DNA of 64,000 nucleotides from an uncultured Bacteroidia bacterium (GTDB taxonomy: Bacteria > UBA4055). The notes under the pieces were generated by a model that was given only the letters and a program-made list of their open reading frames with translations, made no database searches and was not told the DNA's origin. The position numbers were made by a program, and so were the translations under genes. How positions within the stretch are numbered: the first letter of the stretch is position 1; each line of letters opens with the position of its first letter. This document shows positions 1 through 64,000 of the stretch, one piece after another. Location of the stretch: contig CAZYNH010000004.1 in the NCBI GenBank assembly GCA_964648295.1, positions 613-64,612 of the forward strand, read 5' to 3'.

Positions 1-923
1 TACTGACATCTCCCTATTGCGACGATATTACAGGCTACGCAGGTCCTTTGAAAGCAGTGTTGATCTCCGGGACGGACGGAAAAATATTGGGTGTGAAGTT
101 ATTATCACACAGAGAAACTCCTTCCTGGATCAGCGGGTTAGAAAGAATAAAATTCTTTGATTCGTGGAACGGGAAGTCAGTTACAGAACTCGCCGATCAC
201 ACCGTAGACGCAGTCTCGGGAGCGACCTATACAAGCAGAGCTGTCGATAAAATTATCAGGAAGCGGGCAGAAATATTTACCGGGAGATCAGAATATGTTA
301 CTTCGGGCCGGAAAACGGAAATCTCTGTATTAAGATCGCCGATTGATGTGGTTCTATATGTTATTTTATCTATTTCCTTGTTAGGAATATTCATAAAAAA
401 AATAAACAAGTACAGGATATTAATACAATTATCGTCTGTTATATTTTTTGGTATCATTTCAGGAAGATTTGTTTCAATATACCTGCTCGAAAGTATTTCG
501 GTTAACGGGATAAAATTATTTACTTCGTGGACAACAATACTCCTGCTTGCTTTCTCGATCCTTATACCGTTTATCTTTAACAGGCATTACTACTGTTATT
601 ATATCTGTCCTTTCGGAGGCGCGCAGACAATTCTTGGAAAACTGCCTGTAAAAAAGATTGTTCCGGGTGCCGGAACTATAAGGTTCTTCAGATTGCTGAG
701 GTTGCTGGTGTTCGTTTCGCTCACGGTACTGATATTACTTAATGTTAAGATCAATCTGACTCTTGTTGAGCCGTTTACTGTTTTCATGTTCTTCTCGGCT
801 TCGGCAATAACAATAACAGGAAGTGCCGTAATATTTATAGCCTCTGTTTTTATTAAAAATCCCTGGTGTATTTACCTCTGCCCCACGGGACAGTTCTTTG
901 ATCTGCTTAAAGACGGTGTGTGA
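1..923 (+). CDS. FMN-binding domain / 4Fe-4S ferredoxin-type polytopic membrane protein (NosR/NirI/NapH-like), 5' partial
   Basis: Frame is open to the window edge. N-terminal FMN_bind-like motif (VDAVSGATYTSRAV), then hydrophobic helices and two Cys motifs (CPFGG, CIYLCPTGQ) typical of membrane-bound ferredoxin-type proteins. Confidence 0.55.
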   Translation, partial: LTSPYCDDITGYAGPLKAVLISGTDGKILGVKLLSHRETPSWISGLERIKFFDSWNGKSVTELADHTVDAVSGATYTSRAVDKIIRKRAEIFTGRSEYVTSGRKTEISVLRSPIDVVLYVILSISLLGIFIKKINKYRILIQLSSVIFFGIISGRFVSIYLLESISVNGIKLFTSWTTILLLAFSILIPFIFNRHYYCYYICPFGGAQTILGKLPVKKIVPGAGTIRFFRLLRLLVFVSLTVLILLNVKINLTLVEPFTVFMFFSASAITITGSAVIFIASVFIKNPWCIYLCPTGQFFDLLKDGV

Positions 924-1011
924 AAATGGATTATTTTTAACTTGATTATGGCTTGTTTTTTTAATATAGTTAAAGAAGCACAATATCGCGCCGATAACGG
1001 AGAATGGACAA

Positions 1012-2598
1012 TTGGTAAGTAAAAGTTCCATAAATGTATTGCTTGTTGAGGAGAACGAAGATCATGCAATTTTGATAAGCAACTCATTTTTCAAGTACGG
1101 AGAAAAATATAATTTAATATCAGCCGATTCATTAAAAAAAGCTTTCGAATATTTTGACGATAAAACAGACATAATCGTAACTAATCTTTATCTGCCCGAC
1201 GGCAGCGGTATTGAGTTTCTTAAGAACAAATCTATTTGTGATGATATTCCTGTTATCGTTCTCGAAAGCTATGTGGACCAGGAAACAGTCGTAAAACTGC
1301 TTAAATCGGGAATTTTTGATTATGTGGGTAAATCAGCAGACATATTTGATTCTCTTCCGGAAAAAATTGATAAATATATTCAGTTGAGGGATTTAAAAAG
1401 GGAAAGGAGAAGGATATCCGAGCAGCAGAACATGCTCAGTATAGCTATAAAACACTCGTCAGAGGTTATTCTTGTTACTGACGAAAAAGGTATTATCGAA
1501 TTTGTCAATCCGGCGTTTGAAAAAACCACAGGTTATTCAGCTGATGAAGTAGTTGGTAAATCTCCCTCAATACTCAAAAGCGGCCAGCACGATAAAAATT
1601 TTTATGATGGCCTGTGGAAAACAATAAAATCAGGAAAACCGTGGAAAGGTCATCTGATAAATAAAAGAAAAGACGGATCAATATTTGAAGAGGACGCTTC
1701 CATCTCCCCTGTTTTTGGTGAAAAAGGTGTAATTACTAATTACGTGGCTTTGAAAAGAGATATTTCCGAATTAATAAATATTGAGAATCAACTCAGGCAT
1801 GCGCAAAAAATGGAAGGCATAGGCACTCTTGCCGCAGGGATTGCGCATGAAATCAATACACCGCTGCAATATTTGAATGACAACACTCTATTTATCAAAG
1901 AATCCTTCAAGGCGATGTGCGAGGCAATATCGGAGATAAAGAAGATAGCTGCCGAAAAGGATGCCGATAATATGGGCAGTAAGCTAAACGATATTATCAG
2001 AAAAAATAAGCTGGAGTACCTTGTTGATGAAATTCCTAATGCTCTGGATGAAAATCTGAACGGGATCAAAATAGTTCGTAAAATTGTAACAGCGATGAAG
2101 AATTTCTCCCATCCCGGGTTGAAGACAATGCAGAAAGCTGATATTAACGAAGCGATCAAGTCCACAATAACTATTACAAAAAATGTATGGAAATATAACG
2201 CGGAAATAGTTACCGATCTTATGGATAAACTCCCCGAGGTGAGCTGTCACATTGGAGACATAAACCAGGTATTCTTGAACATGATAACAAATTCCTGTGA
2301 CGCGATAGCTGAAAAAAGTAAAGATGATAAGGGAACAATCCGAATTTCAACATCCTGCGACAACAGTTATGTTTATATTACTATTGAAGACAACGGAAAT
2401 GGAATTCCAAAAGATATCAAAGACAAAATATTCCAACCTTTTTTTACAACAAAACAAGTTGGAAAAGGGACGGGACAGGGCCTTGCTTTAAGTTATGACA
2501 TTATCGTGAATAAACATAACGGGGAGATCAAGGTTGAATCAGAGCCCGGAACAGGAACAAAGTTTACAATTAAATTACCTGTTGAACCTAATGAATAA
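1012..2598 (+). CDS. Hybrid sensor histidine kinase: atypical receiver - PAS - HisKA - HATPase_c
   Basis: Receiver-like N-terminus ([11 protein letters not shown] ... [13 protein letters not shown]), PAS ([21 protein letters not shown]), H-box ([12 protein letters not shown]), ATPase G-boxes ([20 protein letters not shown]). Start is a TTG in the track. Confidence 0.85.
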
Positions 2599-2618
2599 AT
2601 ATTAAAACGGAGATCAAT

Positions 2619-3821
2619 ATGAACAAAAATTTCAGAATTCTGTTTGTTGACGATGAGGCACCGGTTCTTAACGGTATCAGGCGGATATTTCAGGCAAGAA
2701 GAAGCAACTGGGAACTGGTTTTCGCATCAAGCGGGAAAGAAGCAATTCAGAAGGTTTCTGTAATAGATTTCGACCTGATCGTTACAGACGGAAAAATGCC
2801 CGGAATGAGCGGAAGCGAGATGCTTAGAGAAATGAAGGTCCAGGGACTGACAAAAGATATTCCCACAATAATGCTGACGGGTTATGTTGACGACGACATG
2901 AGAAAGGAAGCTCTTGAGTGCGGGATAATCGAATTTGTCAATAAACCCGTTATTCCCGACGAGTTCGTACTCAGAATTGAAAATGTGCTGAACTTCAAAA
3001 TGATGCATGACGAGCTCAAAACTTCGACTGAGCAACTCACCACCGTAAACAGCGAGTTAAACAGGCTCTACGAGATAATAAGTACTCAAAAGAAAGAACT
3101 TGAAGAGCTTAATGAAATGAAAAGTCAATTCATTGAAATCGCGATGAACGAATTCAGAAGCTCAACAAAAGAGATATCTGAATATACTTCAGGATTAAGA
3201 GGATTGATGAACCCTGAAACAGATAAAGAAAAAATTGTGATAACTGAACGAATTATTCAGAGTGTTTCCGAACTGTCCGGAGTATACAGGAAGATCGTTA
3301 ATATTTCAGATATTACAACCGGAACCTTAAAACTTAATTATTCCCGGTCAAATGTTCTTAAATTTTTCAATGAGCTCATTGAGAATTCATCCCATGTCGC
3401 AGAGAAAAAGAATATTAAATTGATTTCTGAGCATGACAATATCCTGCCTGTAGAAAACTATATGGATACGAACAAAATATGGATAGCTGTTTCAAAACTA
3501 CTTGAAAATGCCGTAAAATTCTCCGAAACTACGAATAAAGTAGATTTTGGAATGAAATATTCGGACAATATGCTTAAGTTCATAATAAAGGACTACGGTA
3601 TAGGGATGAATGATGATCAGATGAGGAATCTGTTCTCATTCAACAACAGTGATAATGAAAACAAACAGGGTGTCAGCCTGCCTCTTGTTAAAAAAATTAT
3701 TGACGCTCATAAAGGTAATATATGCGTTGAGAGTAAATTCGGCGGCGGAACAAAATTTACCGTCTCGATACCTGTACTGGAAACAATTCCCGGAGAACTT
3801 GATAATGGGTCCGAATCATAA
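2619..3821 (+). CDS. Receiver domain fused to a histidine-kinase-like module lacking the phospho-acceptor His (putative pseudo-kinase)
   Basis: Canonical REC (ILFVDDE, LIVTDGKMPGMSG, EFVNKP), coiled-coil linker, DHp-like segment with Asn at the His position (FIEIAMNEFRSS), HATPase N-box and G1 present (LLENAVKFS, IKDYGIGM). RBS GGAG before the ATG. Confidence 0.75.
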   Translation: MNKNFRILFVDDEAPVLNGIRRIFQARRSNWELVFASSGKEAIQKVSVIDFDLIVTDGKMPGMSGSEMLREMKVQGLTKDIPTIMLTGYVDDDMRKEALECGIIEFVNKPVIPDEFVLRIENVLNFKMMHDELKTSTEQLTTVNSELNRLYEIISTQKKELEELNEMKSQFIEIAMNEFRSSTKEISEYTSGLRGLMNPETDKEKIVITERIIQSVSELSGVYRKIVNISDITTGTLKLNYSRSNVLKFFNELIENSSHVAEKKNIKLISEHDNILPVENYMDTNKIWIAVSKLLENAVKFSETTNKVDFGMKYSDNMLKFIIKDYGIGMNDDQMRNLFSFNNSDNENKQGVSLPLVKKIIDAHKGNICVESKFGGGTKFTVSIPVLETIPGELDNGSES

Positions 3822-5601
3822 GCTCAATTCTTTCTTCAAGAACTACTTCGTTTATCTCTCGATCTTCACGATTGAGATAATCTGTGTCGTTGCCTATTTT
3901 ACTTATAAAAATATTAACTTGCTCGCCAATTCCGCGCTTGTTGAAAAATACGGCCTTTCTAAGCTTTATGCTGATGACATTGATCAATTTTTGGAGGCTT
4001 ACAAGGCTACCGTAAGTCAATATTATGTAATGGCGGGCATTGTAATAGCATCGGTTGCAGCTTTTGCCGTAATCATTCACTATCTGATGAAAAAAAGGAT
4101 GACCGATGTCGAAAAAATGAACGCTCTTGAAGATCTGACAAGGGATACTTCAAAGATACTCAAGAGCGAGATCAAATACCGTTCTCTTTTTGAGAACAAC
4201 GGTACCGCTATACTCGTAGTCGGTGACGACGAGAATATAAGCGACTGCAATGAGAAATTCAGCGAACTTATAGGTTATTCCAAAGAAGAGATGATCAGAA
4301 ATATGCATTGGAGTAAAATTGTCCATCATGAAGATATCGAAAGGGTCAAAGGTTACGACAAGCTGAGAAGAACGAATCCCGCCAAGGCTCCTGCCGAATA
4401 TATGATGAAACTGAGAAGGAAAGACGGAACATACAGGCAGGTGATAGTCAATGTCATTGTGCTTCAGGGTACAGAGCAGCTAGCTTCCGTAATAGATATA
4501 ACCGATATGATCGAAAAAGACAGAGCTTTAAGGGAAAATCAGGAACTCCTTAATCAGGCACAGGAGATAGCCTCCATGGGCAGCTGGACCTATTATCCCG
4601 AAAACGATGAGCTTAAAGTATCAAAAGAATTCCTGAAAATCCTGGGTATTGACAAGATCACAGAACCCTTAACTCTGACATATCTGAAAAACCGGTTTGG
4701 GTTTGATCAGTTTTATAATGAAGTGTCAGGATTGAATAACTCCGCAGCCGGCTTAGACAAAGAAATTACTTATCTGGATGAAAAATCGCCTCTGTCAGAC
4801 AAAACCAAATATTTTAAGCTCAAAGCCAGAGCAGGATCAACAGCCGAGAAAGAATTGAAAATTACGGGCATAATTTTGGACATTACAGACAGAAAAAAGA
4901 TCGAAAATGAGATAAATAGGGCAAACGAGGAAATGAAAAACCTTATTTATGTTACAACTCATGATCTGCAGATACCGCTTATCTCAATAGAGGGCTTCTC
5001 TAATCTTCTTTTAAGATCATGCCAGAATATTGAGATCACTCAGGAAGCAAAAGATTACCTTGAAAGAATAAAATCGAATGTTAAAACTATGAGTTCGATG
5101 TTTAAGAATTTCTTTGACATCTCAAAGATTACCGCGATAAAGAATCCTTTTGAATACATAAAAACTTCCGATCTTATTAACCAGGTGGCAAGTGAGATGC
5201 GGATACTGACAGACAAATACGGATCTTCAGTTAAAATTGACTGCGGCAATCTCTTACCCGATATATATGGGGACAGAGAAAATCTTAGGCTCGTTTTTTA
5301 CCATTTGGTTTCTAACGGCATTATTTACGGCGGCAAAACCGTGACTGCCGGTTATGAAAAAAGTAAAGGGTTCTTTATAAAAGACGACGGCACCGGAATA
5401 TGTACAGATGATCTGGAGAGAATTTTCCTGCCCGGAATAAAACTTGAAAAAGAAGAGAATTATGAGGGCTCCGGCATGGGCTTGACTATATGCAGAAAAG
5501 TTATTGAGCTGCACAACGGAAAAATATGGGCTGAATCTGATGGAAAAGGCAAAGGAACAACAATTTTCTTCACACTTAGTAATGAACTAATCAGGGATTA
5601 A
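3805..5601 (+). CDS. Membrane-anchored PAS sensor histidine kinase
   Basis: Start refined from track ORF 3649 to the ATG at 3805 (MGPNHK), 17 nt overlap with the upstream stop. N-terminal TM helices, two PAS-like regions, H-box (THDLQIPL), HATPase (IKDDGTGI, GSGMGLTICRKV). Confidence 0.8.
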   Translation: MGPNHKLNSFFKNYFVYLSIFTIEIICVVAYFTYKNINLLANSALVEKYGLSKLYADDIDQFLEAYKATVSQYYVMAGIVIASVAAFAVIIHYLMKKRMTDVEKMNALEDLTRDTSKILKSEIKYRSLFENNGTAILVVGDDENISDCNEKFSELIGYSKEEMIRNMHWSKIVHHEDIERVKGYDKLRRTNPAKAPAEYMMKLRRKDGTYRQVIVNVIVLQGTEQLASVIDITDMIEKDRALRENQELLNQAQEIASMGSWTYYPENDELKVSKEFLKILGIDKITEPLTLTYLKNRFGFDQFYNEVSGLNNSAAGLDKEITYLDEKSPLSDKTKYFKLKARAGSTAEKELKITGIILDITDRKKIENEINRANEEMKNLIYVTTHDLQIPLISIEGFSNLLLRSCQNIEITQEAKDYLERIKSNVKTMSSMFKNFFDISKITAIKNPFEYIKTSDLINQVASEMRILTDKYGSSVKIDCGNLLPDIYGDRENLRLVFYHLVSNGIIYGGKTVTAGYEKSKGFFIKDDGTGICTDDLERIFLPGIKLEKEENYEGSGMGLTICRKVIELHNGKIWAESDGKGKGTTIFFTLSNELIRD

Positions 5602-5607
5602 TGTAAA

Positions 5608-7476
5608 ATGGCCATGAATTTATTTAGAATAAAAGAATTCCCGTCTGAAAAATCTTATCAGGATGCGGAGCTTCACTTATCAAAACAGGGTAAAAACTTT
5701 GTATTCATATGTAAACTGGAAGGAAAATATTTTGCGCAGTCTGACGATAATATATACGGAGCTTTTGACTCGGTAGAAAATGTAACATTTAGAAAAGAAG
5801 GAAAAATATTCGCCTTCAAGTCTTCAACTTTTTCAAAAAAATTAGGGGTTATAAAAGACGAAAATCAGGACTCTTTATACATTAACAATAAAATATTGGG
5901 CCCGTTCACAAAAATAAGGGATTTCAAAATAAACGACAATCTAACATATTACATATGGTATGAAACCTTCGGGAATTCGTATGTTATTATCAACAATAAC
6001 AAATTGGGAAGCTTTAAAAGCGTATATCAGGTAACTATGGCTCAGGACGGAACATCGTATGCTTTGATATACAAAGACGGCGGAAAAAAATATTTGCGAA
6101 TTAATGATGAAATATTTGGAGGATACGAAGAAATATTCGACTTTGTCTGCGATTATGAAAAAGGTTTTACCGGTTTTGTTTTCAAAAATTTATCAGGCGA
6201 GTATTACGCAAGAATTAATAACACGGAGATAGGTCCGTTCGGGAGTTGTACGGGTCTCAATTATTTTGCGGACATAAATAAATATCAGATTGAATACAAA
6301 AAAGACGCCGCAAATTTCATACAGATCAACGAAAGTGTTTTCTCGGGATCGGATACATATCAGGTAGAATTGATAAACGAATCTCTGGCTGTAATTAAAT
6401 GCTTCAAAGACAAATTGAGTTCTTATAATATCGTTGCCTGGGAGATCGGTTCTTTTAACGATGTTATTGAGTATCGGATAAGTAATTCAGGAAAGAAATT
6501 CATCTTTGTGTATGTAAAATTCAACCAGTATTTTGTTGTAGCCGGTGATTACGAATATGGCCCGTACAAAAAAGTCTCAAACTTATCAATAAGCCCGAAC
6601 GGAGAGAATTATTCATTTATTTTTACAAATCAGCATTACAATTATTATGCCAATATAAACGGGAATACTTACGGACCTTACATCTTAATAAACGAGACAG
6701 CTGTATCTGATTCACCCTCCGCCTTCGGATTTATTTTCCAGAGAAACTCTAAGTATTTTGTTAACATTTCCGACACGATACACGGAATGTATGATTCTGC
6801 TTTAAATTTAAAACTGTCACCCGACGGTTCCCTTTATTCATACATGTTCACTAAAAAAATAAAAATAAATCAGCTTTATTCAAAGCTGCAAAGTTATTTG
6901 TCACTTAATGGTGAAGTATCTGAAAATGACATAGCTATAATAGATCTTCAGAGAAACTCAATGCAAATAGAAGCAATCGTATTTAAAAAGAACTCAAAAT
7001 GGTATATCAGCCTTAACGAGACTATGTTCGGCCCTTATGACCATATAGCTGACTGGAGATTTTTAACCGACGAAACGCTTTTTTCATTCAGGTTCAAAAA
7101 CCTGCAATCTGATTTCTACAATCTTCAAATAAACGGCAGAACATATTATTCCCGAAACAAAAATCTGCAGGTACATTCACCCGTATTCAGCCGGGACGGA
7201 ACAAAATTTGCCTTTATTCATTATTCCGACATCCATTATTACATACAAATATGCGATCAAACCTACGGCCCTTTTGATCATGCCGACCTGCCGACTTTCT
7301 CACCGGACAGTAAAATGGCAGTATTCAGGTACATTGAGTCAAAAAAGACATATTTAAACATAAACGGCATGAAGACCGGACCTTTCGGAGTGGCTGAATA
7401 CACATTCTCTGACGGAAAGCTTTATACATGTTATCTTCAGGACAAGACGATCATAATTGACGAGATCACATGGTAA
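5608..7476 (+). CDS. Hypothetical protein with about 13-14 degenerate tandem repeats of ~37 aa (possible beta-propeller-like fold)
   Basis: Repeat consensus roughly YY-x-IN-x3-YGPY/F ... SPDG-x-Y-F, PD40-like but no confident family match. No signal peptide or TM helix. Last gene of the plus-strand kinase operon. Confidence 0.5.
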   Translation: MAMNLFRIKEFPSEKSYQDAELHLSKQGKNFVFICKLEGKYFAQSDDNIYGAFDSVENVTFRKEGKIFAFKSSTFSKKLGVIKDENQDSLYINNKILGPFTKIRDFKINDNLTYYIWYETFGNSYVIINNNKLGSFKSVYQVTMAQDGTSYALIYKDGGKKYLRINDEIFGGYEEIFDFVCDYEKGFTGFVFKNLSGEYYARINNTEIGPFGSCTGLNYFADINKYQIEYKKDAANFIQINESVFSGSDTYQVELINESLAVIKCFKDKLSSYNIVAWEIGSFNDVIEYRISNSGKKFIFVYVKFNQYFVVAGDYEYGPYKKVSNLSISPNGENYSFIFTNQHYNYYANINGNTYGPYILINETAVSDSPSAFGFIFQRNSKYFVNISDTIHGMYDSALNLKLSPDGSLYSYMFTKKIKINQLYSKLQSYLSLNGEVSENDIAIIDLQRNSMQIEAIVFKKNSKWYISLNETMFGPYDHIADWRFLTDETLFSFRFKNLQSDFYNLQINGRTYYSRNKNLQVHSPVFSRDGTKFAFIHYSDIHYYIQICDQTYGPFDHADLPTFSPDSKMAVFRYIESKKTYLNINGMKTGPFGVAEYTFSDGKLYTCYLQDKTIIIDEITW

Positions 7477-9780
7477 TCAGTTTTTGAGTATTTCTTTTAC
7501 GTTTTCGACTAAAGACTGTCTTGAAAAAGGTTTCTGTAAATAGATCTTATTTTTATCCAGCAGACTGAAATCCATTATAGTGCTTTCTGTATAGCCGGAC
7601 ATATATATGACCTTTGCCTCAGGGTACTTTTCGAGCAGCTTCTCACCTATCTCATCACCATTCATATCCGGCATGATAACATCCGTTATCAACAGATCAA
7701 TTTTTTCGGTTTCGTAAAATTTCATAATATCTTCAAAAGATGAGGCGCAAAAAACATTAAATCCTTCCTGCTCAAGCATTTTAGCCACTACATCCCTTAT
7801 TTCTTTCTCATCATCGATCACTACGATTTTTTCACCGTGCGGCTCTACATTCTCATACTGTTTGATCTCTTTCTCTATATATTCTTCAGCATCTGCTGAC
7901 GGAAGGTATATTTTGAAACAAGTCCCTCTACCGGGTTCGCTGTAACAGGACACATATCCGTTGCTCTGTTTCACTATCCCGTAAACCGTTGAAAGACCCA
8001 GTCCTGTACCCTTTCCCAAGCCTTTTGTGGTAAAAAACGGCTCAAATATTTTGTCCACTGTTTCTTTTGTCATTCCTGTACCGGTGTCAGTTACGGCAAT
8101 CATCGCATAACTTCCGGGTTTAAGTTCAGAGTATTTTTTTATATAATTATCATCTATCTTTACATTCTTAGTCTCTATCGTTATCTTCCCGCCTTTGGGC
8201 ATGGCGTCCCTTGCGTTGATCACCAGATTCATTATCACCTGATCCATCTGTCCTTTATCAGCCTTCACCGGACTGATCCGCGGTTCAAGAACAGCTACCG
8301 TGTCAATTCTCTCTCCGACCAGTCTTTTTATCATTTTCTCAAGATCGTTGACTATTGTATTCAGATCTATTATCTGAGGTTTCAGAACCTGTTTCCGGCT
8401 GAATGCGAGAAGCTGACTTGTCAGTTCGGCTGCCCGCTGCCCGCTTTTTTTTATCTCGATGATATCTTCCGTAAGAGTGTCATCATTCTTCGATCTTGCA
8501 AGTATTAAATCGCAGTTGCAGAGAACCACCATAAGCAGATTGTTAAAATCGTGAGCTATTCCGCCGGCCAAAAGACCAATCGCTTCCATTTTCTGAGATT
8601 GCCTGAACTGTTCCTCAAGCTCTTTCTGTTCAGTGACATCATGTACTATTCCAAGCATTTTTGCGGTCTTTCCGTACCTGTTCTTCTCGAATTGTGCTTT
8701 TACATGAATTTTCCTTAAAGAACCGTCCTTTCTTTTAATCGAATGAATTTTTTCAAAAGGCTTACACTCGTTTATTGCCCTTGTAAATTCGGCGTTGATT
8801 TCATCTCTTTCATCTTCCGGAATGAAACTCATATACAACTTATAGTCCGGTTTTGTTGAAGATTGATCTAATCCAAAAATTCTGTATACTTCATCAGTCC
8901 AGGTAAAATCCATTGTTTTACTGTCAAAGATCCAACTGCCGACATGCACAATTTCCTGTGTTCTTCTAAGCAGAGCTTCATTAGATTTTAATTTATTTTC
9001 AGCTTTGATCTTCATTGTCATATCCAGCCCCACACAGAGTAATCCCGAAATGTCAAAATATTCGTTCTTAATCTGCGACACATGCCATTCGACAAATAGA
9101 CTTCCCCCCTCTTTCTTTGTTATTCTTGTTACACAACTCGAATCGATTTCAGTTGTTAGGCACTTGGTAAAAAAATCGGCGGCTGATTTTTGATAATTAA
9201 GGGACACATAATTTTTTATAAGACTTTTATTCCTTGCTTCTTCCACTCTGTAGCCGGTTATATCTCTGAAAAACTCATTTACATTCACAATGTTGAATTT
9301 CCCGTCGATCACCATTATAATAGCTTTTGCAGTGTTTATTATGTTATCTGACAGCTGTTTTTGTGAGATCAGATTGTCAAGCGCTTTTTTTCTTTCGATA
9401 GAATGCCTTATAGCTCTTATTAGTGCGTCTTTATCAAATTTCCCTTTAATAAGATAATCCTGAGCCCCAATACTAAGCACTTTCTTTATTATCCTTATAT
9501 CGTCACTTCCTGTTAAGGCAATGACCGGTAAAGTGGGATTCTCGTTAATTATCATCATGGGAGCTTCAGCTCCCACGCACCCGGGCAGCCCGAGATCGAC
9601 AAGGGCAATATCATAGCGCATGAACTCAAAATCTTCCAGAGCACTGTCAATATCTTTAAAATGACTTATCTCAGCGTCCGCGTAATCGAGCATTTCTTCT
9701 ATCAGTACCGCGTCTCCGTCATTGTCTTCGACAATAGCGATCTTAAGATTTTTATCCATTTTTACATCTCCGTTCATCAT
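7477..9780 (-). CDS. Hybrid sensor histidine kinase: REC - PAS x2 - HisKA - HATPase_c - REC
   Basis: N-terminal REC (KIAIVEDNDGD, ALVDLGLPG), PAS regions, H-box (IAHDFNNLL), HATPase (VTDTGTGM, GLGKGTGLGLS), C-terminal REC (KIVVIDDE, LLITDVIMPDMNG). True start may be the internal Met at about 9759. Confidence 0.85.
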   Translation of the reverse strand: MMNGDVKMDKNLKIAIVEDNDGDAVLIEEMLDYADAEISHFKDIDSALEDFEFMRYDIALVDLGLPGCVGAEAPMMIINENPTLPVIALTGSDDIRIIKKVLSIGAQDYLIKGKFDKDALIRAIRHSIERKKALDNLISQKQLSDNIINTAKAIIMVIDGKFNIVNVNEFFRDITGYRVEEARNKSLIKNYVSLNYQKSAADFFTKCLTTEIDSSCVTRITKKEGGSLFVEWHVSQIKNEYFDISGLLCVGLDMTMKIKAENKLKSNEALLRRTQEIVHVGSWIFDSKTMDFTWTDEVYRIFGLDQSSTKPDYKLYMSFIPEDERDEINAEFTRAINECKPFEKIHSIKRKDGSLRKIHVKAQFEKNRYGKTAKMLGIVHDVTEQKELEEQFRQSQKMEAIGLLAGGIAHDFNNLLMVVLCNCDLILARSKNDDTLTEDIIEIKKSGQRAAELTSQLLAFSRKQVLKPQIIDLNTIVNDLEKMIKRLVGERIDTVAVLEPRISPVKADKGQMDQVIMNLVINARDAMPKGGKITIETKNVKIDDNYIKKYSELKPGSYAMIAVTDTGTGMTKETVDKIFEPFFTTKGLGKGTGLGLSTVYGIVKQSNGYVSCYSEPGRGTCFKIYLPSADAEEYIEKEIKQYENVEPHGEKIVVIDDEKEIRDVVAKMLEQEGFNVFCASSFEDIMKFYETEKIDLLITDVIMPDMNGDEIGEKLLEKYPEAKVIYMSGYTESTIMDFSLLDKNKIYLQKPFSRQSLVENVKEILKN

Positions 9781-10189
9781 TTTTTTTCATAAATTCGTCG
9801 ATACTCTTAAAAACATCGAAAAAATCGCCGAGATCCATAGGTTTTGTAATATATTCGCTTGCCTTGTACCTGTAACAGCTGTTGATATCGCTCTCGCTGT
9901 TCGAAGTGGAAAAAACTATTACGGGTAATGATTCCGTCTTGGGTTCATTTTTTAGAATCTGAAGAATCTCAAGCCCGGTCATGCCAGGCAGGTTCAGATC
10001 CAGAAGTATCACATCCGGTCTCGGGTTCTTTTCCTCATACAGATATTCGAGAGCCTGATCGCCGTTGTATAGGTGGACAATACGGGATTCAGAACCGTTA
10101 TGAGCAAGAGCTTCCCGCGCCAGCACGGCATCACCCTCGTTATCCTCCACGAGCAGGATCAGATATTTTTTGGTTCTACACATTTTCAT
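9752..10189 (-). CDS. Single-domain response regulator (CheY/Rcp1-like receiver)
   Basis: LILLVEDNEGD, DVILLDLNLPGMTG, VIVFSTSN, YITKP. No output domain. Confidence 0.85.
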   Translation of the reverse strand: MKMCRTKKYLILLVEDNEGDAVLAREALAHNGSESRIVHLYNGDQALEYLYEEKNPRPDVILLDLNLPGMTGLEILQILKNEPKTESLPVIVFSTSNSESDINSCYRYKASEYITKPMDLGDFFDVFKSIDEFMKKNDERRCKNG

Positions 10190-11786
10190 CCCACCTATTG
10201 AGCGTAAAAATGAACCTTGTGCTTTTTCCTTTTTCGGACTCGGCCCGGATCATTCCGCCGTGCCTTTCAATTATCTTTTTTACGATCGCAAGGCCTATAC
10301 CCGTTCCCGGGTATTTGTCCTGCGAATGAAGCCTGTGAAATATTCGGAAAATATTTCCTGTATGTCTCAAGTCCATCCCGATTCCGTTATCTTCAACGGT
10401 TATTCTGACTTTTCCCTGAATTTCCGCCTCCTCAGCTTTTATATGAATTTCAGGAACTAATTCGGTCTTTCTAAATTTTATCGCATTTCCTAAAAGATTC
10501 TGAAACACGGAAATGATCTGCGATCTGTCACCGAGAACAACGGGAAGGCTGTCATAGCTGATCATCGCCCCGGTTTCGACAACAGACGATGATAGGTTTT
10601 TTAAAGCTTCCTTTACCGCTTCGTTCAGATCCACATTACCGAAAGGATCGCGCTGCGTGGTCACCCTCGAATAAGCCAGCAAACCCTGTATCTGGGCCTG
10701 CATTCTCTTGGCTCCGTCAACAGAATAGTTTATGTATGTTTTAGCCTCATCATTCAAAACAGATCCATATTTTTTAATAAGAAGGTCGCTGAATCCCGAC
10801 ACCATTCTCAAAGGCTCCTGAAGATCGTGCGAGACTGTATAGGCGAAGTCTTGAAGCTCCCTGTTGGAATTTTCGAGCTTTTTTTCGTACTCCTTAATTT
10901 CTGTTATATCTACAATCGCGCCTATCAGGCCCGTAATATTTTCCAGATGGTCAACAAGAGCGGCTTTGTGAAATACTACATTCCTGATTCCTCCGGACTT
11001 ATTAGCAAACTTCCACTCGTAGATCTGCGTTCCGCCTTTTTCAAAAAGTTCTTTGTCCATTTCATCGTATTTGAGAGCGATCTCTTCAGGGGCTATATCG
11101 TAAACGGTTTTTCCTATGATCTGATCTTCTTTCATTCCCAGCATTCTTGCGAATTCGCTGTTACAGCCCAGATACATTCCTTTTGAATCTTTATAGAATA
11201 TCGGAAGGGGTGCGTTGTTCAAAAGCGTTCTGAACAGCTCTCTGCTTTCCTCAAGCTTTATCCTGGCATCAACAAGTTCCGTTACATCTCTGAATACCCC
11301 GTAGCTGGAAACGAATTTACCGTCATCGTCGTAATTCGGACTTACTGTAACTTCAATAATTTTGGTATTTCCTTTGTTCGTTACTATCTTAAGTTCATAT
11401 TTTTCAGAAAAACCTTTTTTTCGATTTTCAGTACCTTTTTTGATCTTTTGCATTTCTTCCGAGTTGAGGAATTCGGATAAATTTTTCCCTATCAGATTTC
11501 TGCTTTCGCATTCGAATATGATCTCGGCCGCATTGTTCGCATATAAGAAAAATTCGTTCTCGTCTACAATGCCTATACCGTCTCCTACGGTTTCAACGAG
11601 CTTGTGATATTTTCTCTCTTTTTCGATCAGCTCTTTTTCTGCCGATATTCTTCTTTCAAGCTCCACCCTGTATGCCTTATTTTTCCTGATCAGATCCCTT
11701 CTGACGGACAGAAGCCAGATAAGAGACAGTACAAGTATAAGTGAAAGAAACATTTCTAAAAAAATGTGATCAGGGAAAATCGTCAT
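10176..11786 (-). CDS. Membrane-anchored PAS sensor histidine kinase
   Basis: N-terminal TM helix, two PAS regions, HisKA (YTVSHDLQEPLRMV), HATPase (VEDNGIGM, GTGIGLAIVKKI). 4-nt overlap with the upstream gene. Confidence 0.85.
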   Translation of the reverse strand: MTIFPDHIFLEMFLSLILVLSLIWLLSVRRDLIRKNKAYRVELERRISAEKELIEKERKYHKLVETVGDGIGIVDENEFFLYANNAAEIIFECESRNLIGKNLSEFLNSEEMQKIKKGTENRKKGFSEKYELKIVTNKGNTKIIEVTVSPNYDDDGKFVSSYGVFRDVTELVDARIKLEESRELFRTLLNNAPLPIFYKDSKGMYLGCNSEFARMLGMKEDQIIGKTVYDIAPEEIALKYDEMDKELFEKGGTQIYEWKFANKSGGIRNVVFHKAALVDHLENITGLIGAIVDITEIKEYEKKLENSNRELQDFAYTVSHDLQEPLRMVSGFSDLLIKKYGSVLNDEAKTYINYSVDGAKRMQAQIQGLLAYSRVTTQRDPFGNVDLNEAVKEALKNLSSSVVETGAMISYDSLPVVLGDRSQIISVFQNLLGNAIKFRKTELVPEIHIKAEEAEIQGKVRITVEDNGIGMDLRHTGNIFRIFHRLHSQDKYPGTGIGLAIVKKIIERHGGMIRAESEKGKSTRFIFTLNRWDENV

Positions 11787-13288
11787 ATATTTTTATCCTT
11801 CGCCGAATTTGGAATGCTGAATTTTAAAACAGCGCCTTTATTTTTGCCGTCCGATTCTGCCCATATCCTTCCGCCCTGTCTTTCGATTATTCTTTTACAA
11901 AGAGCGAGACCGATCCCGTCCCCGGGTTTATCAGCGGCTTCCGAGAGCCTTTTGAATATAACGAATACCTTTTCAATATCCTCCTCTTTGATCCCGATAC
12001 CGTTATCCTTTACATATATTATCACTTCATCACCCTGCGAATTTTTCAAGTCCGATCCTATCTCAATTAAACATTTTTCATCTTCTTTCCTGAATTTTAT
12101 CGCGTTCCCTATCAGGTTTTGAAAAACATGCGTGATCTGATCCGGTTCTACCATTACATCAGGAAGGTCTTTGTATCTGATCTCAGTCCCTGTTTCCTGA
12201 ATTGTCAAGTTGAGATTATAAACAGCATTCTTCAGAGGTATAGACAGATTGATCAGAGTCTTTTCTTTCTTTCTCGAACCGATCCTTGAGTATTCGAGAA
12301 GTCCTCTGACGAGATTCTGCATCCTTCTCGTGTTGGTTACAATATAATCAAGGTAACCCTTAGCTTCATCATTCAGCCTATGGGTATGTTTAAGTTCGAG
12401 AAGCTGCGAAAAACTCGATATGATCCTTAACGGTTCCTGAAGGTCATGCGATGCAATAAAAGCGAACTGCTCAAGCTCTTTGTTGGATGCCTCAAGTGCT
12501 TCCTTTTCCTTTATAAGTTCCTTCAGGAGCTGTTTTTTATCGGTTATGTCCTGCGACAGCTTTAAAAAATTCGTTATGTTTCCTTTATCGTCAAATATCG
12601 GTCCGACTGTTGCTCCTTCCCAGTAAAGTTCTCCGCTTTTCTTTCTGTTCCTGAACTCCCCTTTCCATATATTTCCGGATTTTATTACATCCCACAATTC
12701 TTTATACTCATTTTCGCTCATTTCTCCGGACTTCAGAATTTTGGGATTTTTGTAAATAACCTCTTTAAAAGTATAACCTGTAACCTGAGTAAAGCGCGGA
12801 TTCACATATTCGACATTTCCATTTGTATCGGTCATTAAGATAATGGACGGGCTCTGGTTGACCGCGGCAGTCAGTTTTAAAAGTTCCGAATGTTCTTTCG
12901 ACGCTTTTTTTCTATTCTCGTATTCTTTGATCTCTCTTTCTATCGTCGGCACAAGTTTCCTCAGCTTGTCTTTCATTATGAAATCATTTGCGTCGTTGCG
13001 CATGAGATCAACGGCTTTTTCTTCTCCTATAGTGCCTGAAACAAGTATAAAAGGTATCTCAGTATCTTTTTCCCGTAAAATCAAGAGAGCTTCCTCTCCG
13101 TTAATGTCGGGCAGATTAAAATCTGAAAGGACTATATCGGGTTGTTTTTCATTCAAAAATTTCCTGAATTCTTCTTTATTCTTACAAATAGAGATTTCTT
13201 TTTCAGTCTTGAGCTTTTTTAACTCATACAGCACAAGATCAAGGTCGCTCTCGTTGTCTTCAAGTATTAGTATGCGTATCTTATCCAT
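11783..13288 (-). CDS. Hybrid histidine kinase: REC - PAS - HisKA - HATPase_c
   Basis: REC (IRILILEDNESD, IVLSDFNLPDING), PAS (YVNPRFTQVTGYTFKEV), HisKA (IASHDLQEPLR), HATPase (VKDNGIGI, GDGIGLALCKRI). Confidence 0.85.
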   Translation of the reverse strand: MDKIRILILEDNESDLDLVLYELKKLKTEKEISICKNKEEFRKFLNEKQPDIVLSDFNLPDINGEEALLILREKDTEIPFILVSGTIGEEKAVDLMRNDANDFIMKDKLRKLVPTIEREIKEYENRKKASKEHSELLKLTAAVNQSPSIILMTDTNGNVEYVNPRFTQVTGYTFKEVIYKNPKILKSGEMSENEYKELWDVIKSGNIWKGEFRNRKKSGELYWEGATVGPIFDDKGNITNFLKLSQDITDKKQLLKELIKEKEALEASNKELEQFAFIASHDLQEPLRIISSFSQLLELKHTHRLNDEAKGYLDYIVTNTRRMQNLVRGLLEYSRIGSRKKEKTLINLSIPLKNAVYNLNLTIQETGTEIRYKDLPDVMVEPDQITHVFQNLIGNAIKFRKEDEKCLIEIGSDLKNSQGDEVIIYVKDNGIGIKEEDIEKVFVIFKRLSEAADKPGDGIGLALCKRIIERQGGRIWAESDGKNKGAVLKFSIPNSAKDKNI

Positions 13289-13296
13289 GAAATTCC

Positions 13297-13746
13297 TTAT
13301 TTCTGCACAGTTTTGTTCAGAACCATCCAGTAATAGCCGATTTCTTTTATCGAATTACTGAACTTGCTAAAATCAATAGGCTTGACAATGTAGCTGTTCA
13401 CTCCGAGTTCATAAGCACTAACGATATCTTTTTCCTCATTCGATGAAGTAAGCACGACCACAGGGATTTTTTTCGTCCGTTCATCTTTCCTGACGGCTCT
13501 TAAAACCTCTATCCCGTCAACTTTCGGCATTTTCAGATCAAGCAGGATGACTTTCGGCGGGCATTCGATATCCCTGCCTTCATATCTGCCTGTTCCAAAA
13601 ATGAACTCCAAAGCTTCCTCGCCGTCTTTTACCCTTAAAAGGTCATTGGCGAGTTTATGTTTCTTCAGCTCTCTTATAGCCAGTTCGGCCTCGTCATCAT
13701 TATCCTCGACCATCAGTACCATCACCTGCTTATACCCGTTCTTCAA
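13297..13746 (-). CDS. Single-domain response regulator (CheY/Rcp1-like receiver)
   Basis: VLMVEDNDDE, VILLDLKMPKVDG, VVVLTSSNEE, YIVKP. Confidence 0.85.
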   Translation of the reverse strand: MKNGYKQVMVLMVEDNDDEAELAIRELKKHKLANDLLRVKDGEEALEFIFGTGRYEGRDIECPPKVILLDLKMPKVDGIEVLRAVRKDERTKKIPVVVLTSSNEEKDIVSAYELGVNSYIVKPIDFSKFSNSIKEIGYYWMVLNKTVQK

Positions 13747-16733
13747 CTTTCACCTCCGTTTTTTTCCTCAAATGGAATTTTTATATAGAAAGTTGCCCCG
13801 TTACCGTTCTTACTTTCTGCGTCCAAGCTCCACCCGTGCTTTGCGGCCACTTTTGCCACTATTGACATTCCGACGCCCGTTCCGGGAAATTCCTCCGCGG
13901 TGTGGAGCCGTTGGAAAACTTCGAATATCTTGTGCTTATATTTCTCATCGAAACCGGCCCCGTTATCTTTTATCGATATAATATGAAATTTTCCGTCATT
14001 TTCATAATTAATTCTGATCCCGGCAACATCTTTTTTATTCGTAAATTTAACGGCATTTCCGATGATATTCTGGAACATCTGCATTACAAGCGTACGATCT
14101 GCCTGGATATCAGGGATTTTTTCATTAACCGAAAAATCGAATTTCCTGTCCTTTTCTCCGTCCGTTACCTCCTCAAATATCTTTTTAAGAAGACTGACCG
14201 TATTGATCTTCTGCGGTTTTATAGTGCTTCTCCCCACTCTCGAATACTCGAGCAGGTCGTCAATAAGCCTCTGCATTTTAGATGTATTATCCACTATCTT
14301 CTGCATATATCTCTTGCCCTCGTCGTCAAGGTCTTTGCAGTAATCATCTTTAAGAATATTAGCGAAACCGAGAATTGCCCGTAAAGGCGCTCTTAGGTCG
14401 TGAGATACAGAGTAGCTGAAGGCCTCAAGTTCTTTGTTCGCGGCGGTCAGCTTGGCATTGATTTTCTCAAGTTCGCTTCTCGCTTCATTAACATCTTCGA
14501 GTAGTATAACCAGAGATTCCTGAGCTGAAGTAAGTTCCCTGTTCTGCTTTTCGAGCCTTGCTGTCCTTTCCCTGACTTTTTCTTCCAGTTCGGCATTAAG
14601 CTTTTTTAATTCTTCCTGCGCATTTTTTCTCTCTTTAATTTCACTATTTACATCTTTAAGGATATTGAGCATTGCTGCTTTATTTTTTTCAAGTTCTTTA
14701 AGATAAGCATCAATCCTTAATTCATCTTTCTTCCTTTCTGAAATATCTGAAAAAATTGTGATAGTTCTTTCATCTCCGTTAGAGTCCAGATAAATATTTG
14801 ATGTGAGCATGAGCGGGATTTTACCTCCGCTTTTTCCTAATGCGTTTATTTCACCTCTAAAAGATCCTTTTTTACTTCTGATCTCGAGTGATTCAATGAA
14901 AGCAGGGTCTTTTATGTCAAACAGCTTGTCTCTTCCAAGTTCAGTAATCTCCTTCTCAGACCTTCCGAGAATCCTGCAGGCTTCAGGATTCGCACTCAGG
15001 ATCGTCCCGTCAGGCCTGGTCATAAATATACCTTCGCTTGCCGAATCGAACACCTGACGGTATTTTTCCTCGCTTTCCTTTAGAAGAATATTCTTCTGTT
15101 TGAGTTCTGTTTCGTTTAAGATCAACAGCTCTTCGGCTATTCTCCTTGTCTCGATCTCCTCTCTCAGTTCTTTTGTTTTCTTAGTGACCTGATCATTTAA
15201 TGACCTGTTCCAGAAAACGAAAATAGCAATAACAACAATTGCCGGTATCAAAAAGAAAAGTAAATACTTTATGATCTCCTTTAGGCTCAAAGGTTTTTCA
15301 GGTCCGTAGGTTCCGAACCATTTTATATGTATATTCCTTATTTCTCCGGATGTTTTAAGATTGTTGATGGCGTTGTTTATATTGCTTAAGAGCACACTAT
15401 TGCCCTTTTTCACGGCATAGCAGAATTCAGCGCTGTGTATATTTTCCCCGCCGTAAACAATACCGGGAAGTTCCTTTTTATTGATTACATACATAGCAGT
15501 TAGGTACGAAAGCAGGGCATACTCAGCATCACCGGATATAAGCATCATAAGAGCTTCTTCATGCGAACCGGCAATTTTCAGATTTTCACCTAACCCTGCA
15601 AGAACAGCCTTTTCGTGCATAATGTCGCTGTTTTCAACGGCGGTATATTTATCTTTCAGATCATTTATTGAACGGGGTATCGTCGTTCCTTTTTTAGCGA
15701 AGATCTTGTATGAAGAAACTGCGAAAGGAACGGAAAAATCCATGTATTCCGCTCTTATATCTGAGTATAAGATCCCATGTATCGCGTCATATTCACCCCG
15801 TCTGAAATTTTCCATCAGTCCTGACCACTTTTCGAGCCTGAGATCAAGAAGCAATCCAAGCTCTTTTGCCATAGCCCGCGATATATCAACATCAGGACCG
15901 GAGGCATTTCCTTTTTCATCAATAAAACTGTACGGATGGTAATTGGAGTCACCGGCAATGATTATCGTCTGTTTTCCGATCTCGAATGAAGGAGTGAACC
16001 ATTTTTCATGGAGTTTATCGTATGTGCCGTTTAAAATAACAATCGAAAGTCCTTCATTTATTTCTTCGAGAAGTCGTTTATCACCTTTTCTTACAGCAAA
16101 GCAGAATTTCTGTTGGAAGTCGTCTATACTTATATCTAGCGGTTCAATATTTTTGATGCCCAGATCATTTATCATACTCAAGCCCATTACTTTCTGGGTA
16201 ACGACTATATCGCATCCGCCTTCGGAAAGTAAACGGAAGGCATCTTCAAATTTTGAAACTGTGATAATACTGTCGGACAGCTTTACCCTTCGCGCAAACT
16301 CCTCGGCATTATCGCCTTTCATCACGGCGAGGACAGCTTTTTTTAAGCCATCTCTATTTTTGAACCCGGTCCCGTCACTCCTCGCAAAGACAGCTCCGTG
16401 ATAGATCATATAAGGAAATGTAAAATCGTAAAAAGGTTCTCTTTCCGGTGTTCTGCCGACGAGAGGGAGCACATCAAGTTTACCGTCAGCAAGCTCCTGT
16501 TTAATAATATTCCACTCGTCCACTTTAAAAGTAATTTCATGCTTCGCAGCTTCGCAGGTCGCCTTAAGCAGTTCAACAGAAAACCCGCCGGCCGTTCCGT
16601 CCGGATTTATTATACAAAAAGGCGGATAGTCATACTCGGAAGCTGATCTTAAAATCTCTGATCCCGCTTTCTGACCGAACAGTGCCGAGATCAGCACGAT
16701 TAGGTATAAAAAAGATCCGTATTTCCTGCGCAT
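13743..16733 (-). CDS. Sensor histidine kinase with two periplasmic solute-binding (SBP family 3-like) domains, TM helix, PAS, coiled coil, HisKA, HATPase_c
   Basis: Signal peptide; duplicated SBP_bac_3-like segments (EYDYPPFCIINPDGTAGGFSVEL and GDSNYHPYSFIDEKGNASGPDVDI); TM helix; PAS; HisKA (YSVSHDLRAPLR); HATPase (IKDNGAGF, GTGVGMSIVAKV). Confidence 0.85.
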   Translation of the reverse strand: MRRKYGSFLYLIVLISALFGQKAGSEILRSASEYDYPPFCIINPDGTAGGFSVELLKATCEAAKHEITFKVDEWNIIKQELADGKLDVLPLVGRTPEREPFYDFTFPYMIYHGAVFARSDGTGFKNRDGLKKAVLAVMKGDNAEEFARRVKLSDSIITVSKFEDAFRLLSEGGCDIVVTQKVMGLSMINDLGIKNIEPLDISIDDFQQKFCFAVRKGDKRLLEEINEGLSIVILNGTYDKLHEKWFTPSFEIGKQTIIIAGDSNYHPYSFIDEKGNASGPDVDISRAMAKELGLLLDLRLEKWSGLMENFRRGEYDAIHGILYSDIRAEYMDFSVPFAVSSYKIFAKKGTTIPRSINDLKDKYTAVENSDIMHEKAVLAGLGENLKIAGSHEEALMMLISGDAEYALLSYLTAMYVINKKELPGIVYGGENIHSAEFCYAVKKGNSVLLSNINNAINNLKTSGEIRNIHIKWFGTYGPEKPLSLKEIIKYLLFFLIPAIVVIAIFVFWNRSLNDQVTKKTKELREEIETRRIAEELLILNETELKQKNILLKESEEKYRQVFDSASEGIFMTRPDGTILSANPEACRILGRSEKEITELGRDKLFDIKDPAFIESLEIRSKKGSFRGEINALGKSGGKIPLMLTSNIYLDSNGDERTITIFSDISERKKDELRIDAYLKELEKNKAAMLNILKDVNSEIKERKNAQEELKKLNAELEEKVRERTARLEKQNRELTSAQESLVILLEDVNEARSELEKINAKLTAANKELEAFSYSVSHDLRAPLRAILGFANILKDDYCKDLDDEGKRYMQKIVDNTSKMQRLIDDLLEYSRVGRSTIKPQKINTVSLLKKIFEEVTDGEKDRKFDFSVNEKIPDIQADRTLVMQMFQNIIGNAVKFTNKKDVAGIRINYENDGKFHIISIKDNGAGFDEKYKHKIFEVFQRLHTAEEFPGTGVGMSIVAKVAAKHGWSLDAESKNGNGATFYIKIPFEEKNGGES

Positions 16734-16745
16734 CAGCGCACCTCT

Positions 16746-18284
16746 CTAATACTTAGGCTCTTTTCCCGCTTCTTTCAGAAGCTTATTTATCTCTTCCTTC
16801 AGTTCGGTCATTCTGATCTCCCTGTCAACCATAAGTTCGTTGAACTTTCTAAGCTCTTCTGCTTTGGCAATAAGATCATCATGTGCTATTTTTCTTTTGG
16901 ATATGTCTTCAAAAACAACGGCAAATTCATTTTCCCGTGTCCTGTACGCATAAACTTTGTACCATTTCTTGAGTACGGACGAATAATTCTCAAAAGTTTC
17001 GGGAATACCTGATCTTGTTATTTCGGCATACTTTTCTATCCAAAAATCCTCAACACCCGGCAAAATTTCTTTACAATTTCTGCCAACTACCTTTTCTCTT
17101 ACCAGTCCCGTCATTCTCTCAAAGCTCGGATTTATCTCAATGAACCTGTAGTCAACAGGATTACCGTTTTCATCGTAGATCATTTCATGGACTGCCATAG
17201 CAAGTTCCATTTCGTTTATCATAGCTCTGATCTTTTCATCACTTTCGGCTTTCAGCTTTAAATAGTCTGAAATGTCCTTTCCAATTCCTATGAGACACAC
17301 CTCTTCTTCCATATTTACGGTTTTTGCAGAAAATAATGCTTTGAATTCTTCATCGTTTCTTTTTAGTCTGACTTCCGCATTATTGATTTCGCCCTTTTCT
17401 TCCATTATATCTACGATATTTTCTCTTTGTCTGACATCCGCCCAGATATTTAACTCAGGTGTTTTCTTGCCGATAACGGTTTTATCAAAATTGAATAAAT
17501 CATAAAAACTACGATTGGCATTCAGTATCAGTCCGTCAGATAATCTCGTCAGAGTAACAGGATCAGGTATTGTGTTGAAAAGAAGCTCGAAGTGTTCCTT
17601 TGATATTCGCAATTCTTCGGATACTTTTTCATTTACAAGAACAATATAACCGAAAGTCCATATTATACTAACTACAAGACCTGATGAAAATGATAATAGA
17701 TTGACAGGATGAGAATCGAACATATCCTTCAGATCATAAAGATTGTTTACAACAGCGTATAGTCTAAGTACCAGTACTGCTGAATAAATGATAAAAGTAA
17801 ACGAAAGCAGTTTTTGAAGCTTCTTCCTTTTTCCTGAATTTTTATAAAGGCTCAACCCCACTAAAATTGAATATACGAGCAGATATAAATTGACAGTAAA
17901 AGATCTGATAGCAAGATCGTCTTTAAAAAAACTGAAAAATACGAGTACAAATAAATAGACCGCTGAAGTTATTATGATCGACCGGTAATTACGCGGTAAT
18001 CCGAGATATTTTAGAGTACCCAGATACAAGGATATGATCGCTGATAAAAGAAATGTGTTTTGAAAGACTACCACAAAGTTAAAAATGCTTTGAAAATCCC
18101 TGAAAAACATGACAGAGAATCCTAATGATTCGAAAATGCTCCACAGAAGCCAGTATTTAATGTCTTTATAATTTTTATTGTGTTTCAGCTGATGTGAAAA
18201 GACCACGATCTGAATTAACCGTGTAAGAACCATTATCATTATGATCGTCTTTATGTCCGGAACCATGATCGTTACCCCAAGCAT
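16746..18284 (-). CDS. Polytopic membrane PAS sensor protein with no output domain
   Basis: About six N-terminal TM helices, two PAS-like regions, then a C-terminal coiled-coil stub (LMVDREIRMTELKEEINKLLKEAGKEPKY). No HisKA or HATPase. Confidence 0.6.
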   Translation of the reverse strand: MLGVTIMVPDIKTIIMIMVLTRLIQIVVFSHQLKHNKNYKDIKYWLLWSIFESLGFSVMFFRDFQSIFNFVVVFQNTFLLSAIISLYLGTLKYLGLPRNYRSIIITSAVYLFVLVFFSFFKDDLAIRSFTVNLYLLVYSILVGLSLYKNSGKRKKLQKLLSFTFIIYSAVLVLRLYAVVNNLYDLKDMFDSHPVNLLSFSSGLVVSIIWTFGYIVLVNEKVSEELRISKEHFELLFNTIPDPVTLTRLSDGLILNANRSFYDLFNFDKTVIGKKTPELNIWADVRQRENIVDIMEEKGEINNAEVRLKRNDEEFKALFSAKTVNMEEEVCLIGIGKDISDYLKLKAESDEKIRAMINEMELAMAVHEMIYDENGNPVDYRFIEINPSFERMTGLVREKVVGRNCKEILPGVEDFWIEKYAEITRSGIPETFENYSSVLKKWYKVYAYRTRENEFAVVFEDISKRKIAHDDLIAKAEELRKFNELMVDREIRMTELKEEINKLLKEAGKEPKY

Positions 18285-18323
18285 TTGTTATATCTCGCTT
18301 AGCTTTATTTCCTGCATTAAGAA

Positions 18324-20195
18324 TCAAATATCATATTTTTCTTCCTTACCCAGTTCTTTTAAAAGTTCGTTCACTTCCTTTTTGAGTTCGATCATCTTCA
18401 ATTCTCTTCCGACCATAAGAGAATTCATTTCTGTGAGCTCATAGTTCTTTTTTCTCATTTCCTCTTTATAAGCTTTTTCTTCGGTAATGTCTCTTGCTGA
18501 AGATATTCCGCCAAGAATATTTCCTTTTTCATCTTTATTGACTTTACACCACCATGCCAGCAATCTGACTTTGCCGTCTTTTCTTCTCTGATAGCTTTCT
18601 ACATAGATAACATCCTCCTTACCCCTGAATAACGGCTCGACCATGTCATAAGTATTTTGCTCACCCTCAAAATAATAGGATGCTTCCTTTCCGATAACAT
18701 CGTCCCCGAAGAATTCGTATCCTGCTTTATTCGCCCATGTGTATAGCTTATTATTATCAACTTCCATTATAATTTCAGGTACAGTTTCAAGAACAGCGCT
18801 ATGTTTAAATGCTAAACTCATCAGACTTTCTTCCGCAGCTTTTTGCTCGGTAATATCTCTGAATACACAATATGTTTGTTTGAATCTGCCGCTGAAATCA
18901 TAAGCCACAACACCTTCAAATATGACATTTATATAGTCACCGGATTTTTTTTTAAGAGTGAAATGAATATCGTTAACAGTTCCTGAAACTTTAAATTGAG
19001 GAAAACGATTCCTGAAAGTTTCGATCATGTCTGGATGAAGCAGATCTCCGAACCATTTTCCGATAACATCCTCCCTGTTATATCCCAGTATAGAAAGCCA
19101 TTTCGGATTTACATCTATGATCAGACCGTTCTCATCAAGAGACTGATACGGAACGGGAGCATAGTCATACAGGGATTTGAACTTTTTTTCGCTTTCAATC
19201 AGTTCGTTCTCCATGATCTTAAATTTCGTTATTTCTGTTGTCATTCCGCAGACACCCGAAATGATACCGTTTTCTTCTGTTACAGGAAACTTTACTGATA
19301 GAAAATATTTTTTACCATCACCAGTTTCTAAGATTTCTTCAATTTCGACAGCTTTTCCCGATTTAAGTACATTCATATCATTATTATAAAATCTATCCGC
19401 ATTCTCTTTTGAAAAAACTTCATGATCTGTTTTTCCGATCACGTTCTCACGCCTCAGACCGGTGGCCTCTTCCCATCTGCCGTTGATTAAAAGGTATTTG
19501 CCATTCTTTTCCTTTACGAATACCAGTGCGCCGCTGTTCTCGATTAGTTCGGAAAGGAATCTTTCATTTTTCTTAATACGGTTTACATATCCTGCTTTTT
19601 CCAGGTTGTCTGAAATGATCTTGCCTATCAGGATAGTGGCTATCGGATAGATTGTTATTACCGGCAAAGCGAGATTCTCGATCGTTTTCCATACCGCATC
19701 TTTCGGTAAAGTGAACATCAGAAGAATCATTGCGGCGTGTACAATTATTCCCAATAGAAGGAGTATGGTAACGCTTAACTTGTGACCTTTACGGTAAATT
19801 CTGTAATGGAACAGCAGCCCTATGATCGCCGATGCTGATATGACAGAGACTCCCATTACTGCCCCGCCGCCTCCCATTTGAATGCGAAATAGAGCAGCCA
19901 TAACTGCGCTAATTAAGGCTGATACGGGTCCGAAGAACAGTGCACACAAGCTGATCACTACCGATCTGCCGTCAAAAATTATGCCGGGCGCGAAATTAAC
20001 CGGATAAAGCAGGCCTATTACGGCGACCGAACCGAAGAGCAGGCCGTGGAGTACCGATTTTTGAATATCGGAAATTTTCTCCCTCTGCCCGATAAATGCC
20101 GTGACTACGCTCAAAGCCACCAGCAGCGAAAGGTTATATGTAAGCTGCAGAAATATCATACCGGCACTTCCAAGAATACTAAAATTAATCCTCAC
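18324..20195 (-). CDS. Membrane sensor with 5TMR-LYT-like N-terminus and about three PAS domains, no output domain
   Basis: Five TM helices with a GxxFDGR-type motif (IIFDGRSVV) as I recall for LytS/YhcK-type receptors; PAS regions; C-terminal stub (LMVGRELKMIELKKEVNELLKELGKEEKY) homologous to the tail of the previous gene. Confidence 0.6.
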   Translation of the reverse strand: MRINFSILGSAGMIFLQLTYNLSLLVALSVVTAFIGQREKISDIQKSVLHGLLFGSVAVIGLLYPVNFAPGIIFDGRSVVISLCALFFGPVSALISAVMAALFRIQMGGGGAVMGVSVISASAIIGLLFHYRIYRKGHKLSVTILLLLGIIVHAAMILLMFTLPKDAVWKTIENLALPVITIYPIATILIGKIISDNLEKAGYVNRIKKNERFLSELIENSGALVFVKEKNGKYLLINGRWEEATGLRRENVIGKTDHEVFSKENADRFYNNDMNVLKSGKAVEIEEILETGDGKKYFLSVKFPVTEENGIISGVCGMTTEITKFKIMENELIESEKKFKSLYDYAPVPYQSLDENGLIIDVNPKWLSILGYNREDVIGKWFGDLLHPDMIETFRNRFPQFKVSGTVNDIHFTLKKKSGDYINVIFEGVVAYDFSGRFKQTYCVFRDITEQKAAEESLMSLAFKHSAVLETVPEIIMEVDNNKLYTWANKAGYEFFGDDVIGKEASYYFEGEQNTYDMVEPLFRGKEDVIYVESYQRRKDGKVRLLAWWCKVNKDEKGNILGGISSARDITEEKAYKEEMRKKNYELTEMNSLMVGRELKMIELKKEVNELLKELGKEEKYDI

Positions 20196-20199
20196 TTGA

Positions 20200-20643
20200 T
20201 TACGCTTCGCTTATCTCCGGATTCTCCTCGTTCAGAATACCCCAGAAGTATCCTATACTTTTGACAGCTTTAAAGTACTGATCGATATCTATAGGCTTGA
20301 CCACATAAGCTGACGCGCCGGCCTGATAAGATTCGATCACATCATGTTCGTAATTTGATGAACTGAACATTACGACCGGGATCTTTTTTAAAATTTCGTC
20401 CCTTTTGACTTCTTTTAAAAATTCGACGCCGTCCATTCTCGGCATCTTTTTGTCGAGTATTATGACAGCAGGATTTTCGGGCTGCCTGCCTTCGAACTTC
20501 CCCTTTCTTAAAAGGAAGTCGATCCCTTCAGCGCCGTCGCTGATTACAGCGATCATTCCTTTAAAACCCTCTCTCAAAGCCCTGACCGTAAGCTCCACAT
20601 CATTCTGATCATCTTCGATCAGCAGGATGAATTTTGAGTTCAT
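20200..20643 (-). CDS. Single-domain response regulator (CheY/Rcp1-like receiver)
   Basis: ILLIEDDQNDVE, VIILDKKMPRMDG, VVMFSSSNYE, YVVKP. Confidence 0.85.
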   Translation of the reverse strand: MNSKFILLIEDDQNDVELTVRALREGFKGMIAVISDGAEGIDFLLRKGKFEGRQPENPAVIILDKKMPRMDGVEFLKEVKRDEILKKIPVVMFSSSNYEHDVIESYQAGASAYVVKPIDIDQYFKAVKSIGYFWGILNEENPEISEA

Positions 20644-20644
20644 T

Positions 20645-23221
20645 TTATTTCCCTCCCCCGTTTTGTACCGGCAAAGTGAAGTAGAAAGACGCGCCCTTGC
20701 CCTCTCCGTCCGACTCAGCCCATGTTCTTCCGCCGTGCCTTGAAATTATTCTTCTTACATTCGCAAGTCCTATGCCTGTTCCCGGAAATTCTTTTTCGAG
20801 ATGCAGCCTCTGGAAAATCCCGAACAGTTTGTGCTTGAATTCAGGATTGAATCCGACCCCGTTGTCTGTTATGGAAAATATATATTCTCCGTTCTTCTCA
20901 TCGCAGCTGACGGATATCTCTGCCGGAGCTTTTCCTTTTGTATATTTGCAGGCATTATCTATCAGATTTTTCCATACGATCGTAATCAGGTTCCTGTCAG
21001 CATTTACTGCCGGCATATCGCCAGTGCGTATTTCAACATTACGGTTATCTTTACAGTCTTTATAAGAATCGAGCACTGATCTGAGCACTTCACCCATATT
21101 GAACTTAGATATAAATATCTCCTGCCTGCCCGTTCTTGAAAGCATCAGCAGGTCGTCTATCAGTCTTTCCATCCTGTGAGCGCTTGAAGTTATCCTTGAA
21201 AATGTTTCTTTCGACCTTTCGTTCAATACTTCCGGATTTTCTTTCAAAAAGAAGTCCGTGAACCCGATAATATGCCTTACTGGAGCTCTTAAATCATGTG
21301 AGATCGAATAACTGAAAGATTCAAGTTCTTTATTTGCATGCTCAAGCTGGGATGTTCTTTCCGCGACTTTTATTTCAAGTTCCGCATTGAATTCTCTCAG
21401 CTTTTCCTCAATTCTCTTTCTTTCAGTTATATCGTAGAAGACACCGTAAGTGCCTATAACATTCCCTTTTTCGTCCAGTTCGGGGCTCGCGGCGACCTGT
21501 ATAGTCTTTTTAGTGCCTTTCGCTGTTATTATATCGAGTTCATACCTTGTTGATTGACCTTTCTGCCTGTTTGATGTTTCAGCGAGTATTTTTTCTTTTG
21601 TCTCACCTGAAATAAAATCCAATAGCGACCTGTTTGTAAGACCGCCTCTTTCAACCTCGAATATCCTTTCAGCGCTTTCGTTAGTAAAAATAAAATTCTC
21701 GTTTTTATCTACTATCCCAATTCCGTCGTTAATATTATGAATAAGCCTGGAATACTTTTCTTCATTATCCTTCAGCTCCTTTTCGATCCTTTTACGTTCG
21801 GTAATATCCCTGAAAATGGACTGATAGCTTCCGTCTGTCATCATCTTGGTTTTCATTTCAATATTAACAATCGCATTGCCCGGCTTTAAAATGTCTCTTT
21901 CCGTAACTACCGTTCTGCCTTCATTCAACAGATCGAACCTCAGGGGATTTTTTTCAATGCTTTCTTTAGTGAAAGGTACCGCTGTTACATATTTGCCGAT
22001 CAGCTCTTCTTTTTTCATTCCTATCAGCGAGCATGCCATCTCATTGACTTCGGTTATATAGCCGTCGTGGGTACCGAGAAGTATCCCGTCAGCTCCGAAT
22101 TCGATCAGGTTCCTGAACCTTTCTTCCGATATTGCCAGCTCTTCTTTGTGCTTAAGCTCTTCAAGTGCTTCTTTAGCCTTCTCTTTCCGGTATTTGTAGT
22201 AAAGAATTACCGAACCCGTAAGGAAAAGAGCGGCAAGTAAAGAAAGCGCAAACTTTGCTCTTTTATGCTCCCCGGCAAGATGGTCTTCGTACAAAAATCC
22301 CTCTATTTCGAAATCCTGATCTATCATGCCCACTCTGATAAAAGTCTGGGCTATATGATCCCATCGCCCCCTGCTCATGTTGCCCAGATCTAACAGCTCA
22401 GGCATTATAAGTTTTTTCATCTGCCTGTACTCATACATCAGATGCTCATATTTCAGGCCCGGTTTATATTTCAATATTATTTTGATCGTCTCTTCAGGAT
22501 GATCCATTGCATAGCGCCACCCTTTGAGAGAAGCGTCACGAAAGGCTTTGACCTTTTCCGGATCTTTTTTTATCAACTTTTCGGATGTAAAGAGGCAGTC
22601 CCCGTAAAAATCTACGCCATAAGTAACGGGTCTGATGTAGCCGAATGTGTTTTCAGTCTGCCCGGGAAGGTATGTCATGTCGGTAATGTATCCTGTTGAG
22701 GCGTCAGCCTTACCTTCAAGAACATCCTGGTAATTTCCGTTGAACTCGATGATCTCTACTTTATCTATAAGCCCTTCGTTGAGAAGCATGGACCTGATTT
22801 CTACATTCTTTAAGCCCATCATTATTTTCTTTCCTGTAAGCTGAGAAAGATATTCGATGCCGCTTTCTTTGTTGACGATCAGTGCTACAGGAGAATGCTG
22901 GAAGACCGCAGCGAGCACTGTTACCGGAAGCCCTTTTGATCTGTCAACAAGGATCGAGGGCGTCTGAACACCGTAGGAAGCCCTGCCTGAAACCACTTCA
23001 TCCGCGACATCCGTGTAAGGCCCCCCCTCTATTATCTCAACATCAAAACCGGCCTTTTCATAAAACCCCAGCTCTTTAGCTGCGTAATAACCCGCAAACT
23101 GGTACTGATGATACCAGCGCAGCCGGAGTTTTATTTTATCTTTCTCATCCGTACCGGCATTCAAAGCTGACTGCATTAGAAAGATCAGCAAAAAGAAAAT
23201 AATTACATTTTTTTTCTTCAA
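20645..23221 (-). CDS. Sensor histidine kinase with periplasmic NMT1/SsuA-like binding domain, TM helix, PAS domains, HisKA, HATPase_c
   Basis: Signal peptide; periplasmic domain (LRLRWYHQYQFAGYYAAKELGFYEKAGFDVEI); TM helix; PAS; HisKA (YSISHDLRAPVRHI); HATPase (ITDNGVGF, GTGIGLANVRRI). Confidence 0.8.
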   Translation of the reverse strand: MKKKNVIIFFLLIFLMQSALNAGTDEKDKIKLRLRWYHQYQFAGYYAAKELGFYEKAGFDVEIIEGGPYTDVADEVVSGRASYGVQTPSILVDRSKGLPVTVLAAVFQHSPVALIVNKESGIEYLSQLTGKKIMMGLKNVEIRSMLLNEGLIDKVEIIEFNGNYQDVLEGKADASTGYITDMTYLPGQTENTFGYIRPVTYGVDFYGDCLFTSEKLIKKDPEKVKAFRDASLKGWRYAMDHPEETIKIILKYKPGLKYEHLMYEYRQMKKLIMPELLDLGNMSRGRWDHIAQTFIRVGMIDQDFEIEGFLYEDHLAGEHKRAKFALSLLAALFLTGSVILYYKYRKEKAKEALEELKHKEELAISEERFRNLIEFGADGILLGTHDGYITEVNEMACSLIGMKKEELIGKYVTAVPFTKESIEKNPLRFDLLNEGRTVVTERDILKPGNAIVNIEMKTKMMTDGSYQSIFRDITERKRIEKELKDNEEKYSRLIHNINDGIGIVDKNENFIFTNESAERIFEVERGGLTNRSLLDFISGETKEKILAETSNRQKGQSTRYELDIITAKGTKKTIQVAASPELDEKGNVIGTYGVFYDITERKRIEEKLREFNAELEIKVAERTSQLEHANKELESFSYSISHDLRAPVRHIIGFTDFFLKENPEVLNERSKETFSRITSSAHRMERLIDDLLMLSRTGRQEIFISKFNMGEVLRSVLDSYKDCKDNRNVEIRTGDMPAVNADRNLITIVWKNLIDNACKYTKGKAPAEISVSCDEKNGEYIFSITDNGVGFNPEFKHKLFGIFQRLHLEKEFPGTGIGLANVRRIISRHGGRTWAESDGEGKGASFYFTLPVQNGGGK

Positions 23222-23231
23222 CGATACTCCT

Positions 23232-25088
23232 TTAATTTTTCGGCAGACTGAAATAGAAGCACGCGCCTTTTCCCTCTCCTTCGGATTCGCCTCTTACACT
23301 TCCGCCGTGCCTCGACACTATTCTTTTAACAGTAGCAAGGCCTATCCCGGTTCCGGGAAAATCCTTCTCGGAATGCAGCCTCTGGAAAACCCCGAACAGC
23401 TTCTGAGAGAACTGCGGATCGAAACCCGCTCCGTTATCTTTAACGAAATACTCGTACCCGTTGCCAATATCGTTACAGCCTATGCTTATTATGGCATTTT
23501 TGTTCTGCGAAGTATATTTGAAAGCGTTCCCGATCAGATTTTCCCAAACAAGCCTGAACAGCGCGGGATCGCATTCTACAGGCGGAAGTGCTGATATTTT
23601 CCATTCTATTTTCCTGTGAGGCTCTGCAGAAGTGATCTCTCTGATGATAAACTCCGCTAACGGTTTCATATTCGTCCGCTTGGATGAAAGTTCCACCCTG
23701 CCTGTTCTGGAAAATTTTAACAGATCATCAATGAGCCTTTCCATTTTATCGGCTGAATATCGGATCTTTTCGATAGCCGATGCCTGTTCTGGAAGGATGC
23801 TTTTACCTAAAGACTTCGATAAAATGTCCGAAAATCCGGATATGTGCCTTACGGGCGCTCTCAGATCGTGCGAGACAGAGTAGCTGAAAGATTCGAGCTC
23901 TTTATTCAGATATTCCAGCTGGAGTGTTCTCTGGATCACTTTATCCTCGAGAGATTCGTTTATCCGTTTAATCTCTTTTTCGGCTTCCATCCGGAAGGTA
24001 ACATCCCTGACTATGGCCTGAAGATAAGTTTTGCCTTTCAGGACCACCCTGTTCAGAGAGACCTCCGCGTCAAAATCGGCGCCTGTCTTTTTCCTGTGCT
24101 TCCAGTAAAACCTTTGCGGCCTTCCTGCCAGAGCCTCGTTTATGTGCTCAAGTGCGGACATCACCGTGTTTCTTCCGTCAGGCTGGACATGCGGCGAAAA
24201 TTCCATCGGCTTGTGGTTGACCATCTCGTTCCTGTCCGCGCACTCGAACATTCTGACCGCCTGATCATTGCACTCGATAAATGTATCGCCGTCCATAAGG
24301 TAGATCGCGTCGTTCGATTCCTCAAAGAGCGTTCTGTATTTTTCCTCGTTCTCCTCAAGTTCCCGTTCTATCCTTTTTCTTTCGGTAATGTCGCGGTAAA
24401 TAGACTGATATGATCCGTCCTCCATCATTTTGGTCTTCATCTCGATGATTATCTCGGACCCGTCCCGCCTTCGTATGGCTCTTTCACTTATGACGGTCTT
24501 ACCTCCCTTTAAAAGATCGAACCTAAACGGCGATTTTTCGATGCTTTCTTTTGTGAAAGGCATTTTGCTTATGTGAAGGCTTAAGATCTCTCTTTTGCTC
24601 ATTCCGAAAAGTTCGCAGGCGGCCTGATTCGCCTCAGTTATGTAGCCTTCGTGAGAACCCAGCAGTATCCCGTCCGCGGCGAATTCAATTGTTCTTCTGA
24701 ATTTTTCCTCTGAGTCTTTCATACCCTTAAAATAAATGTCCTTTTCGGAAATATCCTCCGCCGTGACAATCATTCCGCAGTATTTCCCGTTATCCAGAAG
24801 AGGCGTCATCCAGCCTCTGTGAACGAATTCTTTTCCGGCGGAGTCTTTCAGCCTTACCTCGTACTCGCCCGGGAACAGGTTCCTCTTAACTTTTCCGTAA
24901 CACTCAAGAAATTCCTTATTGCCGGGTCTGTCCATGTCTTTGAATACTTCAAGACCTGTAAATCGCTCGGACGAAACTCCCGCTATGACTGCCATAGCCT
25001 TGTTTATATAAACCACTCTGTCATCAGGATCGGTCACCCATACACCTGACGGAAGTTCGTCGAGGGTCTTTTTCAGCAAGTCATTCAT
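23232..25088 (-). CDS. Cytoplasmic multi-PAS sensor histidine kinase
   Basis: No TM helix; about three PAS regions, the middle one close to a PAS of the preceding gene; HisKA (YSVSHDLRAPVRHI); HATPase (VKDNGAGF, GTGIGLATVKRI). Confidence 0.85.
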   Translation of the reverse strand: MNDLLKKTLDELPSGVWVTDPDDRVVYINKAMAVIAGVSSERFTGLEVFKDMDRPGNKEFLECYGKVKRNLFPGEYEVRLKDSAGKEFVHRGWMTPLLDNGKYCGMIVTAEDISEKDIYFKGMKDSEEKFRRTIEFAADGILLGSHEGYITEANQAACELFGMSKREILSLHISKMPFTKESIEKSPFRFDLLKGGKTVISERAIRRRDGSEIIIEMKTKMMEDGSYQSIYRDITERKRIERELEENEEKYRTLFEESNDAIYLMDGDTFIECNDQAVRMFECADRNEMVNHKPMEFSPHVQPDGRNTVMSALEHINEALAGRPQRFYWKHRKKTGADFDAEVSLNRVVLKGKTYLQAIVRDVTFRMEAEKEIKRINESLEDKVIQRTLQLEYLNKELESFSYSVSHDLRAPVRHISGFSDILSKSLGKSILPEQASAIEKIRYSADKMERLIDDLLKFSRTGRVELSSKRTNMKPLAEFIIREITSAEPHRKIEWKISALPPVECDPALFRLVWENLIGNAFKYTSQNKNAIISIGCNDIGNGYEYFVKDNGAGFDPQFSQKLFGVFQRLHSEKDFPGTGIGLATVKRIVSRHGGSVRGESEGEGKGACFYFSLPKN

Positions 25089-25092
25089 TTAA

Positions 25093-27495
25093 TTATTCTC
25101 CGGTTTTCGGCAGTGTGAAATAGAAGCAGGCTCCTTTCCCTTCGCCTTCAGACTCTCCTCTTACAGCTCCTCCGTGCCTTTCGACAATGCGCCTTACATT
25201 TGCCAGACCGATCCCGGTTCCCTCGTATTCTGATTTGCCGTGAAGCCTGTAGAACACTCCGAAAAGTTTATCTGAGTAATTCATATCGAACCCCGCGCCG
25301 TTGTCTCTGACAAAAAATTCAAAACAGTCCCCCTTATCTTTACATCCAATCATTATTTCCGGATTTGGAGTTTTTGAACTATATTTTAAAGCATTTTCTA
25401 TCAGGTTAAGCCAAACAGTCCTGATAAGGTTCTCGTCGCAAAAAACAACCGCAGGCAGATCATTATACTCGATCGAAGCTTTTGAGTATTTTTCTTCACA
25501 TAGAAGTTTTTCTTTTAAATCTTTCAGAATATCCTGAATATTCACAGCTTTCCTGTTAAGGTCAGCGCGACCTGTTTTTGAATACTCAAGCAGATCGTCT
25601 ATCAAAGCTCCCATATCAAGAGCGCTTGAAGAAATCTTATTCAGATATTCAAGAGCTTCTTTGCCGCAGTTTGAACATATCTGCTCCATTGAGCGGGCGA
25701 AGCCGTTTATGTGGCGAAGGGGCGCTCTTAAATCGTGCGATACGCTGTACGCGAACGACTCCAGTTCCCTGTTCGACAACTCAAGTTCTTTAGTGCGTTC
25801 GACAACCTTTCTAGAAAGCTTTTCGTTCAGGATTTTGATCTCCTCCTGAGCCGCTTTGATATCTGAAACATCATAGAACATCACTGCCATTCTGTTTTTT
25901 TCTATGCCGAAAGCGACGATGTTAAAGCAGCCTTTGATACCCTTATGGTCATAAGGAAAGCTGTCAGTAGTCCAGTTAACCCCTTCCGCAGCGACTTTTT
26001 TATACATCTCCGGGATATCGGTGACGGCAAGCATCGGGAACGCCTCTTCTATTGTTTTTCCCAAGAACCTGCCGTGATCGGTCCCGATTATTCTGTCGGC
26101 CGCAGGATTGTAACCGGAAAAGACAAGACTGCCGGCACTTGTAAGTTCGTAGACATAAATTCCAAACGGGGCTGATTCGACTATCTTTCTGAAAGAACTT
26201 TCGCTGGCTATTCTTTTTTCTTCAGCATTGTATTTCTCGGTAACATCGGAAAAGACCATGATCACCCCGTGAATGTTCCCGCTTTGGTCTCTGATCGGAG
26301 CGGCGGAATCCGCTATCTGGAATTCCCTGCCGTCTCTGGCGATTAAAACCGTGTGGTTCGCAAGCCCGACGGTTTTTCCTTTTGCGATCACCAGTTCTGC
26401 GGGATTTATTACCTCCTGTCTCGTATCGGCATTCACTATCCTGAAGATTTCACTGAGGGGTTTTCCCATAGCTTCTTCAAGCTTCCATCCGGTAAGTTCC
26501 AGTGATGTTTTGTTCATGTTGACGATATTGCCGGATATGTCGGTGCTGATCACTCCGTCGCCGATGGATTCGAGCGTGATCCTCAGGTTCTCTTCGCTTT
26601 TGATCAGCGAAAGGGTCTTTTTCTTTATCTCCCGTTTAAGTATCAGCATAAAAAACGCAAGCACAATTAACGCTGAGATGATTATTAGCATCAACGATCT
26701 TAGCCATACCGGAAAAATATTTTTCTGAAAGGAGCTTTTATTGAATAAAGCGTCAAGCGCGGAATAATAAACGGATTTTTTGTCGGATTTTAACTCCGAA
26801 AGCCTGCGGTCCAGTCTTTCGATTATTTTATCGGCGTCGGGATTATTTTTCCTAAGAGCGTATTGCATTCTGGCCGGCTGAAGGATAACAGGTGTAGATT
26901 CAATTGAATAATATTTTTCATTATCGCTGCCGAAATCCTTGTCAACGAGTCCGGCGTCGATTGAACCCAGCTCGAGGTAACTGAAAATGTCTTTATAACT
27001 TTCGAGTTCAGCTACGGTGGCGTTTATCTGGAAATCCCTGAGCAGCCTTTTCAGCCCGTCGGGACCTTCAAGATCAAAACTGTTCCTGAGCCCGCCTATC
27101 CTCATATTCTCAAGATCGAGAATGCTCTGAATTACGGCGTTTTTGTTCCTGTATAATTTCGTCCAGCTGAGATATACCGTTTCGTTATTGAATGAATACT
27201 TCTGTTTCCTCGCGGGAGTCACGCCTGTATCTGTCATTATGTCAATATCACCGTTCTCGAGCCTGCGCAAGCATTCATCCCATGTCCCGTAAACCCATTT
27301 AAGATCCCAGTTCTCCTTTTCCGCTATCGCGACGGTTATCTCATACCAGAAACCGGCGAGTTTCCCGTTCTCGTCCATATAAATCTTTGGCGGGTTGTCG
27401 TAAGCACCCGCGCGGATAGTCTCCGCAGATGATACTGACAATGAGAATATTAAGAACAAAAATAAGAAATCCCTGAGAACTTTAGCTTTCATCAT
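25093..27495 (-). CDS. Sensor histidine kinase with periplasmic solute-binding (SBP family 3-like) domain, TM helix, PAS, HisKA, HATPase_c
   Basis: Signal peptide; periplasmic domain (ETIRAGAYDNPPKIYMDENGKLAGFWYEI); TM helix; PAS; HisKA (YSVSHDLRAPLRHI); HATPase (VRDNGAGF, GTGIGLANVRRI). Confidence 0.85.
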   Translation of the reverse strand: MMKAKVLRDFLFLFLIFSLSVSSAETIRAGAYDNPPKIYMDENGKLAGFWYEITVAIAEKENWDLKWVYGTWDECLRRLENGDIDIMTDTGVTPARKQKYSFNNETVYLSWTKLYRNKNAVIQSILDLENMRIGGLRNSFDLEGPDGLKRLLRDFQINATVAELESYKDIFSYLELGSIDAGLVDKDFGSDNEKYYSIESTPVILQPARMQYALRKNNPDADKIIERLDRRLSELKSDKKSVYYSALDALFNKSSFQKNIFPVWLRSLMLIIISALIVLAFFMLILKREIKKKTLSLIKSEENLRITLESIGDGVISTDISGNIVNMNKTSLELTGWKLEEAMGKPLSEIFRIVNADTRQEVINPAELVIAKGKTVGLANHTVLIARDGREFQIADSAAPIRDQSGNIHGVIMVFSDVTEKYNAEEKRIASESSFRKIVESAPFGIYVYELTSAGSLVFSGYNPAADRIIGTDHGRFLGKTIEEAFPMLAVTDIPEMYKKVAAEGVNWTTDSFPYDHKGIKGCFNIVAFGIEKNRMAVMFYDVSDIKAAQEEIKILNEKLSRKVVERTKELELSNRELESFAYSVSHDLRAPLRHINGFARSMEQICSNCGKEALEYLNKISSSALDMGALIDDLLEYSKTGRADLNRKAVNIQDILKDLKEKLLCEEKYSKASIEYNDLPAVVFCDENLIRTVWLNLIENALKYSSKTPNPEIMIGCKDKGDCFEFFVRDNGAGFDMNYSDKLFGVFYRLHGKSEYEGTGIGLANVRRIVERHGGAVRGESEGEGKGACFYFTLPKTGE

Positions 27496-27632
27496 GCCTC
27501 CGGATTATGTATCATAATGACAATATAATCTTTGTTCTCTCAAATTCAAGCAAAATAATTATTGTTTTTTTATAATCGCATAAGTCATAATAATTGTATA
27601 TATTACAGATCAAAATAAATCGGAACAGGATA

Positions 27633-30600
27633 ATGAGCAGATCCCTTTCTATTTTCATACTCTTCACTTTAACCTTTCTATTCCCGTTCGGCAAAAATAA
27701 AGTTCAGTACCACGATTTTGACTGGAATTTCATAGAAACGGATCATTTCAGGATATATTTCTACCGGGGCGGCGAACACCTTGCGGAATTCACCGCCGAA
27801 GCCGCTGAAATGTCGCTTGAATTCTTAAGAAGGGATATGATGTTCGTTCCGAGGTCAAAAGTGCATGTGATCGTATATAACTCCCACAACCATTTTGAGG
27901 AAACGAATGTGATGGGCGGCATCCCGGAGGAATCGGTCGGCGGTTTCACGGAATTCTTCAAGAACAGGGTCGTGGTGCCGTATGAAGGCAACTGGGAAGG
28001 GTTCAGGCATGTGATACATCATGAACTCACGCACGCGATCATGAACCAGATGCTGTTCCAGGGCAATTACCAGTCCATCGTGGCCGGATTAAGCAAGATG
28101 AACATGCCGCTTTGGTTCATTGAAGGAATAGCCGAATACGAAAGCCGGGGAGGGTGGGACAGCGAATCCGACCAGACAGTAAGGGACGCGGTATATCACA
28201 ATTACATCGGCAATGTCTACTATCTCAACAATTACATGGCATACAAAGGCGGCCAGTCCCTTTTCAAATACATTGCTGACACTTACGGAAGCAAGAAGAT
28301 CGGAGAGGTACTAAGATCTATAAACATGATAAGGTCGGTCGAGGACGCGTTCTTAGACGCCATAGGCACGAATTTTACCGATCTCTCACAGAACTGGGAT
28401 AAATGGCTTAAAACGAAGTATTGGGACAGCCTGATAAAGACTGATGAGCCTAAAGCGGTCGCGACGATGCTTTCTGACCATGAGAAATACGGAAATTCGA
28501 TAAACAACTCCCCCGTCATCAGCCCTGACGGGAAAAAGATAGTTTTTTTGAGCAACAAATCAGATTATTTTGATATATATCTGATGCGTACTTTCGACGG
28601 AGAGATAATAAGGAAGATAGTTTCAGGCCAGTCGTCAGGGGATTTTGAGGAATTCCACTGGCTGAGACCCGGTTTCGCATGGTCGCCGGACAGCCGGTAC
28701 ATAGCGTTCTTCACCAAAAGTTCAGAGCAGGACGCTCTGTTCATTTATGAAGCCGAGACCGGTAAAAGGGTCAAAAGGTTAAAATTCGGTTTAGACGGCC
28801 TGTATTATCCCGAGTGGTCCCGCGACGGAAAGCACCTGTGTTTTACCGGAATAAAGGACGGTTTCTCCGATATCTATCTTTACACCTTAGACAGCGGCGA
28901 GCTCAAAAAACTGACCGACGACATTTATTCGGACAATGAGCCGAAATTCTCCCCTGACGGGAAAAAGATCGCTTTTTCTTCAGACAGAAAGAGAGATCTG
29001 ACCATTGATAAAAAGGAGCTCTCGAATATCCTTAACAGAAATCTGAATGTAAAAGACATTTTTATTCTCGATATTGAATCGGACACCATACATCCCGTCA
29101 CAGAGCCCGACGGGTTCAGAAAATTCTCTCCTTTCTGGATAGACGACAACAGGCTCGGATTTATATCTGACGGGTCAGGTATTTCGAATCTGTACTATAA
29201 GGATATCGAAGCGGATGAAACAACCGGGCTGACCAATTTTATGACAGGCTGCTCTCAGGCATCATATAACGACAATAAGATAGCTTTTACTGCGGTCTTC
29301 AAAGCCGGTTACGATATTTTCATGATCGAGGACGCCGAGAAACTGATAAAAGAAAAAAAAGAGCCCTTATATGTGAGATGGTATGAGGAAACGGACTTCT
29401 CAAAGAAGCCTGCCGAAAAAGATTCGACTTTTGACTACACAAAGACCGATCTGAGAAAATTCAGATTCTCAAAGAACATGCTCGGTAAAGTCTCTGAGGA
29501 AATACTCTCCGACGACCAGAGGTCGCGGCTGAGAACGCCTAAGCCATACGAGATTAAGTTCACGCCTGACATCATAACTGTCAACGCAGGATACGCGACC
29601 GGGTACGGGGTCGTGGGTTCCGCCTACCTTCAGTTCTCGGATTACCTTTCCGACCACAGCTTTATAATAATGACAGATTTAAATCAGGATCTCCTTAACT
29701 CAAATCTAGGATTTTATTATTATTACCTCAAAAAAAGGATAAATCTCGGAATGGGCCTCAGCCATGATGTTGTCTATTATTACATCTGGAACGAAGACGA
29801 CCTTACCGCGAACGACTGGTACAGGGACAGGCTTCTGGGATTTCATCTCATGGCTCAATATCCTTTCAGCAGGTATTCCAGGATAGACTCATATCTGAAT
29901 GTCAAAAGCGTGGTCAATGAGGTTTACAGCATCCCTGCAGAAGACTATATTCACGGAAGCACGAATACGATCTTCACATTCGGGGGCGGATATTCGTACG
30001 ACAATGTGATCTGGGGCTATTACGGGCCCGAGAACGGAACAAGGGTCAGGCTCGAAGCGCTTTACGGGTCGGAAACGGACGATATTTCCTTAAAAGATCC
30101 CTCGACAGCATATTTTTCGACTTTCGGGCTCGATTACAGAAAATACTTCAGGATAAAAGGCGATTATCAGCTGGCATTCAGGTTATCGGGCGCACTAAGC
30201 GAGGGAAGCACTCCCCAGAAATTCTATCTTGGAGGATTATCCAACTGGCTGAATTACAGATTTAATACCGATCACGATTTTGAGACTGTGATAGACAAAT
30301 ACTATTCTTCATACGAATATCCTCTGAGAGGGTTCAGGCTTCTGGAGAAATCCGGGAACAGATACGCTCTTTTTAACACCGAGTTCAGATATCCCTTTAT
30401 AAAGTATTTAGCACTCGGATTCCCTCTTCCGGTGGTATTGGGAAACATAAGCGGGGTTCTTTTTTCAGATGTCGGCAGCGCGTGGAACAATTCGGATTTC
30501 AGGGGAACGGTAAAATATGACGGCGAGAACCGGAGGCTGAACGACATTCTTTTCTCTTCAGGCATAGGTTCAAGGATGAATGTCGGGTATTTCATACTCC

Positions 30601-30683
30601 GTTATGATGTCTCATGGACATGGGATTTCGGATCGTCAAGCTCAAAACCTATGCACATATTCAGCCTGGGGGCAAATTACTAA
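27633..30683 (+). CDS. Putative outer-membrane protein: HExxH metallopeptidase-like domain, PD40 beta-propeller repeats, Omp85/surface-antigen-like beta-barrel
   Basis: Start refined to the ATG at 27633 (MSRSLSIFILF, signal peptide; AGGA RBS). HExxH (HELTHAIMNQ); PD40-type repeats (SPDGKKIVFLS, SPDSRYIAFF, SPDGKKIAFSS); C-terminal FYLGGxxxLRGF-like motif and aromatic-rich tail. Confidence 0.6.
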   Translation: MSRSLSIFILFTLTFLFPFGKNKVQYHDFDWNFIETDHFRIYFYRGGEHLAEFTAEAAEMSLEFLRRDMMFVPRSKVHVIVYNSHNHFEETNVMGGIPEESVGGFTEFFKNRVVVPYEGNWEGFRHVIHHELTHAIMNQMLFQGNYQSIVAGLSKMNMPLWFIEGIAEYESRGGWDSESDQTVRDAVYHNYIGNVYYLNNYMAYKGGQSLFKYIADTYGSKKIGEVLRSINMIRSVEDAFLDAIGTNFTDLSQNWDKWLKTKYWDSLIKTDEPKAVATMLSDHEKYGNSINNSPVISPDGKKIVFLSNKSDYFDIYLMRTFDGEIIRKIVSGQSSGDFEEFHWLRPGFAWSPDSRYIAFFTKSSEQDALFIYEAETGKRVKRLKFGLDGLYYPEWSRDGKHLCFTGIKDGFSDIYLYTLDSGELKKLTDDIYSDNEPKFSPDGKKIAFSSDRKRDLTIDKKELSNILNRNLNVKDIFILDIESDTIHPVTEPDGFRKFSPFWIDDNRLGFISDGSGISNLYYKDIEADETTGLTNFMTGCSQASYNDNKIAFTAVFKAGYDIFMIEDAEKLIKEKKEPLYVRWYEETDFSKKPAEKDSTFDYTKTDLRKFRFSKNMLGKVSEEILSDDQRSRLRTPKPYEIKFTPDIITVNAGYATGYGVVGSAYLQFSDYLSDHSFIIMTDLNQDLLNSNLGFYYYYLKKRINLGMGLSHDVVYYYIWNEDDLTANDWYRDRLLGFHLMAQYPFSRYSRIDSYLNVKSVVNEVYSIPAEDYIHGSTNTIFTFGGGYSYDNVIWGYYGPENGTRVRLEALYGSETDDISLKDPSTAYFSTFGLDYRKYFRIKGDYQLAFRLSGALSEGSTPQKFYLGGLSNWLNYRFNTDHDFETVIDKYYSSYEYPLRGFRLLEKSGNRYALFNTEFRYPFIKYLALGFPLPVVLGNISGVLFSDVGSAWNNSDFRGTVKYDGENRRLNDILFSSGIGSRMNVGYFILRYDVSWTWDFGSSSSKPMHIFSLGANY

Positions 30684-30703
30684 TTTAATTAACCGGAGAG
30701 ATC

Positions 30704-31360
30704 ATGATACATATAGCGCCATCCCTTCTATCCGCGGATTTTAGAACGCTGGGATCAGAACTTGAGAGCGTGAAGGAATCAGGAGCAGATTTTCTGCATC
30801 TGGACATAATGGACGGCCATTTCGTTCCGAACATTACTTTCGGCCCGTTTATTGTTGATTTCTGCAGAAAATCTACGGATCTTGTGCTTGATGTTCATCT
30901 GATGATAGAAAGACCGGAGAATTTCATTGCCTCTTTCGCCAAAGCGGGCGCCGATATTATCTCGATACATGTCGAGACATGCCCGCACCTGCACAGACAG
31001 CTTCAGCTGATAAGGTCGCTGGGAGTAAAGTCTGCGGTCGCTGTCAACCCGGCCACGGAAATTGATTTTCTCGATTATGTGATCGACGACCTCGACATGA
31101 TACTCTTCATGACCGTAAACCCGGGCTTTTCAGGCCAGAAATTCATTCCTTCGGTGCTTAACAAGATAGATTCTTTCAACGAAAGGTACAGAAAACACAT
31201 TAAAGAAGACTTCATTGTCCAGGTGGACGGCGGCGTAAATGATGAAACCTGCGCCCTTCTTACCAACAGAGGGGTCAACTGCCTTGTCTCGGGCAATTAT
31301 TTCTTTAAGCACCCGGACAGAAAAAAGGCGGTAAGCATACTCCGCAGCGAAAAAATTTAG
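30704..31360 (+). CDS. rpe: Ribulose-phosphate 3-epimerase
   Basis: Full-length match to the Rpe family (APSLLSADF, HLDIMDGHFVPN, DVHLMI, FMTVNPGFSGQKF, VDGGVN). Confidence 0.9.
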   Translation: MIHIAPSLLSADFRTLGSELESVKESGADFLHLDIMDGHFVPNITFGPFIVDFCRKSTDLVLDVHLMIERPENFIASFAKAGADIISIHVETCPHLHRQLQLIRSLGVKSAVAVNPATEIDFLDYVIDDLDMILFMTVNPGFSGQKFIPSVLNKIDSFNERYRKHIKEDFIVQVDGGVNDETCALLTNRGVNCLVSGNYFFKHPDRKKAVSILRSEKI

Positions 31361-31370
31361 ATTAAAATTT

Positions 31371-33893
31371 ATGACTGCATTATCAGACAGAATAGAAACG
31401 GAATTCCTGCCGTTCGTAAATAAGCCTTTGCGTTACTCGGGTTCTGAAAAGAACACAATTACGAAGACGCACGAAGGAAAGACCAGCATTGTCCTCATAT
31501 ACCCCGACAAATACGAGATAGGCATGTCCTACAAGGGATTCCACATCCTGTACCATGTTCTGAACAGTTTTGAGGATATTGTATGCGAAAGAGCCTTTAT
31601 CCCTGAAAAGGACGCCTGTGATCTTTTGAGAGAGAAGGGCATTCCTCTGTTCAGTCTGGAAACAAGGACGCCGCTTTCCGGCTTCGATTTCGTAGGCATA
31701 ACTCTCCCCTACGAACTGTGCTTTACCAACATACTTGAAATACTTTCACTTTCAGGAATTCCGCTTTACGCAATGGATAGGAAAGGGAAAAAACCTCTTG
31801 TTCTTGGAGGAGGGATCAACGCGATAAACCCGGAGCCCGTCGCGGACTTCTTCGACCTGTTCCTGATAGGTGACGGGGAGGAACGCCTGCCTGAACTGTT
31901 AAAGCTGTACGCAAAAGAAACGGCGGGAGCAAAGGACAGGACCGGTCTGCTCAAGGAACTTTCACAACTTGAAAGCATATATGTACCGTCGCTGAAGACG
32001 GAGAAAACAAAGGTTAAGAAAGCCGTGGCGATGCTCAAGGCGGAGAACTACACGGACAGCCCGGTAGTCCCTTTAATGGAGATCACCCAGGACAGGATCT
32101 CCGTTGAGGTCATGCGCGGCTGCGACCGCGGCTGCCGGTTCTGTCAGGCGGGCTACTATTACCGTCCTTTACGGGAGCGCCCGACCGCCGATATTGTCAG
32201 GCAGGCGTCCTCCATGATCGCCCGCTCGGGCTGGAAAGAGCTGACGCTCCTTTCCCTCTCGACCTCAGATTACACCAACATCGAACCTCTTCTTGAAACA
32301 CTTTATGAAAAATGTTCGATGAAGGGTGTAAAACTCTCGTTCCCGTCCATGCGCGCCGAATCCTTCACCGATGAAATAGCTTTCATCGCGTCGATAGGAA
32401 GAAAAAGTTCCTTCACATTCGCGCCCGAGGCCGGCTCGGAGAGGATGAGGATGATCATCAACAAGCCGATCGAACTGTCATCAATACTCGATGTGCTGGA
32501 AAAAGTGCTCAGGCTCGGCTGGAAAAGCATAAAGCTTTATTATATGATCGGCCTGCCCTTTGAGACGGACGAGGACATCATCGAGATGGCGGAAATGATC
32601 AACGAGATCGGCAGGTACAGCAGCTCCTACGGCAGGATCAAGATCAACGTGTCCATCTCCCCTTTCAACCCCAAGCCGCACACTCCTTTCCAGTGGGCCG
32701 AGCAGGCGCCTCTGAGCGTGTTCAGGAGCAGGATCGGCATACTTCTGTCAAGGGTGAGGACCGCAAATGTTCACATTACCTGGCGCGATCCCGAAGTGTC
32801 CATACTCGAGGCGATATTCTCAAGAGGCGACAGAAGACTCTCCAAAGCGGTTCACGAGGCTTACAAGCAGGGCGCGCTCTTCGACGCGTGGACGGAAAGC
32901 TTCGACTTCGGACTGTGGAAGAAGGTATTCAAAAAGACCGGCGTAGATCCCGACGACTACCTGTCCGAAAGAAAAGTGAACGAACCTCTTCCCTGGGACT
33001 TTATAGACATCGGCGTAAGCAGGGAATTCCTCGAATCGGAATGGGATAAGGCCCGCAGCGAAAGTCTCACGAAATACTGCCTTAAACAGTGCCAGAAATG
33101 CGGGATCGAAAAGGAATATAAATGCAGGGAGCTTCTCGCGGAAAAAGTGAAGGCTCCGGGAATAAAAGAGATCGTAAAGGAACATTCGGAAGTGCTGGGT
33201 CACAAGGCCGAACCCGTTCCCAGAGCTGACGTAAGATACAGAGTAAAGTTCAGAAGGCTGAGATCTTCAAGATTTCTGTCGCAGCGTAACCTGAGCGCGT
33301 ATATCGAAAGGGAGTTCTTCATTCACGACATACCGGTCGCATACACGAAAGGCTTCCATCCCATGCCCGTACTCAGTTTCTCGCACCCTCTCCCGTTCGG
33401 CTTCACCTCCGACTGCGAGTTCGCCGACATCGGCTTCAAGGACGATTACATCGGGGACATCGAATCCGACATGAGAAAGGTATTCTCGAACATCACCGAA
33501 TTCGTCGAGGTCAAAAAGCTCTCCGGCAAGTTCACTCCGCTGATGCATTTCATCGACTATACGGAATATTACATCATCATCCCCGACAACGCAGCCGAAT
33601 ACTTTACGGAATGTATCCTCAAATTCAGATCCAAGAAGAAGCTGATCATAACGAGGGAGAACAAAGGCAAGGTGAAAGAGATCGACATCGTGCCTTTCGT
33701 GCCCAAGCTGGAGTTCGACGGGGACAACGTCATCGCGGGAATAGGCTTCATAGACGGTGCGTCGGTCAAGATGAGCGAGATTTTCGAGCATGTATTTAAA
33801 ATATCCGAAGAGGATTATTACAGATATCCTATAAAAAAGATAAGAACGGGAAAGATGTCAGAGGCAGGACTGATCGACCCGTTCGGCAATTAA
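31371..33893 (+). CDS. B12-binding domain radical SAM protein fused to a C-terminal DUF2344-like domain (TIGR03960/TIGR03936-type)
   Basis: Radical SAM CxxxCxxC motif (CDRGCRFCQAGYY), B12-binding-like N-terminus, long conserved C-terminal extension. Locally higher GC than the kinase island. Confidence 0.75.
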   Translation: MTALSDRIETEFLPFVNKPLRYSGSEKNTITKTHEGKTSIVLIYPDKYEIGMSYKGFHILYHVLNSFEDIVCERAFIPEKDACDLLREKGIPLFSLETRTPLSGFDFVGITLPYELCFTNILEILSLSGIPLYAMDRKGKKPLVLGGGINAINPEPVADFFDLFLIGDGEERLPELLKLYAKETAGAKDRTGLLKELSQLESIYVPSLKTEKTKVKKAVAMLKAENYTDSPVVPLMEITQDRISVEVMRGCDRGCRFCQAGYYYRPLRERPTADIVRQASSMIARSGWKELTLLSLSTSDYTNIEPLLETLYEKCSMKGVKLSFPSMRAESFTDEIAFIASIGRKSSFTFAPEAGSERMRMIINKPIELSSILDVLEKVLRLGWKSIKLYYMIGLPFETDEDIIEMAEMINEIGRYSSSYGRIKINVSISPFNPKPHTPFQWAEQAPLSVFRSRIGILLSRVRTANVHITWRDPEVSILEAIFSRGDRRLSKAVHEAYKQGALFDAWTESFDFGLWKKVFKKTGVDPDDYLSERKVNEPLPWDFIDIGVSREFLESEWDKARSESLTKYCLKQCQKCGIEKEYKCRELLAEKVKAPGIKEIVKEHSEVLGHKAEPVPRADVRYRVKFRRLRSSRFLSQRNLSAYIEREFFIHDIPVAYTKGFHPMPVLSFSHPLPFGFTSDCEFADIGFKDDYIGDIESDMRKVFSNITEFVEVKKLSGKFTPLMHFIDYTEYYIIIPDNAAEYFTECILKFRSKKKLIITRENKGKVKEIDIVPFVPKLEFDGDNVIAGIGFIDGASVKMSEIFEHVFKISEEDYYRYPIKKIRTGKMSEAGLIDPFGN

Positions 33894-33905
33894 AAGGAGG
33901 GATTT

Positions 33906-35501
33906 ATGTTCAAGTGGCTGTTCAGGATCGTTCTGTTCGTAGTATTCGTGGTCGTGGTCGGTCTTTTCGCTTTAAAGATCTACCTGGAGAAATATTTCGA
34001 CAAGGACATTATCGTCAAAGCGGTGGAATCCGAGACCAATTCGAGGTTCGAGCTTTCGGACGTGAGTATCGGGATATTCTCTTTCACTCCGTCGCTGGAG
34101 ATCGACGGGATCAAGCTCGGAAAGAGGGATAAGTACGCGGACGAAAAAGTGCACATCGACGAAAGGCCGAAAATGGAAGGCGAGATCGTCTCCGTCGAGA
34201 AGATCGAGCTGAAAGCCAACCTGATCCCGCTCTTCGACAAGAGGTTCGAGCTGAACAAGTTCATCATCCAGAGGCCGGTCGCAAGACTTGTTCTCGGCGA
34301 AGAGGGACAGGACAACCTTTCTCCCCTGCTCGGTCAGCCTTCCGGAAAAGCTCAGGCGGCGGCTCCGGCTGAAACTGTAGAAGCGGAAAAAGAAGAGAAA
34401 GCAGTTGAGCAGGAAGAAATAAAACAGGCTGAACCGCAACAGGAATTTTCCGCGAAGGACGTCCCGATCGCCGCTACTATGAACCAGATCGGCGTGGAGA
34501 ACGGCGAGGTCGATATTTTCTTCAAGACAACGCAGCAGCGCTTCCTGATCTCGGACTTTTTCATGGTCATTGACAAGATCGACATAGACCCGAAGGACCT
34601 TGTCAATCACAATAAAGCTACCGTCACTTTCAACACGAACATGGCTATATACAACAAGGAAAAGTCCGAACAGGCGAAACTCGGAATCAAGTCGAACGCC
34701 GTTCTCAGACCGCTCGACCCCGAAACAGGCAAACCGAACCCCGAAGCCGTTTACGGCGTAACGCTTACGAAAGGTTCCTTCATTCAGGCGCTCGTGGCAC
34801 TTGAGAAAGCCAAATCTTCAATGGAAACGCTCGAGAAGGTCGGCATCAACCTGGACATCCTGAGCAAGAAAGCAGTACTCAGCAAGGACGCGGAAACCAG
34901 GATCAGCTACAAGGAAGGCAGAGTCGCGTTCGAGGAGGATCTCAAGGTCCTGACCGAGGATTATGATATCGTCATAAGGAAGGAAAGCTGGTTCAACGTA
35001 ATGAACAATCAGCACAATTTTAAAGGCGACGTCACGGTATCCAAAGCCGAATCCGACAAACTCCTCGCGCAGACCGACAAATTCATCGACGACAGCATGA
35101 AAGACGTCAAAATTAAAGGCGTCAAGATAGACAAGCAGGTGATCAAGGACGAACTCCTCTCCGGGCTCTTAAAAGACGGAAGAATATATATCGAGTTCAC
35201 ATCCAAGGGCGACATATCAGACCCCGACGTCAAAGTATCCTTCATGCCCGTCAGCCTCACCGACCTCATAAAGAAGAAAGCCGGCGCGCTCGTTGACCAG
35301 AAGATCGAGGAAGTAAAACAGAAGGTCAATGAAGAAGTCGATAAAGCCAAAGCCGAAGCTCAGGCCAAAATAGACGAAGAGAAAGCCAAAGCCGAAGCCA
35401 AAGCAGCGGAGGAAAAAGCGGCAGCCGAAGCCAAGGCTAAAAAAGAAGCCGAAAAAGCGGCAGCCGAAGCCAAGAAAAAGATCAAAATACCCGGATTCTA
35501 A
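33906..35501 (+). CDS. AsmA-family-like membrane-anchored protein with Lys/Ala/Glu-rich C-terminal tail
   Basis: N-terminal TM anchor (FRIVLFVVFVVVVGLFAL), AsmA-like N-terminal region, low-complexity tail (KAKAEAQAK...AEAKKK). RBS AGGAGG upstream. Confidence 0.5.
   Translation: MFKWLFRIVLFVVFVVVVGLFALKIYLEKYFDKDIIVKAVESETNSRFELSDVSIGIFSFTPSLEIDGIKLGKRDKYADEKVHIDERPKMEGEIVSVEKIELKANLIPLFDKRFELNKFIIQRPVARLVLGEEGQDNLSPLLGQPSGKAQAAAPAETVEAEKEEKAVEQEEIKQAEPQQEFSAKDVPIAATMNQIGVENGEVDIFFKTTQQRFLISDFFMVIDKIDIDPKDLVNHNKATVTFNTNMAIYNKEKSEQAKLGIKSNAVLRPLDPETGKPNPEAVYGVTLTKGSFIQALVALEKAKSSMETLEKVGINLDILSKKAVLSKDAETRISYKEGRVAFEEDLKVLTEDYDIVIRKESWFNVMNNQHNFKGDVTVSKAESDKLLAQTDKFIDDSMKDVKIKGVKIDKQVIKDELLSGLLKDGRIYIEFTSKGDISDPDVKVSFMPVSLTDLIKKKAGALVDQKIEEVKQKVNEEVDKAKAEAQAKIDEEKAKAEAKAAEEKAAAEAKAKKEAEKAAAEAKKKIKIPGF
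35330..35480 (+). repeat. Low-complexity GCC/AAA/GAA-rich coding repeat (K/A/E-rich tail of the AsmA-like gene)
   Basis: Repeated units such as aaagccgaagcc / gcagccgaagccaag visible in the sequence. Confidence 0.5.
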
Positions 35502-35510
35502 GGGAATAGA

Positions 35511-35541
35511 AAAGGGCTGACATAACGTCAGCCCTTTTTTT
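35511..35541. terminator. Bidirectional rho-independent terminator between convergent genes
   Basis: aaaGGGCTGACataaCGTCAGCCCttttttt: GC-rich hairpin followed by a T-run, with an A-rich stretch on the other side. Confidence 0.7.
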
Positions 35542-35597
35542 ATAACTATTTTCTTTATCGAACTATTCTGTGCTTCTGCAGCCTGTACAGCCGTTCA

Positions 35598-36491
35598 TTA
35601 AAGCCATTTGTATATTTCAGGATCCCATTTTAGCGTTAGATCGGAAGGATTAATTACAGGCACGATAAAATTCTTAATATCTGATATTATGGCAGAAAAA
35701 GATTCCGGTAATCCGTTCTGTCTGATCTTTTTTCTAAACGCTTTCCATTGTACTGTCTTAGATTCTGCAAAATCATTAGAAAAAGCTGTTATGTTTCGAT
35801 CTAGTATGACATTCCTATGATTAAAAGTCTTTTGTAATGATTCAGACAATATTCTCATTTCAAAAGTAAAATTATGCGAAAGCAGCCAGATATCATAAAA
35901 ATCTTTCATGCGGCTGTTCAAAATCCCGAGAGTCGTCATCGCTTCAAACTTCTCTGCTATAGCAGTTTCTTTAGAATAGCTTAAAATAACAGGATTAGGA
36001 AAATCAAGAATAACCGGGAATTCAATCTTCTGAGGCTCAGGAAAAGTCAGGTCGTTAAATCCGACATCAACCTGCATATAAATTCTTGCTGTATCAAGTT
36101 TTGCATAGAAGGTAACTCTCACACCGTGATATTCGGCATCATGTTTGATGAGGGCAGTGCTGATCGTTTCGGAAAAGAATTTTATTCCGTCATCTTCTAC
36201 CTTTGTATTTAAGATATTCCTGAATACTTCTCTGATATTTTCTTCTGAGTTTTCAAGTTTTCCCAAAAGATCAATATCCTTTGTCAGCCTGAGATTACTA
36301 TTTCTCCAAATTGTAAAAAGTAATGCTCCTTTAAGAATAAACCTGTCTGAATATTCCGATCTTGAAATTCTGTATAATAATCTTTCCATTGCGTAAAGGT
36401 TCAGGATTTCATCGAATTGTACTGTTTCCGTTTTAGACTTGTTTTTGAGTCTTTCTCTGACCGAAAATGCCATATTTTTAATTACTTTCAT
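35598..36491 (-). CDS. AbiEii/AbiGii-family nucleotidyltransferase toxin (type IV TA / abortive infection)
   Basis: N-terminal region typical of DUF1814/AbiEii (ERLLYRISRSEYSDRFILKGALLF, DIDLLG); about 297 aa; 4-nt overlap with the upstream AbiEi-like gene. Confidence 0.75.
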   Translation of the reverse strand: MKVIKNMAFSVRERLKNKSKTETVQFDEILNLYAMERLLYRISRSEYSDRFILKGALLFTIWRNSNLRLTKDIDLLGKLENSEENIREVFRNILNTKVEDDGIKFFSETISTALIKHDAEYHGVRVTFYAKLDTARIYMQVDVGFNDLTFPEPQKIEFPVILDFPNPVILSYSKETAIAEKFEAMTTLGILNSRMKDFYDIWLLSHNFTFEMRILSESLQKTFNHRNVILDRNITAFSNDFAESKTVQWKAFRKKIRQNGLPESFSAIISDIKNFIVPVINPSDLTLKWDPEIYKWL

Positions 36492-37093
36492 ACTACTGCC
36501 TCAAGATATGGCTGCATCACTTTAACAACACGGCTCATTTTTGCGTATTCATATATTTTATTTACATCCATTCTGCCTCGTTCACGGTAAAACTTCAGAG
36601 CTTCGATCGCTACATCAAGACCGATCTTATTTCTGAACCTGAAACAGTCCACAAGTGTTTTTTCCGGATCATAAACTTTTATTTTTACTCCGTCAATTGT
36701 ATGCTCTTCGATCCCGGCTGAATAAATATCCGGTTTCAGATAATGCACATCAAGACGAATTCCGTTTACTGTCGGAGGTCTGGATCTTTCGATTATGGCG
36801 ATACTTACAGATCTTTGTATCTGTGTTGTCATTCTATGAAAAACGAGTGCGGATATCAGAAAAATTACTGCTTTTGATGATTTTGAGCAAACAAGCTGAA
36901 TATCCGGATAAGAAAAGTTCTGAGCTGATGCGAGTCTGTAAACTCCTCTCGTAATTTTTTCGAAAATACCCTTCTTTACCATCGAAGAAAGGTGATAACG
37001 GCTTATACCAGACCTGACAGCTTCAGACATTCTCATCTGACCGCCATGTTCTCTGAATATTTCCAGCATTTTTTTAGTCATAACATTGAACAT
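36488..37093 (-). CDS. AbiEi-family antitoxin / transcriptional regulator
   Basis: N-terminal wHTH-like segment (EAVRSGISRYHLSSMVKKGIFEKITRGVYRL); size and position immediately upstream of the AbiEii-like gene. Confidence 0.7.
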   Translation of the reverse strand: MFNVMTKKMLEIFREHGGQMRMSEAVRSGISRYHLSSMVKKGIFEKITRGVYRLASAQNFSYPDIQLVCSKSSKAVIFLISALVFHRMTTQIQRSVSIAIIERSRPPTVNGIRLDVHYLKPDIYSAGIEEHTIDGVKIKVYDPEKTLVDCFRFRNKIGLDVAIEALKFYRERGRMDVNKIYEYAKMSRVVKVMQPYLEAVV

Positions 37094-37179
37094 AATGTTT
37101 GTAATTATACATAACTAACGACAATATGTATAATATTTTACTATAAGTCAAGCAATATTTATAATATTTTACGCTTGAA

Positions 37180-38112
37180 TTAAAATGAATCACTTTGCTT
37201 CCCCAATCTACTCAGCATTTCTACTGCTTGAATATCCATCCTTGAAAACCCGAACCACTTTTTGCCCAAATCTTTTAGTGAAGCTCCGAAATGATAGATA
37301 ATATTTTCATCAATTATTATAAATCTGTCGTGCGAATTACTGAACTCTACAATTTCCACAGGTTCATACTGCTCGTTGAACTTCTTAACATCAAGCTTGA
37401 GCTGATCAGATACCGACTTGGAATAGATCGAGGCCTTAACTCCCGTTATTCTCTTTGACAACATCGTTAAGACTGAATCATCAATATAGTTATCTATGAT
37501 CAGAATTGACTTCTCCGCGCTTTTGAAAATATCGGATACGAATTTATATGCATCATATACCTGGCCATCATAGAATACTCCACTCTTCTGCTTAACTTCT
37601 CCGCTTTCCATTAATGAAAACAGTTTATCGAACTTTTGATCATAATCAATCTGTTTAAGCTCTATTCTATCAAGTCTTTGAAATACCTGAGCATTAGTCT
37701 GAATAAATTTCCTCATTTCAATAAAAGCACTCATAATTCTCACACTGATCTCAATGGCTGTTTTACTATTAAGAACTGCCGATAGCATAGCAACACCCTG
37801 CTCTGTAAAAACATAAGGAAGATATTTTCTGTGCTGACCTCTTCCATCTGTTTTTATGGTGACAAATTGGCACCTTAAAGAAATATATTCAGTTTCATTT
37901 AATTGAAAACAAAACGAACTCGGAAATCGTTCTGAATTCCGTTTCATCACTCGATTAAGATATTTGGTCTCAACCCTGTACAACTCTGCCAAGTCTCTGT
38001 CCAGCATCACCTGGAATCCCCGGATCGAATATATCTTTTCTCTGATCTTGCTCTCGAACTTTTCCAATTCATACTCCGACATAACCGCCTCTCCAACATT
38101 ACTTTTACGCAA
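37180..38112 (-). CDS. ORF6N (KilA-N-like) domain-containing protein
   Basis: N-terminal ORF6N-like segment (IYSIRGFQVMLDRDLAELYRVETKYLNRVMKRNSERFP); C-terminal half unrecognised. Start probably the internal Met at MSEYEL. Confidence 0.6.
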   Translation of the reverse strand: MRKSNVGEAVMSEYELEKFESKIREKIYSIRGFQVMLDRDLAELYRVETKYLNRVMKRNSERFPSSFCFQLNETEYISLRCQFVTIKTDGRGQHRKYLPYVFTEQGVAMLSAVLNSKTAIEISVRIMSAFIEMRKFIQTNAQVFQRLDRIELKQIDYDQKFDKLFSLMESGEVKQKSGVFYDGQVYDAYKFVSDIFKSAEKSILIIDNYIDDSVLTMLSKRITGVKASIYSKSVSDQLKLDVKKFNEQYEPVEIVEFSNSHDRFIIIDENIIYHFGASLKDLGKKWFGFSRMDIQAVEMLSRLGKQSDSF

Positions 38113-38169
38113 TATACCACCGGAGGCGTGTCAAATCATGAACCTGCAAGAAATATTATGTAATTTCTT

Positions 38170-38745
38170 CTATTTCCCGTGGCCGGTAATATTGTTCTTG
38201 AATTTGATCAGGCGCTCATAAGCTCTCTGAAGGGTCCTGTCGGCCTCTTCTTTTATTACCTCAATGTCTTTTAGCCTGACCGAGCTGGTATTTTTGCATT
38301 TTTTGCATTCAAAGATCAGTTTTTCCCCTCTTTCGATCCTGTCTGCGTCCCAGAAGTCCTCTCCGCATATAGCGCAGCACGGCCCTTTTACGGCGGGAAA
38401 ATCCTTGTTCAGCGTCTTGTCGGTCATGTACGAATGATAGAAAGCTAAGGACCCGAGTTTCAGCCCAAGTTCATCTTCACCTTTCATTGCTTTCTTCGCT
38501 TTTTCACGGTTCAGGAGCATGCCTATGTATAAACCCGTGAAGATGAATACTACCACTCCCGGTACCACGAACAGCAGAAACGCCATAAAACGCATATTCG
38601 AGACTATCATATCCCTGTTGATTATTAAAGAGGCCAGGAACACTGCCATCACAAAGCTCAATACGGCTCCGCTGACGATAGGGTGTCTGACGAAATATTC
38701 GTTTATTTTCTCAAAAAATTCTTTTTTCTTAAACTGCCCTGTCAT
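38170..38745 (-). CDS. Hypothetical membrane protein with C-terminal zinc-ribbon-like Cys cluster
   Basis: Two or three TM helices followed by CCAICGEDFWD ... CKKCKN. Confidence 0.4.
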   Translation of the reverse strand: MTGQFKKKEFFEKINEYFVRHPIVSGAVLSFVMAVFLASLIINRDMIVSNMRFMAFLLFVVPGVVVFIFTGLYIGMLLNREKAKKAMKGEDELGLKLGSLAFYHSYMTDKTLNKDFPAVKGPCCAICGEDFWDADRIERGEKLIFECKKCKNTSSVRLKDIEVIKEEADRTLQRAYERLIKFKNNITGHGK

Positions 38746-38746
38746 T

Positions 38747-40069
38747 TTACACCTTTTTACTTTTTAGCACTTCTTCTACCGCGGAAAAAACATATTCCGG
38801 ACTGGAGTTATGCAGCAGCACGGTCATATCTGTTCCTGCATCTTCGCTTGTTCTAATAAAATATCCGATCTCTTTCTTTATATCCTCTTTATTCAGCCTG
38901 TTACGGGCATATAGCGTTGTATCCATCACAACCAGCGGTCTTTCCGTAATCTGATAAGGTCTTCTTTTATCAAAATCCCAAGGTCTGAATTCTCTTCCTG
39001 TTCCGCAGCGGAAACCGGCATGGGCTGAGTAACCCATAGTAAAGTCATGAGTTATTCCCGAATTTTCCAGAATCCCGTAAGAACTTCTAACATCGAACTG
39101 AAGAAAATGCGCCCTTCCCTTATTTACTGTAATGCAGTACTTCTTCTCCAGTTCCGACTTCTCGGCAATAATATTTTTTTCGTTCAGGAGAGAAAAATAA
39201 CCGTAGTGAAGCCCGATCTCAGCCCCTTTATTACAAAGTCCGGAGAATACCGCCTTATCCCTGTTTTGCCTGGTGAACCATCCGTCATTATACGGTCCTT
39301 CGGGTGATGTCAGTATAAAATAAACAGGCTTCGTTCCAAGCCGGCCGGCTGTCTCATTTATCCTGCCGAATCTGTCATAAGGGTCTTTTGCCCCCAGCAT
39401 CTTTGCTGTATACCTGAAAAGATCGGAAACAAAGAGAAAAGGGTCGAACCTTTTTATAATATGGCCGGCGAACATCTTGAGCGTTCTGCCCGGAAGGAAT
39501 TTTTCAAAAGAGTCGACATCGCAGGTTACGAATATTCCCGGTTTATGCTCAACAAAAGATATTGAAGGATCAAGTTTACGAATAAGTTTTTTTAAAAAGT
39601 TCGCATATTCGTCAACAACCGGACGCTTTATAAAGCCGTCTTTTACCGACAGGCACAGTTCCGATACAGTTCTGCCGTGATCGTCCTTTTCTTCTATCGC
39701 GGACTCCTCCCACCTGCTGAGCATGAAGAATACCGACGCGACTATATCGAACTCTATTCTGATCTCATTTTCATTTTCAAAAAAAGACCCGTCACCGAAG
39801 ATCAGCGGAAGATCATCACAATAGCTGCAGGTGAGGCGTTCCGTTCTCTGCGGGATCAGACTTCTGTCAATATATGTGTCCCAGCCCTCCGCTCTTCTGA
39901 AGAAAATATCGCTGAAAATGATCTTCTTGTTTCCGGGCAGGATGAACTCGTAGTCTTCCGATCCCCGCTCGATCACAAAGTCCGATCCTGTGAAAGCGGA
40001 AAGAGCTTTCAGAGCATATTGTTTCTCTTCGATATAGCTCCCGGGTATTCTGATCAGTATCTCTGCCAC
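38747..40069 (-). CDS. Hypothetical protein, possibly polysaccharide deacetylase (CE4)-like
   Basis: Track ORF runs to 40339 but would overlap the upstream permease gene by 270 nt; a GTG at 40067-40069 (VAEILIRIPG) overlapping that gene's stop is the more plausible start. Weak CE4-like features (GLHYGYFS, VVMDTTLY). Confidence 0.4.
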   Translation of the reverse strand: MAEILIRIPGSYIEEKQYALKALSAFTGSDFVIERGSEDYEFILPGNKKIIFSDIFFRRAEGWDTYIDRSLIPQRTERLTCSYCDDLPLIFGDGSFFENENEIRIEFDIVASVFFMLSRWEESAIEEKDDHGRTVSELCLSVKDGFIKRPVVDEYANFLKKLIRKLDPSISFVEHKPGIFVTCDVDSFEKFLPGRTLKMFAGHIIKRFDPFLFVSDLFRYTAKMLGAKDPYDRFGRINETAGRLGTKPVYFILTSPEGPYNDGWFTRQNRDKAVFSGLCNKGAEIGLHYGYFSLLNEKNIIAEKSELEKKYCITVNKGRAHFLQFDVRSSYGILENSGITHDFTMGYSAHAGFRCGTGREFRPWDFDKRRPYQITERPLVVMDTTLYARNRLNKEDIKKEIGYFIRTSEDAGTDMTVLLHNSSPEYVFSAVEEVLKSKKV

Positions 40070-41136
40070 TATTTGGCCCTCCTTATCAGATAAAGGCCTG
40101 TTAGGCCGAAAATAATGTTCGGAGCCCACGCCGAAACTGTTACGCCGAGCTGACCCACCGAGCCCCAGTTCTTGAACATGATTATAAGAAGATAATAAAT
40201 GAAAGCGATCCCGACAGAGATCCCGAAATTGACAGAAACGGCGCTTCTTGCTCTTCCCGTACCCAGAGGTATCGCGATAAGTATAAGAACCAGATTGATC
40301 ACGCTGTACGATATTTTTGAATATTTCTCTACCTCCCATTTGGTCATCTCAGCTCCGAGCTTCTTCTTTTTTTCTATATACTCGCTCAGTTCAAAAAAGC
40401 CCATCTCAATTGGTTTGAGCTCGGTCTGAGTAATGTCTTCAGGCTCAAAATCAAGAAAAATTGACATCCTCTCCAGCCTTTCGAAAGCGGTCGAGTCCTC
40501 AATAAAAGTGCGCCTTACAACATTCTTCAGTTCCCATTTGCCATCGGAATATGTCATTTCATCGGCGTCTAGCCTGAAATCTATCTTTCCGTCATGAATA
40601 GCCTGAATAGATATCCCTCCGGCGATGTTGCGGTTGCCGTCGAAGGTGCTTATATAAACGATGCTGTTGCCTTCCTGATATACGAACTCATTGTACTTTC
40701 TGTGAATTTTCGCCGATTTTGTAAGGTAATAATCCTTGGCCTCATAATGTTTCCTTGAAGCGTAAGGCACGACCGTTTCGGCAAAATAAAAATGTCCGGC
40801 CGAGATAAGTATTCCAAGAATAATGAACGGCAGGGATATCCTGAACAAACTGATTCCGGAAGAAAGCATCGCCACGATCTCGTTGTATTTTGTCAGACTG
40901 CCCAAAGTAATAAGCAGCGCCATGAAACTGACCAGCGGAAGTATCTGCGATATTATCTCAGGTATCTTGAGGGTATAGTATAAAAAATAACCCATTAACG
41001 GCATATTCGAATCGAGAAATCTGTTGAGATGATCGAAAAGATCGATGATGATGTAGACGATTATCATTGTTGCAAGAGATACGAAAAGCGTTATTATAAA
41101 TTTTTTTACGAGGTATGTATCGAGGATCTTTACCAT
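40069..41136 (-). CDS. LptF/LptG-family LPS export permease (second of pair)
   Basis: YjgP/YjgQ-family N-terminus (MVKILDTYLVKKFIITLFVSLATMIIVYIIIDLF), 6-TM layout with a periplasmic domain; start overlaps the stop of the upstream paralogue. Confidence 0.8.
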   Translation of the reverse strand: MVKILDTYLVKKFIITLFVSLATMIIVYIIIDLFDHLNRFLDSNMPLMGYFLYYTLKIPEIISQILPLVSFMALLITLGSLTKYNEIVAMLSSGISLFRISLPFIILGILISAGHFYFAETVVPYASRKHYEAKDYYLTKSAKIHRKYNEFVYQEGNSIVYISTFDGNRNIAGGISIQAIHDGKIDFRLDADEMTYSDGKWELKNVVRRTFIEDSTAFERLERMSIFLDFEPEDITQTELKPIEMGFFELSEYIEKKKKLGAEMTKWEVEKYSKISYSVINLVLILIAIPLGTGRARSAVSVNFGISVGIAFIYYLLIIMFKNWGSVGQLGVTVSAWAPNIIFGLTGLYLIRRAK

Positions 41137-42323
41137 TATTTTCCCGGCCTGAATTTGTGTAGTACATAGTAAATGGACGAAGTGACCCATGAGAAATTGA
41201 TCTTGAAACCTCTTGAAGCATATCTAATCATGATAAGACCGAGAATGCCTATTACGATATTCGCGTTCCACATCGCCATGGCGGGATCCAGTTTGCCTCT
41301 GTCCGCCAGGTCCTCGCCGGAGATCAGAAAGAACCAGTAAACCGTGAATACAAGTATGCTGAGCGTGGCGGAAGGGCCGAGCCCTCCCCGCCCGGACATG
41401 AGTCCAAGAGGCGCTCCGATAAGCACCATTATCAGGCAGGCTAAAGAAAGCGCGTATTTCTTATGATATTCAACCTCGACCTGCGCGATTAAAAGAGGAG
41501 ACGCTTTCCTTGCTTTTAGACGCTCTATCTTTGCGAGAAGGCTGTCCGCGCTTTTTTCCCTGTCCCCGTAATAATTTTTATCCTCGACCTCAAAATCTAT
41601 GCCTGACACTTCTTTTGTCAGCTCCATTTTTGAGAATTTCGACCTGAAATATCCGTCAGGTTTCTGCGGGTCAAGGTTGGCTATCTCGCCGTCCGACAGG
41701 ATTATCCTGTACCTTTTGACTGCCTGATCGTATATCATTTTACCTCTGTCGGCCGTGATCGTTCTTCTTTCCTTTCCCCTTTTAGTGCCTTCAAGTATTA
41801 CAACTTTATACAGCTCGTTCTTGTGGTGATCCACGGACTCAGCCTTGATCACATAGCCCGGAATATCCGTGATGAATACGCCCGGCTCGATCACCGCGAG
41901 AGGTTTCTTTTTTGTGATCGAGGACTTGATTATCTTGCTTTTATGATTCATTTCCGGAAGTATGTTATTATGAAAATATATCATCCCCCAGCTCAGCAGT
42001 ATCGAGGCGATCACGGCGGGCGCTATAGCCTGATAGACCGATATGCCGCTTGACTGCATAACCGACCACTCGTTATCCTGCGACAGCCTGCCGTAGGCCA
42101 TCAGTGAAGCGACAAGGACAGACATGGGAATGGCGAGCGCAAGTATCCAGCCGAGGCTGAGATAAAAGAACTCAATTATCACTATTATATCGAGCCCCTT
42201 ACCGACAAAAGTCGTCATCATTTTCATTACGATATTCAGAATGAAAAGCGAAAGGATCATTATAAGAGACATAAAGAAAGGAAAAACATGCCCGCGGAGT
42301 ATGTAAAGATAAAGTATTCTCAA
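41136..42323 (-). CDS. LptF/LptG-family LPS export permease (first of pair)
   Basis: YjgP/YjgQ-family N-terminus (MRILYLYILRGHVFPFFMSLIMILSLFILNIV), same architecture as the next gene. Confidence 0.8.
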   Translation of the reverse strand: MRILYLYILRGHVFPFFMSLIMILSLFILNIVMKMMTTFVGKGLDIIVIIEFFYLSLGWILALAIPMSVLVASLMAYGRLSQDNEWSVMQSSGISVYQAIAPAVIASILLSWGMIYFHNNILPEMNHKSKIIKSSITKKKPLAVIEPGVFITDIPGYVIKAESVDHHKNELYKVVILEGTKRGKERRTITADRGKMIYDQAVKRYRIILSDGEIANLDPQKPDGYFRSKFSKMELTKEVSGIDFEVEDKNYYGDREKSADSLLAKIERLKARKASPLLIAQVEVEYHKKYALSLACLIMVLIGAPLGLMSGRGGLGPSATLSILVFTVYWFFLISGEDLADRGKLDPAMAMWNANIVIGILGLIMIRYASRGFKINFSWVTSSIYYVLHKFRPGK

Positions 42324-45300
42324 TTTTTTATCGCCTCAAGCATCAGTTCGACAGCCTTTTTTATCTCAGGTTCGTCATCGTTTATTATCTGATTGAAGGT
42401 CGGTTCTACCAGAATATCCGGTTCTACTCCGTTACCCTCCATATTGGTTCCGTCTTTTCTGTACCATCCTACTCTCGGCAGCCTCATTGACGAACCGTCC
42501 ATCAGAGTATGGTGACTGGTGCCTATGACCCCGCCCGTGGTCGGCGAACCGATGATCTTTCCCAGTCCCATCTCCCTGTAAATCGCGGGGAATATCTCCG
42601 CGTCGGAAAAGGAGTGGGTATTTATAAGGACAACGGAAGGTTTATCCCATATATCGAAAGGCGTTTTAAGCTTTTCCGCCCTGTTCCATCTGTAGGCTGA
42701 ATACGCGTACTGCTTTTTGGTTAATATCTCTAGGAGCTCGTCATGTGTATATCCTCCGCCGTTGAACCTGACATCGATTATAAGCGCTTCTTTGCTGAAC
42801 GTCTCTGAAAACAGATCCTCTTTGAATTTCTGAAGAGGGCCTTCGGTCATTCCCTGAATATGTATGTAACCTATCCTTCCTCCGCTGAGTCTGTCAACCA
42901 TGTCGCGTCTTTCTTTTACCCATGTATTGTATTTCAACTGATAATCACTTTCGAGACCCTTTATGGTGATATTTGCAGTTTTACCGTCCTTTTTTGTAAT
43001 ATCAAGCCTTATTTTTTCACCTGTCTTGTTCACAAAAAGCGTAAAAATATCTGTTTTTGGCGTTATTTCGACCCCGTCGACAGCGGTAAGTATATCTCCC
43101 GCCTGAACATTGTGTACGGTCATAAGTACGGAACCTTCATATACTTTGCTTATCCTCAAGCCTTTTTCAAGTCTTTTTTTCAGATCGAACTCGGCTCCGA
43201 TGTAGGCGTATTTCATCACAGCAGGGCCGGGTTCCTGTACGGGATAATATCCCGTATGAGACGAATTCACATCCCCGATCATTTCATCAATGATAGAAGA
43301 GAAACTTTCACTGTCCATGTTTATGCTCAGATAAGCCGAAAAATCCTTCTTCTGCTTTTCCCAGTCCGTTCCGTGCATTGCAGGGTCATAGAACCATCTC
43401 TTAAAGACCGAATGGATCTCATCGAACACCTTCCAGAAAATCTCCTGCCTGTTGTATTCATATTTCGTGTTAAAAGCAGTATCTTTGGATTTCTTTGAAG
43501 CCATTTCGAAAGACTTGATCCTGCCGTCCTGAAGATAAAAAACAGTTGATGTGGAATCGCAGAAGGAAAATTTTCTGATTCCGTTGCCTTTGAATTCTGT
43601 TATAAGCTCGTCTTTTCCCGACTGATAATCGGTCTTCCACAGGCTTTTATTATTATCGGTCTCATTAATGTAAAAGATCTCACGGTCTTTGTTGAGCGCG
43701 ATAATATAATTATTTCCCTGTTTTTTGATTATTTCCTTTTCAAAACTGTTAAGGTTCTTTTTGAAAAAATCAGATTTGATCTCCTGATCCTTTTCCGATT
43801 TTTTCTTTTTATCCTTTTTATCAAAAATATCTTTCCACTTATCTTTCTCAAAATGGAATTCCGAAATGTTCTTCATGTCGCTTCTGTATATCACGCCGCC
43901 CTTATTGTAAAAAAAGAACTCCTCTTTCGGGTCGAGCATGAAATTGTTTGTCCAGTCAACACCGGAATAAATAAGCTCTCTGCTGTTCTTTTTTGAATCG
44001 TACATATAAAGGTCGGTTCTGAAAATGCCCGGCTCTAAAACCGTATAGAAAACGAATGAGCCGTCGGCGGATATGTCCGCATCTATAACATATTTGCCTT
44101 TCTCAATGTCTGTAAATTCATCCCCGGAATTATCTTTCAGGGCAAGTTTATTCCTTTCGTCCCCCACGGAATAAAAAACAAATATTCTTCCCTTTATATA
44201 CTTTATCATGTCGATTGCCTTTTCACGGCTCCAGGTAAGCATTTCCGGAGTTTTTGCCGACCGGATGTCAGTTTTATACAGTTTCGGTTCGCCGGAGACC
44301 AGCATGGAAAAATATACCGTCTCGTTATCTGACGCGATCACAAAATCAGTTATGCCGTTTGAATCCGTCGTTATTCTCCTGATCTCACCGCCCTCGTACG
44401 GTACCGCGAAAAGATCGAACTTGTATTTATAAAGGATCCAGTTCCCCAGCGGCGAAACGCAATACTTATCGGTGGAAGACGCGTTCGCTTCGCTCACGAC
44501 ATCGGGTCCGAATATGTCCTCTTTTATGTCAATTTCGATCTTTTCGGCTTTTTTCAAAGCCGGGTCGAGCGTCCAGAGCCCGTCAAAGTACTCATAGACC
44601 ATCCTGTCATTCTCGCGGGCTATGGATATATCTCTTGCCGACCACCAGTCGAAATCAGTGAGCTGCTCGACGCGCGGTTCCTGTTTGCCGATCTCTTCCT
44701 GCGGCAGTAAAAAGATCTGGAATCTTTCACCGTCAGATCCCGCAAAATATATTCCTTTTCCGGTCTTTGAGTACACCGGGTATCTCTCTGTATATTTGCC
44801 GTCGTAGATCCTGTAATACGAGTCTGTAGCAAAATCGAGAAGGTGCAGACTTCCGCTTCCGCTGCCCGTCATTTTTTCTCTGAATGGCTCTCCCCTGTGG
44901 CAGAAAACGAATTTGTCATCGTCTTTTGAAAGATCTCCGTAAATAAAACCTGCTGAGTTAAGATCGGTCAGGCCGCTGCCGTCAAGTTTAACTTTGTACA
45001 GTTTGTTGCCCACAAATCTTTCACCGGCTGAAAGCAGAAGTTCATCCGAGTCTTTAAACCAGCCTGTGAGTAAATAATTTCCGGATATGACCTTTTTCGC
45101 AATACCGCCTCCTGACGGCATATAATAGATCGTGCTGTATCCGTCTCTGTTCGAGTTAAAAGCGATCTTTTTCCCGTCCGGCGAATATGACGGGTTCGAA
45201 TCCTCTCCGAAAACCGAGGTGAGCCTTTTTGCCGTTCCCCCTTCAAAAGGTACTGCCCACAGATTTTTTTTGTATGAGAAACATACTGTATTCCCGTCCG

Positions 45301-45388
45301 GAGAGATAGCCGGGTCCTTCATAAAAAAAGGTTCGAACGCCCAGAGCTGTACAGATATTAAAAGTACCGAAAACGAAAACAATCTCAT
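42320..45388 (-). CDS. Tricorn-protease-like S41 family peptidase with PD40/TolB-like beta-propellers and PDZ domain
   Basis: Signal peptide; PD40 repeats (SPDGNTVCFSY, SPDGKKIAFNS); C-terminal S41 core (VLINTHSFSDAEIFPAIYREMGLGKIIGSPTTGG). Confidence 0.8.
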   Translation of the reverse strand: MRLFSFSVLLISVQLWAFEPFFMKDPAISPDGNTVCFSYKKNLWAVPFEGGTAKRLTSVFGEDSNPSYSPDGKKIAFNSNRDGYSTIYYMPSGGGIAKKVISGNYLLTGWFKDSDELLLSAGERFVGNKLYKVKLDGSGLTDLNSAGFIYGDLSKDDDKFVFCHRGEPFREKMTGSGSGSLHLLDFATDSYYRIYDGKYTERYPVYSKTGKGIYFAGSDGERFQIFLLPQEEIGKQEPRVEQLTDFDWWSARDISIARENDRMVYEYFDGLWTLDPALKKAEKIEIDIKEDIFGPDVVSEANASSTDKYCVSPLGNWILYKYKFDLFAVPYEGGEIRRITTDSNGITDFVIASDNETVYFSMLVSGEPKLYKTDIRSAKTPEMLTWSREKAIDMIKYIKGRIFVFYSVGDERNKLALKDNSGDEFTDIEKGKYVIDADISADGSFVFYTVLEPGIFRTDLYMYDSKKNSRELIYSGVDWTNNFMLDPKEEFFFYNKGGVIYRSDMKNISEFHFEKDKWKDIFDKKDKKKKSEKDQEIKSDFFKKNLNSFEKEIIKKQGNNYIIALNKDREIFYINETDNNKSLWKTDYQSGKDELITEFKGNGIRKFSFCDSTSTVFYLQDGRIKSFEMASKKSKDTAFNTKYEYNRQEIFWKVFDEIHSVFKRWFYDPAMHGTDWEKQKKDFSAYLSINMDSESFSSIIDEMIGDVNSSHTGYYPVQEPGPAVMKYAYIGAEFDLKKRLEKGLRISKVYEGSVLMTVHNVQAGDILTAVDGVEITPKTDIFTLFVNKTGEKIRLDITKKDGKTANITIKGLESDYQLKYNTWVKERRDMVDRLSGGRIGYIHIQGMTEGPLQKFKEDLFSETFSKEALIIDVRFNGGGYTHDELLEILTKKQYAYSAYRWNRAEKLKTPFDIWDKPSVVLINTHSFSDAEIFPAIYREMGLGKIIGSPTTGGVIGTSHHTLMDGSSMRLPRVGWYRKDGTNMEGNGVEPDILVEPTFNQIINDDEPEIKKAVELMLEAIKN

Positions 45389-45472
45389 AAGACACCGTCC
45401 TTTTTTATTAAAAGTCAGTAAAATATAATAAATAAGGCAGGAAAAAGAAAAGAAAAAGCTGTGTAAAACAAA

Positions 45473-45838
45473 TTATTTTATTGATCTGTGAACACGATAT
45501 CCGGGATTGTTATTTGTATCGCTGACAAATTTTCCGTACTCAACGCTGGTATTTAGCCACTCATTCATCTTTTCATCGCAGTTAAGCGCCTCCGAACCAA
45601 TTTTTATCCAGCAGTCGTAGGACCTGTTCTTAAAAATAAACTCTTCGACATGGTCGAGTTTTATCAGATCTTCTTTAGTTTTTGGATCTATCCTTGTTAT
45701 GAGTTCCGTATCGGTAACCGCGCATAAAAGATGTCCGTTCAACATGAAGCAGACACCGCCTTTTGCCTCCCTTATATCAGGATTAAGGTTCCTCAAAGCT
45801 CCATATGTCTTAATTGCCAGTTCCCTGTTGTAAGACAT
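45473..45838 (-). CDS. Hypothetical protein, possibly TfoX N-terminal-domain-like
   Basis: Weak resemblance only (AKGGVCFMLNGHLLCAVTDTELITRIDPKT). Confidence 0.3.
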   Translation of the reverse strand: MSYNRELAIKTYGALRNLNPDIREAKGGVCFMLNGHLLCAVTDTELITRIDPKTKEDLIKLDHVEEFIFKNRSYDCWIKIGSEALNCDEKMNEWLNTSVEYGKFVSDTNNNPGYRVHRSIK

Positions 45839-45930
45839 CTCTGTTACCCGTATTTTTTACATTTCGGTTCAAAAAAAGGGGGCGTTTCTTCAGCTAATAT
45901 AACAATTTTTTTTTATAAAAACAAATAAAA

Positions 45931-45960
45931 AAAACCCGGAATTTACCGGGTTTTTACAAT
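45931..45960. terminator. Rho-independent terminator (bidirectional hairpin) after the repeat-lipoprotein gene
   Basis: aaaAAACCCGGaatttaCCGGGTTTttt, flanked by A-run and T-run. Confidence 0.6.
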
Positions 45961-45973
45961 TACTCATATTATC

Positions 45974-46444
45974 TTATAAATTGAAGTTAATTATCGGCAA
46001 AAGGAAAAATATCGGACTGTTCTTATTGTAGTTGATAAGCCCGATCTGGAAATTCGCGCCGCCGCCCTGAACGATATTTACCAGACCGAGCTGCAGTCCC
46101 GTCAGGTTCTGGCCGGTGTGGTTGACAAGCCCCCACTGAAGTCCCTTCATATTAGCGGAAGTGGAAAATATCTCGGCGAGCTGGATCCCTGTAGTATTAC
46201 CCTTGTTGAAGTTGACCCAGTTCCATTGCAGACCTGCGAAATTCGAGTTTACCTGGCTTACGAATCCAAGATCAAGTCCTGTCACATTCGAGTTAGCGCT
46301 GTGAACCAGATTTATCTTGACACCTTTAATGCTTTCACCCTCGCCCGTGAGCTGAAGCGGATTCACGATACCTATCTGAAAAGGCTTTTCCGCGAAGAGC
46401 GACACGCTTAATGCAACCAGAAGTAGCGTAATCAGTTTTTTCAT
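45974..46444 (-). CDS. Secreted hypothetical protein with short tandem repeats
   Basis: Signal peptide (MKKLITLLLVALSVSLFA); about five repeats of ~20 aa with core TGLQ(L/W)G(L)VN. Confidence 0.4.
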   Translation of the reverse strand: MKKLITLLLVALSVSLFAEKPFQIGIVNPLQLTGEGESIKGVKINLVHSANSNVTGLDLGFVSQVNSNFAGLQWNWVNFNKGNTTGIQLAEIFSTSANMKGLQWGLVNHTGQNLTGLQLGLVNIVQGGGANFQIGLINYNKNSPIFFLLPIINFNL

Positions 46445-46460
46445 TTCACTGCCTCCTTAT

Positions 46461-47309
46461 CTAGAATTTGTACGCAAGTCCTATGCCGAGTACTTCCTTG
46501 AACTGCGATTTTGTGTCAACATTGTCGTCATGAGCCATTTCAAAGCTGAAGTTCGCTGAAAGATATTCATTGACCTTCATAGACAGCAGGTTTGTCCAAA
46601 TCAGATCGATATTCTGCGGTTTCAGATCCTTCTTTTCGTCTTTCTGATAGTTAGAGAACGCTTCGAATTTTGATTCCAGGCTTACATTCGTCCATATCTC
46701 CTGTTTGTATTTCAGCCTTGCGTACCCCCCGATATTTGTTTCCGTATCAACATCTTTGATAAATGTTGATTTCATGGTGAGAGGCGATATGAAAGCGGTG
46801 AATATCTCACCGGGCTTATAATCCATACCGAGAGCAAGAAGTACGGCACCCGGCGACATGAATTCCGAAATCGTATTTCCCGCTGCGTCTTCTGTAGGCG
46901 TCATCTGCGATTTAAAATTGAACAAACCTGCATAATACCAGTCCTGAAAAGCTTTTCTTCCGTATTTAGATGTCAGGTCGATCTTGTCTTCGGATTTTAC
47001 AGGATCGTCGCTTTCAATTTTTGTGAACCCGTAACCGAGATCAAGATTATTATCCCATATATTTACCCCGTCGGAAAAATTCATAAAAACGCTTACAAGC
47101 GCGTTCAGCGTCATGGTATTCGTTCCTCCGGACGCCCAGTTGGAAGAAAAAGCGGCCTGCGAGAAATTCACATTCACTACTCCGCCTTTTTTCCATCCTG
47201 TATGGTCTGAGGTCAGTTCTTTTTTAAGAGTTCCTTCCGCTTCAGTTGTCTGAGCGAAAACAGTGACCGTCAATGCCAGTGCTATTATCACAGAAATGAT
47301 TTTTTTCAT
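46461..47309 (-). CDS. Putative outer-membrane beta-barrel protein (DUF3078-like)
   Basis: Signal peptide, alternating aromatic/hydrophilic pattern, ends in aromatic residue (GLAYKF); family call from memory. Confidence 0.45.
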   Translation of the reverse strand: MKKIISVIIALALTVTVFAQTTEAEGTLKKELTSDHTGWKKGGVVNVNFSQAAFSSNWASGGTNTMTLNALVSVFMNFSDGVNIWDNNLDLGYGFTKIESDDPVKSEDKIDLTSKYGRKAFQDWYYAGLFNFKSQMTPTEDAAGNTISEFMSPGAVLLALGMDYKPGEIFTAFISPLTMKSTFIKDVDTETNIGGYARLKYKQEIWTNVSLESKFEAFSNYQKDEKKDLKPQNIDLIWTNLLSMKVNEYLSANFSFEMAHDDNVDTKSQFKEVLGIGLAYKF

Positions 47310-47320
47310 TTCGATCTCCT

Positions 47321-47767
47321 TTATTTGTTTTTTAAAATGTCTCTTATCTCGGTCAGCAGCGTTTCCTCTTTTGTCGGTGCGGGCGGAGCAGCGGGGGCGG
47401 GGGCTGCTTCCTCTTTCTTTTTAAGGCTGTTCATAATTTTCACCATCATGAAGATAGCGAAAGCCACGATCAGAAAATCGAATGTTACCTGAAGGAAATT
47501 TCCGTATTTGAGAGTTACAGCAGGCATGGCCGCGATAGCTTTTCCCGCTTCGTCAAATCCGGCCGGAACTGCTTCTTTTATCGTTACGGCAAGGTCTTTA
47601 AAATCGACACCGCCTACGAGAACACCGATCGGCGGCATGATCACATCGTTAACTACCGACGCCACTATTTTACCGAACGCTCCGCCGATTATGATACCGA
47701 CGGCCATGTCAACCACGTTTCCTTTCATCGCAAATTCTTTGAATTCTTTCATCATTCCCATTTTCAA
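47321..47767 (-). CDS. mscL: Large-conductance mechanosensitive channel
   Basis: [30 protein letters not shown] ... PPIG matches MscL closely; true start is probably the internal Met at about 47755. Confidence 0.9.
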
Positions 47768-47890
47768 ACCTCCATTTTTTTTAATATAATGTGTGCAAAT
47801 CTGAAATTTGCCTGATCGTTATTTGTGCGTACAATAGCAATATAAACAAAGAGACCTGCTTTTACAAGCAAAATAAATGTTTAAAATATA

Positions 47891-48985
47891 TTAGCCCGAG
47901 TGACTTTCGACTGCTTTATCAAATTCGCGCTCAAGCTCAGCGAACAGTTCTTTGACCGATATGATCTTATCGATCCTGAAGGCGTTTGCCCCGCAGAAAG
48001 CGAATCCGTGTTCAAGATGTCCCTGTTTTGCGTTGGCCAGAGCCTGACCTATGCAGTACTGGGCTTTGTCGGCGGCGCAGCTTTTTAAACACAGCCACGG
48101 GCATGTCACTTTTTTTGCGTGCCCTTCCTCGATCTCTTTTAAAAAACGGTTCTTTATTGCTCTTCCGGGAAGTCCGACCGGGCTCTGGATTATTACTATA
48201 TCGTCCTTTGTGCATTTGATGTATTCGTTCTTGAACTCGTCCGTCGCGTCGCATTCGTGAGTTGCTACGAACCTTGTTCCCATCTGAACGGCTTTAGCTC
48301 CAAGTTTCAGGATGTTGTAGATGTCCTCTCCGGTATAGATTCCGCCGCCTGCTATCAGAGGTATCTCCCTGCCGTACTTTTCCGCGAAAGGTTTTATCTC
48401 CGCAAGCACCTGAGGGACAAGATTCTCAAGCTTGAATTCTTCTTTGAAAAGATCCTCTCTTTTATAGCCGAGATGTCCGCCTGCCAGAGGACCTTCCACA
48501 ACAAAAGCGTCCGGGATCATGTTGAAATTCCTGTCCCATTTTCTCAAAATGATCTTCGCTGCAAGCCCGGATGAAACGATCGGTACGATCTTAACACCCG
48601 AACTGATGTACCTGTCCAAACCTATTTCGTGCGGAACATCAGTCGGAAGTCCGGCGCCCAGAAATAGTATGTCAATCTTTTCATCAACAGCCGTATTTAT
48701 GATCTCTTTATAGTCGGTCAGAGCCACCATCACGTTCAACCCTATAACACCTTTTGTAGCTGATCTCGCTTTTCTTATTTCATTTCGTAAAGCTCTCAGG
48801 TTCGCTTCCTGATAATCAGTCTTAAAATCGTCTTCCAGAAGCCCTGCGCCCACAGACGCGATAACACCTATTCCGCCCTCTTCAGCCACTGCCGCCGCAA
48901 GGCCGGAAAGCGAAACTCCGACTCCCATCCCGCCCTGAACTACAGGCTTTTCTATTTCCAAATCCCTAATACAAAACTGCTGCAC
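47891..48985 (-). CDS. NAD(P)H-dependent flavin oxidoreductase, nitronate monooxygenase / FabK-like family
   Basis: N-terminal motif (PVVQGGMGVGVS), TIM-barrel FMN-binding pattern (IPLIAGGGI); Cys-rich C-terminal extension. Confidence 0.7.
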   Translation of the reverse strand: MQQFCIRDLEIEKPVVQGGMGVGVSLSGLAAAVAEEGGIGVIASVGAGLLEDDFKTDYQEANLRALRNEIRKARSATKGVIGLNVMVALTDYKEIINTAVDEKIDILFLGAGLPTDVPHEIGLDRYISSGVKIVPIVSSGLAAKIILRKWDRNFNMIPDAFVVEGPLAGGHLGYKREDLFKEEFKLENLVPQVLAEIKPFAEKYGREIPLIAGGGIYTGEDIYNILKLGAKAVQMGTRFVATHECDATDEFKNEYIKCTKDDIVIIQSPVGLPGRAIKNRFLKEIEEGHAKKVTCPWLCLKSCAADKAQYCIGQALANAKQGHLEHGFAFCGANAFRIDKIISVKELFAELEREFDKAVESHSG

Positions 48986-49112
48986 AATATTCTCCTAAAT
49001 TGTTTCCTTATCGGGTCATCGAAATATTTACCCGTTTTCACAAATAAAAAGATCGGTGATCTCTTACTTTAAATCTAACGAATTTTACTTAAATACACAA
49101 TGTAATATCTCA

Positions 49113-52100
49113 TTATTTTGAAAGTGTCTTAATGAATTTTTCTGTAAATTCGAACCTGTTCTCCCCGTAAGGTATTTCTACGGTCACTTTTTCTCCACCG
49201 TTCTCAAGCTTTATATCATAATTCATTTCTGTTATTTCCCTCGTCAAGTTCTCCTGAACTTTGATCGCAGTTTCGGTGTTCTCGATCTCCTCGAGCTTTT
49301 CTATATCAAAAGTGAATTTAATATCTTCCTTGGTGCCCCTTTCAGCCAGAGCTATATTTTTAATAAAAATTCTGCCTGCTATTATCGAGAGGTACAGGTT
49401 ATTTAAGAGATTTACAACTTCCGGGGGCAGAACGCCGAACCTGTCCTTTATCTCCGCTCTTAATACTTCTATCTCATCCGTTTCGGTAAAGTTCATCATG
49501 CGGCGGTATATTTCGACCCTTTCGGAATCCTCCTCAATGTAATGCTCGGGCAGGAACATCTGCGATTTGAGGTTGACAGCGGCCTTGCTATATTTTGAAG
49601 GCACTTTAACATGCCTCAGAACTTCTTTAAATTCCTGCTCTTTGAGCTCGGCTACCGCTTCCTCAAGTATCTTTGAGTACATGTCGAATCCGACATTCTC
49701 GATAAAACCGCTCTGCTCGCTGCCCAGGAGGTTACCGGCACCTCTTATTTCCAGATCCTTCATGGCTATCTGGAAACCTGAACCCAGATCGGTGAATTCC
49801 GAGATAGTCTCGAGCCTTTTCTTCGCGGTCGGGGTCAGAGAATGCGGGTCGCCGGTAAGCAGGTACGCATACGCCTGCCTTGAAGACCTTCCTATCCTGC
49901 CCCTAAGCTGATAGAGCTGCGAAAGCCCGAAATTGTCGGCGTTGTTGACTATCATCGTATTGACATTCGGGATGTCCACCCCGTTCTCGATTATCGTTGT
50001 AGCGATGAGAACGGAATATTTTTTGTACATAAACTCGTGCATGACCTTTTCAAGCTCGGAAGGTTTCATCTGTCCGTGCGCGGCGACCATGCTGACCTTG
50101 GGAACGATCTTTTCAAGCATGGCCCGGACGGAATAGATCGTCTCGACCCTGTTGTGGATGAAGAACACCTGCCCTCCCCTGTCGATCTCCTTCATTATCG
50201 CTTCGTAGATCACATCGTTCCTGAACGGATGTATCTCGGTTTTAATGGGCAGCCTGTTGACGGGAGGGGTGTTTATCAGGCTCAGGTCGCGCACGCCAAT
50301 GAGCGACATGTGGAGCGTTCTCGGTATCGGCGTCGCTGTTAAGGTCATTACATCAACATTGATCCTCAATTCCTTGATCCGCTCCTTGTGAGTTACGCCG
50401 AACCGCTGCTCCTCATCGACGATCAGCAGGCCGAGGTCCTTGAATATCACATCCTTTGAAAGCAGGCGGTGCGTTCCGATCACAATATCGATCTTGCCTT
50501 CTTTGATGTCAACAAGGGTTTTGTTCTGATCTGAAGTGCTCTTGAACCTCGATAGATATTCTATGCGGACGGGATATTTTTCCAGCCTGCTTTTAAAGTT
50601 CTCGTAATGCTGATCGACTAAAATCGTGGTCGGCGCGAGGACGGCGACCTGTTTGCCGGACACCGCCGCCTTGAAGGCCGCGCGGATGGCGATCTCGGTC
50701 TTGCCGTATCCGACATCCCCGCAGATGAGGCGGTCCATGGGCATTGAGGCTTCCATATCTCGCTTAAAGTCTTCCGTGGATTTGAGCTGATCGGGCGTGT
50801 CCTCGTATTCAAAGGAAGCCTCAAGCTCCGTCTGCCACACCGTGTCAGCCGGATAGGCGAAGCCTTTGGCCGTCTTCCTCATCGCGTAGAGCTTAATAAG
50901 CTCGCGCGCGGCCGTCTTGACACTTTCCTTCGTCTTCTCGACCAGTTTTCTAAACTGCTGGCCGCCCAGCTTTGACAAAGCGGGATTCGCTCCGTCGCCG
51001 GCTTTATATTTTTGAATCAGATGAATATGATCGAGCTTTAGGAAAAGAATGTCACCGCCCTTATAAAGCAGCTTGACGACATCGCGGACCGATCCTGCGA
51101 CCGTGATCTTTTCAAGACAGAGGAACTGTCCGATACCGTGATCCTGATGGACCACATAATCGCCGTATTTTAGCCTCTGAAGATCTTTGAAGGGTATTAC
51201 TTTTTTAAATCGCCTAGTCAGTTTGGGTCTTCTCACTCGCCCGAATATCTGATGGTCGGTATATACAGATATTTGCGAGCCGGGCAGGAAAAAACCCTCG
51301 TGAAGCCCCCCGTCCGAGATCGTATATCTCTTGAGCTGAGGTATCTCTTCTGAAATTATATCCGAGAACCTTTCAGTCTGACCCGGATTGTCGCACAGGA
51401 TATATGAATGAACTTCGGCGTTGTCGTTATTTAAAAGCGTGTTCAGGAAAGGTTTGAAATCGTACCTGAAAGATATCTGTTCCCTAATGTTTATTTTTAT
51501 ATCTTTGGCGTCATCAGTGAACCCGTTAAAGTATCCCCTGCCTTTCATCAGCCTCTGCTCAACGAACTGAACAGGAAAATACTTCTTTTCAGGATGCGTC
51601 CCCTTTTCAGATATTCTTTCCCAGCCGGCGAGGATCTGGTCATTATAGTAAGCGTCCAGCTTCGTTTTAAGATCTTCGCATTCCTCTACGAAAAAAACCG
51701 TCGTTCCGCTGTCGGTTAAGTCTATAAGGTTAATTCCCTCACCTTCATCACTCTTCATGTCCGACAGGTATATTTCGGCGGATTTCACCGCTTCGATCTT
51801 CTTCTGGCTCGCCGGGTCGAAATACCTTAATGACTCTATCTCGTCGCCGAAGAACTCTATTCTGAGCGGGTATTCCGAAGCGTACGGATAGATGTCGATT
51901 ATGTTGCCTTTTCTGGCGAATTCGCCTATGTTCTCGACCGACGATACTTTTTCGAAACTTTTCTCAACGAACTGCCCTACGAGTTTTTCGGGCTTGACTG
52001 AACTTCCCGCCTTTACTTTGAGCTTTATGTCTTTGATGCCTTCTCTGTCCGGTATCTTCTCAAAAAGATTCCTGTATGTAGTCGAAATTATGCCGAATTT

Positions 52101-52445
52101 CCCGCTGAGCACTTTTTCCAGAGTGACGAGTCTTGAGCCTTTCCTTTCGTCGTCGATGTCGCCTGAACAGTATGGGTAATTCTCGCCGGGAAGAAGCAGG
52201 TCGCAGGCATCGTCCTTTCCCGCGATCAGGTTAATATCATCCCTGAATTTTTCCGCGTTCTCGACTGAATCCGCAAAAAATACGACCTTCATTTTGTTCT
52301 TTTCGTGCAGGTATGACAATAAAAATGCCCTGAATGAGTAAGTGATGCCTTTAGAGCGGACGATCTTCTGCCTGCCTATTATCTCTGCCGATCTTTCAAG
52401 GTCCGGTGACGCAAATATTGCTTTTTTTAATTTCTGAACTGACAT
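49113..52445 (-). CDS. mfd: Transcription-repair coupling factor
   Basis: 1110 aa; superfamily-2 helicase motifs ([19 protein letters not shown]), Mfd-like N- and C-terminal regions. Confidence 0.92.
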
Positions 52446-52462
52446 TTAAGACTTTGCGGCAT

Positions 52463-52792
52463 TTAGGATTTTTTAACTTTACCGCTGTCTTTGATAAAAT
52501 AAACTACGGCGTCAGAGATGAGAATATAAACAAGAAGGCTTAAAGCTGTGCGGGTCATGTATTTGACCAGAATTGCCCTGTTAATGAAGAACGAATCGAA
52601 GCATGCTACAACTATCATTACGAAAAAGAAGAAATATATTATGGCCCAGAAGATGTTGTTGAGCTTCATGTTTTTATATTTCAGCGATCCTTCTTCAAAA
52701 TCCTGTTCTTTCTTTAAAATGTCCGGCACGAAAAGGCCGAATGCGGCTATCATCAGCGTCCATGCGAGGAATTTGTTCTTAGTTTCTTTCAA
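52463..52792 (-). CDS. Small hypothetical membrane protein
   Basis: Three predicted TM helices; TTG start in the track; no recognisable family. Confidence 0.3.
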   Translation of the reverse strand: MKETKNKFLAWTLMIAAFGLFVPDILKKEQDFEEGSLKYKNMKLNNIFWAIIYFFFFVMIVVACFDSFFINRAILVKYMTRTALSLLVYILISDAVVYFIKDSGKVKKS

Positions 52793-52816
52793 TTTTTTAC
52801 GCTCCGTCAGTTGTGA

Positions 52817-52954
52817 TTATTTGATCTCCAGTTGATCAGGATCCTGCCTGCAATCCCAAATCGTATGGATTATTATTTCATCTGCGCTATGTTCATAAAA
52901 TATAATCAGGTTTTCCACGATCAGCCCCCTTACAGGATCCAAATCGGTTTTCAT
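52817..52954 (-). pseudogene. Truncated RelE/ParE-family toxin remnant (C-terminal half only)
   Basis: 45-codon ORF right after the antitoxin stop (MKTDLDPVRGLIVENLIIFYEHSADEIIIHTIWDCRQDPDQLEIK) resembling a RelE/StbE C-terminus; the N-terminal ~45 aa are absent. Coordinates +/-1. Confidence 0.3.
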
Positions 52955-52984
52955 ACAGCTTCGATCTGGCTTTATTGGACCAGA

Positions 52985-53221
52985 TTATCTTCCTTTGAGC
53001 CATCCGGCGACTTCCTTTTCAAATATCTTGTGCTCGGTAAATAACCCTTTTTCAATATCCTTCTTTGACTCTATGATCTCATTTCTCTGCTTTTTTGTCA
53101 ATGTCAAAACTTCAGAATCAGTCTTAGAATCCAGAATGGTTTTTATGGCTTTAAGAAAAGAAAGATCGTCAATCTCAGCTATTCTGTGTATCAATATTTT
53201 TTTTAATTCAAGAGTCGTCAT
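52985..53221 (-). CDS. Putative addiction-module antitoxin (TIGR02574-like)
   Basis: 78 aa (MTTLELKKILIHRIAEIDDLSFLKAIKTILDS...) matches the small helical antitoxin family that pairs with RelE/ParE toxins. Confidence 0.55.
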   Translation of the reverse strand: MTTLELKKILIHRIAEIDDLSFLKAIKTILDSKTDSEVLTLTKKQRNEIIESKKDIEKGLFTEHKIFEKEVAGWLKGR

Positions 53222-53302
53222 ACCTTAATTCTCCATCTTTCACTCTATATGTAAAGATACGCAATCGGCGCATGCATATCAATCCTTTTTTACAAATCTT
53301 TT

Positions 53303-53614
53303 TTATCTGGCGGTTTTTAGATCAATTACATTTGACGGGTTACTGCTTTTAAAATCTTCAACTTCTTTTCTTAAATCACTTGTTTCTATTGTAGACCAAC
53401 CATTCTTATATTTTGCTTCTTCTACATCATATACATATTGAATAGATAACGGATCGTTGTTAGTCCACATATTCGCTGTTGAATTAGCTGGACTTGAATC
53501 CATTTCAAAAGGAATCGGTGAAAGATAATCGTAATTTAATTGTTCATGATATGTACTAAGTTCATCAAGAGAATTAGTAATTCCACCCATAACCATGTGT
53601 GAAAACAAACGCTT
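53303..53614 (-). pseudogene. ORF fragment, probably the 3' part of a gene disrupted by the IS3 insertion
   Basis: Track ORF 53303..53722 begins inside the IS terminal repeat, so its N-terminus is IS-derived; the remainder has no recognisable family. Confidence 0.25.
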
Positions 53615-53649
53615 TGTGTCAACAAAGATGTCGCCTCTGTTAATTGATT

Positions 53650-54570
53650 TCACTGTTTGATCTCCGGATTCAAAACCACTTTTTCCGGCGCACCCCAGAT
53701 TTTCATATTTCTCTTTCCCCATCTTTCGGGATATAGTTTCTTGGCTTCATCCATAACGGCGTTACGCTTTGTAAAAATCATTTTTGCTTCACCGCTTCTC
53801 ATCTGTGCCGGAGTAACATAATCCACAGACGAATGAAGGTGATCATTGTTATACCAGTTTACGAAGTCAGCCATCCATTCTCTCGCATGATTTATGTCTT
53901 TGAAGCGTAGCGGATACTTCGGATCGTACTTTAAAGTTTTGAAGAACGATTCGATGTAGGGATTATCATTGCTGGTTCTCGGACGGCTGAACGACACATT
54001 GACTTTAAGCTCGCTTAAAAGAGCCATCAGGGTTACGCCTTTCATTATCGAACCGTTATCGGAATGTAGATAGCTGAACTTGATATTTCTTCCGCATAAA
54101 ATACTTTTGAAAAGCTCTTCGCTGTGCTCATCTTTTTCTTCTTCGTAAACTGCCCAGCCGACGATGCATTTATCGAAAATATCTATTATCATATAGGCAT
54201 AAAAGAAAAGGCCTTTTATAAGCGCGGGAAGCCATGTTACATCCCAGCACCATACCTGATCGGATCTTGTGGCTGTACGCTCGGGCGGTCTGGACTGCTT
54301 TCTACGCTTTGCAGGACGAACCAGACTGGCTGTTTTCAAGATTCTGTAAAATGTTCTGACCGAACCATAATATATAGTGTTGTCAAGAAGCATAGGCACA
54401 ACTTTATGCGGGCTGAGATCACGGTACTCAGGCTCGTTGCATACATTTATTATTTCCTGACGCTCATCCGGTTCAAGCTTTCTTATTACTTTTGTATGCG
54501 ATCCTTTTCTCCTGTCTATCAAGCCTATCTTTCTCCACCTTTGTAAGGTTCTTTTATCAATGCCTACCAC
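53650..54570 (-). CDS. IS3-family transposase OrfB (integrase/rve catalytic domain)
   Basis: DDE/rve motifs (WCWDVTW, YLHSDNGS, NDNPYIESFFKTLK). Confidence 0.9.
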   Translation of the reverse strand: MVGIDKRTLQRWRKIGLIDRRKGSHTKVIRKLEPDERQEIINVCNEPEYRDLSPHKVVPMLLDNTIYYGSVRTFYRILKTASLVRPAKRRKQSRPPERTATRSDQVWCWDVTWLPALIKGLFFYAYMIIDIFDKCIVGWAVYEEEKDEHSEELFKSILCGRNIKFSYLHSDNGSIMKGVTLMALLSELKVNVSFSRPRTSNDNPYIESFFKTLKYDPKYPLRFKDINHAREWMADFVNWYNNDHLHSSVDYVTPAQMRSGEAKMIFTKRNAVMDEAKKLYPERWGKRNMKIWGAPEKVVLNPEIKQ

Positions 54571-54653
54571 TTCACAAGCCTTGAATTGTCTGGCACCGTT
54601 TGCACGAGCTTCATCTATCAGGACGACTATCTCTGATTTTACTACCTCAGGGA

Positions 54654-55151
54654 TCAGTCGTCCCCGTCTTCCCCCAAAAGAGTCTCTAATTTTTTTTTTA
54701 GCACAAGCAAAGCTGCTGTTTCTGCGAGTGCTTTTTCTTTCCTTGCAAGTTCCTTCTCAAGCTCTTTATTCCGCTTCATAAGCTCGCGGAGTTTCTTATC
54801 TTTTTTGTCTTCCTTTTTCGTTACCATTTCTCTAAGCTCCTGATCCCATAATTTTAAATGTTCCGAGTGAAGTCCCCGTTCACGCAGAAATTCTCCCAGT
54901 TTCTCTTCAGGTAGCCTGGCTGATTCCATCAGAAGCTGGTATTTTTCCTTACTGCTCAGGTGACGAAGACTCTTGTTAACTTGTACAGTATCAAATATAC
55001 CATCTTTTTTCTGTTTTATCCAATTACGAATTGTCTGTTCGCTGAACCCAAACTGCCGACTTGTGCCTCTAATACTCTTGCTTTCAGGCGGTAACACTTT
55101 CTTTAAAACTCCGATCTTTATTGATCGTGAATACTCCATTTGTTCCTCCAA
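54654..55151 (-). CDS. IS3-family transposase OrfA (HTH + leucine zipper)
   Basis: HTH (GTSRQFGFSEQTIRNWIKQ), Lys/Glu-rich zipper, KKK encoded by an 11-nt A-run near the 3' end (candidate frameshift site). Confidence 0.85.
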   Translation of the reverse strand: MEEQMEYSRSIKIGVLKKVLPPESKSIRGTSRQFGFSEQTIRNWIKQKKDGIFDTVQVNKSLRHLSSKEKYQLLMESARLPEEKLGEFLRERGLHSEHLKLWDQELREMVTKKEDKKDKKLRELMKRNKELEKELARKEKALAETAALLVLKKKLETLLGEDGDD

Positions 55152-55408
55152 CTTGAGGCGACATCTTTATTGGCACATAGTGATTAGCAACACTGCTGCT
55201 CGTATTAAAACACGGGAAAAGCAGCATGAAAACAAAGAAAAATAGTAAAAACAGCCTTCTTTTTTGGCAATCGCTCAAAAATGGCAGTTTTCCGGCACTG
55301 TTCATGTCTAGAGACAAAAATTCTTTTAAAGCGGGATTTTCAGCTTTTGCTGAATATGGCGTGTTCATAAGTTCCTCCGGTGAGGGTTTGATAAGGTTTT
55401 GCTTGCTT

Positions 55409-55660
55409 CTATTCGTAAGCTTCTTTCCTGTGCTTGATCCTCAATACAAGTACTGTGCTATCAGAAGTTATTGAGTAAATTATTCTGTAATCGCCAACTC
55501 TGAACTTTCGGAGGCCGGCAAATTTTCCTTTCAGCTCAGGATACTGGTCCGGTTTTTCTGCAAGATCTTTTTCAATTTTATCGAATATCCGTTTGATCTG
55601 CTTTTTATCAATGCCTTTCAGATCCTGAGTAACAGAATTTTTGAAAGATATGTTATACAT
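55409..55660 (-). CDS. RelE/ParE-family type II toxin
   Basis: 83 aa ending ...FRVGDYRIIYSITSDSTVLVLRIKHRKEAYE; overlaps the upstream antitoxin gene by 8 nt. Confidence 0.75.
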   Translation of the reverse strand: MYNISFKNSVTQDLKGIDKKQIKRIFDKIEKDLAEKPDQYPELKGKFAGLRKFRVGDYRIIYSITSDSTVLVLRIKHRKEAYE

Positions 55661-55871
55661 TCAGTTTTTTCCTAAGATCAGTAATGGATATTTCTGTATC
55701 TGAAGTATCGCGCATCCTGTCGAGCGCTATCTGAAGATCAGCCTGCTCCTCAATATATGATTCTATAGCTTTTTTGATAAGGAAAGACCTAGATCTTTCT
55801 GTGATCTTTGCGATCTCGTCAAGCGAGGAGGCTAGTTTATCCGGCAGTCTTACAGTAACAGTGGTATTCAT
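55653..55871 (-). CDS. Ribbon-helix-helix (CopG/ParD-like) antitoxin
   Basis: 72 aa, N-terminal RHH signature (TVTVRLPDKLASSLDEIAKITERSRSFLIKKAIESYI). Confidence 0.7.
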   Translation of the reverse strand: MNTTVTVRLPDKLASSLDEIAKITERSRSFLIKKAIESYIEEQADLQIALDRMRDTSDTEISITDLRKKLNV

Positions 55872-55930
55872 AAAAACTCCTTTGTCATCATTTGTAATAC
55901 AATATAATCACTTTAATTACAAAAGTCAAA

Positions 55931-56419
55931 TTAATCTTTTTTTGCTTTGTTCTTTTTATCTCTCTCCCTCAGCTCGCGGAAAAAATTCTGCATGAGTTCC
56001 TGAATTTCATTGCGCATCAGGCCGCTTTCGACTGTCACGGTCTTGTTGATGTTTAGTTCTTTAAGGCCGTCGAATTTTGACGAAATAAAGCCCATTCTGG
56101 GGTCTTCAGCGCCAAAGACGATTCGACCTATTCTGGAAAGAGAGATCGCTCCGGTGCACATCATACAGGGTTCCACAGTGACATAGAGCGTGCAGTCGTT
56201 GAGTCGCCAGTTGTCTTTACTGTTCTCGGCTGAAGTAATGGCGATCATTTCGGCATGAGCTGTCGCGTCGCGTAAAAGTTCGGTCTGATTGTAGCCCTCA
56301 CCGATTATGATGCCGTCACGCACTATCACCGCTCCGACCGGCACTTCTCCCTCTTCGTAAGCCCTCATCGCGAGTAGGTATGCTTTTTTCATGAATTTTA
56401 TGTCATTTTCGTCGAACAA
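55931..56419 (-). CDS. tadA: tRNA-specific adenosine deaminase
   Basis: CDA zinc-binding motifs (HAEMIAI and PCMMC), about 160 aa, typical TadA N-terminus. Confidence 0.85.
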   Translation of the reverse strand: MFDENDIKFMKKAYLLAMRAYEEGEVPVGAVIVRDGIIIGEGYNQTELLRDATAHAEMIAITSAENSKDNWRLNDCTLYVTVEPCMMCTGAISLSRIGRIVFGAEDPRMGFISSKFDGLKELNINKTVTVESGLMRNEIQELMQNFFRELRERDKKNKAKKD

Positions 56420-56430
56420 TTTATTCTCCT

Positions 56431-58008
56431 TTAAAGCAGAGCTTTTTCCCAGAGCGTTTTAAGCGCATCCGGATTTCCCACGCTGAACAGGTTCAGATAT
56501 TCGGGATCATCGTACAGGTTCGATTTCTCTATATCCTCATATCTCCTGCCTTCGTAACGCTCAAGTCCTCTCAGAAGCTCGGTCTCCATCTTCTTTTCAA
56601 AGTGAATGTGAAAATAAAGCCCCATCGGCTGACTGTACTTAAGCCAGTTCGCCATAAAGTCCGCAAACCACCTTCTCAGTTCCACAATATATTCCTCTAT
56701 CAGTCTGCTGACAGTTACCGCCGGAGAATTTTTCCTTATCGCCAGATGGAGTTCGATCTTCTTTTTGAACAGAACAGTCTGATCCGCAAAAAGTTTTATG
56801 TCTTTTTCAAATTCTGTTTCGAATTTTACATCTTTTACAGATGCTTCTACTTGTAAAATTCTTGTTAACAATTCAGACAGCTGACCGTCATTCTGATCGG
56901 CAAAACTTTTGCCGGAAAAAGGGTTGTCATGAAACATAAGTTTGGTGATATATTCCGGTTTGTTTCTGACACATTCCGAGTTAAGATAATCACCGTAATG
57001 TACTTTATCTAAAAGTTTTATTATTTTATCTATTTCGTCTTTTGCATTATATTTTTCAACCATCTGACCATTAAAAACTTTAACTGCCATATTAAATAGA
57101 TTTTCTGTGAATGAAAATGGATGAACATGACCTGCATCTCCCCAGTCGGTTATCATGTAGCCGAAAGCATCAAGTTCGTCGGCTCTTTCCTTCATCAAAC
57201 GGAAATTTTTAAGAGCGTAATCATACCGCGGAAAGAAACTTTTCCATGTGTTCGTTCCCGGACAGACAAGTATTTTCGCGTCGATATTCTTGTAGCTTTC
57301 AGGCATGTCTTTAAAGTCGTAATTCCAGTAGCAGACCACAGTATCGGGACCCAGCTTCTTCATAACTTCTGGATTTTTATCTATCATATCGCCCCAGAGA
57401 ACGATCTTTCTGTCATGCCTTGCCGCTATCTCTTTCAGCTTCAGAATATGGTTAAGAAAAAGCTCATCCTTCGATATATGCTGAAGTAAATGCGCGCTTT
57501 TGCCCGTAGCCATGTCATAAACTTCGTCACCGCCGATGTGGATGTATTCAGAGTTGAACACCTGCGAAGCTCTCATATAAAGGTCGTCTATAAGCTCATA
57601 GGTCTGATCCGAAACAGAGACCGACCATTTTTTCTCCGATTCGGCAAGATTTTCATATTCCTTCCATTTAAGAATGTGGAACATGTGACCGAAAGACTGA
57701 ATAAGAGGAACCAGAGAGAGTTTCAAACCTTCCGCGTAATCAGAAAGCTCTTTAAACTCCATAATTTCGTACCCGTCAGATTCAAAGCCTATCATCTGAT
57801 GTTCAGGTATCTTAAAAGTGTGTTCGATATTGAAAAAGACGGTATTGTAGCCGTATCCCGCAATATTTTTCAGCATCAGTTTCAGCCTCTCAAGCTTCGG
57901 GACACGGAACCTCGAAATATCTATCATGCAGGCTTTCATTTTATATCCGGTCATCCTTCCTCCACAAAATACGGTTTTCAAATTTAACTGATAAAACTCT
58001 GTTTTCAA
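56431..58008 (-). CDS. Glycoside hydrolase family 20-like protein (putative beta-N-acetylhexosaminidase)
   Basis: HIGGDE catalytic motif (SEYIHIGGDEVYD); TIM-barrel-like N-terminal half; no signal peptide. True start may be an internal Met. Confidence 0.55.
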   Translation of the reverse strand: MKTEFYQLNLKTVFCGGRMTGYKMKACMIDISRFRVPKLERLKLMLKNIAGYGYNTVFFNIEHTFKIPEHQMIGFESDGYEIMEFKELSDYAEGLKLSLVPLIQSFGHMFHILKWKEYENLAESEKKWSVSVSDQTYELIDDLYMRASQVFNSEYIHIGGDEVYDMATGKSAHLLQHISKDELFLNHILKLKEIAARHDRKIVLWGDMIDKNPEVMKKLGPDTVVCYWNYDFKDMPESYKNIDAKILVCPGTNTWKSFFPRYDYALKNFRLMKERADELDAFGYMITDWGDAGHVHPFSFTENLFNMAVKVFNGQMVEKYNAKDEIDKIIKLLDKVHYGDYLNSECVRNKPEYITKLMFHDNPFSGKSFADQNDGQLSELLTRILQVEASVKDVKFETEFEKDIKLFADQTVLFKKKIELHLAIRKNSPAVTVSRLIEEYIVELRRWFADFMANWLKYSQPMGLYFHIHFEKKMETELLRGLERYEGRRYEDIEKSNLYDDPEYLNLFSVGNPDALKTLWEKALL

Positions 58009-58089
58009 AGTAAAATTTGATCATTTTTCATTTTGATTTAGGCAGTTCGGTTATTATATTTACTGTCCTAAAACAAACCGGAGAATAAA

Positions 58090-58986
58090 ATGGCGAACGC
58101 TCTGATCAGCTCAAATATAACTGACCTCAAACTGTTCAATAAAGGCAAGGTAAGGGAGATCTACGAATTTCAGTCAGACAAACTGCTGATAGTAACCTCC
58201 GACAGGATAAGCGCTTTCGATGTGATCATGGACCAGCCCGTCCCCGAAAAAGGCAAGATACTTTCCACAATCTCAAATTTCTGGTTCAAAAAATTCGAGA
58301 ATATTGTGAAAAATCACCTTATATCTACCGAGCCTGAAAAAGATTATCCCGAACTTACAAAATGGAAAGATCAGCTTGAAGGAAGATCGGTCGTCGTCAG
58401 CAAATGCAGGCCGCTGCCGATCGAGGCTATCGTGAGAGGTTATCTTGCGGGATCGGGGTTAAAAGAGTACAAAAAGTCAGGCACAGTCTGCGGAATTAAA
58501 CTCGAAGCCGGTCTCACGAATTCATCCAAGCTTGAAGAACCCATATTCACTCCGTCCACAAAGGCTGAAATAGGGGAACATGACGAGAACATCTCATTCG
58601 AGGGAATGAAAAAGCTGATCGACCCTGCTCTGGCTGAGAAAGTCAAGTCCGTAAGCCTTGAACTTTATAAGACCGGCAGAGATTACGCGGCAACGAGAGG
58701 CATAATAATCGCCGATACCAAGTTCGAATTCGGACTTCTTGATGACGAACTCGTTCTCATCGACGAAGTCCTCACGCCCGACTCATCGAGGTTCTGGCCG
58801 GCGGATCAGTACAAAGAAGGCGAAAATCAGAAAAGCTTTGACAAGCAATACCTGAGAGACTACCTTGAGACGCTTGTAGAAGGGGGCAAATGGGACAAAA
58901 ATCCGCCGCCGCCGGTACTCCCGGATGAAGTTCTGCTGACTACAGCCGAAAAATATAGAGAAGCGATGAAAAGGCTGGCGGAATAG
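58090..58986 (+). CDS. purC: Phosphoribosylaminoimidazole-succinocarboxamide synthase (SAICAR synthetase)
   Basis: Long-form PurC (LFNKGKVREIYEF, SDRISAFDV, IIADTKFEFG). Confidence 0.9.
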   Translation: MANALISSNITDLKLFNKGKVREIYEFQSDKLLIVTSDRISAFDVIMDQPVPEKGKILSTISNFWFKKFENIVKNHLISTEPEKDYPELTKWKDQLEGRSVVVSKCRPLPIEAIVRGYLAGSGLKEYKKSGTVCGIKLEAGLTNSSKLEEPIFTPSTKAEIGEHDENISFEGMKKLIDPALAEKVKSVSLELYKTGRDYAATRGIIIADTKFEFGLLDDELVLIDEVLTPDSSRFWPADQYKEGENQKSFDKQYLRDYLETLVEGGKWDKNPPPPVLPDEVLLTTAEKYREAMKRLAE

Positions 58987-59274
58987 ATGAAAACCGAATT
59001 AAAAGGAAAAAACGCGTTAATATCTGTCGGCGGCGACCTGAGAGGAGACAGCTCAAAAGAGTTCGTTGAGTCGCTGAGATCATTTATTGCTGAGGATATC
59101 CGCAGGTTCACAGTCGATTTTGCCGGAGTGTCTTTCGCGGACACTTATACTGTATCAAGCCTGATAATTCTGTGCAATAAGCCTGATATCGAATTCACAT
59201 TCAGGAACGTGGGAAAACCTCTTATGAATATATTCAGCATCGCTGAATTTGGGAAAAGGGTCCTCTTCGAATAA
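58987..59274 (+). CDS. STAS-domain protein (anti-sigma-factor-antagonist-like)
   Basis: 95 aa with STAS-like pattern (ISVGGDLRGDSSKEF ... FTVDFAGVSFADTYTVSSL); ATG immediately follows the purC stop. Confidence 0.45.
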   Translation: MKTELKGKNALISVGGDLRGDSSKEFVESLRSFIAEDIRRFTVDFAGVSFADTYTVSSLIILCNKPDIEFTFRNVGKPLMNIFSIAEFGKRVLFE

Positions 59275-59302
59275 AATCCGTTTTTTTGGTATAAATATTG
59301 TC

Positions 59303-59331
59303 TTGACAATGTATAAGTGCTAAAATAAATT
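59303..59331 (+). promoter_or_regulatory. Candidate sigma70-type promoter for the LKR/SDH operon
   Basis: TTGACA, 17-nt spacer, TAAATT, about 30 nt before the GAGGAG RBS and ATG. Consensus may not apply to this lineage. Confidence 0.35.
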
Positions 59332-59364
59332 CCAACGCTTAAAAAATTATTGAGAGGAGTCTCC

Positions 59365-60663
59365 ATGGCAAGCACAGTAGGAATAAGATACGAAGACAAA
59401 TATGAACTCGAGAGAAGAGTTCCGCTTGTACCTGAGGATATCAAAAAACTTACAGGTGAAGGACTTCGCATACAAGTTCAGTCGTCGGAGAAAAGGATAT
59501 TCGGAGACTCGGAGTACAGCCGGGCCGGGGCGGAGATAGTTCCAGATATGAAAAATGCTGATGTCATATTCGGCGTCAAAGAGGTAACGATCCCTTCTTT
59601 TGAACAAAATAAAACTTATGTCTTTTTCTCACATATAATCAAAGGCCAGTCATACAATATGCCGATGCTCAGATCAATGATCGAGAAAAAAGTGAACCTG
59701 ATCGATTACGAAAAAGTTACGGACGAAAAAGGAAGAAGACTTATATTCTTTGGTAACTACGCGGGTCTTGCCGGCATGATCGATACGATATGGGCTCTTG
59801 GCCTCAGGCTGAAATATATGGGCATTGACACACCGTTTATCAAGCTCAAGCAGGCAAGAATGTACAACTCGCTTGAAGAAGCTAAATCAGATCTCAGAGA
59901 TATTTCAGCGGAGATAGCGGAAAAAGGCCTTCCTGAAGAAATATGTCCGCTTACAGTCGGGTTTACCGGGTACGGGAATGTGTCGAAAGGTGCTCAGGAA
60001 ATATTCAACATCCTGCCTTTCAAGGAAATTTCACCCGCTGAACTTCCCGGTCTGAATAATTCAAAGACATCTAACAAAAAGCTTTATAAAACAGTGTTCA
60101 AAGAAGAGCATCTGGCCGAAAGAAAAGACGGATCCCAGTTCATTCTACAAGATTATTATGATCACCCTGAATTGTTCAGCGGCACTTTTGAGAAATACAT
60201 CCCGCATCTTTCAGTCATGATGAACTGCGTTTTCTGGACAGAAAAATATCCCAGGCTCGTGACAAAAAAATATTTAAAAGCTAATCACACCGGTTCGTCA
60301 AAGCTTCTCGCTATCGGGGATGTAACATGCGATGTACACGGATCTGTGGAATGCACTGAGCTGGGTACGCCTATTAACGACCCGATTTATGTCTACGATC
60401 CCGTAAAAGGAACACATAAAATGGGATACACAGGCGACGGACTTTTAATAATGAGCGTGGATATTCTTCCGAGCGAGCTGCCGAGAGAATCTTCGGAGTT
60501 CTTCAGCAGAGAACTTTATCCGTTCGTCAAATCTATTGCCTCTTGCGATTTTTCCGCCGGGTATGAAGACCTTTCTCTTCCCGTTGAGATAAAAAAAGCC
60601 CTGATCCTTCATAAAGGGGAATTTACGCCGGACTATAGATACATACAGAATTTTCTAAAATAA
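59365..60663 (+). CDS. Lysine-ketoglutarate reductase (LKR)-like protein, homologous to the N-terminal domain of eukaryotic bifunctional AASS
   Basis: Start refined to the ATG at 59365 after a GAGGAG RBS. Collinear conserved blocks versus the AASS LKR domain as recalled (IRYEDKYELERRVPLVPEDIK, FFSHIIKGQ, LIDYEKV, GTGNVSKGAQEIFN). Confidence 0.75.
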   Translation: MASTVGIRYEDKYELERRVPLVPEDIKKLTGEGLRIQVQSSEKRIFGDSEYSRAGAEIVPDMKNADVIFGVKEVTIPSFEQNKTYVFFSHIIKGQSYNMPMLRSMIEKKVNLIDYEKVTDEKGRRLIFFGNYAGLAGMIDTIWALGLRLKYMGIDTPFIKLKQARMYNSLEEAKSDLRDISAEIAEKGLPEEICPLTVGFTGYGNVSKGAQEIFNILPFKEISPAELPGLNNSKTSNKKLYKTVFKEEHLAERKDGSQFILQDYYDHPELFSGTFEKYIPHLSVMMNCVFWTEKYPRLVTKKYLKANHTGSSKLLAIGDVTCDVHGSVECTELGTPINDPIYVYDPVKGTHKMGYTGDGLLIMSVDILPSELPRESSEFFSRELYPFVKSIASCDFSAGYEDLSLPVEIKKALILHKGEFTPDYRYIQNFLK

Positions 60664-60669
60664 ACGGAG

Positions 60670-62013
60670 ATGAAAATGAAAAAAGTACTGATACTTGGCG
60701 CAGGAATGGTCGTAAAACCGATAGTCACATATCTTTTAGACCACAAATTCCAGGTAACCGTAGCTACAAGAACAAAATCCAAAGCAGATGAAATGATCGC
60801 AGGCCACAAGAACGGCAAGTCTGTTGCGTGGACTGTCGAAGATGAAAAAACGCTTGACAAGATGATCAAAGAACACGATCTGACAGTGAGCCTTCTGCCC
60901 TGGATGCACCACATAATGGTGGCAAAACACTGCATAAAGAACAAAAAGAACATGGTGACGACATCTTATGTCAAACCTGAGATGAAAGCTCTGGAAGCGG
61001 AAGCAAAAAAAGCGGGCATCATCATACTTAACGAACTTGGCCTTGATCCCGGAATAGATCACATGTCGGCCATGAGGATAATTGACCATATCCACAATAA
61101 AAAAGGCAAGGTCGTAGAATTCTATTCATTCTGCGGAGCGCTCGTTGCGCCGGAAGTGGAAAAGAACCCGTTCAACTACAAGTTCACATGGGCTCCCAAA
61201 GGCGTTGTAATGGCCGGAAATAATGACGGGAAATATCTCCGTCACGGTAAAGTCAAATACATTCCGACAGCCGACCTTTTCAAAAAACCTCTTAAAGTCG
61301 ATTTCCCCAAAGTCGGAAAACTCGAGGTTTATCCAAACAGAGATTCCTTGCCATACATTGAGCTTTACGGAATACCTGAAACAAAAACAATGTTCAGGGG
61401 GACTTTCAGATATCCTAAATGGTGTCAGGTACTTACCGCAATGAAAGAAATGAACCTGATTTCTTACGACAAGATCAATCTGAAAGATAAAAGCTACGCT
61501 GATTTCATGGCCGGCCAGATTGGTGAAAAAAGCTCCAAGGATATTAAATCCAAGGTGGCGAAATTCCTGAAAGTATCAGAAAGATCAAATCCTCTGAAAG
61601 CTCTTGAATGGCTTGGCCTTTTCTCGAACAAAAAAATCGGCCGTGTTGAAGATTCACCTTTCGAGATCGTATCGGATCTCATGCTTGAAAAAATGATGAT
61701 AGCTGATCACGAGAGGGATATGGTCGTCATGCAGCATACATTCGTTGCCGAATACAAAGGCGGAAAAAGAGAGGTCATTAAATCAAGAATGCTGGATTTC
61801 GGAACTCTTGAAACAGACACTTCCATAGCCAGGACCGTTGCTTTACCCGCGGCTGTCGGAGTCAAAATGATCCTTGACGGCGAGATAAAAGAAAAAGGTG
61901 TTCACATTCCGGTACTGCCCGGTATATACAACCCGATCTTAGACGCTTTGGAGCACATGAATATAAAAATGGTTGAGGAATACGGACTTCCGGAGTCGGA
62001 AACGATTAAATAA
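60670..62013 (+). CDS. Saccharopine dehydrogenase (SDH)-like protein, homologous to the C-terminal domain of AASS
   Basis: Rossmann N-terminus (KKVLILGAGMV) and conserved blocks (SLLPWMHH, MVTTSYV, LNELGLDPGIDHMSAM, FTWAPKGV, YPNRDSLPY). Confidence 0.8.
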   Translation: MKMKKVLILGAGMVVKPIVTYLLDHKFQVTVATRTKSKADEMIAGHKNGKSVAWTVEDEKTLDKMIKEHDLTVSLLPWMHHIMVAKHCIKNKKNMVTTSYVKPEMKALEAEAKKAGIIILNELGLDPGIDHMSAMRIIDHIHNKKGKVVEFYSFCGALVAPEVEKNPFNYKFTWAPKGVVMAGNNDGKYLRHGKVKYIPTADLFKKPLKVDFPKVGKLEVYPNRDSLPYIELYGIPETKTMFRGTFRYPKWCQVLTAMKEMNLISYDKINLKDKSYADFMAGQIGEKSSKDIKSKVAKFLKVSERSNPLKALEWLGLFSNKKIGRVEDSPFEIVSDLMLEKMMIADHERDMVVMQHTFVAEYKGGKREVIKSRMLDFGTLETDTSIARTVALPAAVGVKMILDGEIKEKGVHIPVLPGIYNPILDALEHMNIKMVEEYGLPESETIK

Positions 62014-62045
62014 GAGAAGGGGGCTGATGCCCCTTTTTTTTTATT
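62014..62045. terminator. Bidirectional rho-independent terminator between the SDH-like gene and a convergent kinase gene
   Basis: GAAGGGGGCtgatGCCCCttttttttt; the T-run overlaps the last codons of the minus-strand gene. Confidence 0.65.
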
Positions 62046-63339
62046 TTACAACGGGAAGGTATACAAAAAACTTTGTTCCGATGTTCAACTGAGTTTCAAA
62101 TGTTAAAGCTCCGCCGTGATTCTTAATTATCCCCCATGCTGACGGCAGGCCAAGACCGAAACCCTTTTTGTTCCTTTTCGTTGTAATAAAGGGCTCAAAT
62201 ATTTTTTTCCTGACGGATTCGTCAATTCCGGGGCCGTTGTCAATAATGATTATCCTGATATATTTCTCTTCTTTCAGGTGAAGATTCTCAAGAGAATCAC
62301 CCGGATAAAAAATGTCCGTTCTGATCTCGATCCTGCCTGACTCGCCTGCTGCCTGAACAGCATTGGTAAGTATATGCGTTAAAGCAAGCGAGATCTGCCC
62401 CCTGTCCCCTTTGACCGCGACCTTTTCTTTTAACTTCTTACGGGTAATATTTATGTTCTTATACGAGGCTGAGAAATTTTCCGTGAGTATACCGATTATT
62501 TCTTCGGGATCGAATTCAGTGACAACATATTTACCCATACCGGCAAGGCTGAGGAGGTTGGCCGAAAGTCTTGAAGCCTCTTTTATCTGCTCTTCGATCA
62601 TATTCAGTCTTTTCATGATCTCATTATTATTCTCGAATTTTAGTTTTAAAATTGACACGCTGCCCTGGATACCTGTGAGAAGATTGTTGAAATTATGCGA
62701 CACACCTGACGCAAGACTTCCAAGAGCAGACAGCCTTTCGGACTCTTTAACCATTTCGCTTAACTCTCTTTCAGTCTGTTCCGAAAGTTTAAAATCAGTA
62801 ATGTCATGAAATACCAGCTGATACCCGGATAATTCTTTTTTCTCATTATAATCTGCCTGTACATTTATTAAATAGTAGAACCTGATCTGCCCGACCATAA
62901 AAGAAAACTCAAAACTTCCTGACGGATCTGCTACGGAAAGCTCGTCTAATTTTGAATTTATCAAAACAGCCTCATCTTCTCCGAATATTGCTACAATATC
63001 TTTACCTATGACCCGTTTTTCAACTATTTTAAATCTTTGATAAAAAGCTTTGTTGAAGAAAATTATCTTTTTACTTCTGTCCAGTCTGCATACCATCGAT
63101 GAGAGATCCGCAACTATTGTCCTGAATAATGCGCTTACTTTTACAAGCTTTAGCTCCAGCTCTTTTCTTTTTCCGTTCTCGCTGATCAATTTTTCGAATT
63201 TTCTGACCTTAAAGACATGAAATATAATAATGAGTATGAGCGGTATCAGGGAGATATAAATGTTTTCGCAGTAGAATATAGTAATATAAAACAGGATCAG
63301 TATTATTATGAGAGAAAGATAATTCCGCAATTGGTCCAT
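62041..63339 (-). CDS. Membrane-anchored PAS sensor histidine kinase
   Basis: N-terminal TM helices, PAS-like region, HisKA (GVSHNFNNLLTGIQG), HATPase (IIDNGPGI, GFGLGLPSAWGI). Confidence 0.85.
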   Translation of the reverse strand: MDQLRNYLSLIIILILFYITIFYCENIYISLIPLILIIIFHVFKVRKFEKLISENGKRKELELKLVKVSALFRTIVADLSSMVCRLDRSKKIIFFNKAFYQRFKIVEKRVIGKDIVAIFGEDEAVLINSKLDELSVADPSGSFEFSFMVGQIRFYYLINVQADYNEKKELSGYQLVFHDITDFKLSEQTERELSEMVKESERLSALGSLASGVSHNFNNLLTGIQGSVSILKLKFENNNEIMKRLNMIEEQIKEASRLSANLLSLAGMGKYVVTEFDPEEIIGILTENFSASYKNINITRKKLKEKVAVKGDRGQISLALTHILTNAVQAAGESGRIEIRTDIFYPGDSLENLHLKEEKYIRIIIIDNGPGIDESVRKKIFEPFITTKRNKKGFGLGLPSAWGIIKNHGGALTFETQLNIGTKFFVYLPVVK

Positions 63340-63498
63340 CTGACTTTTCCTGTATGTTCGAATTTTCTCTTTTAAAAATGTAATAAGGGCGCACCCTGTT
63401 AATTAATATAACAACACGGCGGTCAAAATAAAAGAATAATTTTTGATTTTATGTTTTTTAACATTATATTGCATTCTTTATGTATAAATGAGTTGCAA

Positions 63499-64000
63499 GT
63501 GAAAAAGATACTCCCGATACTGTTTATAATAATCTCTCAGCTCTTAATCTGTTCAGAAAAGGCTGAAGGAAACGGAAGCGACTCAACTTATGTCGCTGAC
63601 AACAAATTCATAATTCTTCCTTTCGGATTTTACACAAGCGATACAAGCGTCGCTCTGGGACTGTTCTCACAGCTAAAATTAAAAGACAGCGATAATATCT
63701 TCGGCAATATTATATATACTTTCAAAAACCAGCTTATGATGTTCGCGGTCACCGATTATCATCAGGGCGATAAAATCATTTACAATAAACTCAAAGCCGA
63801 AAATTACTATTCCGAGTCTTACGGAACGGGCATCAGCTCAGGTACCCGGGACAAGTACGATTACAGATACACAATGATCGACATTCATACAGATTTCGGA
63901 CAGAATATCAGAAAGAACACCGGATTATTTGTATCCATAAACAATTTTTTTTACAGTCCCAAAGACGGAAAAGACAGCCTGGCAAACATTTACTCCACAG
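63499..64000 (+). CDS. Secreted hypothetical protein, 3' partial (GTG start; runs off the window)
   Basis: Frame open from the GTG at about 63499 to the window end; signal-peptide-like N-terminus (VKKILPILFIIISQLLICS); not in the ORF track because no stop is reached. Confidence 0.35.
   Translation, partial: MKKILPILFIIISQLLICSEKAEGNGSDSTYVADNKFIILPFGFYTSDTSVALGLFSQLKLKDSDNIFGNIIYTFKNQLMMFAVTDYHQGDKIIYNKLKAENYYSESYGTGISSGTRDKYDYRYTMIDIHTDFGQNIRKNTGLFVSINNFFYSPKDGKDSLANIYST

Follow-up and report, generated by a model that had tools for sequence, protein, structure and literature searches.

A predicted cytoplasmic double beta-propeller protein encoded alongside a histidine-less pseudo-kinase in two-component gene clusters of Candidatus Delongbacteria

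TmcD, a subunit of the Desulfovibrio TmcABCD electron transfer complex, contains the same kind of blade of about 37 amino acids as the protein that we describe here. It is taken to be a cytoplasmic protein and is reportedly rich in tryptophan in D. vulgaris; in terms of genomic context, a TmcD assignment calls for tmcA (cytochrome c3), tmcB (an Fe-S protein), and tmcC (a membrane cytochrome b) alongside. The tmc clusters of Desulfococcus and D. vulgaris adjoin genes for histidine kinases and response regulators (PMC5109826), and an AlphaFold model of TmcD has been mentioned (PMC10553843). The wal operon of C. difficile encodes WalA, a lipoprotein with a predicted beta-propeller to which a modulating influence on the kinase is ascribed (PMC9210968), and this extracytoplasmic protein was the only example that we found when we searched the literature for cytoplasmic propeller accessories of histidine kinases. 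Known accessory proteins of two-component systems are mostly small or extracytoplasmic, and two-component networks that comprise many kinases and have no obvious output are poorly understood. Reg_prop domains form the periplasmic propellers of hybrid kinases. Of further relevance is DivL from Caulobacter, a pseudo-histidine kinase in which a tyrosine replaces the histidine and which works through protein binding; we know of no propeller partner of DivL.

Here we report on an in silico analysis of a stretch of DNA of 64,000 nucleotides (contig CAZYNH010000004.1; referred to as the window in the following), in which a gene for a protein of 622 amino acids is embedded in a series of genes for two-component signaling proteins. 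This protein is predicted to be cytoplasmic, as TmcD is taken to be, but it consists of 622 amino acids while the TmcD profile spans 412 positions, and its host belongs to the Delongbacteria rather than to the Desulfobacterota. It resembles WalA and the Reg_prop proteins in that a two-component system comes with a propeller, either encoded within the system or fused to it; however, WalA and the Reg_prop proteins are extracytoplasmic sensors or accessories, whereas the 622-amino-acid protein is separate from the kinases and is predicted to be a cytoplasmic double propeller. One of the kinase-type proteins encoded next to it, HK2, has in common with DivL that the kinase fold is kept without the acceptor histidine, although the replacing residue is asparagine in HK2 and tyrosine in DivL.

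Repeats and predicted fold of the protein

The gene under study occupies positions 5608 to 7476 of the forward strand and starts with an ATG; our translation of the open reading frame gave the same 622-amino-acid product and the same borders as the preliminary description of this DNA, which had also reported 13-14 degenerate repeats. The repeats proved to be real in two types of analysis. Autocorrelation of the sequence with BLOSUM62 scores yielded peaks at lags 37 (z 5.4), 75 (z 6.2), and 147 (z 4.4), to be compared with a 95th percentile of 3.6 for the highest z at any lag in 500 shuffled sequences. Furthermore, an HMM of the repeat, built from 140 units of ten distant relatives only and hence with the protein itself and its orthologs left out, scored 188 bits on the 622-amino-acid protein and at most 4.9 bits on 200 shuffled versions. 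With this HMM, 12 units scored above 5 bits and another two were recognized in part, and a further two degenerate units near amino acids 247 and 435 could be discerned by eye in the unit alignment and the predicted structure. This brings the count to about 15-16 units of about 37 amino acids, slightly above the number previously given. The repeats follow the consensus 'k.Y.(i/v)NG..yGP(Y/F)d.v..l.fSpDG..(y/f)aF.(f/y)'. A scan for hydrophobic segments along the entire protein found none, in agreement with the earlier observation that a signal peptide and transmembrane helices are lacking. With tryptophan and cysteine contents of 0.8% and 1.0%, respectively, the protein is not tryptophan-rich in the way TmcD is. 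Searches of Pfam, NCBIfam, and the PDB chains brought up no recognizable catalytic or cofactor motif.

As the preliminary description had proposed, we modeled the structure of the protein and searched the model with Foldseek. The AlphaFold2 model of the full-length protein, for which an alignment of 18 sequences was used, is all-beta (pLDDT 89.4, pTM 0.71) and comprises about 61 strands, four per repeat; these form the four-stranded antiparallel sheets arranged in a ring by which the beta-propeller fold is defined. All structural matches of this all-beta model were propellers. Its full-length matches in the PDB were to tandem-propeller proteins with E-values of about 1e-11, but the global TM-scores were only about 0.2, and the C-terminal half was therefore predicted separately. 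Modeled alone, this half reached a pLDDT of 91.9 and a pTM of 0.82. The predictions point to a two-ring architecture, with a boundary at amino acids 296/297 as judged from the strand count and from the folding of the C-terminal half by itself. The predicted first propeller (amino acids 1-296; positions 5608 to 6495, forward strand) would consist of about 7-8 four-stranded blades, with about 29 strands counted by DSSP in the full model and a pLDDT that exceeds 90 everywhere but in the loop at amino acids 77-84. The predicted second propeller (amino acids 297-622; positions 6496 to 7473, forward strand) would possess eight blades with 32 strands. The tandem double propellers of tricorn protease, EML1, Aip1, and the Utp/IFT subunits constitute the class of proteins with which such an architecture is to be compared.

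Several elements that stand outside the repeats are conserved. The loop LGVIKDENQD (amino acids 79-88; positions 5842 to 5871, forward strand) lies in the region of the second most conserved 9-mer (0.88) among 16 orthologs, and part of it falls into amino acids 77-84, the one segment where the pLDDT of the model drops below 50. The motifs HGMY (amino acids 392-395) and SRNKNLQ (amino acids 515-521) are likewise conserved in orthologs. From their conservation, we regard all three elements as candidate sites of contact with a binding partner.

While the preliminary description could not place the protein in any named family, profile matches and the predicted structure now identify it as a predicted beta-propeller composed of PD40/TmcD-like blades. 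Among named sequence models, a significant match was obtained solely with the NCBIfam model TmcD_fam (NF045725; E 3.5e-15, 55.8 bits, profile positions 274-406 of 412), and this match was found in 17 of 18 aligned homologs, with a best E-value of 5.7e-23. The protein does not qualify as a TmcD equivalog, for which the cut-off is 440 bits and of whose profile only a part is covered; nor does it qualify by context, since its gene neighbors encode kinases, receivers, and an FMN_bind/Fer4_5 protein and no gene of the tmcABC type was found among the 20 window ORFs scanned between positions 48 and 36491. The Pfam model PD40 (PF07676) matched one stretch (amino acids 559-574) with 19.5 bits (E 9.5e-4), which is below its gathering threshold of 20.9, and the ortholog P0004 carries a precomputed PF07676 match. 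Compared with PD40/TolB proteins, the blades are shorter (37 amino acids) and possess an extra hairpin, 'Y.iNG..yGP(Y/F)', that is missing from PD40; moreover, TolB-type proteins are periplasmic whereas the protein studied here is predicted to be cytoplasmic. A match to GYF_2 (PF14237) was dismissed, as it reached 14.2 bits against a threshold of 25.8, covered the first 20 of 50 profile positions, and reflected a single 'Y..nG...GP(Y/F)' hairpin only. A match to a NOMO1-like Pfam model remained below threshold, and neither WD40 (PF00400) nor Reg_prop (PF07494) gave a Pfam match at E-values up to 1. Membership in the Reg_prop class was also rejected because the protein is not fused to a kinase and carries no export signal. 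No related chain was detected in the PDB, whether the single sequence or the profile of the orthologs served as the query; the sole match, a CAAX protease (E 0.06), was judged to be a chance hit.

The repeat itself is widespread. When 1.84 billion representative proteins were searched with a profile, 2717 clusters were retrieved at E-values of up to 1e-3 and 778 at 1e-10, although only three clusters (P0007, P0019, and P0018) were aligned over the full length. Of these, P0018 (29% identity) is equipped with a signal peptide, and its gene resides on a short contig without kinases; we treated P0018 as lying outside of the orthogroup. When 52 relatives were sampled, matches to TmcD_fam (below threshold) were present in 37, to GYF_2 in 11, to PD40 in ten, and to WD40 in two, and a few carried additional SLH, peptidoglycan-binding, caspase, or PEGA domains. 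An N-terminal hydrophobic stretch was found in 119 of 147 distant relatives (about 80%) and in none of the 18 members of the orthogroup, and this stretch suggests that the distant relatives are secreted or anchored. By these predictions, the repeat is a common and mostly extracytoplasmic PD40/TmcD-like blade for which no dedicated Pfam model exists, and the 622-amino-acid protein belongs to a putative cytoplasmic offshoot of this family. We found 17 full-length orthologs at 49-54% identity, and wherever the source names the organism, the cytoplasmic form stems from metagenome-assembled genomes of Candidatus Delongbacteria or UBP11 only. All orthologs come from one candidate phylum; part of the gene linkage discussed below may for this reason reflect inherited gene order.

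The kinase genes around the propeller gene

The first gene of the window (positions 1 to 923, forward strand; its frame is open to the window start, and it is cut by the window edge) encodes a polytopic membrane redox protein with FMN_bind and Fer4_5 domains according to Pfam and with five hydrophobic segments. It sits just upstream of an island of about 26 kb (positions 1012-27495) that contains at least 14 genes for proteins with kinase, receiver, or PAS domains. Within this island, the propeller is the only protein that is free of these three types of domain, and we recognized no DNA-binding, cyclase, or other output domain there. Three kinase genes were previously noted upstream of the propeller gene. 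Pfam analysis confirms three kinase-type genes on the same strand, but the middle one lacks the phospho-acceptor histidine. HK1 (positions 1012 to 2598, forward strand), the conserved operon partner, is a cytoplasmic REC-PAS-kinase protein with the H-box AHEINTPL. It is followed by HK2 (positions 2619 to 3821, forward strand) and by HK3 (positions 3805 to 5601, forward strand), a PAS-HisKA-HATPase kinase with two transmembrane segments that is encoded directly upstream of the propeller gene and whose probable start is the in-frame ATG at 3805. On the opposite strand, a gene for a REC-PAS-HisKA-HATPase-REC hybrid kinase (positions 7477 to 9780, reverse strand) converges on the propeller gene; its stop codon begins at 7477 and abuts that of the propeller gene, as the preliminary description had pointed out. 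In orthologous loci, the corresponding pairs of convergent genes share 4-23 nt.

The stop codon of HK3 (positions 5599-5601) precedes the ATG of the propeller gene by 6 nt, and a Shine-Dalgarno-like motif, AGGGA (positions 5593 to 5597, forward strand), can be read 10 nt ahead of this start codon, still within the 3' end of the HK3 gene. The short gap, which amounts to 4-6 nt in close orthologs, suggests co-transcription and translational coupling, and we infer that the propeller gene is transcribed together with the upstream kinase genes.

HK2 is composed of a REC domain, a degenerate DHp domain, and a CA domain only, and possesses neither a PAS nor any other input domain; Pfam found no HisKA domain in it. 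In its H-box, 'QFIEIAMN(D/E)FR', an asparagine (N177) that is nearly invariant in 23 orthologs occupies the position of the acceptor histidine; in the more distant locus L013 this residue is an aspartate. The phospho-acceptor residues of the REC domain (D57, T87, and K109) are invariant in the 23 aligned members. The N, G1, and F boxes of the CA domain are kept, but the G2 box is degenerate ('KQGVSLP'). The HK2 family comprises 29 clusters down to about 48% identity, below which unrelated architectures only were found; its range matches that of the propeller, and every member named by the source comes from Delongbacteria. HK2 is the most constant neighbor of the propeller gene. This receiver-bearing pseudo-kinase probably signals through protein contacts, and a large interaction platform encoded alongside would then be a plausible partner.

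Conservation of the gene linkage

The order of the genes is conserved in L001-L006 and L009-L014, with different outer flanks in L013, and HK1 and HK2 precede the propeller gene in every ortholog locus. In the loci of the close orthologs (49-54% identity), the order is that of the window, with gaps of 4-6 nt, and the whole region from pstB-phoU onward (pstB, phoU, a TPR gene, and small ORFs) is syntenic, so that the linkage in this clade by itself proves little. HK3 is confined to this clade, and the FMN_bind/Fer4_5 gene heads the row only here (orthologs in L001-L006). A divergent clade, represented by L013 and L008, encodes propeller orthologs of 35-36% identity in a different setting, with an usher-type gene upstream. 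No HK3-type gene lies between the HK2 and propeller genes in L013 or L008, and we found no FMN_bind/Fer4_5 gene among the genes scanned around the HK1-HK2-propeller core of L013 (L008 is too short to tell). Nevertheless, HK2 orthologs of 52-53% identity are encoded directly upstream of the propeller gene in both loci, and an HK1 ortholog of 57% identity is found two genes upstream of it in L013. A REC-only gene follows the propeller gene after about 3 nt in L013 and L008; in L013, further co-directional kinase genes come thereafter, so that the propeller gene lies within a series of two-component genes that all point the same way, the gaps being 40 nt and 3 nt. The orthology of the downstream REC-only gene of L013 with the REC genes of the window is ambiguous at 36-39% identity. 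Between the two clades, the identity of the propeller (35%) is lower than that of HK1 and HK2 (52-57%), and the propeller hence evolves faster than its kinase neighbors.

HATPase and REC HMMs derived from the domains of the window itself were run against all loci that we had retrieved. Kinase genes were detected beside the propeller gene in every ortholog locus, the rearranged loci L013 and L008 included, which shows a linkage to two-component genes beyond general synteny. In contrast, no HATPase or REC gene was present within up to 10 kb of the 16 non-orthologous repeat loci (L007 and L015-L029; hosts from Patescibacteria, Bacteroidales, Ignavibacteriaceae, Spirochaetota, and Flavobacteriales), and the cytoplasmic-looking relatives P0023, P0085, and P0047 had no two-component neighbors either. 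Elsewhere, the repeat family shows no tie to signaling. Since the HK1-HK2-propeller core is kept in L013 and L008 and is absent from the non-orthologous loci, the linkage is specific to the orthogroup and survives rearrangement. The suggestion in the preliminary description that the protein may serve the kinase network as a partner or target is strengthened by the maintenance of the HK1-HK2 linkage down to the 35-36% clade and its absence at the 16 other loci; the lack of conserved linkage to signaling genes that would have spoken against this suggestion was not what the co-occurrence analysis found.

Possible roles of the propeller protein

We give a probability of roughly one half to the reading that the propeller is a cytoplasmic adaptor or scaffold, or a trans-acting input or output module, for HK1, HK2, and possibly single-domain receivers. 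According to this proposal, a soluble cytoplasmic protein with two rings, each of about eight short four-stranded PD40/TmcD-like blades of 37 amino acids, would bind one or more of the neighboring kinase or receiver proteins, and its binding would influence how phosphoryl groups are passed on within a multi-kinase network devoid of classical output domains. From gene linkage and family range, the propeller is probably a docking partner of the HK1/HK2 kinases; we infer that the contact would be physical and would affect signaling. A bolder version, in which the double propeller serves as the hub or the output of the entire multi-kinase network of about 26 kb and phosphorylation of the REC domain of HK2 (or of a single-domain receiver) controls docking, appears rather unlikely to us.

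The protein might also act as a cytoplasmic sensor in trans that binds a small molecule or a peptide at its faces or channels and then modulates HK2, a protein that itself has no sensor domain. Ligand binding at the top face or in the central pore is common among propellers, and the conserved non-repeat elements at amino acids 79-88, 392-395, and 515-521 would fit such a role. However, no ligand-binding motif or cofactor site was recognized in the Pfam, NCBIfam, and PDB searches; taken by itself, ligand sensing seems somewhat unlikely, and it would be a special case of the scaffold or module proposed above rather than a true alternative to it. That the protein is a bystander, i.e., a lineage-specific structural or repeat protein unrelated to signaling that owes its place to inherited gene order, is an unlikely explanation as well. 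The synteny of the entire neighborhood in the close clade, the relatives that occur elsewhere without kinase or receiver neighbors, and the faster divergence of the propeller in comparison with the kinases would all be in line with it. The persistence of the HK1-HK2 adjacency in L013 and L008 despite different flanks is hard to reconcile with a bystander, and the co-directional two-component run of L013, the gaps of merely 4-6 nt in the close clade, and the agreement between the phylogenetic ranges of the propeller and of HK2 also speak against it.

We consider it quite improbable that the protein is a TmcD-like subunit that docks onto the FMN_bind/Fer4_5 membrane protein from the cytoplasm, with the kinases only regulating or sensing this redox module. 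Such a function is suggested by the TmcD_fam match, by the FMN_bind/Fer4_5 gene that precedes the kinase genes in the window and in L001-L006, and by the kinase and regulator genes beside tmc clusters. Yet the match amounts to 55.8 of the 440 bits required and is confined to profile positions 274-406 of 412, the contents of tryptophan and cysteine are low, and the genes scanned around the core of L013 include no FMN_bind/Fer4_5 gene. In addition, none of the 20 ORFs of the window scanned between positions 48 and 36491 encodes a domain of the TmcA, TmcB, or TmcC type.

The fold class of the protein is ordinary, and its type of blade is already loosely captured by the PD40 and TmcD models. In the literature that we searched, three features appear to be undescribed: the predicted cytoplasmic double-propeller orthogroup, its restriction to Delongbacteria, and its conserved pairing with a histidine-less REC pseudo-kinase in a two-component operon. 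The orthogroup is restricted to a candidate phylum without cultured members, and the role that we propose for the propeller in the Delongbacteria rests on gene linkage and the predicted fold. Sequence searches detected no solved structure for the TmcD-like repeat family, and the adaptor or scaffold function would provide the first functional handle on this widespread family. A large cytoplasmic propeller that travels with a receiver-bearing pseudo-kinase would be a tangible candidate for the scaffold or connector of a multi-kinase network of this kind. If the bolder version given above, with the propeller as hub or output, is true, a new class of connector would be defined for bacterial two-component signaling, namely a cytoplasmic beta-propeller derived from a mostly secreted TmcD/PD40-like family.

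A pseudo-histidine kinase in the kinase row

The second of the three kinase-type genes upstream of the repeat-protein gene, HK2 (2619-3821, +), encodes a conserved pseudo-histidine kinase. In an alignment of 23 orthologs, the H-box histidine is replaced by a nearly invariant asparagine ('QFIEIAMNEFR'), while the corresponding position in the ortholog from L013, a locus of a divergent Delongbacteria clade, is taken by aspartate. The G2 box of HK2 is degenerate as well. Its REC domain is intact, with D57, T87 and K109 being invariant among the same orthologs. The HK2 family is found solely in Delongbacteria.

In our ORF list, the start of the following gene, HK3, was placed at a GTG codon (3649) that falls within HK2. 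When read from the in-frame ATG at 3805 (+), HK3 comprises 598 aa, in agreement with the 595-596 aa of its orthologs, and shares its first 17 nt with the 3' end of HK2; the resulting protein possesses two N-terminal TM helices that are joined by a short loop. In the close clade, the kinase row is headed by a gene for an FMN_bind/Fer4_5 protein, which can be regarded as NosR/NapH-like by its domain content. The copy in the window (1-923, +) extends past the left edge and codes for about five hydrophobic segments. No such gene was present among those scanned around the conserved core of L013.

The signalling island and the genes beyond it

The kinase row opens an island of about 26 kb (1012-27495, both strands) in which no fewer than 14 genes encode kinase, receiver or PAS proteins, among them three single-domain receivers, and whose sensor types include SBP_bac_3, NMT1 and 5TMR-LYT. 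Neither DNA-binding nor GGDEF nor other classical output domains were recognized in this island. Two of its sensor-type proteins, both encoded within 16746-20195 (-), lack a kinase domain: a 623-aa protein with a 5TMR-LYT and two PAS domains, and a PAS-only protein of 512 aa. These may represent split or accessory sensors.

Just past the island lies a gene (27594-30683, +) for a 1029-aa protein with a Peptidase_MA_2 domain and canonical PD40 repeats. A search with the repeat HMM, a profile of the 37-aa unit, did not find this unit in the PD40 protein; the only match in the window was the ORF at 5608-7476. Further downstream, in the region 35598-37093 (-), we noted a gene for an AbiEii-type nucleotidyltransferase toxin (type IV toxin-antitoxin), followed by a 201-aa ORF that overlaps its start and may encode the antitoxin.

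The repeat protein and its convergent neighbor

The stop codons of the repeat-protein gene and of the convergent hybrid kinase gene (7477-9780, -) abut at 7474-7479, without any spacer and with no room for a terminator, and the equivalent gene pairs in orthologous loci overlap by 4-23 nt. This arrangement implies that the convergent genes are transcribed into each other.

Between the two Delongbacteria clades, the divergent one being represented by L013 and L008, the repeat protein, a predicted double beta-propeller, retains 35-36% identity, whereas HK1 (1012-2598, +) and HK2 retain 52-57%; the propeller has thus diverged faster than its kinase neighbors. In its autocorrelation, the signal at lag 75 exceeds that at lag 37, a hint that pairs of blades may form a super-repeat. 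Among the best-conserved stretches in 16 orthologs is the loop LGVIKDENQD (aa 79-88; 5842-5871, +), which overlaps the sole segment of the AlphaFold model with a pLDDT below 50. Conserved yet modeled with low confidence, this loop shows a pattern typical of segments that become ordered upon partner binding, and is a candidate for such a role.

What the first reader, a model, noticed from the sequence alone, without database searches (positions are those of the whole stretch)
20645..27495. Recent modular duplication among three adjacent kinases
The C-terminal kinase cores of genes 20645-23221, 23232-25088 and 25093-27495 are near-identical in places (AESDGEGKGASFYFTLP, GESEGEGKGACFYFSLP, GESEGEGKGACFYFTLP). 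A ~130-aa PAS segment is shared between the first two (EKLRRLIEFGADGILLGTHDGYITEVNEMA... versus EKFRRTIEFAADGILLGSHEGYITEANQAA..., I estimate over 60 percent identity), while their N-terminal sensor regions are unrelated, indicating domain shuffling.
Basis: seen in the sequence. Interest (0 to 1): 0.45.

Follow-up and report, generated by a model that had tools for sequence, protein, structure and literature searches.

The report
Old tandem kinases swapping PAS modules
Three neighbouring sensor kinase genes are ancient copies of one another, not recent ones, that have traded whole sensor (PAS) modules over time while keeping their kinase cores; this is a clear but ordinary example of how bacteria rewire their sensors.

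Summary
K3 (25093-27495), K2 (23232-25088) and K1 (20645-23221) are intact minus-strand PAS/HisKA/HATPase_c kinases. They are followed by one stand-alone receiver gene (20200-20643). K1 and K2 share a 121-aa PAS module at 63.6% identity, and their N-terminal sensors are unrelated.

"Recent" is wrong. Nucleotide identity peaks at 70-76% in blocks of 385 nt or less. The longest exact match is 17 nt, and synonymous sites are saturated. The same K3-K2-K1-receiver array occurs in eight related metagenomic genomes (Delongbacteria/UBP11-like); UBA4055 has the array without K1. Kinase cores form three clades by gene position, so the triplication predates these lineages.

"Domain shuffling" is right, and more specific than proposed. 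PAS domains fall into 13 discrete types that reassort among the three genes. The window's K1 carries module E, which sits in K2 in five other genomes. Its junctions map to the DIT motifs on either side of a 125-aa unit that the window's K2 lacks. The spacing from the last DIT motif to the phospho-accepting His is 45 residues wherever it could be scored in K1 and K2 orthologues.

This is a well-resolved instance of a known process (Alm et al. 2006), of modest interest.

The parts
25093..27495 (-). K3: sensor histidine kinase, 800 aa. Layout is signal peptide, SBP_bac_3 periplasmic domain, TM segment, PAS module F, PAS module H, HisKA (His587) and HATPase_c.
   Evidence: ORF. Pfam hits. Module types. 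Core falls in the K3 clade with 100% bootstrap.
26206..26598 (-). K3 PAS module F (aa 300-430)
   Evidence: 64-83% identical to module F in the K3 or split K3 sensor-half genes of L002, L004, L006, L007 and L008.
25846..26205 (-). K3 PAS module H (aa 431-550)
   Evidence: 61-73% identical to the second PAS of K3 in L002 and L004. Other genomes carry D, I or K at this position.
23232..25088 (-). K2: cytoplasmic histidine kinase, 618 aa. Layout is PAS B, PAS A, PAS C, HisKA (His407) and HATPase_c.
   Evidence: An identical protein (P0001) is on record on a 507.9-kb contig.
24714..25088 (-). K2 PAS module B (aa 1-125)
   Evidence: Present at the N-terminus of every K2 orthologue, at 68-74% identity to the window copy.
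24351..24713 (-). K2 PAS module A, K2-type copy (aa 126-246).
   Evidence: 63.6% identical to K1 aa 365-485 and 79-88% identical to most K2 orthologues (66% to L006). Falls in the K2-type clade.
23979..24350 (-). K2 PAS module C (aa 247-370). It directly follows module A here; module E is absent between A and C.
   Evidence: Relative to the B-A-E-C kinases (L004, L012, L013), His407 versus His532 gives a difference of exactly 125 aa.
20645..23221 (-). K1: sensor histidine kinase, 858 aa. Layout is signal peptide, NMT1/THI5-like periplasmic domain, TM segment, PAS A, PAS E, HisKA (His642) and HATPase_c.
   Evidence: Core falls in the K1 clade with 97% support.
22247..23221 (-). K1 periplasmic NMT1-type sensor (aa 1-325)
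   Evidence: Pfam PF09084, E = 5e-48. 55-63% identical to the K1 N-termini of L004, L006, L007 and L013. It is replaced by a dCache-type sensor in L001, L002, L012 and L014.
21767..22129 (-). K1 PAS module A, K1-type copy (aa 365-485)
   Evidence: 69-74% identical to the K1 orthologues and 58-64% to the K2 copies. Diagnostic columns are K1-type up to 'YQSIFRD'.
21407..21766 (-). K1 PAS module E (aa 486-605). This is the relocated cassette. Measured DIT to DIT, the unit runs from aa 472 to 597, which is 125 aa.
   Evidence: 74-80% identical to the third PAS of K2 in L002, L004, L012, L013 and L014. Its 5' linker 'ITERKRIEKELKDNEEKY' is K2-type. The sequence after its DIT motif, 'KLREFNAEL', is K1-type.
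20200..20643 (-). RR1: stand-alone receiver protein, 147 aa, starting 1 nt after the K1 stop. It is the presumed common phospho-acceptor of K1-K3.
   Evidence: Pfam Response_reg only. Closest solved structures are 5ic5, 5brj and the phytochrome response regulators RcpA, RcpB and Rcp1. It is conserved at the end of the array in the related loci that extend far enough.

Best explanation
K3, K2 and K1 are old tandem paralogues of a PAS/HisKA/HATPase_c kinase.

Operon and output
- They lie in a conserved operon that ends with a single Rcp1-like stand-alone receiver (RR1).
- The operon belongs to a larger array of 12 co-directional signalling genes.
- The triplication predates the divergence of the sampled Delongbacteria/UBP11-like genomes (shown).
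- Since then the three kinase cores have evolved as separate, position-specific orthologous lineages (shown).
- The cores keep identical residues at the DHp positions that are known to set partner specificity. The three sensors therefore most likely converge on the same receiver, a many-to-one arrangement (inferred).

How the input regions evolve
- Periplasmic sensors and whole PAS units are inserted, deleted and moved between the three genes as cassettes.
- Each cassette runs from one DIT motif to the next, a unit of 115-129 aa.
- The 45-residue coiled-coil spacing from the last DIT motif to the phospho-accepting His is preserved (shown).

What happened in the window's lineage
- One 125-aa cassette, module E, now sits in K1 between a K1-type module A and a K1-type signalling helix.
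- It carries a K2-type upstream linker, and K2 lacks exactly this unit (shown).
- The most likely route is recombination between K1 and K2, seeded in the conserved 3' end of their shared module A and resolved just after the DIT motif of E (inferred).

The 64% identity of the shared module A reflects slow evolution of that module, not a recent origin.
For: Age of the duplication
- dS is saturated in all domains, nucleotide identity is at most 76% and the longest exact match is 17 nt.
- The K3-K2-K1-RR order, next to the same Peptidase_MA_2/PD40 gene (and the same Ribul_P_3_epim and radical-SAM genes in L012), occurs in L001, L002, L004, L006, L007, L012 and L013. It is partly present in L014, and in L008, which lacks K1.
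- The core tree has three clades by gene position: K3 100%, K1 97%, and K2 98% apart from L004_K2.
- Module A splits into K1-type and K2-type clades with 95-97% support.

Module typing
- There are 13 PAS types. Identity is at least 52% within a type and at most 35% between types.
- E is found in K2 in five genomes and in K1 in the window and L007. D is found in K1 or K3.
- Further combinations exist in database proteins: A-D, A-J, A-D-J, A-E-J-C and E-J-D.
- Periplasmic sensors also reassort between gene positions.

Junctions of the E cassette
- Window K1 is K1-type up to 'YQSIFRD', K2-type through the linker and module E, and K1-type again from 'LREFNAEL'.
- E in window K1 is 74-80% identical to E in the K2 genes of other genomes. 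Orthologous modules B, A and C fall in the same range, 72-88% in most genomes.
- K1 is 125 aa longer between module A and the His than the A-only K1 of L002. K2 is 125 aa shorter than the B-A-E-C K2 genes.
- The DIT-to-His spacing is 45 aa in all 17 K1/K2 proteins scored.

Shared partner
- Positions His+7, +8, +11 and +12 read R-H-G-F in K1, K2 and K3. They read RAGF, RISF and RMGF in K4, K5 and K6 of the same array.
- The gaps K3-K2-K1-RR1 are 4, 10 and 1 nt.
Against: - The direction and mechanism of the E relocation are inferred from parsimony and junction sequence, not observed. No nucleotide trace of the event remains: the A and linker region is only 71% identical between K1 and K2.
- Some NMT1-type kinases elsewhere also carry E (P0122 A-E-J-C, P0123 E-J-D). 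E could therefore have entered K1 from another allele rather than from the resident K2.
- L004_K2's core and L006_K2's module A do not sit cleanly in their expected clades.
- The trees are neighbour-joining trees on 111-245 columns from 10 genomes.
- Convergence on RR1 rests on gene order and four residues. Those residues may simply be conserved across this kinase subfamily.
Confidence: 0.8

Rival explanations
1. One reading: the three kinases arose by recent duplication, or are kept similar by ongoing gene conversion, within this genome.
For: K1 and K2 align over 497 aa at 47% identity, with a 64% block. The genes are adjacent and co-directional.
Against: dS is saturated, nucleotide identity is at most 76% and the longest exact match is 17 nt. 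Every paralogue has orthologues in the same position in other genomes, where K2 identity is 47-75%. The trees group sequences by gene position and not by genome.
Confidence: 0.03
2. The similarity is only family-level. Any two PAS-HisKA kinases would look like this, and there is no specific relationship among the three.
For: The quoted C-terminal strings overlap a motif found in 111 of 120 homologues. The 'PAS-B' regions of K1 and K2 are only 29% identical.
Against: K1-K3 cores are 47-55% identical to each other but 27-43% identical to the four other kinases in the same array. Module A is 64% identical between K1 and K2, whereas identity between PAS types never exceeds 35%. Orthologous arrays are conserved in other genomes.
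Confidence: 0.04
3. Module E reached the window's K1 by recombination with DNA from a diverged relative, for example an NMT1-A-E-... kinase allele like P0122. It did not move from the resident K2, and the loss of E from K2 was a separate deletion.
For: NMT1-type kinases with E exist (P0122 A-E-J-C, P0123 E-J-D). K2 genes without E also occur where K1 lacks E, as in L001 and L008, so loss from K2 happens independently. L007 shows a second, differently bounded placement of E in K1.
Against: E in P0122 is only 69% identical to its best typed match, whereas window E is 79-80% identical to the K2 copies in L002, L012 and L014. The linker upstream of the window's E matches the K2-type tail of module A almost residue for residue. 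The matching +125 aa in K1 and -125 aa in K2 within one genome is simplest as a single relocation.
Confidence: 0.12
4. Assembly artefact: the repeats were collapsed or chimerically joined in a metagenome-assembled genome.
For: The source appears to be a metagenome-assembled genome (hits named 'MAG: Candidatus Delongbacteria').
Against: No repeat in the region is similar enough to mis-assemble; the maximum is 75% over 208 nt. All three ORFs are intact with complete domain sets. The same protein sequences are on record on a 507.9-kb contig. The architecture is paralleled in independent assemblies.
Confidence: 0.01

Closest known systems
Histidine-kinase family expansion with domain shuffling (Alm, Huang & Arkin 2006, PMC1630713; the Desulfovibrio PAS-kinase expansion in their Fig. 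8)
   Same: The kinases are paralogous PAS-HisKA kinases whose upstream PAS domains fall into sequence subfamilies that are shuffled among paralogues. The kinase domains give a coherent tree. Transmembrane and soluble members are mixed (for the paper; here).
   Different: The paralogues here are not a recent lineage-specific expansion. They form a fixed three-gene tandem array, co-transcribed with a receiver and conserved across the sampled genomes. Shuffling occurs between fixed orthologous positions, and the junctions can be mapped to DIT motifs. In the Desulfovibrio case the PAS next to the kinase is conserved among paralogues. Here the last PAS is the variable one (E, C, D, J, L, M or A).
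Phytochrome-type two-component pairs (Cph1/Rcp1; bacteriophytochrome kinase plus a single-domain receiver such as RcpA or RcpB)
   Same: The H-box is SHDLRAP. The kinase core is closest to 8f71 (annotated only as a histidine kinase), followed by bacteriophytochrome kinase modules 8uph and 9ys3, at E about 1e-31 to 1e-33. RR1 is closest to 5ic5, 5brj, RcpA, RcpB and Rcp1, at E from 1e-39 to 1e-20. The receiver is stand-alone, has no output domain and is encoded directly downstream.
   Different: No phytochrome (PAS-GAF-PHY) photosensory module is present. The inputs are periplasmic solute-binding-type domains and generic PAS modules. Three kinases share one receiver gene.
Many-to-one kinase networks (Bacillus KinA-E to Spo0F; Vibrio LuxN/LuxQ/CqsS to LuxU). 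This comparison is from general knowledge.
   Same: Several sensor kinases with different input domains plausibly feed one small receiver protein. The predicted specificity residues are identical in the three kinases.
   Different: The kinases here are tandem paralogues in one operon with the receiver. Convergence is inferred only. No downstream phosphorelay component (Hpt or Spo0B-like) was identified.
PAS-kinase coiled-coil linker rules and the DIT motif (Moglich, Ayers & Moffat 2009, design of the YF1 kinase).
   Same: PAS modules end in a D-I/V-T motif followed by a helical linker to the DHp. The linker length is strictly conserved at 45 aa, or 80 aa in some K3 genes, which is 45 plus 35, or five heptads. 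This fits register-dependent signalling.
   Different: This is natural module exchange, not engineered. Several PAS units are stacked in series.

Membership tests
Class I (HisKA-type) sensor histidine kinases | A DHp domain with an H-box containing the phospho-accepting His | tested here: met
   Pfam HisKA is hit in K1, K2 and K3 with E from 6e-10 to 8e-13. The H-box is SHDLRAP, with His642, His407 and His587.
Class I (HisKA-type) sensor histidine kinases | A C-terminal GHKL ATP-binding domain (HATPase_c) | tested here: met
   Pfam HATPase_c is hit with E from 1e-22 to 2e-19 and nearly full profile coverage in all three proteins. The closest solved structures are kinase cores 8f71, 8uph and 3dge.
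Class I (HisKA-type) sensor histidine kinases | Autophosphorylation and phosphotransfer activity | not testable with these tools
   This requires biochemistry.
Recent lineage-specific expansion (the 'recent duplication' of the finding) | Paralogues within the genome are each other's closest relatives and synonymous divergence is low | tested here: not met
   The core and module A trees group by gene position across 10 genomes. dS is 1.5 or higher, or undefined.
Kinase family evolution by domain shuffling (sensu Alm et al. 2006) | Related kinase domains carry different sets or orders of upstream signalling domains | tested here: met
   K1 is NMT1-TM-A-E, K2 is B-A-C and K3 is SBP3-TM-F-H. Orthologous positions in other genomes carry other combinations.
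Rcp1-like (phytochrome-associated) single-domain response regulators | A receiver domain only, with the acidic pocket, phospho-accepting Asp, and conserved Ser/Thr and Lys | tested here: met
   The only Pfam hit is Response_reg, covering aa 6-127 of 147. The sequence shows 'IEDD', 'IILDKKMP', 'VVMFSSS' and 'YVVKP'.
Rcp1-like (phytochrome-associated) single-domain response regulators | Closest sequence relatives are phytochrome-linked receivers | tested here: met
   5ic5 scores E = 3e-39, 5brj 1e-35, and RcpB, RcpA and Rcp1 about 1e-21, all ahead of CheY at about 1e-11.
Rcp1-like (phytochrome-associated) single-domain response regulators | Partnered with a phytochrome photoreceptor kinase | tested here: not met
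   No GAF, PHY or PAS_2 domain was found in K1-K3. RR1 resembles this family in sequence, but its kinases are not phytochromes.
Many-to-one kinase network | Several kinases phosphorylate the same receiver | not testable with these tools
   The evidence is indirect only. There is one receiver gene, 1 nt downstream of K1. Residues R-H-G-F at His+7, +8, +11 and +12 are identical in K1-K3 and in nearly all orthologues. K4-K6 differ at these positions.

The most novel reading that the evidence does not exclude
The conserved K3-K2-K1 array may work as a natural cassette system for rewiring sensors. Under this reading the shared, slowly evolving module A and the DIT linkers are recombination landing pads. 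Whole PAS units of 115-129 aa, and periplasmic sensors, would then be repeatedly cut and pasted between adjacent paralogues without disturbing the 45-residue register to the catalytic His. The three-kinase operon would sample new input combinations much faster than point mutation allows. The window would capture one such event, E moving from K2 to K1, and L007 an independent one.
Probability: 0.2. Interest if true: 0.5.

Novelty: new member of a known kind. Interest (0 to 1): 0.27.

Why it matters
The finding corrects a tempting misreading: 64% identity in one block next to unrelated sequence looks recent, but it is an old module that evolves slowly. It also provides an unusually clean natural data set. 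It covers ten genomes, three fixed gene positions and 13 PAS types, with junctions resolved to a few residues. The data show that PAS modules in kinases are exchanged as DIT-to-DIT units while the linker to the catalytic His stays invariant. That supports the rules used to engineer chimeric sensor kinases. It also suggests specific chimeras, such as the A-E, A-D and A-only versions of K1, that nature has already validated. It does not reveal a new type of system.

Tried and rejected
- The look-up of the window's own K2 protein returned no record, so the source contig could not be retrieved.
- The single genome-contig scan gave only four loci. One was a full locus (L008, UBP11 UBA4055, which lacks K1), and the window's own genome was not among them.
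- The Biopython neighbour-joining bootstrap timed out. I replaced it with my own numpy neighbour-joining and bootstrap code.
- I tested gene conversion between the window's two A modules. It is rejected by the tree and by the diagnostic columns.
- I tested whether K1 'PAS-B' and K2 'PAS-B' are diverged orthologues. They are not: they belong to different module types, E and C, with at most 35% identity between types.
- A search with only the C-terminal tail of the kinase-less PAS proteins returned 12 short fragments and no annotation.
- The promoter and terminator scan was uninformative: 35 promoter-like sites against 22.7 +/- 4.5 expected. There are two weak minus-strand candidates upstream of K3, at 27549-27514, and no convincing terminator inside the array.
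- No structure prediction was run, because fold was not in question.
Full report
**1. What is there**

The region 20645-27495 holds three intact, co-directional minus-strand ORFs. Pfam gives these layouts:

| Gene | Coordinates | Length | Layout |
|---|---|---|---|
| K3 | 25093-27495 | 800 aa | signal peptide, SBP_bac_3, TM, two PAS, HisKA, HATPase_c |
| K2 | 23232-25088 | 618 aa | three PAS, HisKA, HATPase_c, no TM |
| K1 | 20645-23221 | 858 aa | signal peptide, NMT1/THI5-like domain, TM, two PAS, HisKA, HATPase_c |

One nucleotide after K1 comes a 147-aa protein that is a receiver domain only (RR1, 20200-20643). The gaps K3-K2-K1-RR1 are 4, 10 and 1 nt.

The block is the head of a longer run of 12 co-directional signalling genes (7477-27495), with gaps of 39 nt or less. 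After RR1 come:
- two kinase-less PAS proteins;
- a kinase with two SBP_bac_3 domains (K4), followed by RR2;
- a REC-PAS kinase (K5) and a PAS kinase (K6), followed by RR3;
- a hybrid kinase (K7).

**2. Check of the observation**

- The quoted strings are present. The K1 PAS string was slightly mis-read.
- K1 and K2 align over 497 aa at 47% identity. K1/K3 and K2/K3 align at 32-36% over about 540 aa.
- For K1 versus K2 by domain: the shared PAS is 63.6% identical over 121 aa, the next PAS 29%, the DHp 55% and the CA 58%. K2 versus K3 CA is 66%.
- The N-terminal sensors are unrelated.
- The C-terminal string is partly a family-wide motif, present in 111 of 120 homologues in loose form and in 14 of 120 in exact form.

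**3. The duplication is not recent**

- The best nucleotide blocks are 70% over 385 nt and 75.6% over 209 nt.
- The repeat finder reports nothing above 75% for blocks of 100 nt or more.
- The longest exact match between any two of the genes is 17 nt.
- Nei-Gojobori dS is 1.5-2.8 or undefined in every domain, which means saturation.

Database hits place the organism among Candidatus Delongbacteria-like MAGs. The one named full locus is 'bacterium UBP11_UBA4055'.

K2 has orthologues at 47-75% identity. Their contigs show the same K3-like, K2-like, K1-like, receiver order. This applies to L001, L002, L004, L006, L007, L012 and L013, and partly to L014 and L008; L008 lacks K1. Several sit next to the same Peptidase_MA_2/PD40 gene, and L012 also next to the same Ribul_P_3_epim and radical-SAM genes, that flank the window's array.

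A bootstrapped neighbour-joining tree of the DHp-CA cores (18 sequences, 245 columns) gives three clades by gene position. K3 has 100% support, K1 has 97%, and K2 has 98% apart from one outlier, L004_K2. The triplication therefore predates these genomes.

The K1-K3 cores are nevertheless a distinct subgroup. They are 47-55% identical to each other but 27-43% identical to K4-K7.

**4. The mosaic is real and modular**

I delimited all PAS domains with an HMM built from the window's own domains. I then clustered the 69 modules by global identity. They fall into 13 discrete types, with identity of at least 52% within a type and at most 35% between types.

| Genome | K3 | K2 | K1 |
|---|---|---|---|
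| window | F-H | B-A-C | A-E |
| L001 | G-I | B-A-C | A-D |
| L012 | G-I | B-A-E-C | A-D |
| L002 | F-H | B-A-E | A |
| L004 | F-H | B-A-E-C | A-L |
| L013 | G-D | B-A-E-C | A |
| L006 | (F-K) G-D | B-A-J-C | A-D |
| L007 | F-D | B-A-J | E |
| L008 | (F-K) G-D | B-A-C | none |

In L014, K2 is B-A-E-C-M. Entries in brackets are the separate sensor halves of split K3 genes.

- The A tree separates K1-type copies from K2-type copies with 95-97% support. The window's two copies are therefore old paralogues.
- Module A is simply the slowest-evolving module. K2 orthologues are 79-88% identical in A in most genomes (66% in L006), against 68-74% in B.
- The '29% PAS-B' comparison is between non-homologous module types, E in K1 and C in K2.
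- Database proteins add further combinations: A-D (the commonest K1 form), A-J, A-D-J, A-E-J-C, E-J-D, B-A and F-C-M.
- Periplasmic sensors reassort too. K1 carries either an NMT1-type or a dCache-type sensor. The dCache type also appears in K3 of L004 and L014, and two SBP_bac_3 subtypes occur in K3.

**5. The event visible in the window**

Module E (K1 aa 486-605) is 74-80% identical to the third PAS of K2 in L002, L004, L012, L013 and L014. Truly orthologous modules fall in the same range. In the sampled arrays, E occurs in K1 only in the window and in L007.

Column-by-column comparison shows three segments:
- Window K1 follows the K1-type consensus through module A, up to 'YQSIFRD'.
- It then switches to the K2-type tail and linker, 'ITERKRIEKELKDNEEKYSRLIHNINDGIGIVDKNENFIF'. 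This is almost identical to the A-E junction in the K2 genes of L012, L014 and L002.
- After the DIT motif of E it returns to the K1-type signalling helix. Window K1 reads 'KLREFNAELEIKVAERT', L002 K1 reads 'RLREFNAELERKVAERT', and the K2 type reads 'EIKRINESLE.KV.ERT'.

The distance from the start of module A to the His is 125 aa longer in window K1 than in the A-only K1 of L002. The window's K2 is exactly 125 aa shorter than the B-A-E-C K2 genes.

L007's K1 carries E together with a K2-type signalling helix, so it had different breakpoints and was an independent event.

In all 17 K1/K2 proteins scored, the last DIT motif lies exactly 45 residues before the phospho-accepting His, whichever module is last. 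In K3 the spacing is 45 or 80, a difference of 35 residues, or five heptads. DIT-to-DIT unit lengths are specific to each type: E 125, C 129, D 119, J 115, L 125 and M 123.

Modules therefore behave as DIT-to-DIT cassettes that preserve the coiled-coil register. The shared module A probably supplied the homology for the 5' crossover. This last step is an inference, because the DNA there is now only about 71% identical.

**6. Likely function**

- The H-box (SHDLRAP) and core are closest to 8f71, a chain annotated only as a histidine kinase, followed by bacteriophytochrome kinase modules.
- RR1 is closest to the stand-alone receivers 5ic5 and 5brj and to the phytochrome response regulators RcpA, RcpB and Rcp1.
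- No phytochrome sensory module is present.
- At His+7, +8, +11 and +12, all three kinases and nearly all orthologues read R-H-G-F. These are the DHp positions that set partner specificity in EnvZ and PhoQ (established knowledge: Skerker 2008; Capra 2010; Podgornaia and Laub 2015). K4, K5 and K6 read RAGF, RISF and RMGF.

Together with the operon structure, this suggests that three differently tuned sensors converge on RR1. Two of the sensors are periplasmic and of solute-binding type, and one is cytoplasmic and PAS-only. This convergence is inferred and was not tested.

**7. Comparison with what is known**

Family expansion of histidine kinases with shuffling of PAS subfamilies is described by Alm et al. 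2006 (PMC1630713). That work includes a Desulfovibrio PAS-kinase expansion.

The present case differs in three respects:
- It is an old array with fixed gene positions, conserved across the sampled genomes, not a recent expansion.
- The PAS adjacent to the kinase is the variable one.
- The junctions resolve to DIT motifs with an invariant spacing to the His.

It is a new and well-resolved member of a known kind of process, not a new system.

**8. Verdict**

- 'Recent' is rejected.
- 'Domain shuffling' is supported and refined.
- Assembly collapse is excluded.
- Interest is modest.

Noticed in passing
window 16746-16880 and 18324-18470 (C-termini of the PAS-only proteins at 16746-18284 and 18324-20195); also L001 about 7385, L002 about 17714, 19001 and 20542, L006 about 6353, 19445 and 20009, L008 about 7766, L012 about 7400 and 18470, L013 about 163: Kinase-less PAS proteins in this locus family all end in the same tail of about 45 aa, 'N.LM..RE[LIV][KR]M.[ED]LK.E[IV]N.LLK..GKE.KY'. 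The tail always lies 10-16 aa before the stop, and there are 13 copies. Its start resembles the kinases' signalling helix ('ELRKFNELM' against 'KLREFNAEL'), as if a short helical tail replaces the DHp-CA. There is no Pfam match. A tail-only database search found only short fragments. The function is unknown; one possibility is a docking helix for the neighbouring kinases.
   Followed up: partly
L006 4652-8599, L008 6056-9995, L013 1-2393: In three related genomes the K3 position is split in two. A sensor half (SBP_bac_3-TM-PAS F-PAS K) ends in the tail motif described above, and a separate kinase half carries PAS G-PAS D and the core. The window's K3 is a single gene.
   Followed up: partly
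window 7477-27495, minus strand: Twelve co-directional signalling genes lie with gaps of 39 nt or less: seven histidine kinases, three stand-alone receivers and two PAS-only proteins. They probably form one or a few long operons. Each stand-alone receiver follows a group of kinases with its own DHp specificity residues.
   Followed up: partly
window 23979-24350 (K2 PAS module C): Module C is at least 50% identical to a PAS domain in kinases from many other phyla, including Verrucomicrobiota, Acidobacteriota, Bacteroidota and Planctomycetota-like MAGs. This is unusually high conservation for a PAS domain and suggests a common, conserved ligand or cofactor.
   Followed up: no
L002, L004, L006 and L007, upstream of K3: Related loci carry a divergently oriented B12-binding-domain protein (371 aa) and a 201-aa partner between the peptidase gene and the kinase array. 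Some also have an extra PAS-only gene. In the window, K3 abuts the peptidase gene directly, with a 98-nt intergenic region.
   Followed up: no
window 32001-34000 and 36001-38000: GC content swings from 0.51 (32-34 kb) to 0.36 (36-38 kb), against a background of about 0.42. This was not examined.
   Followed up: no
window 23176-23221: The database copy of K1 (P0026, 843 aa) starts 15 codons downstream of the TTG used here. The longer form gives a typical signal peptide (MKKKNVIIFFLLIFLMQSALNAG), so the 858-aa start is probably correct.
   Followed up: no

Follow-up and report, generated by a model that had tools for sequence, protein, structure and literature searches.

A WD40-like Omp85 protein combining a predicted zinc peptidase domain, a PD40 propeller and a BamA-type barrel

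Omp85 proteins are at the heart of how the outer membrane is made and of several routes of secretion, and for most of their subfamilies the function is known. Within the Omp85/TpsB superfamily, Heinz & Lithgow 2014 (Front Microbiol 5:370; PMC4104836) defined a 'WD40-like Omp85' subfamily. In Table S3 of that work, each member is listed with a match to a BamA/TamA barrel (4k3b or 4c00, ~100), a match to TolB (2w8b or 2ivz, ~100) and a 'best aminopeptidase hit' (1z5h, 4kxd, 4fgm, 3qnf or 4ar1, ~99), and the POTRA columns hold no entries for the members of this subfamily (PMC4104836). The subfamily has been summarised as having 'divergent WD40 and peptidase domains' (PMC11358297). Our literature searches for experimental work on the peptidase-propeller-Omp85 architecture found no such study, and gave nothing beyond the 2014 classification and papers that cite it.

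PlpD, the patatin-Omp85 protein of the type Vd system, has a POTRA domain and, as its passenger, a patatin lipase. It resembles the protein described here in having an N-terminal hydrolase and a C-terminal Omp85 barrel in one polypeptide, but the present protein has a zincin and a propeller in the place of the passenger and has no POTRA domain. BepA is an M48 zinc metallopeptidase with a TPR domain that acts at the BAM complex (e.g. PMC8423444). As a periplasmic HExxH zinc protease that is joined to an interaction scaffold and deals with stalled outer-membrane proteins at an Omp85 machine, BepA is a possible functional analogue by comparison. However, BepA is a separate, soluble M48 protein with a TPR scaffold, whereas in the present protein an M9/M30/M1-like peptidase and a PD40 propeller are both covalently tethered to the barrel.

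The window analysed here is a stretch of 64,000 nucleotides, to which all coordinates refer. The ORF at 27633-30683 on the plus strand (stop codon included) encodes a zincin-PD40-Omp85 protein of 1016 amino acids, and the product read from the ATG at 27633 is identical to the database protein P0001. This ATG aligns with the starts of the homologues and has an AGGA Shine-Dalgarno-like motif immediately 5'. In the ORF listing, the frame runs from a TTG at 27594 to 30683; the TTG was rejected as the start because the 13 residues that it adds have no counterpart in the homologues and the database gene calls use the ATG. An AT-rich divergent intergenic spacer of 137 bp (27496..27632; 26% GC) separates the gene from a PAS/HisKA sensor kinase gene on the minus strand (25093-27495). 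Two genes downstream, within the window, lies an AsmA-family gene on the same strand, and a tricorn-like S41 protein with Peptidase_S41, PD40, Tricorn_C1 and PDZ_Tricorn domains is encoded on the minus strand at 42320-45388. The initial annotation of this DNA had proposed the same ORF, the 137-bp AT-rich spacer with divergent transcription from the kinase, and a second, tricorn-like S41 protease with PD40 repeats; all three are borne out, the first by the ORF listing and the identity to P0001, the second by the base composition and the strand of the kinase gene, and the third by the Pfam domains.

A hydropathy scan of the product showed that residues 1-18 (27633..27686, plus strand, as are all features of the gene given below) comprise a short charged N-region followed by a hydrophobic stretch, SLSIFILFTLTFLF. 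This sequence is consistent with a Sec signal peptide, although in the Delongbacteria sequences the site of cleavage is not of the typical form. The segment adjoins FGKNKVQY (aa 19-26; 27687..27710), which is invariant in the homologue alignment and immediately ahead of which the KSB1 homologues have A-x-A-like sites. The pattern FGxNxVQ was present in 76 of the 80 loci surveyed.

Residues 27-270 (27711..28442) make up a clan-MA gluzincin peptidase domain, with a mixed beta-sheet, an active-site helix, a Glu helix and a C-terminal helical bundle. Residues 65-260 match the Pfam family Peptidase_MA_2 (PF13485) with a score of 47 bits (cut-off 32.4), and HELTHAIMNQ (aa 130-139) lies within this match. 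The segment HHELTH (aa 129-134; 28017..28034) contains the predicted zinc-binding and catalytic HExxH (H130, E131 and H134), which is invariant in the homologue alignment and was found in 80/80 loci. The segment WFIEGIAEYES (aa 161-171; 28113..28145) forms a helix in the AlphaFold2 (AF2) model and carries E164, which lies 30 residues past H134 and is the candidate for the third zinc ligand, with E168 as the alternative; W161, E164, G165, E168 and S171 are invariant in an alignment of 32 homologues. In the model, H130-E131-x-x-H134 sits on a long helix and E164/E168 on the next-but-one helix. The modelled domain has a thermolysin-like zincin fold. The HExxH and an EGxxE motif occur together in all 80 species representatives, which belong to many phyla, and the spacing from HExxH to Glu is fixed at 29-30 residues in the 79 scored loci. 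About 27 residues upstream of the HExxH there is an invariant Gly-Gly-containing segment, GGFTEFFKNR (aa 103-112; 27939..27968), of low confidence in the AF2 model; its position is presumably the site of the double-Gly edge-strand motif in M9 and of GxMEN in M1.

Among known gluzincins, the fold search placed the domain nearer to M9 and M30 than to M1, and the NCBIfam flagellinolysin model matched over the catalytic core at 2.9e-9. The long HExxH-Glu spacing of 29-30 residues is a feature shared with the M9 collagenases, flagellinolysin and M30. Identity to these enzymes is, however, only 11-13%, and none of the solved peptidases is matched at the level of HMMER; the activator/accessory domains of the M9 collagenases are absent from the query protein, and Pfam places its peptidase domain only in the generic Peptidase_MA_2. 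A phmmer search with the N-terminal domain alone against PDB sequences had an unrelated dehydrogenase as its best match (E 1.2) and brought up no relevant protein, so that the kinship with zincins is visible only through the Pfam and NCBIfam profiles and the fold. From the invariance of the motifs and the predicted fold, the domain probably binds zinc and hydrolyses peptide bonds, as either an endopeptidase or an aminopeptidase.

The peptidase domain is followed by a six-bladed beta-propeller of the TolB/PD40 type (aa 285-565; 28485..29327), as judged from the PD40 and TolB profiles, PDB sequences, Foldseek and the AF2 strand pattern. The PD40 repeats scored 63.5 bits in Pfam, and the propeller matched TolB by profile (5e-35), in PDB TolB sequences (2e-15) and by Foldseek (5e-10), being closest to that of TolB both in sequence and in fold. 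The PDB TolB alignments span propeller residues only, and the TIGR02800 score of 121.1 (cut-off 343.15) comes from the propeller blades only; thus the query protein is not a TolB orthologue. We take the alpha/beta N-terminal domain of TolB to be absent from it. Tricorn and S9 enzymes also have a propeller beside a peptidase domain, but their catalytic type is serine whereas that of the query is metallo. Across the junction of peptidase and propeller, the 10-residue blocks of AF2 confidence stay at 85-92 with no low-confidence break. The N-terminal ~545 residues are one module, in which the propeller follows a predicted zinc peptidase that is M9/M30/M1-like and has its HExxH...E site intact.

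Between this module and the barrel there is a charged linker of about 75 amino acids (aa 566-640; 29328..29552), poorly conserved and of low pLDDT. The AF2 confidence drops to 36-55 over residues 590-630, and the 75 residues before barrel strand 1 are modelled mostly as coil with one short helix. In the homologues the linker is 68-98 amino acids long. No POTRA family was found among the Pfam or NCBIfam matches of the query protein.

Residues 641-1016 (29553..30680) were assigned to an Omp85-type outer-membrane beta-barrel of 16 strands by AF2, Foldseek, the TamL profile and BamA PDB sequences. The full-length AF2 model had a pLDDT of 77 and a pTM of 0.75, and its DSSP string over aa 643-1013, counted by eye, gave 16 transmembrane strands, joined by short turns on the periplasmic side and by longer loops on the outside. 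Foldseek matched the region to BamA barrels with E ~1e-9, a probability of 1.0 and a TM of 0.57-0.61 to barrel-only chains. Similarity to BamA in sequence is marginal: a search with the barrel profile against PDB sequences reached only BamA chains, and weakly (E 0.007), but in these alignments the RG and FxDxG motifs and the C-terminal one fall in register. Among the NCBIfam models, TamL matched the query protein at 2.5e-6 and BamA at 0.09 (aa 895-994). The Pfam family PF01103 (Bac_surface_Ag/Omp85) gave no match to the query protein at E<=1, and a precomputed match exists for many homologues of 40-52% identity.

The motifs of the barrel are those of BamA and TamA. Loop L6, the longest loop (aa 858-905; 30204..30347), contains FYLGG (864-868) and PLRGF (897-901). 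PLRGF is the equivalent of the Omp85 (V/I)RG(F/Y); its R899 and G900 are invariant and aligned to the 'LRG' of BamA in 8xnb, and PxRG was found in 80/80 loci. In BamA, the FxDxG motif of strand 13 partners the L6 arginine. Its counterpart in the query is FSDVG (aa 944-948; 30462..30476), also on strand 13, with F944 and D946 invariant and aligned to VLFADYGG / VLFWDVGS of BamA. The protein ends in FSLGANY (aa 1010-1016; 30660..30680), a beta-signal-like strand with an aromatic end that aligns with FSLGQTF of BamA and has the F-x-L-G-x-x-aromatic form, and the last residue is F or Y in 76/80 relatives. By the model and these motifs, the C-terminal 376 residues form a predicted BamA-type barrel of 16 strands in which both the RG of L6 and the FxDxG are retained. 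It differs from BamA and TamA in having a 28-residue insert in L6 between FYLGG and PLRGF and, in place of POTRA domains, an enzyme and a propeller on a disordered tether.

The initial annotation had described these same three parts, and each of them stood: the HExxH metallopeptidase-like head by the Peptidase_MA_2 match, the invariant HExxH...E and the zincin fold, the PD40 propeller by the PD40 score and its TolB-like profile, sequence and fold, and the Omp85-like C-terminal barrel by the AF2 barrel and the Foldseek match. It had named beforehand an incidental HExxH and a C-terminus other than a barrel as findings that would speak against it; we examined both, and neither held. The 'FYLGGxxxLRGF-type' motif that it gave for the barrel was correct in its two halves, which are both in L6, and incorrect in joining them, as they lie 28 residues apart.

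By architecture, that is a barrel, a propeller and a zincin with no POTRA, the query protein is a member of the WD40-like Omp85 subfamily; it shows no difference in kind from the subfamily, in which its lineage was unsampled in 2014. Its closest relatives are from Candidatus Delongbacteria (76-83% identity), and the relatives found include Calditrichota and Cloacimonadota (full-length, 38-50% identity) and Bacteroidota. We take Calditrichota and Cloacimonadota to be the phyla of some of the members listed by Heinz and Lithgow, and the accession prefixes in their Table S3 (e.g. H1XQ58, B0VIY2, D0MEQ5) suggest that proteins of Caldithrix, Cloacimonas and Rhodothermus are among these members. The identical architecture and the full-length relatives from the two phyla suggest that the query is kin to the listed proteins, to which it is linked by description. 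The architecture was present in at least 584 species representatives of Delongbacteria, KSB1, Calditrichota, Ignavibacteriota, Bacteroidota and others, and the claim that it is unusual had to be dropped: it is widespread and has been catalogued since 2014, and the locus adds a member, not a new kind of system. Zixibacteria are also among the phyla with the subfamily. The details that the locus does add are the affinity of the peptidase fold to M9/M30, the insert of 28 residues in L6 and the disordered tether that replaces POTRA.

The catalytic and structural motifs were invariant over 32 homologues of 40-83% identity. Conservation was highest in the N-terminal domain (0.71), intermediate in the barrel (0.57) and lowest in the linker (0.37), which is the pattern expected of an active enzyme on a flexible tether. 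Between phyla, the identity of the peptidase domain reaches up to 55%, and the presence of one stable architecture across phyla fits a housekeeping role in the envelope. The gene neighbourhood was surveyed in 80 loci by clustering the flanking ORFs at ±4 and by a Pfam census at ±2. Neither approach found a universal partner gene across phyla in these loci, and the neighbours were clade-specific only; those of the query gene (rpe, radical-SAM/DUF2344 and AsmA-like) are conserved only in two Delongbacteria loci. The recurring neighbours mostly concern the biogenesis of the periplasm and envelope (MlaE/MlaF-like, DsbD, TamB/AsmA-like, BamD/YfiO and cytochrome-c assembly genes). Since no partner gene is kept across phyla, this context is merely suggestive. 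A conserved TamA-TamB-like operon was rejected, as proximity to TamB/AsmA is restricted to 11 Ignavibacteriota-type loci and Delongbacteria.

On balance, sequence and model lead us to favour, as somewhat probable, the reading that this Sec-exported WD40-like Omp85 outer-membrane protein is an envelope protease anchored in the outer membrane and facing the periplasm. In Omp85 barrels, strand 1 begins on the periplasmic side, and the linker of the query resembles a tether and not a helix that would fill the pore. The module of peptidase and propeller is therefore most likely suspended from the outer membrane into the periplasm, where the propeller-assisted metallopeptidase would act on envelope proteins or peptides, and might remove mis-assembled outer-membrane proteins or lipoproteins or process a specific envelope substrate. 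The propeller may bind or gate substrates, like the propellers of TolB, S9 peptidases and tricorn, and the barrel would be the anchor and possibly a docking site for beta-strands.

It seems unlikely to us that the protein is instead a type-Vd-like autotransporter, the barrel of which would export its own peptidase-propeller passenger to the surface, attached or released, for nutritional extracellular proteolysis. Many lineages with the protein are described as protein or amino-acid fermenters, and the enzymes to which the peptidase domain is structurally closest (M9 collagenases, M30 and flagellinolysin) are extracellular; however, the unusually high conservation of the peptidase (up to 55% identity between phyla) and the one stable architecture are atypical for secreted nutritional proteases. 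To our knowledge, PlpD and the TpsB transporters all have POTRA, which the query lacks. A linker of 68-98 amino acids suffices to traverse the barrel, but it is poorly conserved, predicted to be disordered and has no conserved pore-spanning helix. Por_Secre_tail proteins adjoin the gene in 4 loci, whereas the recurrent neighbours are periplasmic and inner-membrane biogenesis genes, not nutrient-uptake genes. The hydrolase-linker-Omp85 layout does parallel PlpD, a parallel discussed by Heinz and Lithgow (PMC4104836), but the L6 RG and FxDxG are intact, as in BamA and TamA.

We also regard as improbable an assembly factor in which the barrel would be an active insertase or translocase, the propeller would replace POTRA/BamB and the peptidase would serve in accessory proofreading or maturation. 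The invariance of all the core Omp85 motifs agrees with such a role, but selective constraint is strongest on the peptidase (0.71 vs 0.57 for the barrel). BamB, a lipoprotein of BAM, has a propeller fold of the PQQ type, and a propeller is thus shared with the query; BamA needs POTRA5 for its function, and POTRA domains are absent here. TamB/AsmA-like genes are found no more than two genes away in Ignavibacteriota loci and in the query window, and a BamD/YfiO-like gene adjoins in 4 loci. A flexible, non-conserved linker would nevertheless be odd for positioning a substrate-delivery scaffold at the lateral gate. The idea of a 'BamA-BamB fusion' was proposed by Heinz and Lithgow (PMC4104836), but the query propeller is six-bladed and of TolB/PD40 type, as opposed to the eight-bladed BamB (PMC11358297). 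That the resemblance is superficial, with a chance HExxH in a non-catalytic helical domain or a C-terminus that is not an Omp85 barrel, is very hard to credit: the N-terminal domain alone lacks a sequence match to solved peptidases and the query lacks a local PF01103 match, but PF13485 scores above its cut-off, HExxH and Glu are invariant in 80/80 relatives, the Foldseek probability to BamA barrels is 1.0 and the Omp85 motifs align in register.

Beyond the general reading as a periplasm-facing envelope protease, we tentatively suggest a bolder one, for which the chances are modest: the family may be an undescribed, self-contained machine without POTRA, either a covalent 'BepA-on-an-Omp85' quality-control protease or a type-V-like secretion class. 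In the former, substrates that have stalled, whether beta-barrel proteins or lipoproteins, would be captured at the seam of the barrel and degraded by the tethered zincin under the gating of the propeller; in the latter, a peptidase-propeller passenger of ~60 kDa would be exported without any POTRA domain. Either version, if true, would give a first function to an Omp85 subfamily conserved across many phyla. Hundreds of species have a member of the subfamily, in phyla that are of environmental importance and for the most part uncultured, and its catalytic site is strictly conserved. Deciding between a periplasmic quality-control protease, a surface protease and an assembly factor would fill a gap in the understanding of how the envelope of these bacteria is built and maintained.

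The ORF listing gave a single long ORF on the plus strand, running from a TTG at 27594 to 30683. We took the in-frame ATG at 27633 as the start codon, because the resulting 1016-aa product (N-terminal sequence MSRSLSIFILFTLTFLFPFGKNKVQY) was identical along its full length to the database protein P0001, the starts of the homologues coincide with this position in the alignment, and AGGA lies immediately 5' of the ATG. The hydropathy scan showed that aa 4-17 are strongly hydrophobic and preceded by a short charged N-terminus; this is consistent with a predicted Sec signal peptide, as the initial annotation had proposed. Directly behind this stretch comes the octapeptide FGKNKVQY (aa 19-26, window positions 27687-27710). 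It shows no variation across relatives ranging from Delongbacteria to Ignavibacteriota and surpasses most of the catalytic domain in conservation, yet its model confidence is low. Candidate roles are the N-terminus of the mature protein, an element for latency or docking, and a sheet-completing strand.

The N-terminal domain matched Peptidase_MA_2 (PF13485) in Pfam at aa 65-260 (47 bits, cut-off 32.4) and the flagellinolysin HExxH core in NCBIfam at aa 126-256 (2.9e-9). When 32 full-length homologues (40-83% identity) were aligned, R125, H126, H129, H130, E131 and H134 proved invariant, as did P159, W161, E164, G165, E168 and S171 of the downstream WFIEGIAEYES, and the segment GGFTEFFKNR upstream of HExxH. 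The GGFTEFF part lies about 27 residues before HExxH, a position that we take to match the double-Gly edge-strand motif of M9 and the GxMEN site of M1. HExxH is followed 29-30 residues on by EGxxE in 80 of 80 genomes, each representing one species and together drawn from many phyla; the script scored 79, the single miss being a windowing artefact. The AF2 model of aa 19-286 (pLDDT 80, pTM 0.80) comprises a mixed sheet, a long helix with HHELTH, a later helix with E164 and E168 (candidate third zinc ligands) and a helical C-terminal sub-domain. The fold search with this domain gave ColT (13.4), ColG (12.9), ERAP1 (12.8), a long run of M1 aminopeptidases (10-12.5), M61 (about 10) and thermolysin (8.5). 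The HExxH noticed initially is thus supported, by profile, invariant residues, motif and fold, as part of a genuine zincin and not an incidental match. A phmmer search with the N-domain alone matched no solved peptidase, and its kinship to known peptidases is at the level of fold and profile only. The predicted enzyme may be either an endo- or an aminopeptidase.

The TolB/PD40 repeats were likewise recovered, with PD40 at 63.5 bits in Pfam and a partial TolB-propeller match in NCBIfam (5e-35, under the equivalog cut-off). PDB sequence matches of the full protein covered only the propeller part (TolB, 2e-15), and TolB structures (E 5e-10) ranked at the top alongside BamA barrels in Foldseek against the PDB. 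In the full-length AF2 model (pLDDT 77, pTM 0.75), an α/β domain at aa ~30-270 is followed by 23 strands at aa 290-565, arranged as six four-stranded blades. Model confidence holds at 85-92 across the peptidase-propeller junction, whereas a low-confidence segment lies at aa ~575-640, with 10-residue pLDDT blocks down to 36. The region between propeller and strand 1 is charged and varies from 68 to 98 residues across homologues. Its conservation is much the lowest in the protein (mean majority-residue fraction 0.37, versus 0.71 for peptidase, 0.63 for propeller and 0.57 for barrel). This difference suggests that peptidase and propeller behave as a single rigid unit carried by a flexible tether. 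No POTRA domain was found by Pfam, by NCBIfam or in the model of the full protein.

Long antiparallel strands occupy aa 643-1013 of the same model, and its DSSP string can be read as 16 putative transmembrane strands, joined by short turns of 2-7 residues on the periplasmic side and by longer external loops, of which L6 (aa 858-905) is the longest. Foldseek aligned BamA barrels with E ~1e-9, probability 1.0 and TM 0.57-0.61 against barrel-only chains. BamA chains were also the sole, weak PDB matches of a barrel-only family profile (E 0.007-0.5), in which 'LRG...EFRFP', 'VLFxDxGxAW' and the C-terminal 'FSLGAEF' stand in register with 'LRG...LEYRY', 'VLFADYGGVW' and 'FSLGQTF' of BamA. The protein itself carries PLRGF (897-901), FSDVG (944-948) and FSLGANY (1010-1016); R899, G900, F944 and D946 are invariant in the 32 homologues, and PxRG occurs in 80 of 80 relatives. 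At aa 895-994 NCBIfam matched TamL (2.5e-6) and BamA (0.09) weakly; precomputed PF01103 matches exist for many homologues, the protein itself being below detection in the local Pfam scan. Strands, BamA matches and in-register motifs bear out an Omp85-type barrel, but FYLGG and LRGF, initially given as one motif 'FYLGGxxxLRGF', sit 28 residues apart.

The word-indexed search recovered 4865 proteins at E<=1e-5 among 8000 candidates scored. Most of the best 120 span the full length (~1010-1095 aa), a few being truncated fragments, and they bear source names such as 'peptidase MA family metallohydrolase', 'BamA/TamA family outer membrane protein', 'PD40 domain-containing protein' and 'biopolymer transporter Tol'. 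When one genome per species was scanned, at least 584 species encoded a relative. Among the matches listed from that scan, the closest are from Candidatus Delongbacteria (76-80%), and those at 36-50% from KSB1, Calditrichota, Ignavibacteriota, Bacteroidota, Zixibacteria, Marinimicrobia, Cloacimonadota, LCP-89 and Kryptonia. The N-domain alone gave 545 clusters (50% identity, E<=1e-30), whose full-length members are nearly all 920-1190 aa with the domain at ~20-290. The tripartite architecture is therefore stable and widespread.

Nor is the design unusual, as had been thought, since it was already classified in 2014, when the Omp85/TpsB superfamily was split into ten subfamilies including 'WD40-like Omp85' (Heinz & Lithgow 2014, PMC4104836). 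In the main text of that paper the TolB-like propeller alone is considered, with a BamA-BamB-like fusion as the suggestion; the paper's Table S3 lists for each member a BamA/TamA barrel match, a TolB match and a 'best aminopeptidase hit' (1z5h, 4kxd, 4fgm, 3qnf or 4ar1, ~99% confidence), the POTRA columns being empty. A 2024 paper mentions 'divergent WD40 and peptidase domains' in the subfamily (PMC11358297). The literature searches turned up no experiments on members of the subfamily, so the design is known bioinformatically and uncharacterised functionally. We assign the protein to this subfamily on its identical architecture and on the phyla to which some listed members probably belong, which were also recovered in the species scan.

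Upstream, a sensor kinase gene (25093-27495, minus; SBP_bac_3, PAS, HisKA and HATPase_c) is separated from the gene by a 137-bp spacer of 26% GC; the divergent, AT-rich arrangement was therefore correctly described. Downstream on the plus strand, with short gaps, follow rpe (ribulose-phosphate 3-epimerase, 30704-31360), a radical-SAM/DUF2344 gene (31371-33893) and an AsmA-family gene (33906-35501; 531 aa, 33.6 bits, barely over cut-off). This order is repeated only in two Delongbacteria loci. The 840-aa radical-SAM product, a Radical_SAM_N2, Radical_SAM and DUF2344 fusion, holds the same place there (L001, L002). No universal neighbour was found across the 80 loci, and the recurrent ones are clade-specific: MlaE (16/80, usually with an ABC ATPase next, 11-12 loci), a GWxTD protein (13-14/80), DsbD (11-12/80), RNase R (8-12/80, preceded in 11 by a ~1500-aa TamB/AsmA/DUF748 protein), cytochrome-c assembly proteins (6/80) and BamD/YfiO-like lipoproteins (4/80). 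The recurrent neighbours lean toward periplasm and envelope biogenesis functions, a suggestive bias that is not decisive. In KSB1-type genomes the ~430-aa GWxTD-domain protein (PF20094) directly follows the orthologue (e.g. L020:4571-5869, and 12-13 further loci), a clade-specific pairing. In 11 Ignavibacteriota-type loci (e.g. L079:1391-5878) the large TamB/AsmA/DUF748 protein is encoded two genes upstream of the orthologue, and in the window the AsmA-family gene comes two genes downstream; this proximity may be coincidence or a loose Omp85/AsmA-like association recalling TamA-TamB.

Elsewhere in the window, at least 10 PAS/HisKA/HATPase_c sensor and hybrid kinases (ORFs at 3649, 7477, 10176, 11783, 13743, 16746, 18324, 20645, 23232 and 25093) are packed densely into 3649-27495 (mostly minus), several with periplasmic SBP_bac_3 or NMT1 solute-binding-type sensors or a 5TMR-LYT module. 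For a tandem array of paralogous sensors this is unusually large. Within it, a 622-aa ORF (5608-7476, plus) had no Pfam match at E<=1e-5. The second PD40 protease noted initially, a tricorn-like S41 protein (42320-45388, minus), was confirmed by Peptidase_S41, PD40, Tricorn_C1 and PDZ_Tricorn. Its gene overlaps the start of an LptF/LptG-family LPS-export permease gene (41136-42323, minus) by 4 bp, which suggests co-transcription of the propeller protease with an LPS transport component. A DUF7033 protein (38747-40339, minus, 530 aa) and the Mfd/TRCF transcription-repair coupling factor (49113-52445, minus, 1110 aa) are ordinary housekeeping context.

The gene almost certainly encodes an exported protein in which an intact gluzincin site and a TolB-type propeller are linked by a disordered tether to an Omp85 barrel; this anatomy jointly with a periplasm-facing envelope-protease function we regard as moderately probable. 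In solved Omp85 proteins strand 1 starts at the periplasmic face. Given this, the non-conserved, non-helical tether and the lack of POTRA, the simplest model would be a periplasm-facing metallopeptidase anchored in the outer membrane by the barrel. The propeller would bind or gate substrates, after TolB ligand binding or the tricorn/S9 peptidases, and the likely role would be in the turnover or quality control of envelope proteins, reminiscent in function of BepA working at BAM (PMC8423444). A type-Vd-like surface or secreted protease, suggested by a layout like that of PlpD and by nearest peptidase folds that belong to extracellular enzymes, is unlikely given the missing POTRA, the non-conserved linker, the highly conserved enzyme and the gene neighbourhood. 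The already published idea of a BamA-BamB-fusion assembly factor is quite improbable, since the propeller is of the wrong type, POTRA is absent and the strongest constraint falls on the peptidase part.

With the periplasm-facing metallopeptidase as our preferred reading, the protein, which comes from a Delongbacteria-like genome, is a new member of an already known, functionally uncharacterised Omp85 subfamily. The class is recognisable to a specialist, and the locus offers no special handle on function beyond descriptive refinements; what it adds is the M9/M30-like fold affinity, the L6 insert, the tether replacing POTRA and the strict conservation of the catalytic site.

Follow-up and report, generated by a model that had tools for sequence, protein, structure and literature searches.

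Gene content and borders of the accessory islet

The locus lies between mfd and tadA in the window, by which we mean the whole 64-kb stretch of DNA that was analysed. All features listed here are on the minus strand.

49113-52445, minus strand: mfd, one flank of the islet
52463-52792, minus strand: small membrane protein of 109 aa with three hydrophobic segments (three-helix)
52807-55932: accessory islet proper (3126 bp), in place of a spacer of about 44 nt between tadA and the membrane gene
52817-53003, minus strand: ParE-like toxin pseudogene with a frameshifting internal deletion of 113 bp (junction at 52949-52956)
52985-53221, minus strand: antitoxin of the ParE module, 78 aa, intact, left without a working toxin
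53284-53304, minus strand: remnant copy of the 3' end of tadA, stop codon included (AAAAAAGATTTGTAAAAAAGG), an older insertion boundary
53303-53608, minus strand: 3' remnant (101 codons and stop) of a gene of about 633 codons for a secreted protein
53609-55182, minus strand: IS3-family insertion sequence (IS) of 1574 bp, with its right repeat at 53609-53637 and its left repeat at 55155-55182
53650-54570, minus strand: orfB, catalytic part of the DDE transposase
54654-55151, minus strand: orfA, DNA-binding part of the transposase
54690-54699, minus strand: run of ten A, the likely -1 frameshift (slippage) site joining orfA to orfB
55183-55368, minus strand: 5' remnant (62 codons, with a signal-peptide-like segment) of the secreted-protein gene
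55409-55660, minus strand: RelE/ParE-superfamily toxin, 83 aa, intact
55653-55871, minus strand: RHH (RelB-like) antitoxin, 72 aa, intact
55901-55929, minus strand: promoter-like site of the RHH/RelE operon (TTGACT, 17 nt, TATATT), beginning 2 nt past the tadA stop codon
55931-56419, minus strand: tadA, the other flank (NF008113, 159.6 bits against a cut-off of 150)
55933-55953, minus strand: last 21 nt of tadA (AGAACAAAGCAAAAAAAGATT), which a pattern search across loci finds again as remnants in alleles that carry cargo

The borders of the islet were set by comparison with alleles in which the site is empty. Homology to L033, whose tadA product is 94% identical at the amino acid level, ends at 55933 and restarts at 52806, and only positions 10488-10531 of L033 lie between these two points. 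The same empty arrangement, with tadA, the membrane gene and mfd adjacent and the flanks conserved, is found in L034-L044 and L049. Without the IS, the islet has a G+C content of 0.358, against 0.474 for mfd and 0.47 for tadA. The preliminary description of this DNA, made from the sequence alone, had proposed an accessory islet, and the region is indeed one, being missing from these relatives and lower in G+C than its flanks. The two toxin-antitoxin modules, the IS3-family element and the ruined gene that had been reported there are all present. The small membrane protein, which had been counted among the islet genes, has to be taken out of it. Every relative, empty-site alleles included, has a homologue of 98-115 aa between tadA and mfd, and considering that close relatives show the order tadA, spacer, membrane gene, mfd, the membrane protein belongs to the conserved backbone rather than to the accessory content. 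Its Pfam matches were weak and all below cut-off.

One intact and one decayed toxin-antitoxin pair

The pair next to tadA is intact, as had been described, and both of its proteins match Pfam and NCBIfam models above their cut-offs. The antitoxin gene comes first and overlaps the toxin gene by 8 nt (55653-55660). The antitoxin matches PF01402 (1.5e-8; 34.7 bits vs 20.5), PF19807 and NF048017 (50.1 bits against a cut-off of 50), and the toxin matches PF05016 (1.7e-15; 57.8 bits vs 23) and TIGR02385 RelE_StbE (38 bits against a cut-off of 27.9). The promoter-like site of the operon is the best match in the region (10/12 positions), and the same sequence is found after a remnant of the tadA end in L045 and after the tadA end itself in L046. 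In its layout, an RHH gene upstream of and overlapping a gene for an 83-aa toxin of the RelE/ParE fold, with a promoter-like site of its own, the pair resembles type II modules of the RelBE type. The toxin has a basic and aromatic C-terminus (...RIKHRKEAYE), as is seen in mRNA-cleaving RelE-type toxins. The pair is probably active, in which case the toxin would cleave mRNA and be restrained by an antitoxin that represses its own expression; the pair matched no PADLOC defence system. The same 72-aa RHH gene is present in L046 and L047 and the 83-aa toxin gene occupies the same place in L046-L048, to which tadA, RHH and RelE are collinear up to 6 nt beyond the RelE stop codon.

The other pair is dead. 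Its 78-aa antitoxin had no match to any Pfam, NCBIfam or PADLOC family, even at E-values up to 1, and its role as antitoxin is inferred from position: an identical 78-aa protein is encoded in L001 and L002 directly upstream of, and overlapping, an intact ParE_toxin gene of 99 aa (PF05016 at 4.7e-9). The whole module, with both of its junctions, is common to L001 and L002 at 97-99% identity. Alignment of the toxin gene with L001 gave two BLAST segments that share 8 nt (GTATGAAA), a sequence found at both end points of the deletion in L001, and only the first 18 codons of the pseudogene remain in frame. The toxin that had been called truncated is therefore broken, by a 113-bp internal deletion instead of a cut at one end. 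In the overlap of a small antitoxin gene with a ParE_toxin-family gene (99 aa in the intact alleles), the module resembles ParDE-like modules of the Bacteroidota/FCB type, from which it differs in that its antitoxin falls outside described families and its toxin is a pseudogene. Loss of the toxin with retention of the antitoxin is the usual route of decay for such pairs, as the reverse order would be lethal.

Ends and family of the insertion sequence

The IS3-family element with 23-bp terminal inverted repeats named in the preliminary description is present, and the repeat has exactly the pattern stated there (core 53615-53637 / 55155-55177; none expected by chance in 100 shuffles). Its ends had been placed 5-6 nt too far inside. 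In L051, an independent copy with 91.6% DNA identity, homology spans exactly 55182 to 53609 and is flanked by GTCA on both sides, a 4-bp duplication; homology to L003 likewise ends at 53609, and a 59% relative present in 18 copies in L004-L022 has a 4-bp duplication in 14 of them. These three comparisons fix the tips as CACTATGTG... and ...CACAAAGCGT, and the end sequences are conserved in L004-L022, L014, L023, L024, L028 and L030; counted beside L051 and the copies in L004-L022, six other relatives have conserved tips. With these ends, the terminal inverted repeats match at 24/28 positions. The classical 5'-TG...CA-3' tips are absent, here and in all relatives examined, where a TGTG/CACA motif lies 5-6 nt inside the ends; such tips are typical of the IS3 family rather than obligatory.

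The coding capacity is that of an IS3-family transposase in two frames. The orfA product carries HTH_Tnp_1 (PF01527, 3.3e-9; 37.3 bits vs 24.1) and matches the N-terminal part of NF033516, the IS3-family model that the orfB product matches at 160.2 bits against a cut-off of 160. The latter also matches rve (1.1e-12), rve_3 (2.3e-16) and rve_2, and its catalytic residues are spaced D110-60-D171-35-E207, with K at +4 and +7 (ESFFKTLK), in keeping with the D(57-60)D(35)E spacing and downstream K/R of the family (PMC5771124). Relative to orfA, orfB is in the -1 frame, which is open upstream as far as the frameshift site, and in three-frame translation a slip in ...CTA AAA AAA AAA... gives an OrfAB of 500 aa; a stem-loop about 25 nt downstream of the A10 run is weakly supported (z -1.75). 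The likeness to the IS150 / IS407-like part of the family extends from the -1 slip on an A run, the HTH_Tnp_1 and rve domains and the D-60-D-35-E + K motif to inverted repeats of about 28 bp, 4-bp duplications in sister copies, a length of about 1.57 kb and a shared tendency to adjacent deletions without duplications (PMC11708052). Set against this are the non-classical tips, the NCBIfam score exactly at cut-off and the lack of a duplication at the present copy. The closest named relatives ('IS3 family transposase' in metagenome-assembled genomes) are only 58-60% identical. The IS may still be able to move; the 64-kb window holds one copy.

A deletion at the insertion sequence

The sequences on either side of the IS belong to one gene. 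L045, a metagenome contig, carries an intact homologue of 633 aa, to which the 5' remnant corresponds at residues 1-61 (75% identity, E 1e-19; 81% DNA identity over 55379-55205) and the 3' remnant at residues 534-633 (59% identity, E 4e-35); the 3' remnant also matches the C-termini of proteins P0125-P0129 (586-616 aa). Considering that residues 1-61 lie on one side and 534-633 on the other, about 472 codons have been lost exactly at the IS, and because both fragments match a single protein, the break in collinearity coincides with the IS to within 1-2 codons. As read from this comparison, the locus is an IS-associated deletion and not a simple insertion. The reading frame 53303-53722, in which the preliminary description had placed one end of the element, does run across that end; instead of a simply interrupted gene, it is a chimera of about 38 codons of IS end sequence and the last 101 codons of the gene. 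The absence of a target-site duplication was confirmed with the corrected ends, whose flanks (TAAT and TTGT) differ at 2/4 positions. Two causes had been suggested for it, misplaced ends and later rearrangement, and both proved true: the ends had been off by 5-6 nt, and the duplication is missing because of the adjacent deletion of 1.4 kb. A precedent exists in the E. coli long-term evolution experiment, where deletions of between 14 bp and 48.9 kb accompanied 14 of 83 IS movements; each of the 14 involved IS150 (IS3 family), lacked a duplication and was traced to an adjacent deletion (PMC11708052).

In-silico removal of the IS (53609-55182), the check proposed in the preliminary description, joins the remnants into a 163-codon in-frame ORF that is not the ancestral gene, and simple insertion does not pass it. 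The search turned up no allele of this exact gene that lacks the IS or keeps the deleted part; the nearest intact homologue is only 59-75% identical at the protein level. Relatives do carry IS-free deletion derivatives and naturally short members of the family (P0128, 54 aa; P0124, 136 aa; the L046 gene, 168 aa), so shortening of the secreted-protein gene needs no IS.

These short members lend some plausibility to a simple insertion in which the 62- and 101-codon pieces already formed one short secreted protein of about 163 aa when the IS arrived, the 4-bp duplication having since mutated away; exact excision is in frame, as such a history would have it. Yet the duplication would have had to change at two of its four positions while the reading frames and repeats of the IS stayed intact, and with a 4-bp duplication the gene before insertion would be out of frame. 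Moreover, the jump from residue ~62 to ~535 of the 633-aa homologue sits precisely at the IS and inside neither fragment, an unlikely coincidence if the deletion came first. We therefore regard a simple insertion as improbable. An assembly artefact, in which the N- and C-terminal fragments each adjoin a separate IS copy and the assembler fused them across the repeat, dropping the DNA in between, seems to us just as improbable. The window appears to derive from an assembled genome, on a contig of 507.9 kb, relatives of the IS typically break metagenome assemblies and many matches lie on contigs of roughly IS size (1.4-1.7 kb). The fragments nevertheless keep the orientation and order of the intact gene, on each side the surrounding islet runs collinear with independent contigs, and even such a fusion would leave the gene interrupted by copies of the IS.

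A recurrent junction at the tadA 3' end

The remaining junctions record how the blocks came together. The RHH/RelE module starts right after ...GATT of tadA and itself provides the AA of the stop codon. Between the two cargo blocks sits the leftover of the tadA 3' end, which matches the native tadA end and spacer start of L033 (AAAAAAGATTTGTAAAAAGG) and has a longer counterpart at the same place in L001 and L002 (AGAACAAACTGAAAAAAGATTTGTAA). From this leftover we conclude that the islet grew by successive insertions at the tadA end. In L001, L045 and L046, three different cargoes meet the tadA remnant at the same nucleotide, with the left junctions of two of them falling off contigs; the insertion in L046 is exact apart from a 2-nt overlap (AG).

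Copies of the tadA 3' end flanking cargo, like the attachment sites of integrative elements, together with the lowered G+C, would also suit a single entry at this point of one larger integrative element, of which the islet would be the decayed rest, but we regard this as improbable too, considering that a tadA-end remnant lies inside the islet between the modules and not only at its edge, that the ParE module has different upstream cargo in L001/L002, that L046-L048 have the RHH/RelE module and no ParE module, and that no integrase is found in the islet or among ten other window ORFs tested.

The shared junction nucleotide of three cargoes raises a further reading, in which the last 21 nt of tadA (AGAACAAA..AAAAAAGATT) would be a true site-specific attachment site, reused in this uncultured lineage by small integrase-free cargo blocks (toxin-antitoxin pairs, genes of defence type and secreted-protein genes that vary but have conserved ends) that an unlinked recombinase moves in trans, building up an array of cassettes with no integrase gene next to it. 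The locus resembles integration hot spots at the 3' ends of housekeeping or tRNA genes, as well as chromosomal integrons with their cassette arrays, in its tandem small cargo blocks rich in toxin-antitoxin genes, in the repeated copies of the target gene's 3' end and in the different cargoes that share one junction nucleotide in three alleles. It differs from them in that no integrase, attC-like sites or tRNA were found and in that its blocks measure 0.5-2.5 kb. The search for a site-specific recombinase gave none in the islet or in those ten ORFs, and the 21-nt core, when sought in viral contigs, gave chance matches only. An attachment site of this kind is speculative and on balance unlikely; the gathering of blocks at the tadA end may be homologous exchange between strains and no more.

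Proposed history and its meaning

Taken together, these comparisons favour a stepwise build-up at the tadA end followed by the landing of the IS and a loss of about 1.4 kb in the secreted-protein gene, to which we assign a probability of roughly 0.75. The spacer between tadA and the membrane gene would be a hot spot in which small cargo blocks accumulate, each entering at the very end of tadA. The oldest block, beside the membrane gene, would be the antitoxin/ParE module, whose toxin was presumably destroyed later by a slippage deletion between the 8-bp repeats. A later block, made up of the RHH/RelE module with its own promoter and the gene for the ~633-aa secreted protein, would then have entered between tadA and the first block, leaving the tadA-end copy behind. 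Last, the IS would have landed in the secreted-protein gene and the ~1.4 kb beside it been lost, either by a transposase-driven adjacent deletion or by recombination with a second IS copy in the same gene, so that the IS came to lie between codon 62 and about codon 535 with no duplication. Of this history, the comparisons establish the boundaries, the deletions, the IS ends, the family assignments and the order in which the blocks arrived, and the route of the deletion is an inference.

Besides the lack of an intact allele and the short family members noted above, three observations count against this history. With one IS copy in the 64-kb window, a recombination partner is not documented there; the in-frame ORF of 163 codons fits an insertion into an already short gene, although its chance is 1 in 3; and in assembled genomes, from which the sequence appears to come, misjoins induced by repeats can arise.

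As a whole, the locus is ordinary bacterial genome wear and tear, and the main value of the analysis is a corrected annotation. Two 'hypothetical proteins' of the source genome, P0001 (116 aa) and P0002 (94 aa), are opposite ends of a single gene that has been destroyed. The limits of the IS and the length of its duplication are now defined, one toxin-antitoxin pair of the two no longer works, and the membrane gene counts as backbone. Apart from annotation, the locus clearly shows, in nature, an IS3-family element at a deletion junction that lacks a duplication, as experiments have documented for IS150. Only the recurrent junction at the tadA end could be taken further: should additional genomes confirm it, it would indicate that toxin-antitoxin and surface-protein genes are gathered by a site-specific route in a poorly known lineage.

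Gene order and limits of the islet

From 49113 to 58008, all genes are on the minus strand. The features of the interval between tadA and mfd, in window coordinates, are as follows.

Features between tadA and mfd
56419-55931, minus: tadA (NF008113, 159.6 bits against a cut-off of 150)
55871-55653, minus: RHH antitoxin (Pfam/NCBIfam, at or above curated cut-off)
55660-55409, minus: RelE/ParE toxin (Pfam/NCBIfam, at or above curated cut-off)
55368-55183, minus: 62-codon open frame
53609-55182: insertion sequence (IS), 1574 bp, between the 62-codon and 101-codon frames
ending at 53303, minus: 101-codon open frame
53221-52985, minus: 78-aa gene
53003-52817, minus: broken ParE-like gene
52792-52463, minus: 109-aa protein with three hydrophobic segments
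52445-49113, minus: mfd

Both parts of the transposase are supported by Pfam and NCBIfam at or above curated cut-offs, while no tRNA or Rfam family was found in 50000-58000. Gene calls, Pfam/NCBIfam matches and the inverted repeat thus bear out the features that a preliminary description had reported for the islet, including an intact RHH / RelE-ParE pair (Pfam, NCBIfam).

For comparison, we used relatives' loci on contigs encoding proteins 86-94% identical to the window TadA. A GH20 hydrolase gene is followed by tadA, a gene for a membrane protein of 98-115 aa and mfd in L033 (TadA 94% identical in amino acids), L034-L044 and L049. The window aligns with L033 at the DNA level as far as 55933, where the tadA stop codon begins, and again from 52806, 14 nt ahead of the start of the membrane gene; L033 has only 44 nt between these two breakpoints. 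The islet therefore comprises 52807-55932 (3126 bp), and the small membrane protein, which the preliminary description had counted as part of it, is part of the conserved backbone. Without the IS, the islet has a G+C content of 0.358, versus 0.47 in tadA and mfd. The locus is an ordinary strain-variable islet: the outline first proposed for it was right, and what had to be revised was its extent, the ends of the IS and the nature of the gene disruption.

An IS3-family element without a target-site duplication

The IS is an unnamed IS3-family element. Its orfB frame is -1 relative to orfA, and an A10 run at 54690-54699 permits a slip that yields a 500-aa fusion protein; a stimulatory RNA structure past the A run is weakly supported (z -1.75). 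The catalytic residues D110, D171 and E207, spaced by 60 and 35 residues and followed by a downstream lysine, match the D/D/E spacing and lysine that form the IS3-family signature (PMC5771124). Because its frames are open and its repeats good, the element is probably still mobile.

The 23-bp inverted repeat was present where originally placed, with zero such repeats expected by chance. In a genome scan, one MAG (SBF912LR0HQ0191, JBMNFX01; L004-L022) proved to carry at least 18 copies of a 1590-bp relative (OrfB 59% identical). This relative ends 5 nt outside the TGTG/CACA motif, with clean 4-bp duplications in 14 copies, and the tip sequences are the same in six further relatives. On an unrelated contig (L051), a 91.6%-identical copy matches the window exactly from 55182 to 53609, with GTCA on either side. 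The L051 copy, the relatives' tips and the duplications therefore set the IS at 53609-55182, 1574 bp, with terminal repeats matching at 24/28 positions; the ends initially assigned lay 5-6 nt too far in. An in-frame join reckoned as “1573 bp + 4” is ruled out by this length. With the corrected ends, the flanks are TAAT and TTGT, which confirms the missing target-site duplication; inspection by hand of placements 53607/55185, 53610/55182 and 53615/55177 also gave no duplication of 2-5 bp.

In the MAG with many copies of the relative, three copies have no duplications, and their half-sites pair with each other (L022 left tgat with L016 right; L022 right aatc with L013 left), which indicates rearrangement by recombination between IS copies in that MAG. 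One copy, in L019, is followed at ~3850-4229 by three tandem repeats of the final ~127 nt of the related IS.

The IS marks a deletion in a secreted-protein gene

The preliminary description put the left end of the IS inside an ORF (53303-53722) and took this to be an interrupted gene. A shared-word search with the joined N- and C-terminal fragments against 5.8 billion proteins returned only two self matches, the “hypothetical proteins” of the source genome (P0001, 116 aa; P0002, 94 aa), and exact-protein look-ups for RelE, RHH, tadA and P0001 returned no record. An exhaustive HMMER search placed the downstream fragment at the C-terminus (~100 residues) of secreted proteins 586-616 aa long, in a family that also includes shorter and much longer members. 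One HMMER match led to the metagenome contig L045, where an intact homologue of 633 aa is encoded. Its residues 1-61 align with the upstream fragment (75% identity, E 1e-19) and its residues 534-633 with the downstream fragment (59% identity, E 4e-35); thus, the two fragments are the two ends of one gene. Approximately 472 codons (1.4 kb) are absent from the window gene, and the break falls at the IS, give or take one or two codons. Excising exactly the IS in silico gives an in-frame 163-codon ORF, which is not the ancestral gene, so simple interruption does not hold; the ORF at 53303-53722 is a chimera of IS end sequence and the 3′ remnant.

Two candidate alleles were rejected: a 602-aa protein at the equivalent place in contig L001 is unrelated (BLASTP E 0.6) and hence not the intact allele, and a 168-aa gene after RelE in locus L046, whose size had suggested an IS-free allele, is a different, naturally short family member. 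The family itself is uncharacterised and has no Pfam match; its lengths range from 136 to 1729 aa, with 14 repeats in one member, and it has a conserved C-terminal segment, NDPLS[IV]QY..D..AKY.NGW.TGE.SDLR.EV..F. Several full, short and deleted copies cluster at the tadA-mfd hot spot of relatives.

Family members and segments
window: 53303-53608
L045: 1-189, 485-2386, 4041-4205
L046: 8342-8848

We conclude that this uncharacterised secreted-protein gene carries an IS-associated deletion, with the IS at its site. Two steps would most simply explain why the duplication is missing and why the deletion ends exactly at the IS: insertion of the IS into the full-length gene, then loss of DNA on one side of it, either by transposase-driven adjacent deletion or by recombination with another, like-oriented copy. 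IS150, a member of the same family, offers well-documented cases of this pattern; of 83 IS movements in the E. coli long-term evolution experiment, 14 were accompanied by deletions, 14 bp to 48.9 kb in size (PMC11708052). It is less likely that the IS entered an already shortened gene and that its duplication decayed afterwards, a reading that can draw on relatives in which short and deleted members of the family occur with no IS. Repeat-induced misassembly is also a less likely explanation, as is a single large decayed integrative element; no integrase was found in the islet or among ten other window ORFs tested.

One intact and one broken toxin-antitoxin module

Of the two islet modules, one is apparently live and the other dead. 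The RHH/RelE module begins 2 nt past the present tadA stop, has its own promoter-like site (TTGACT-17-TATATT) ahead of the genes, and is collinear with loci L046-L048 to 6 nt beyond the RelE stop. The pair is probably active, since it is intact and of the same length as in L046. A small hairpin at 55401-55420 spans the RelE stop codon; L046 has T-A in place of one C-G pair, which keeps the pairing, but this is a single case of little weight.

Two JGI contigs, L001 and L002, encode an identical copy of the second module's 78-aa protein, whose gene there overlaps an intact 99-aa ParE_toxin gene. Relative to these contigs, the window is missing 113 bp of the toxin gene, shifting the frame past codon 18; the intact allele has GTATGAAA at each end of the deleted stretch, and the window has it once, at 52949-52956. 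The toxin has thus lost an internal stretch and is not truncated at one end, as first described, and the 78-aa antitoxin is left on its own. Its antitoxin role is putative, inferred from its position beside the toxin, as it matched no described family (Pfam, NCBIfam, PADLOC).

Identity to L001 is 97-99% across the ParE module and its two junctions, whereas mfd averages ~88% with a mosaic profile, which suggests that lineages exchanged the module by recombination in the flanks. In 200-nt windows across 52830-47950, identity of mfd to L001 varies from 77% to 98%, peaking beside the islet, a pattern that fits inter-lineage recombination around the hot spot.

PADLOC gave no match for the islet's own proteins. 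Elsewhere in the window (35598-38112, minus), an AbiEii nucleotidyltransferase toxin (297 aa, PF08843, 2.4e-43) with an AbiEi antitoxin (201 aa), adjoined by an ORF6N-domain protein, appears to form a second patch of accessory or defence genes.

Reuse of one nucleotide at the tadA end

Directly upstream of the 78-aa gene, window 53304-53284 reads AAAAAAGATTTGTAAAAAAGG, which is the tadA end with its stop codon plus the first bases of the native spacer, as in L033; the copy at this place in L001 and L002 is longer, AGAACAAACTGAAAAAAGATTTGTAA. The ParE module was therefore the first to insert, just after tadA, and all the DNA between tadA and the remnant arrived later. In loci L046-L048, other cargo lies downstream of the RHH/RelE module, and beyond it come a complete tadA-end remnant and the native spacer in full. 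The remnant junction falls at one same nucleotide, just 5′ of AGAACAAA, in three different cargoes, and the L046 insertion is exact except for a 2-nt AG overlap.

tadA-end remnants at the shared junction
L001: 3147
L045: 2555
L046: 9608

The hot spot holds further genes in these loci. L001 has a toxin-antitoxin-like nucleotidyltransferase/HEPN pair (524-1245), and L046 a DUF6036 nucleotidyltransferase with an 83-aa partner, also toxin-antitoxin-like (8916-9564). In L045, the RHH/RelE module is down to three short scraps behind the remnant (2555-2679), after which comes a 415-aa SLFN_AlbA_2/HATPase_c_4 protein (2760-4007) with weak PADLOC matches to Argonaute-associated proteins.

No recombinase was seen at the shared junctions in L001, L045 and L046, and a scan of viral contigs with the 21-nt tadA core gave only two chance hits, in unrelated A-rich DNA. 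Site-specific capture at the tadA end is a possibility, and the reuse of one nucleotide there by different cargoes is the sole lead from this locus with some novelty.
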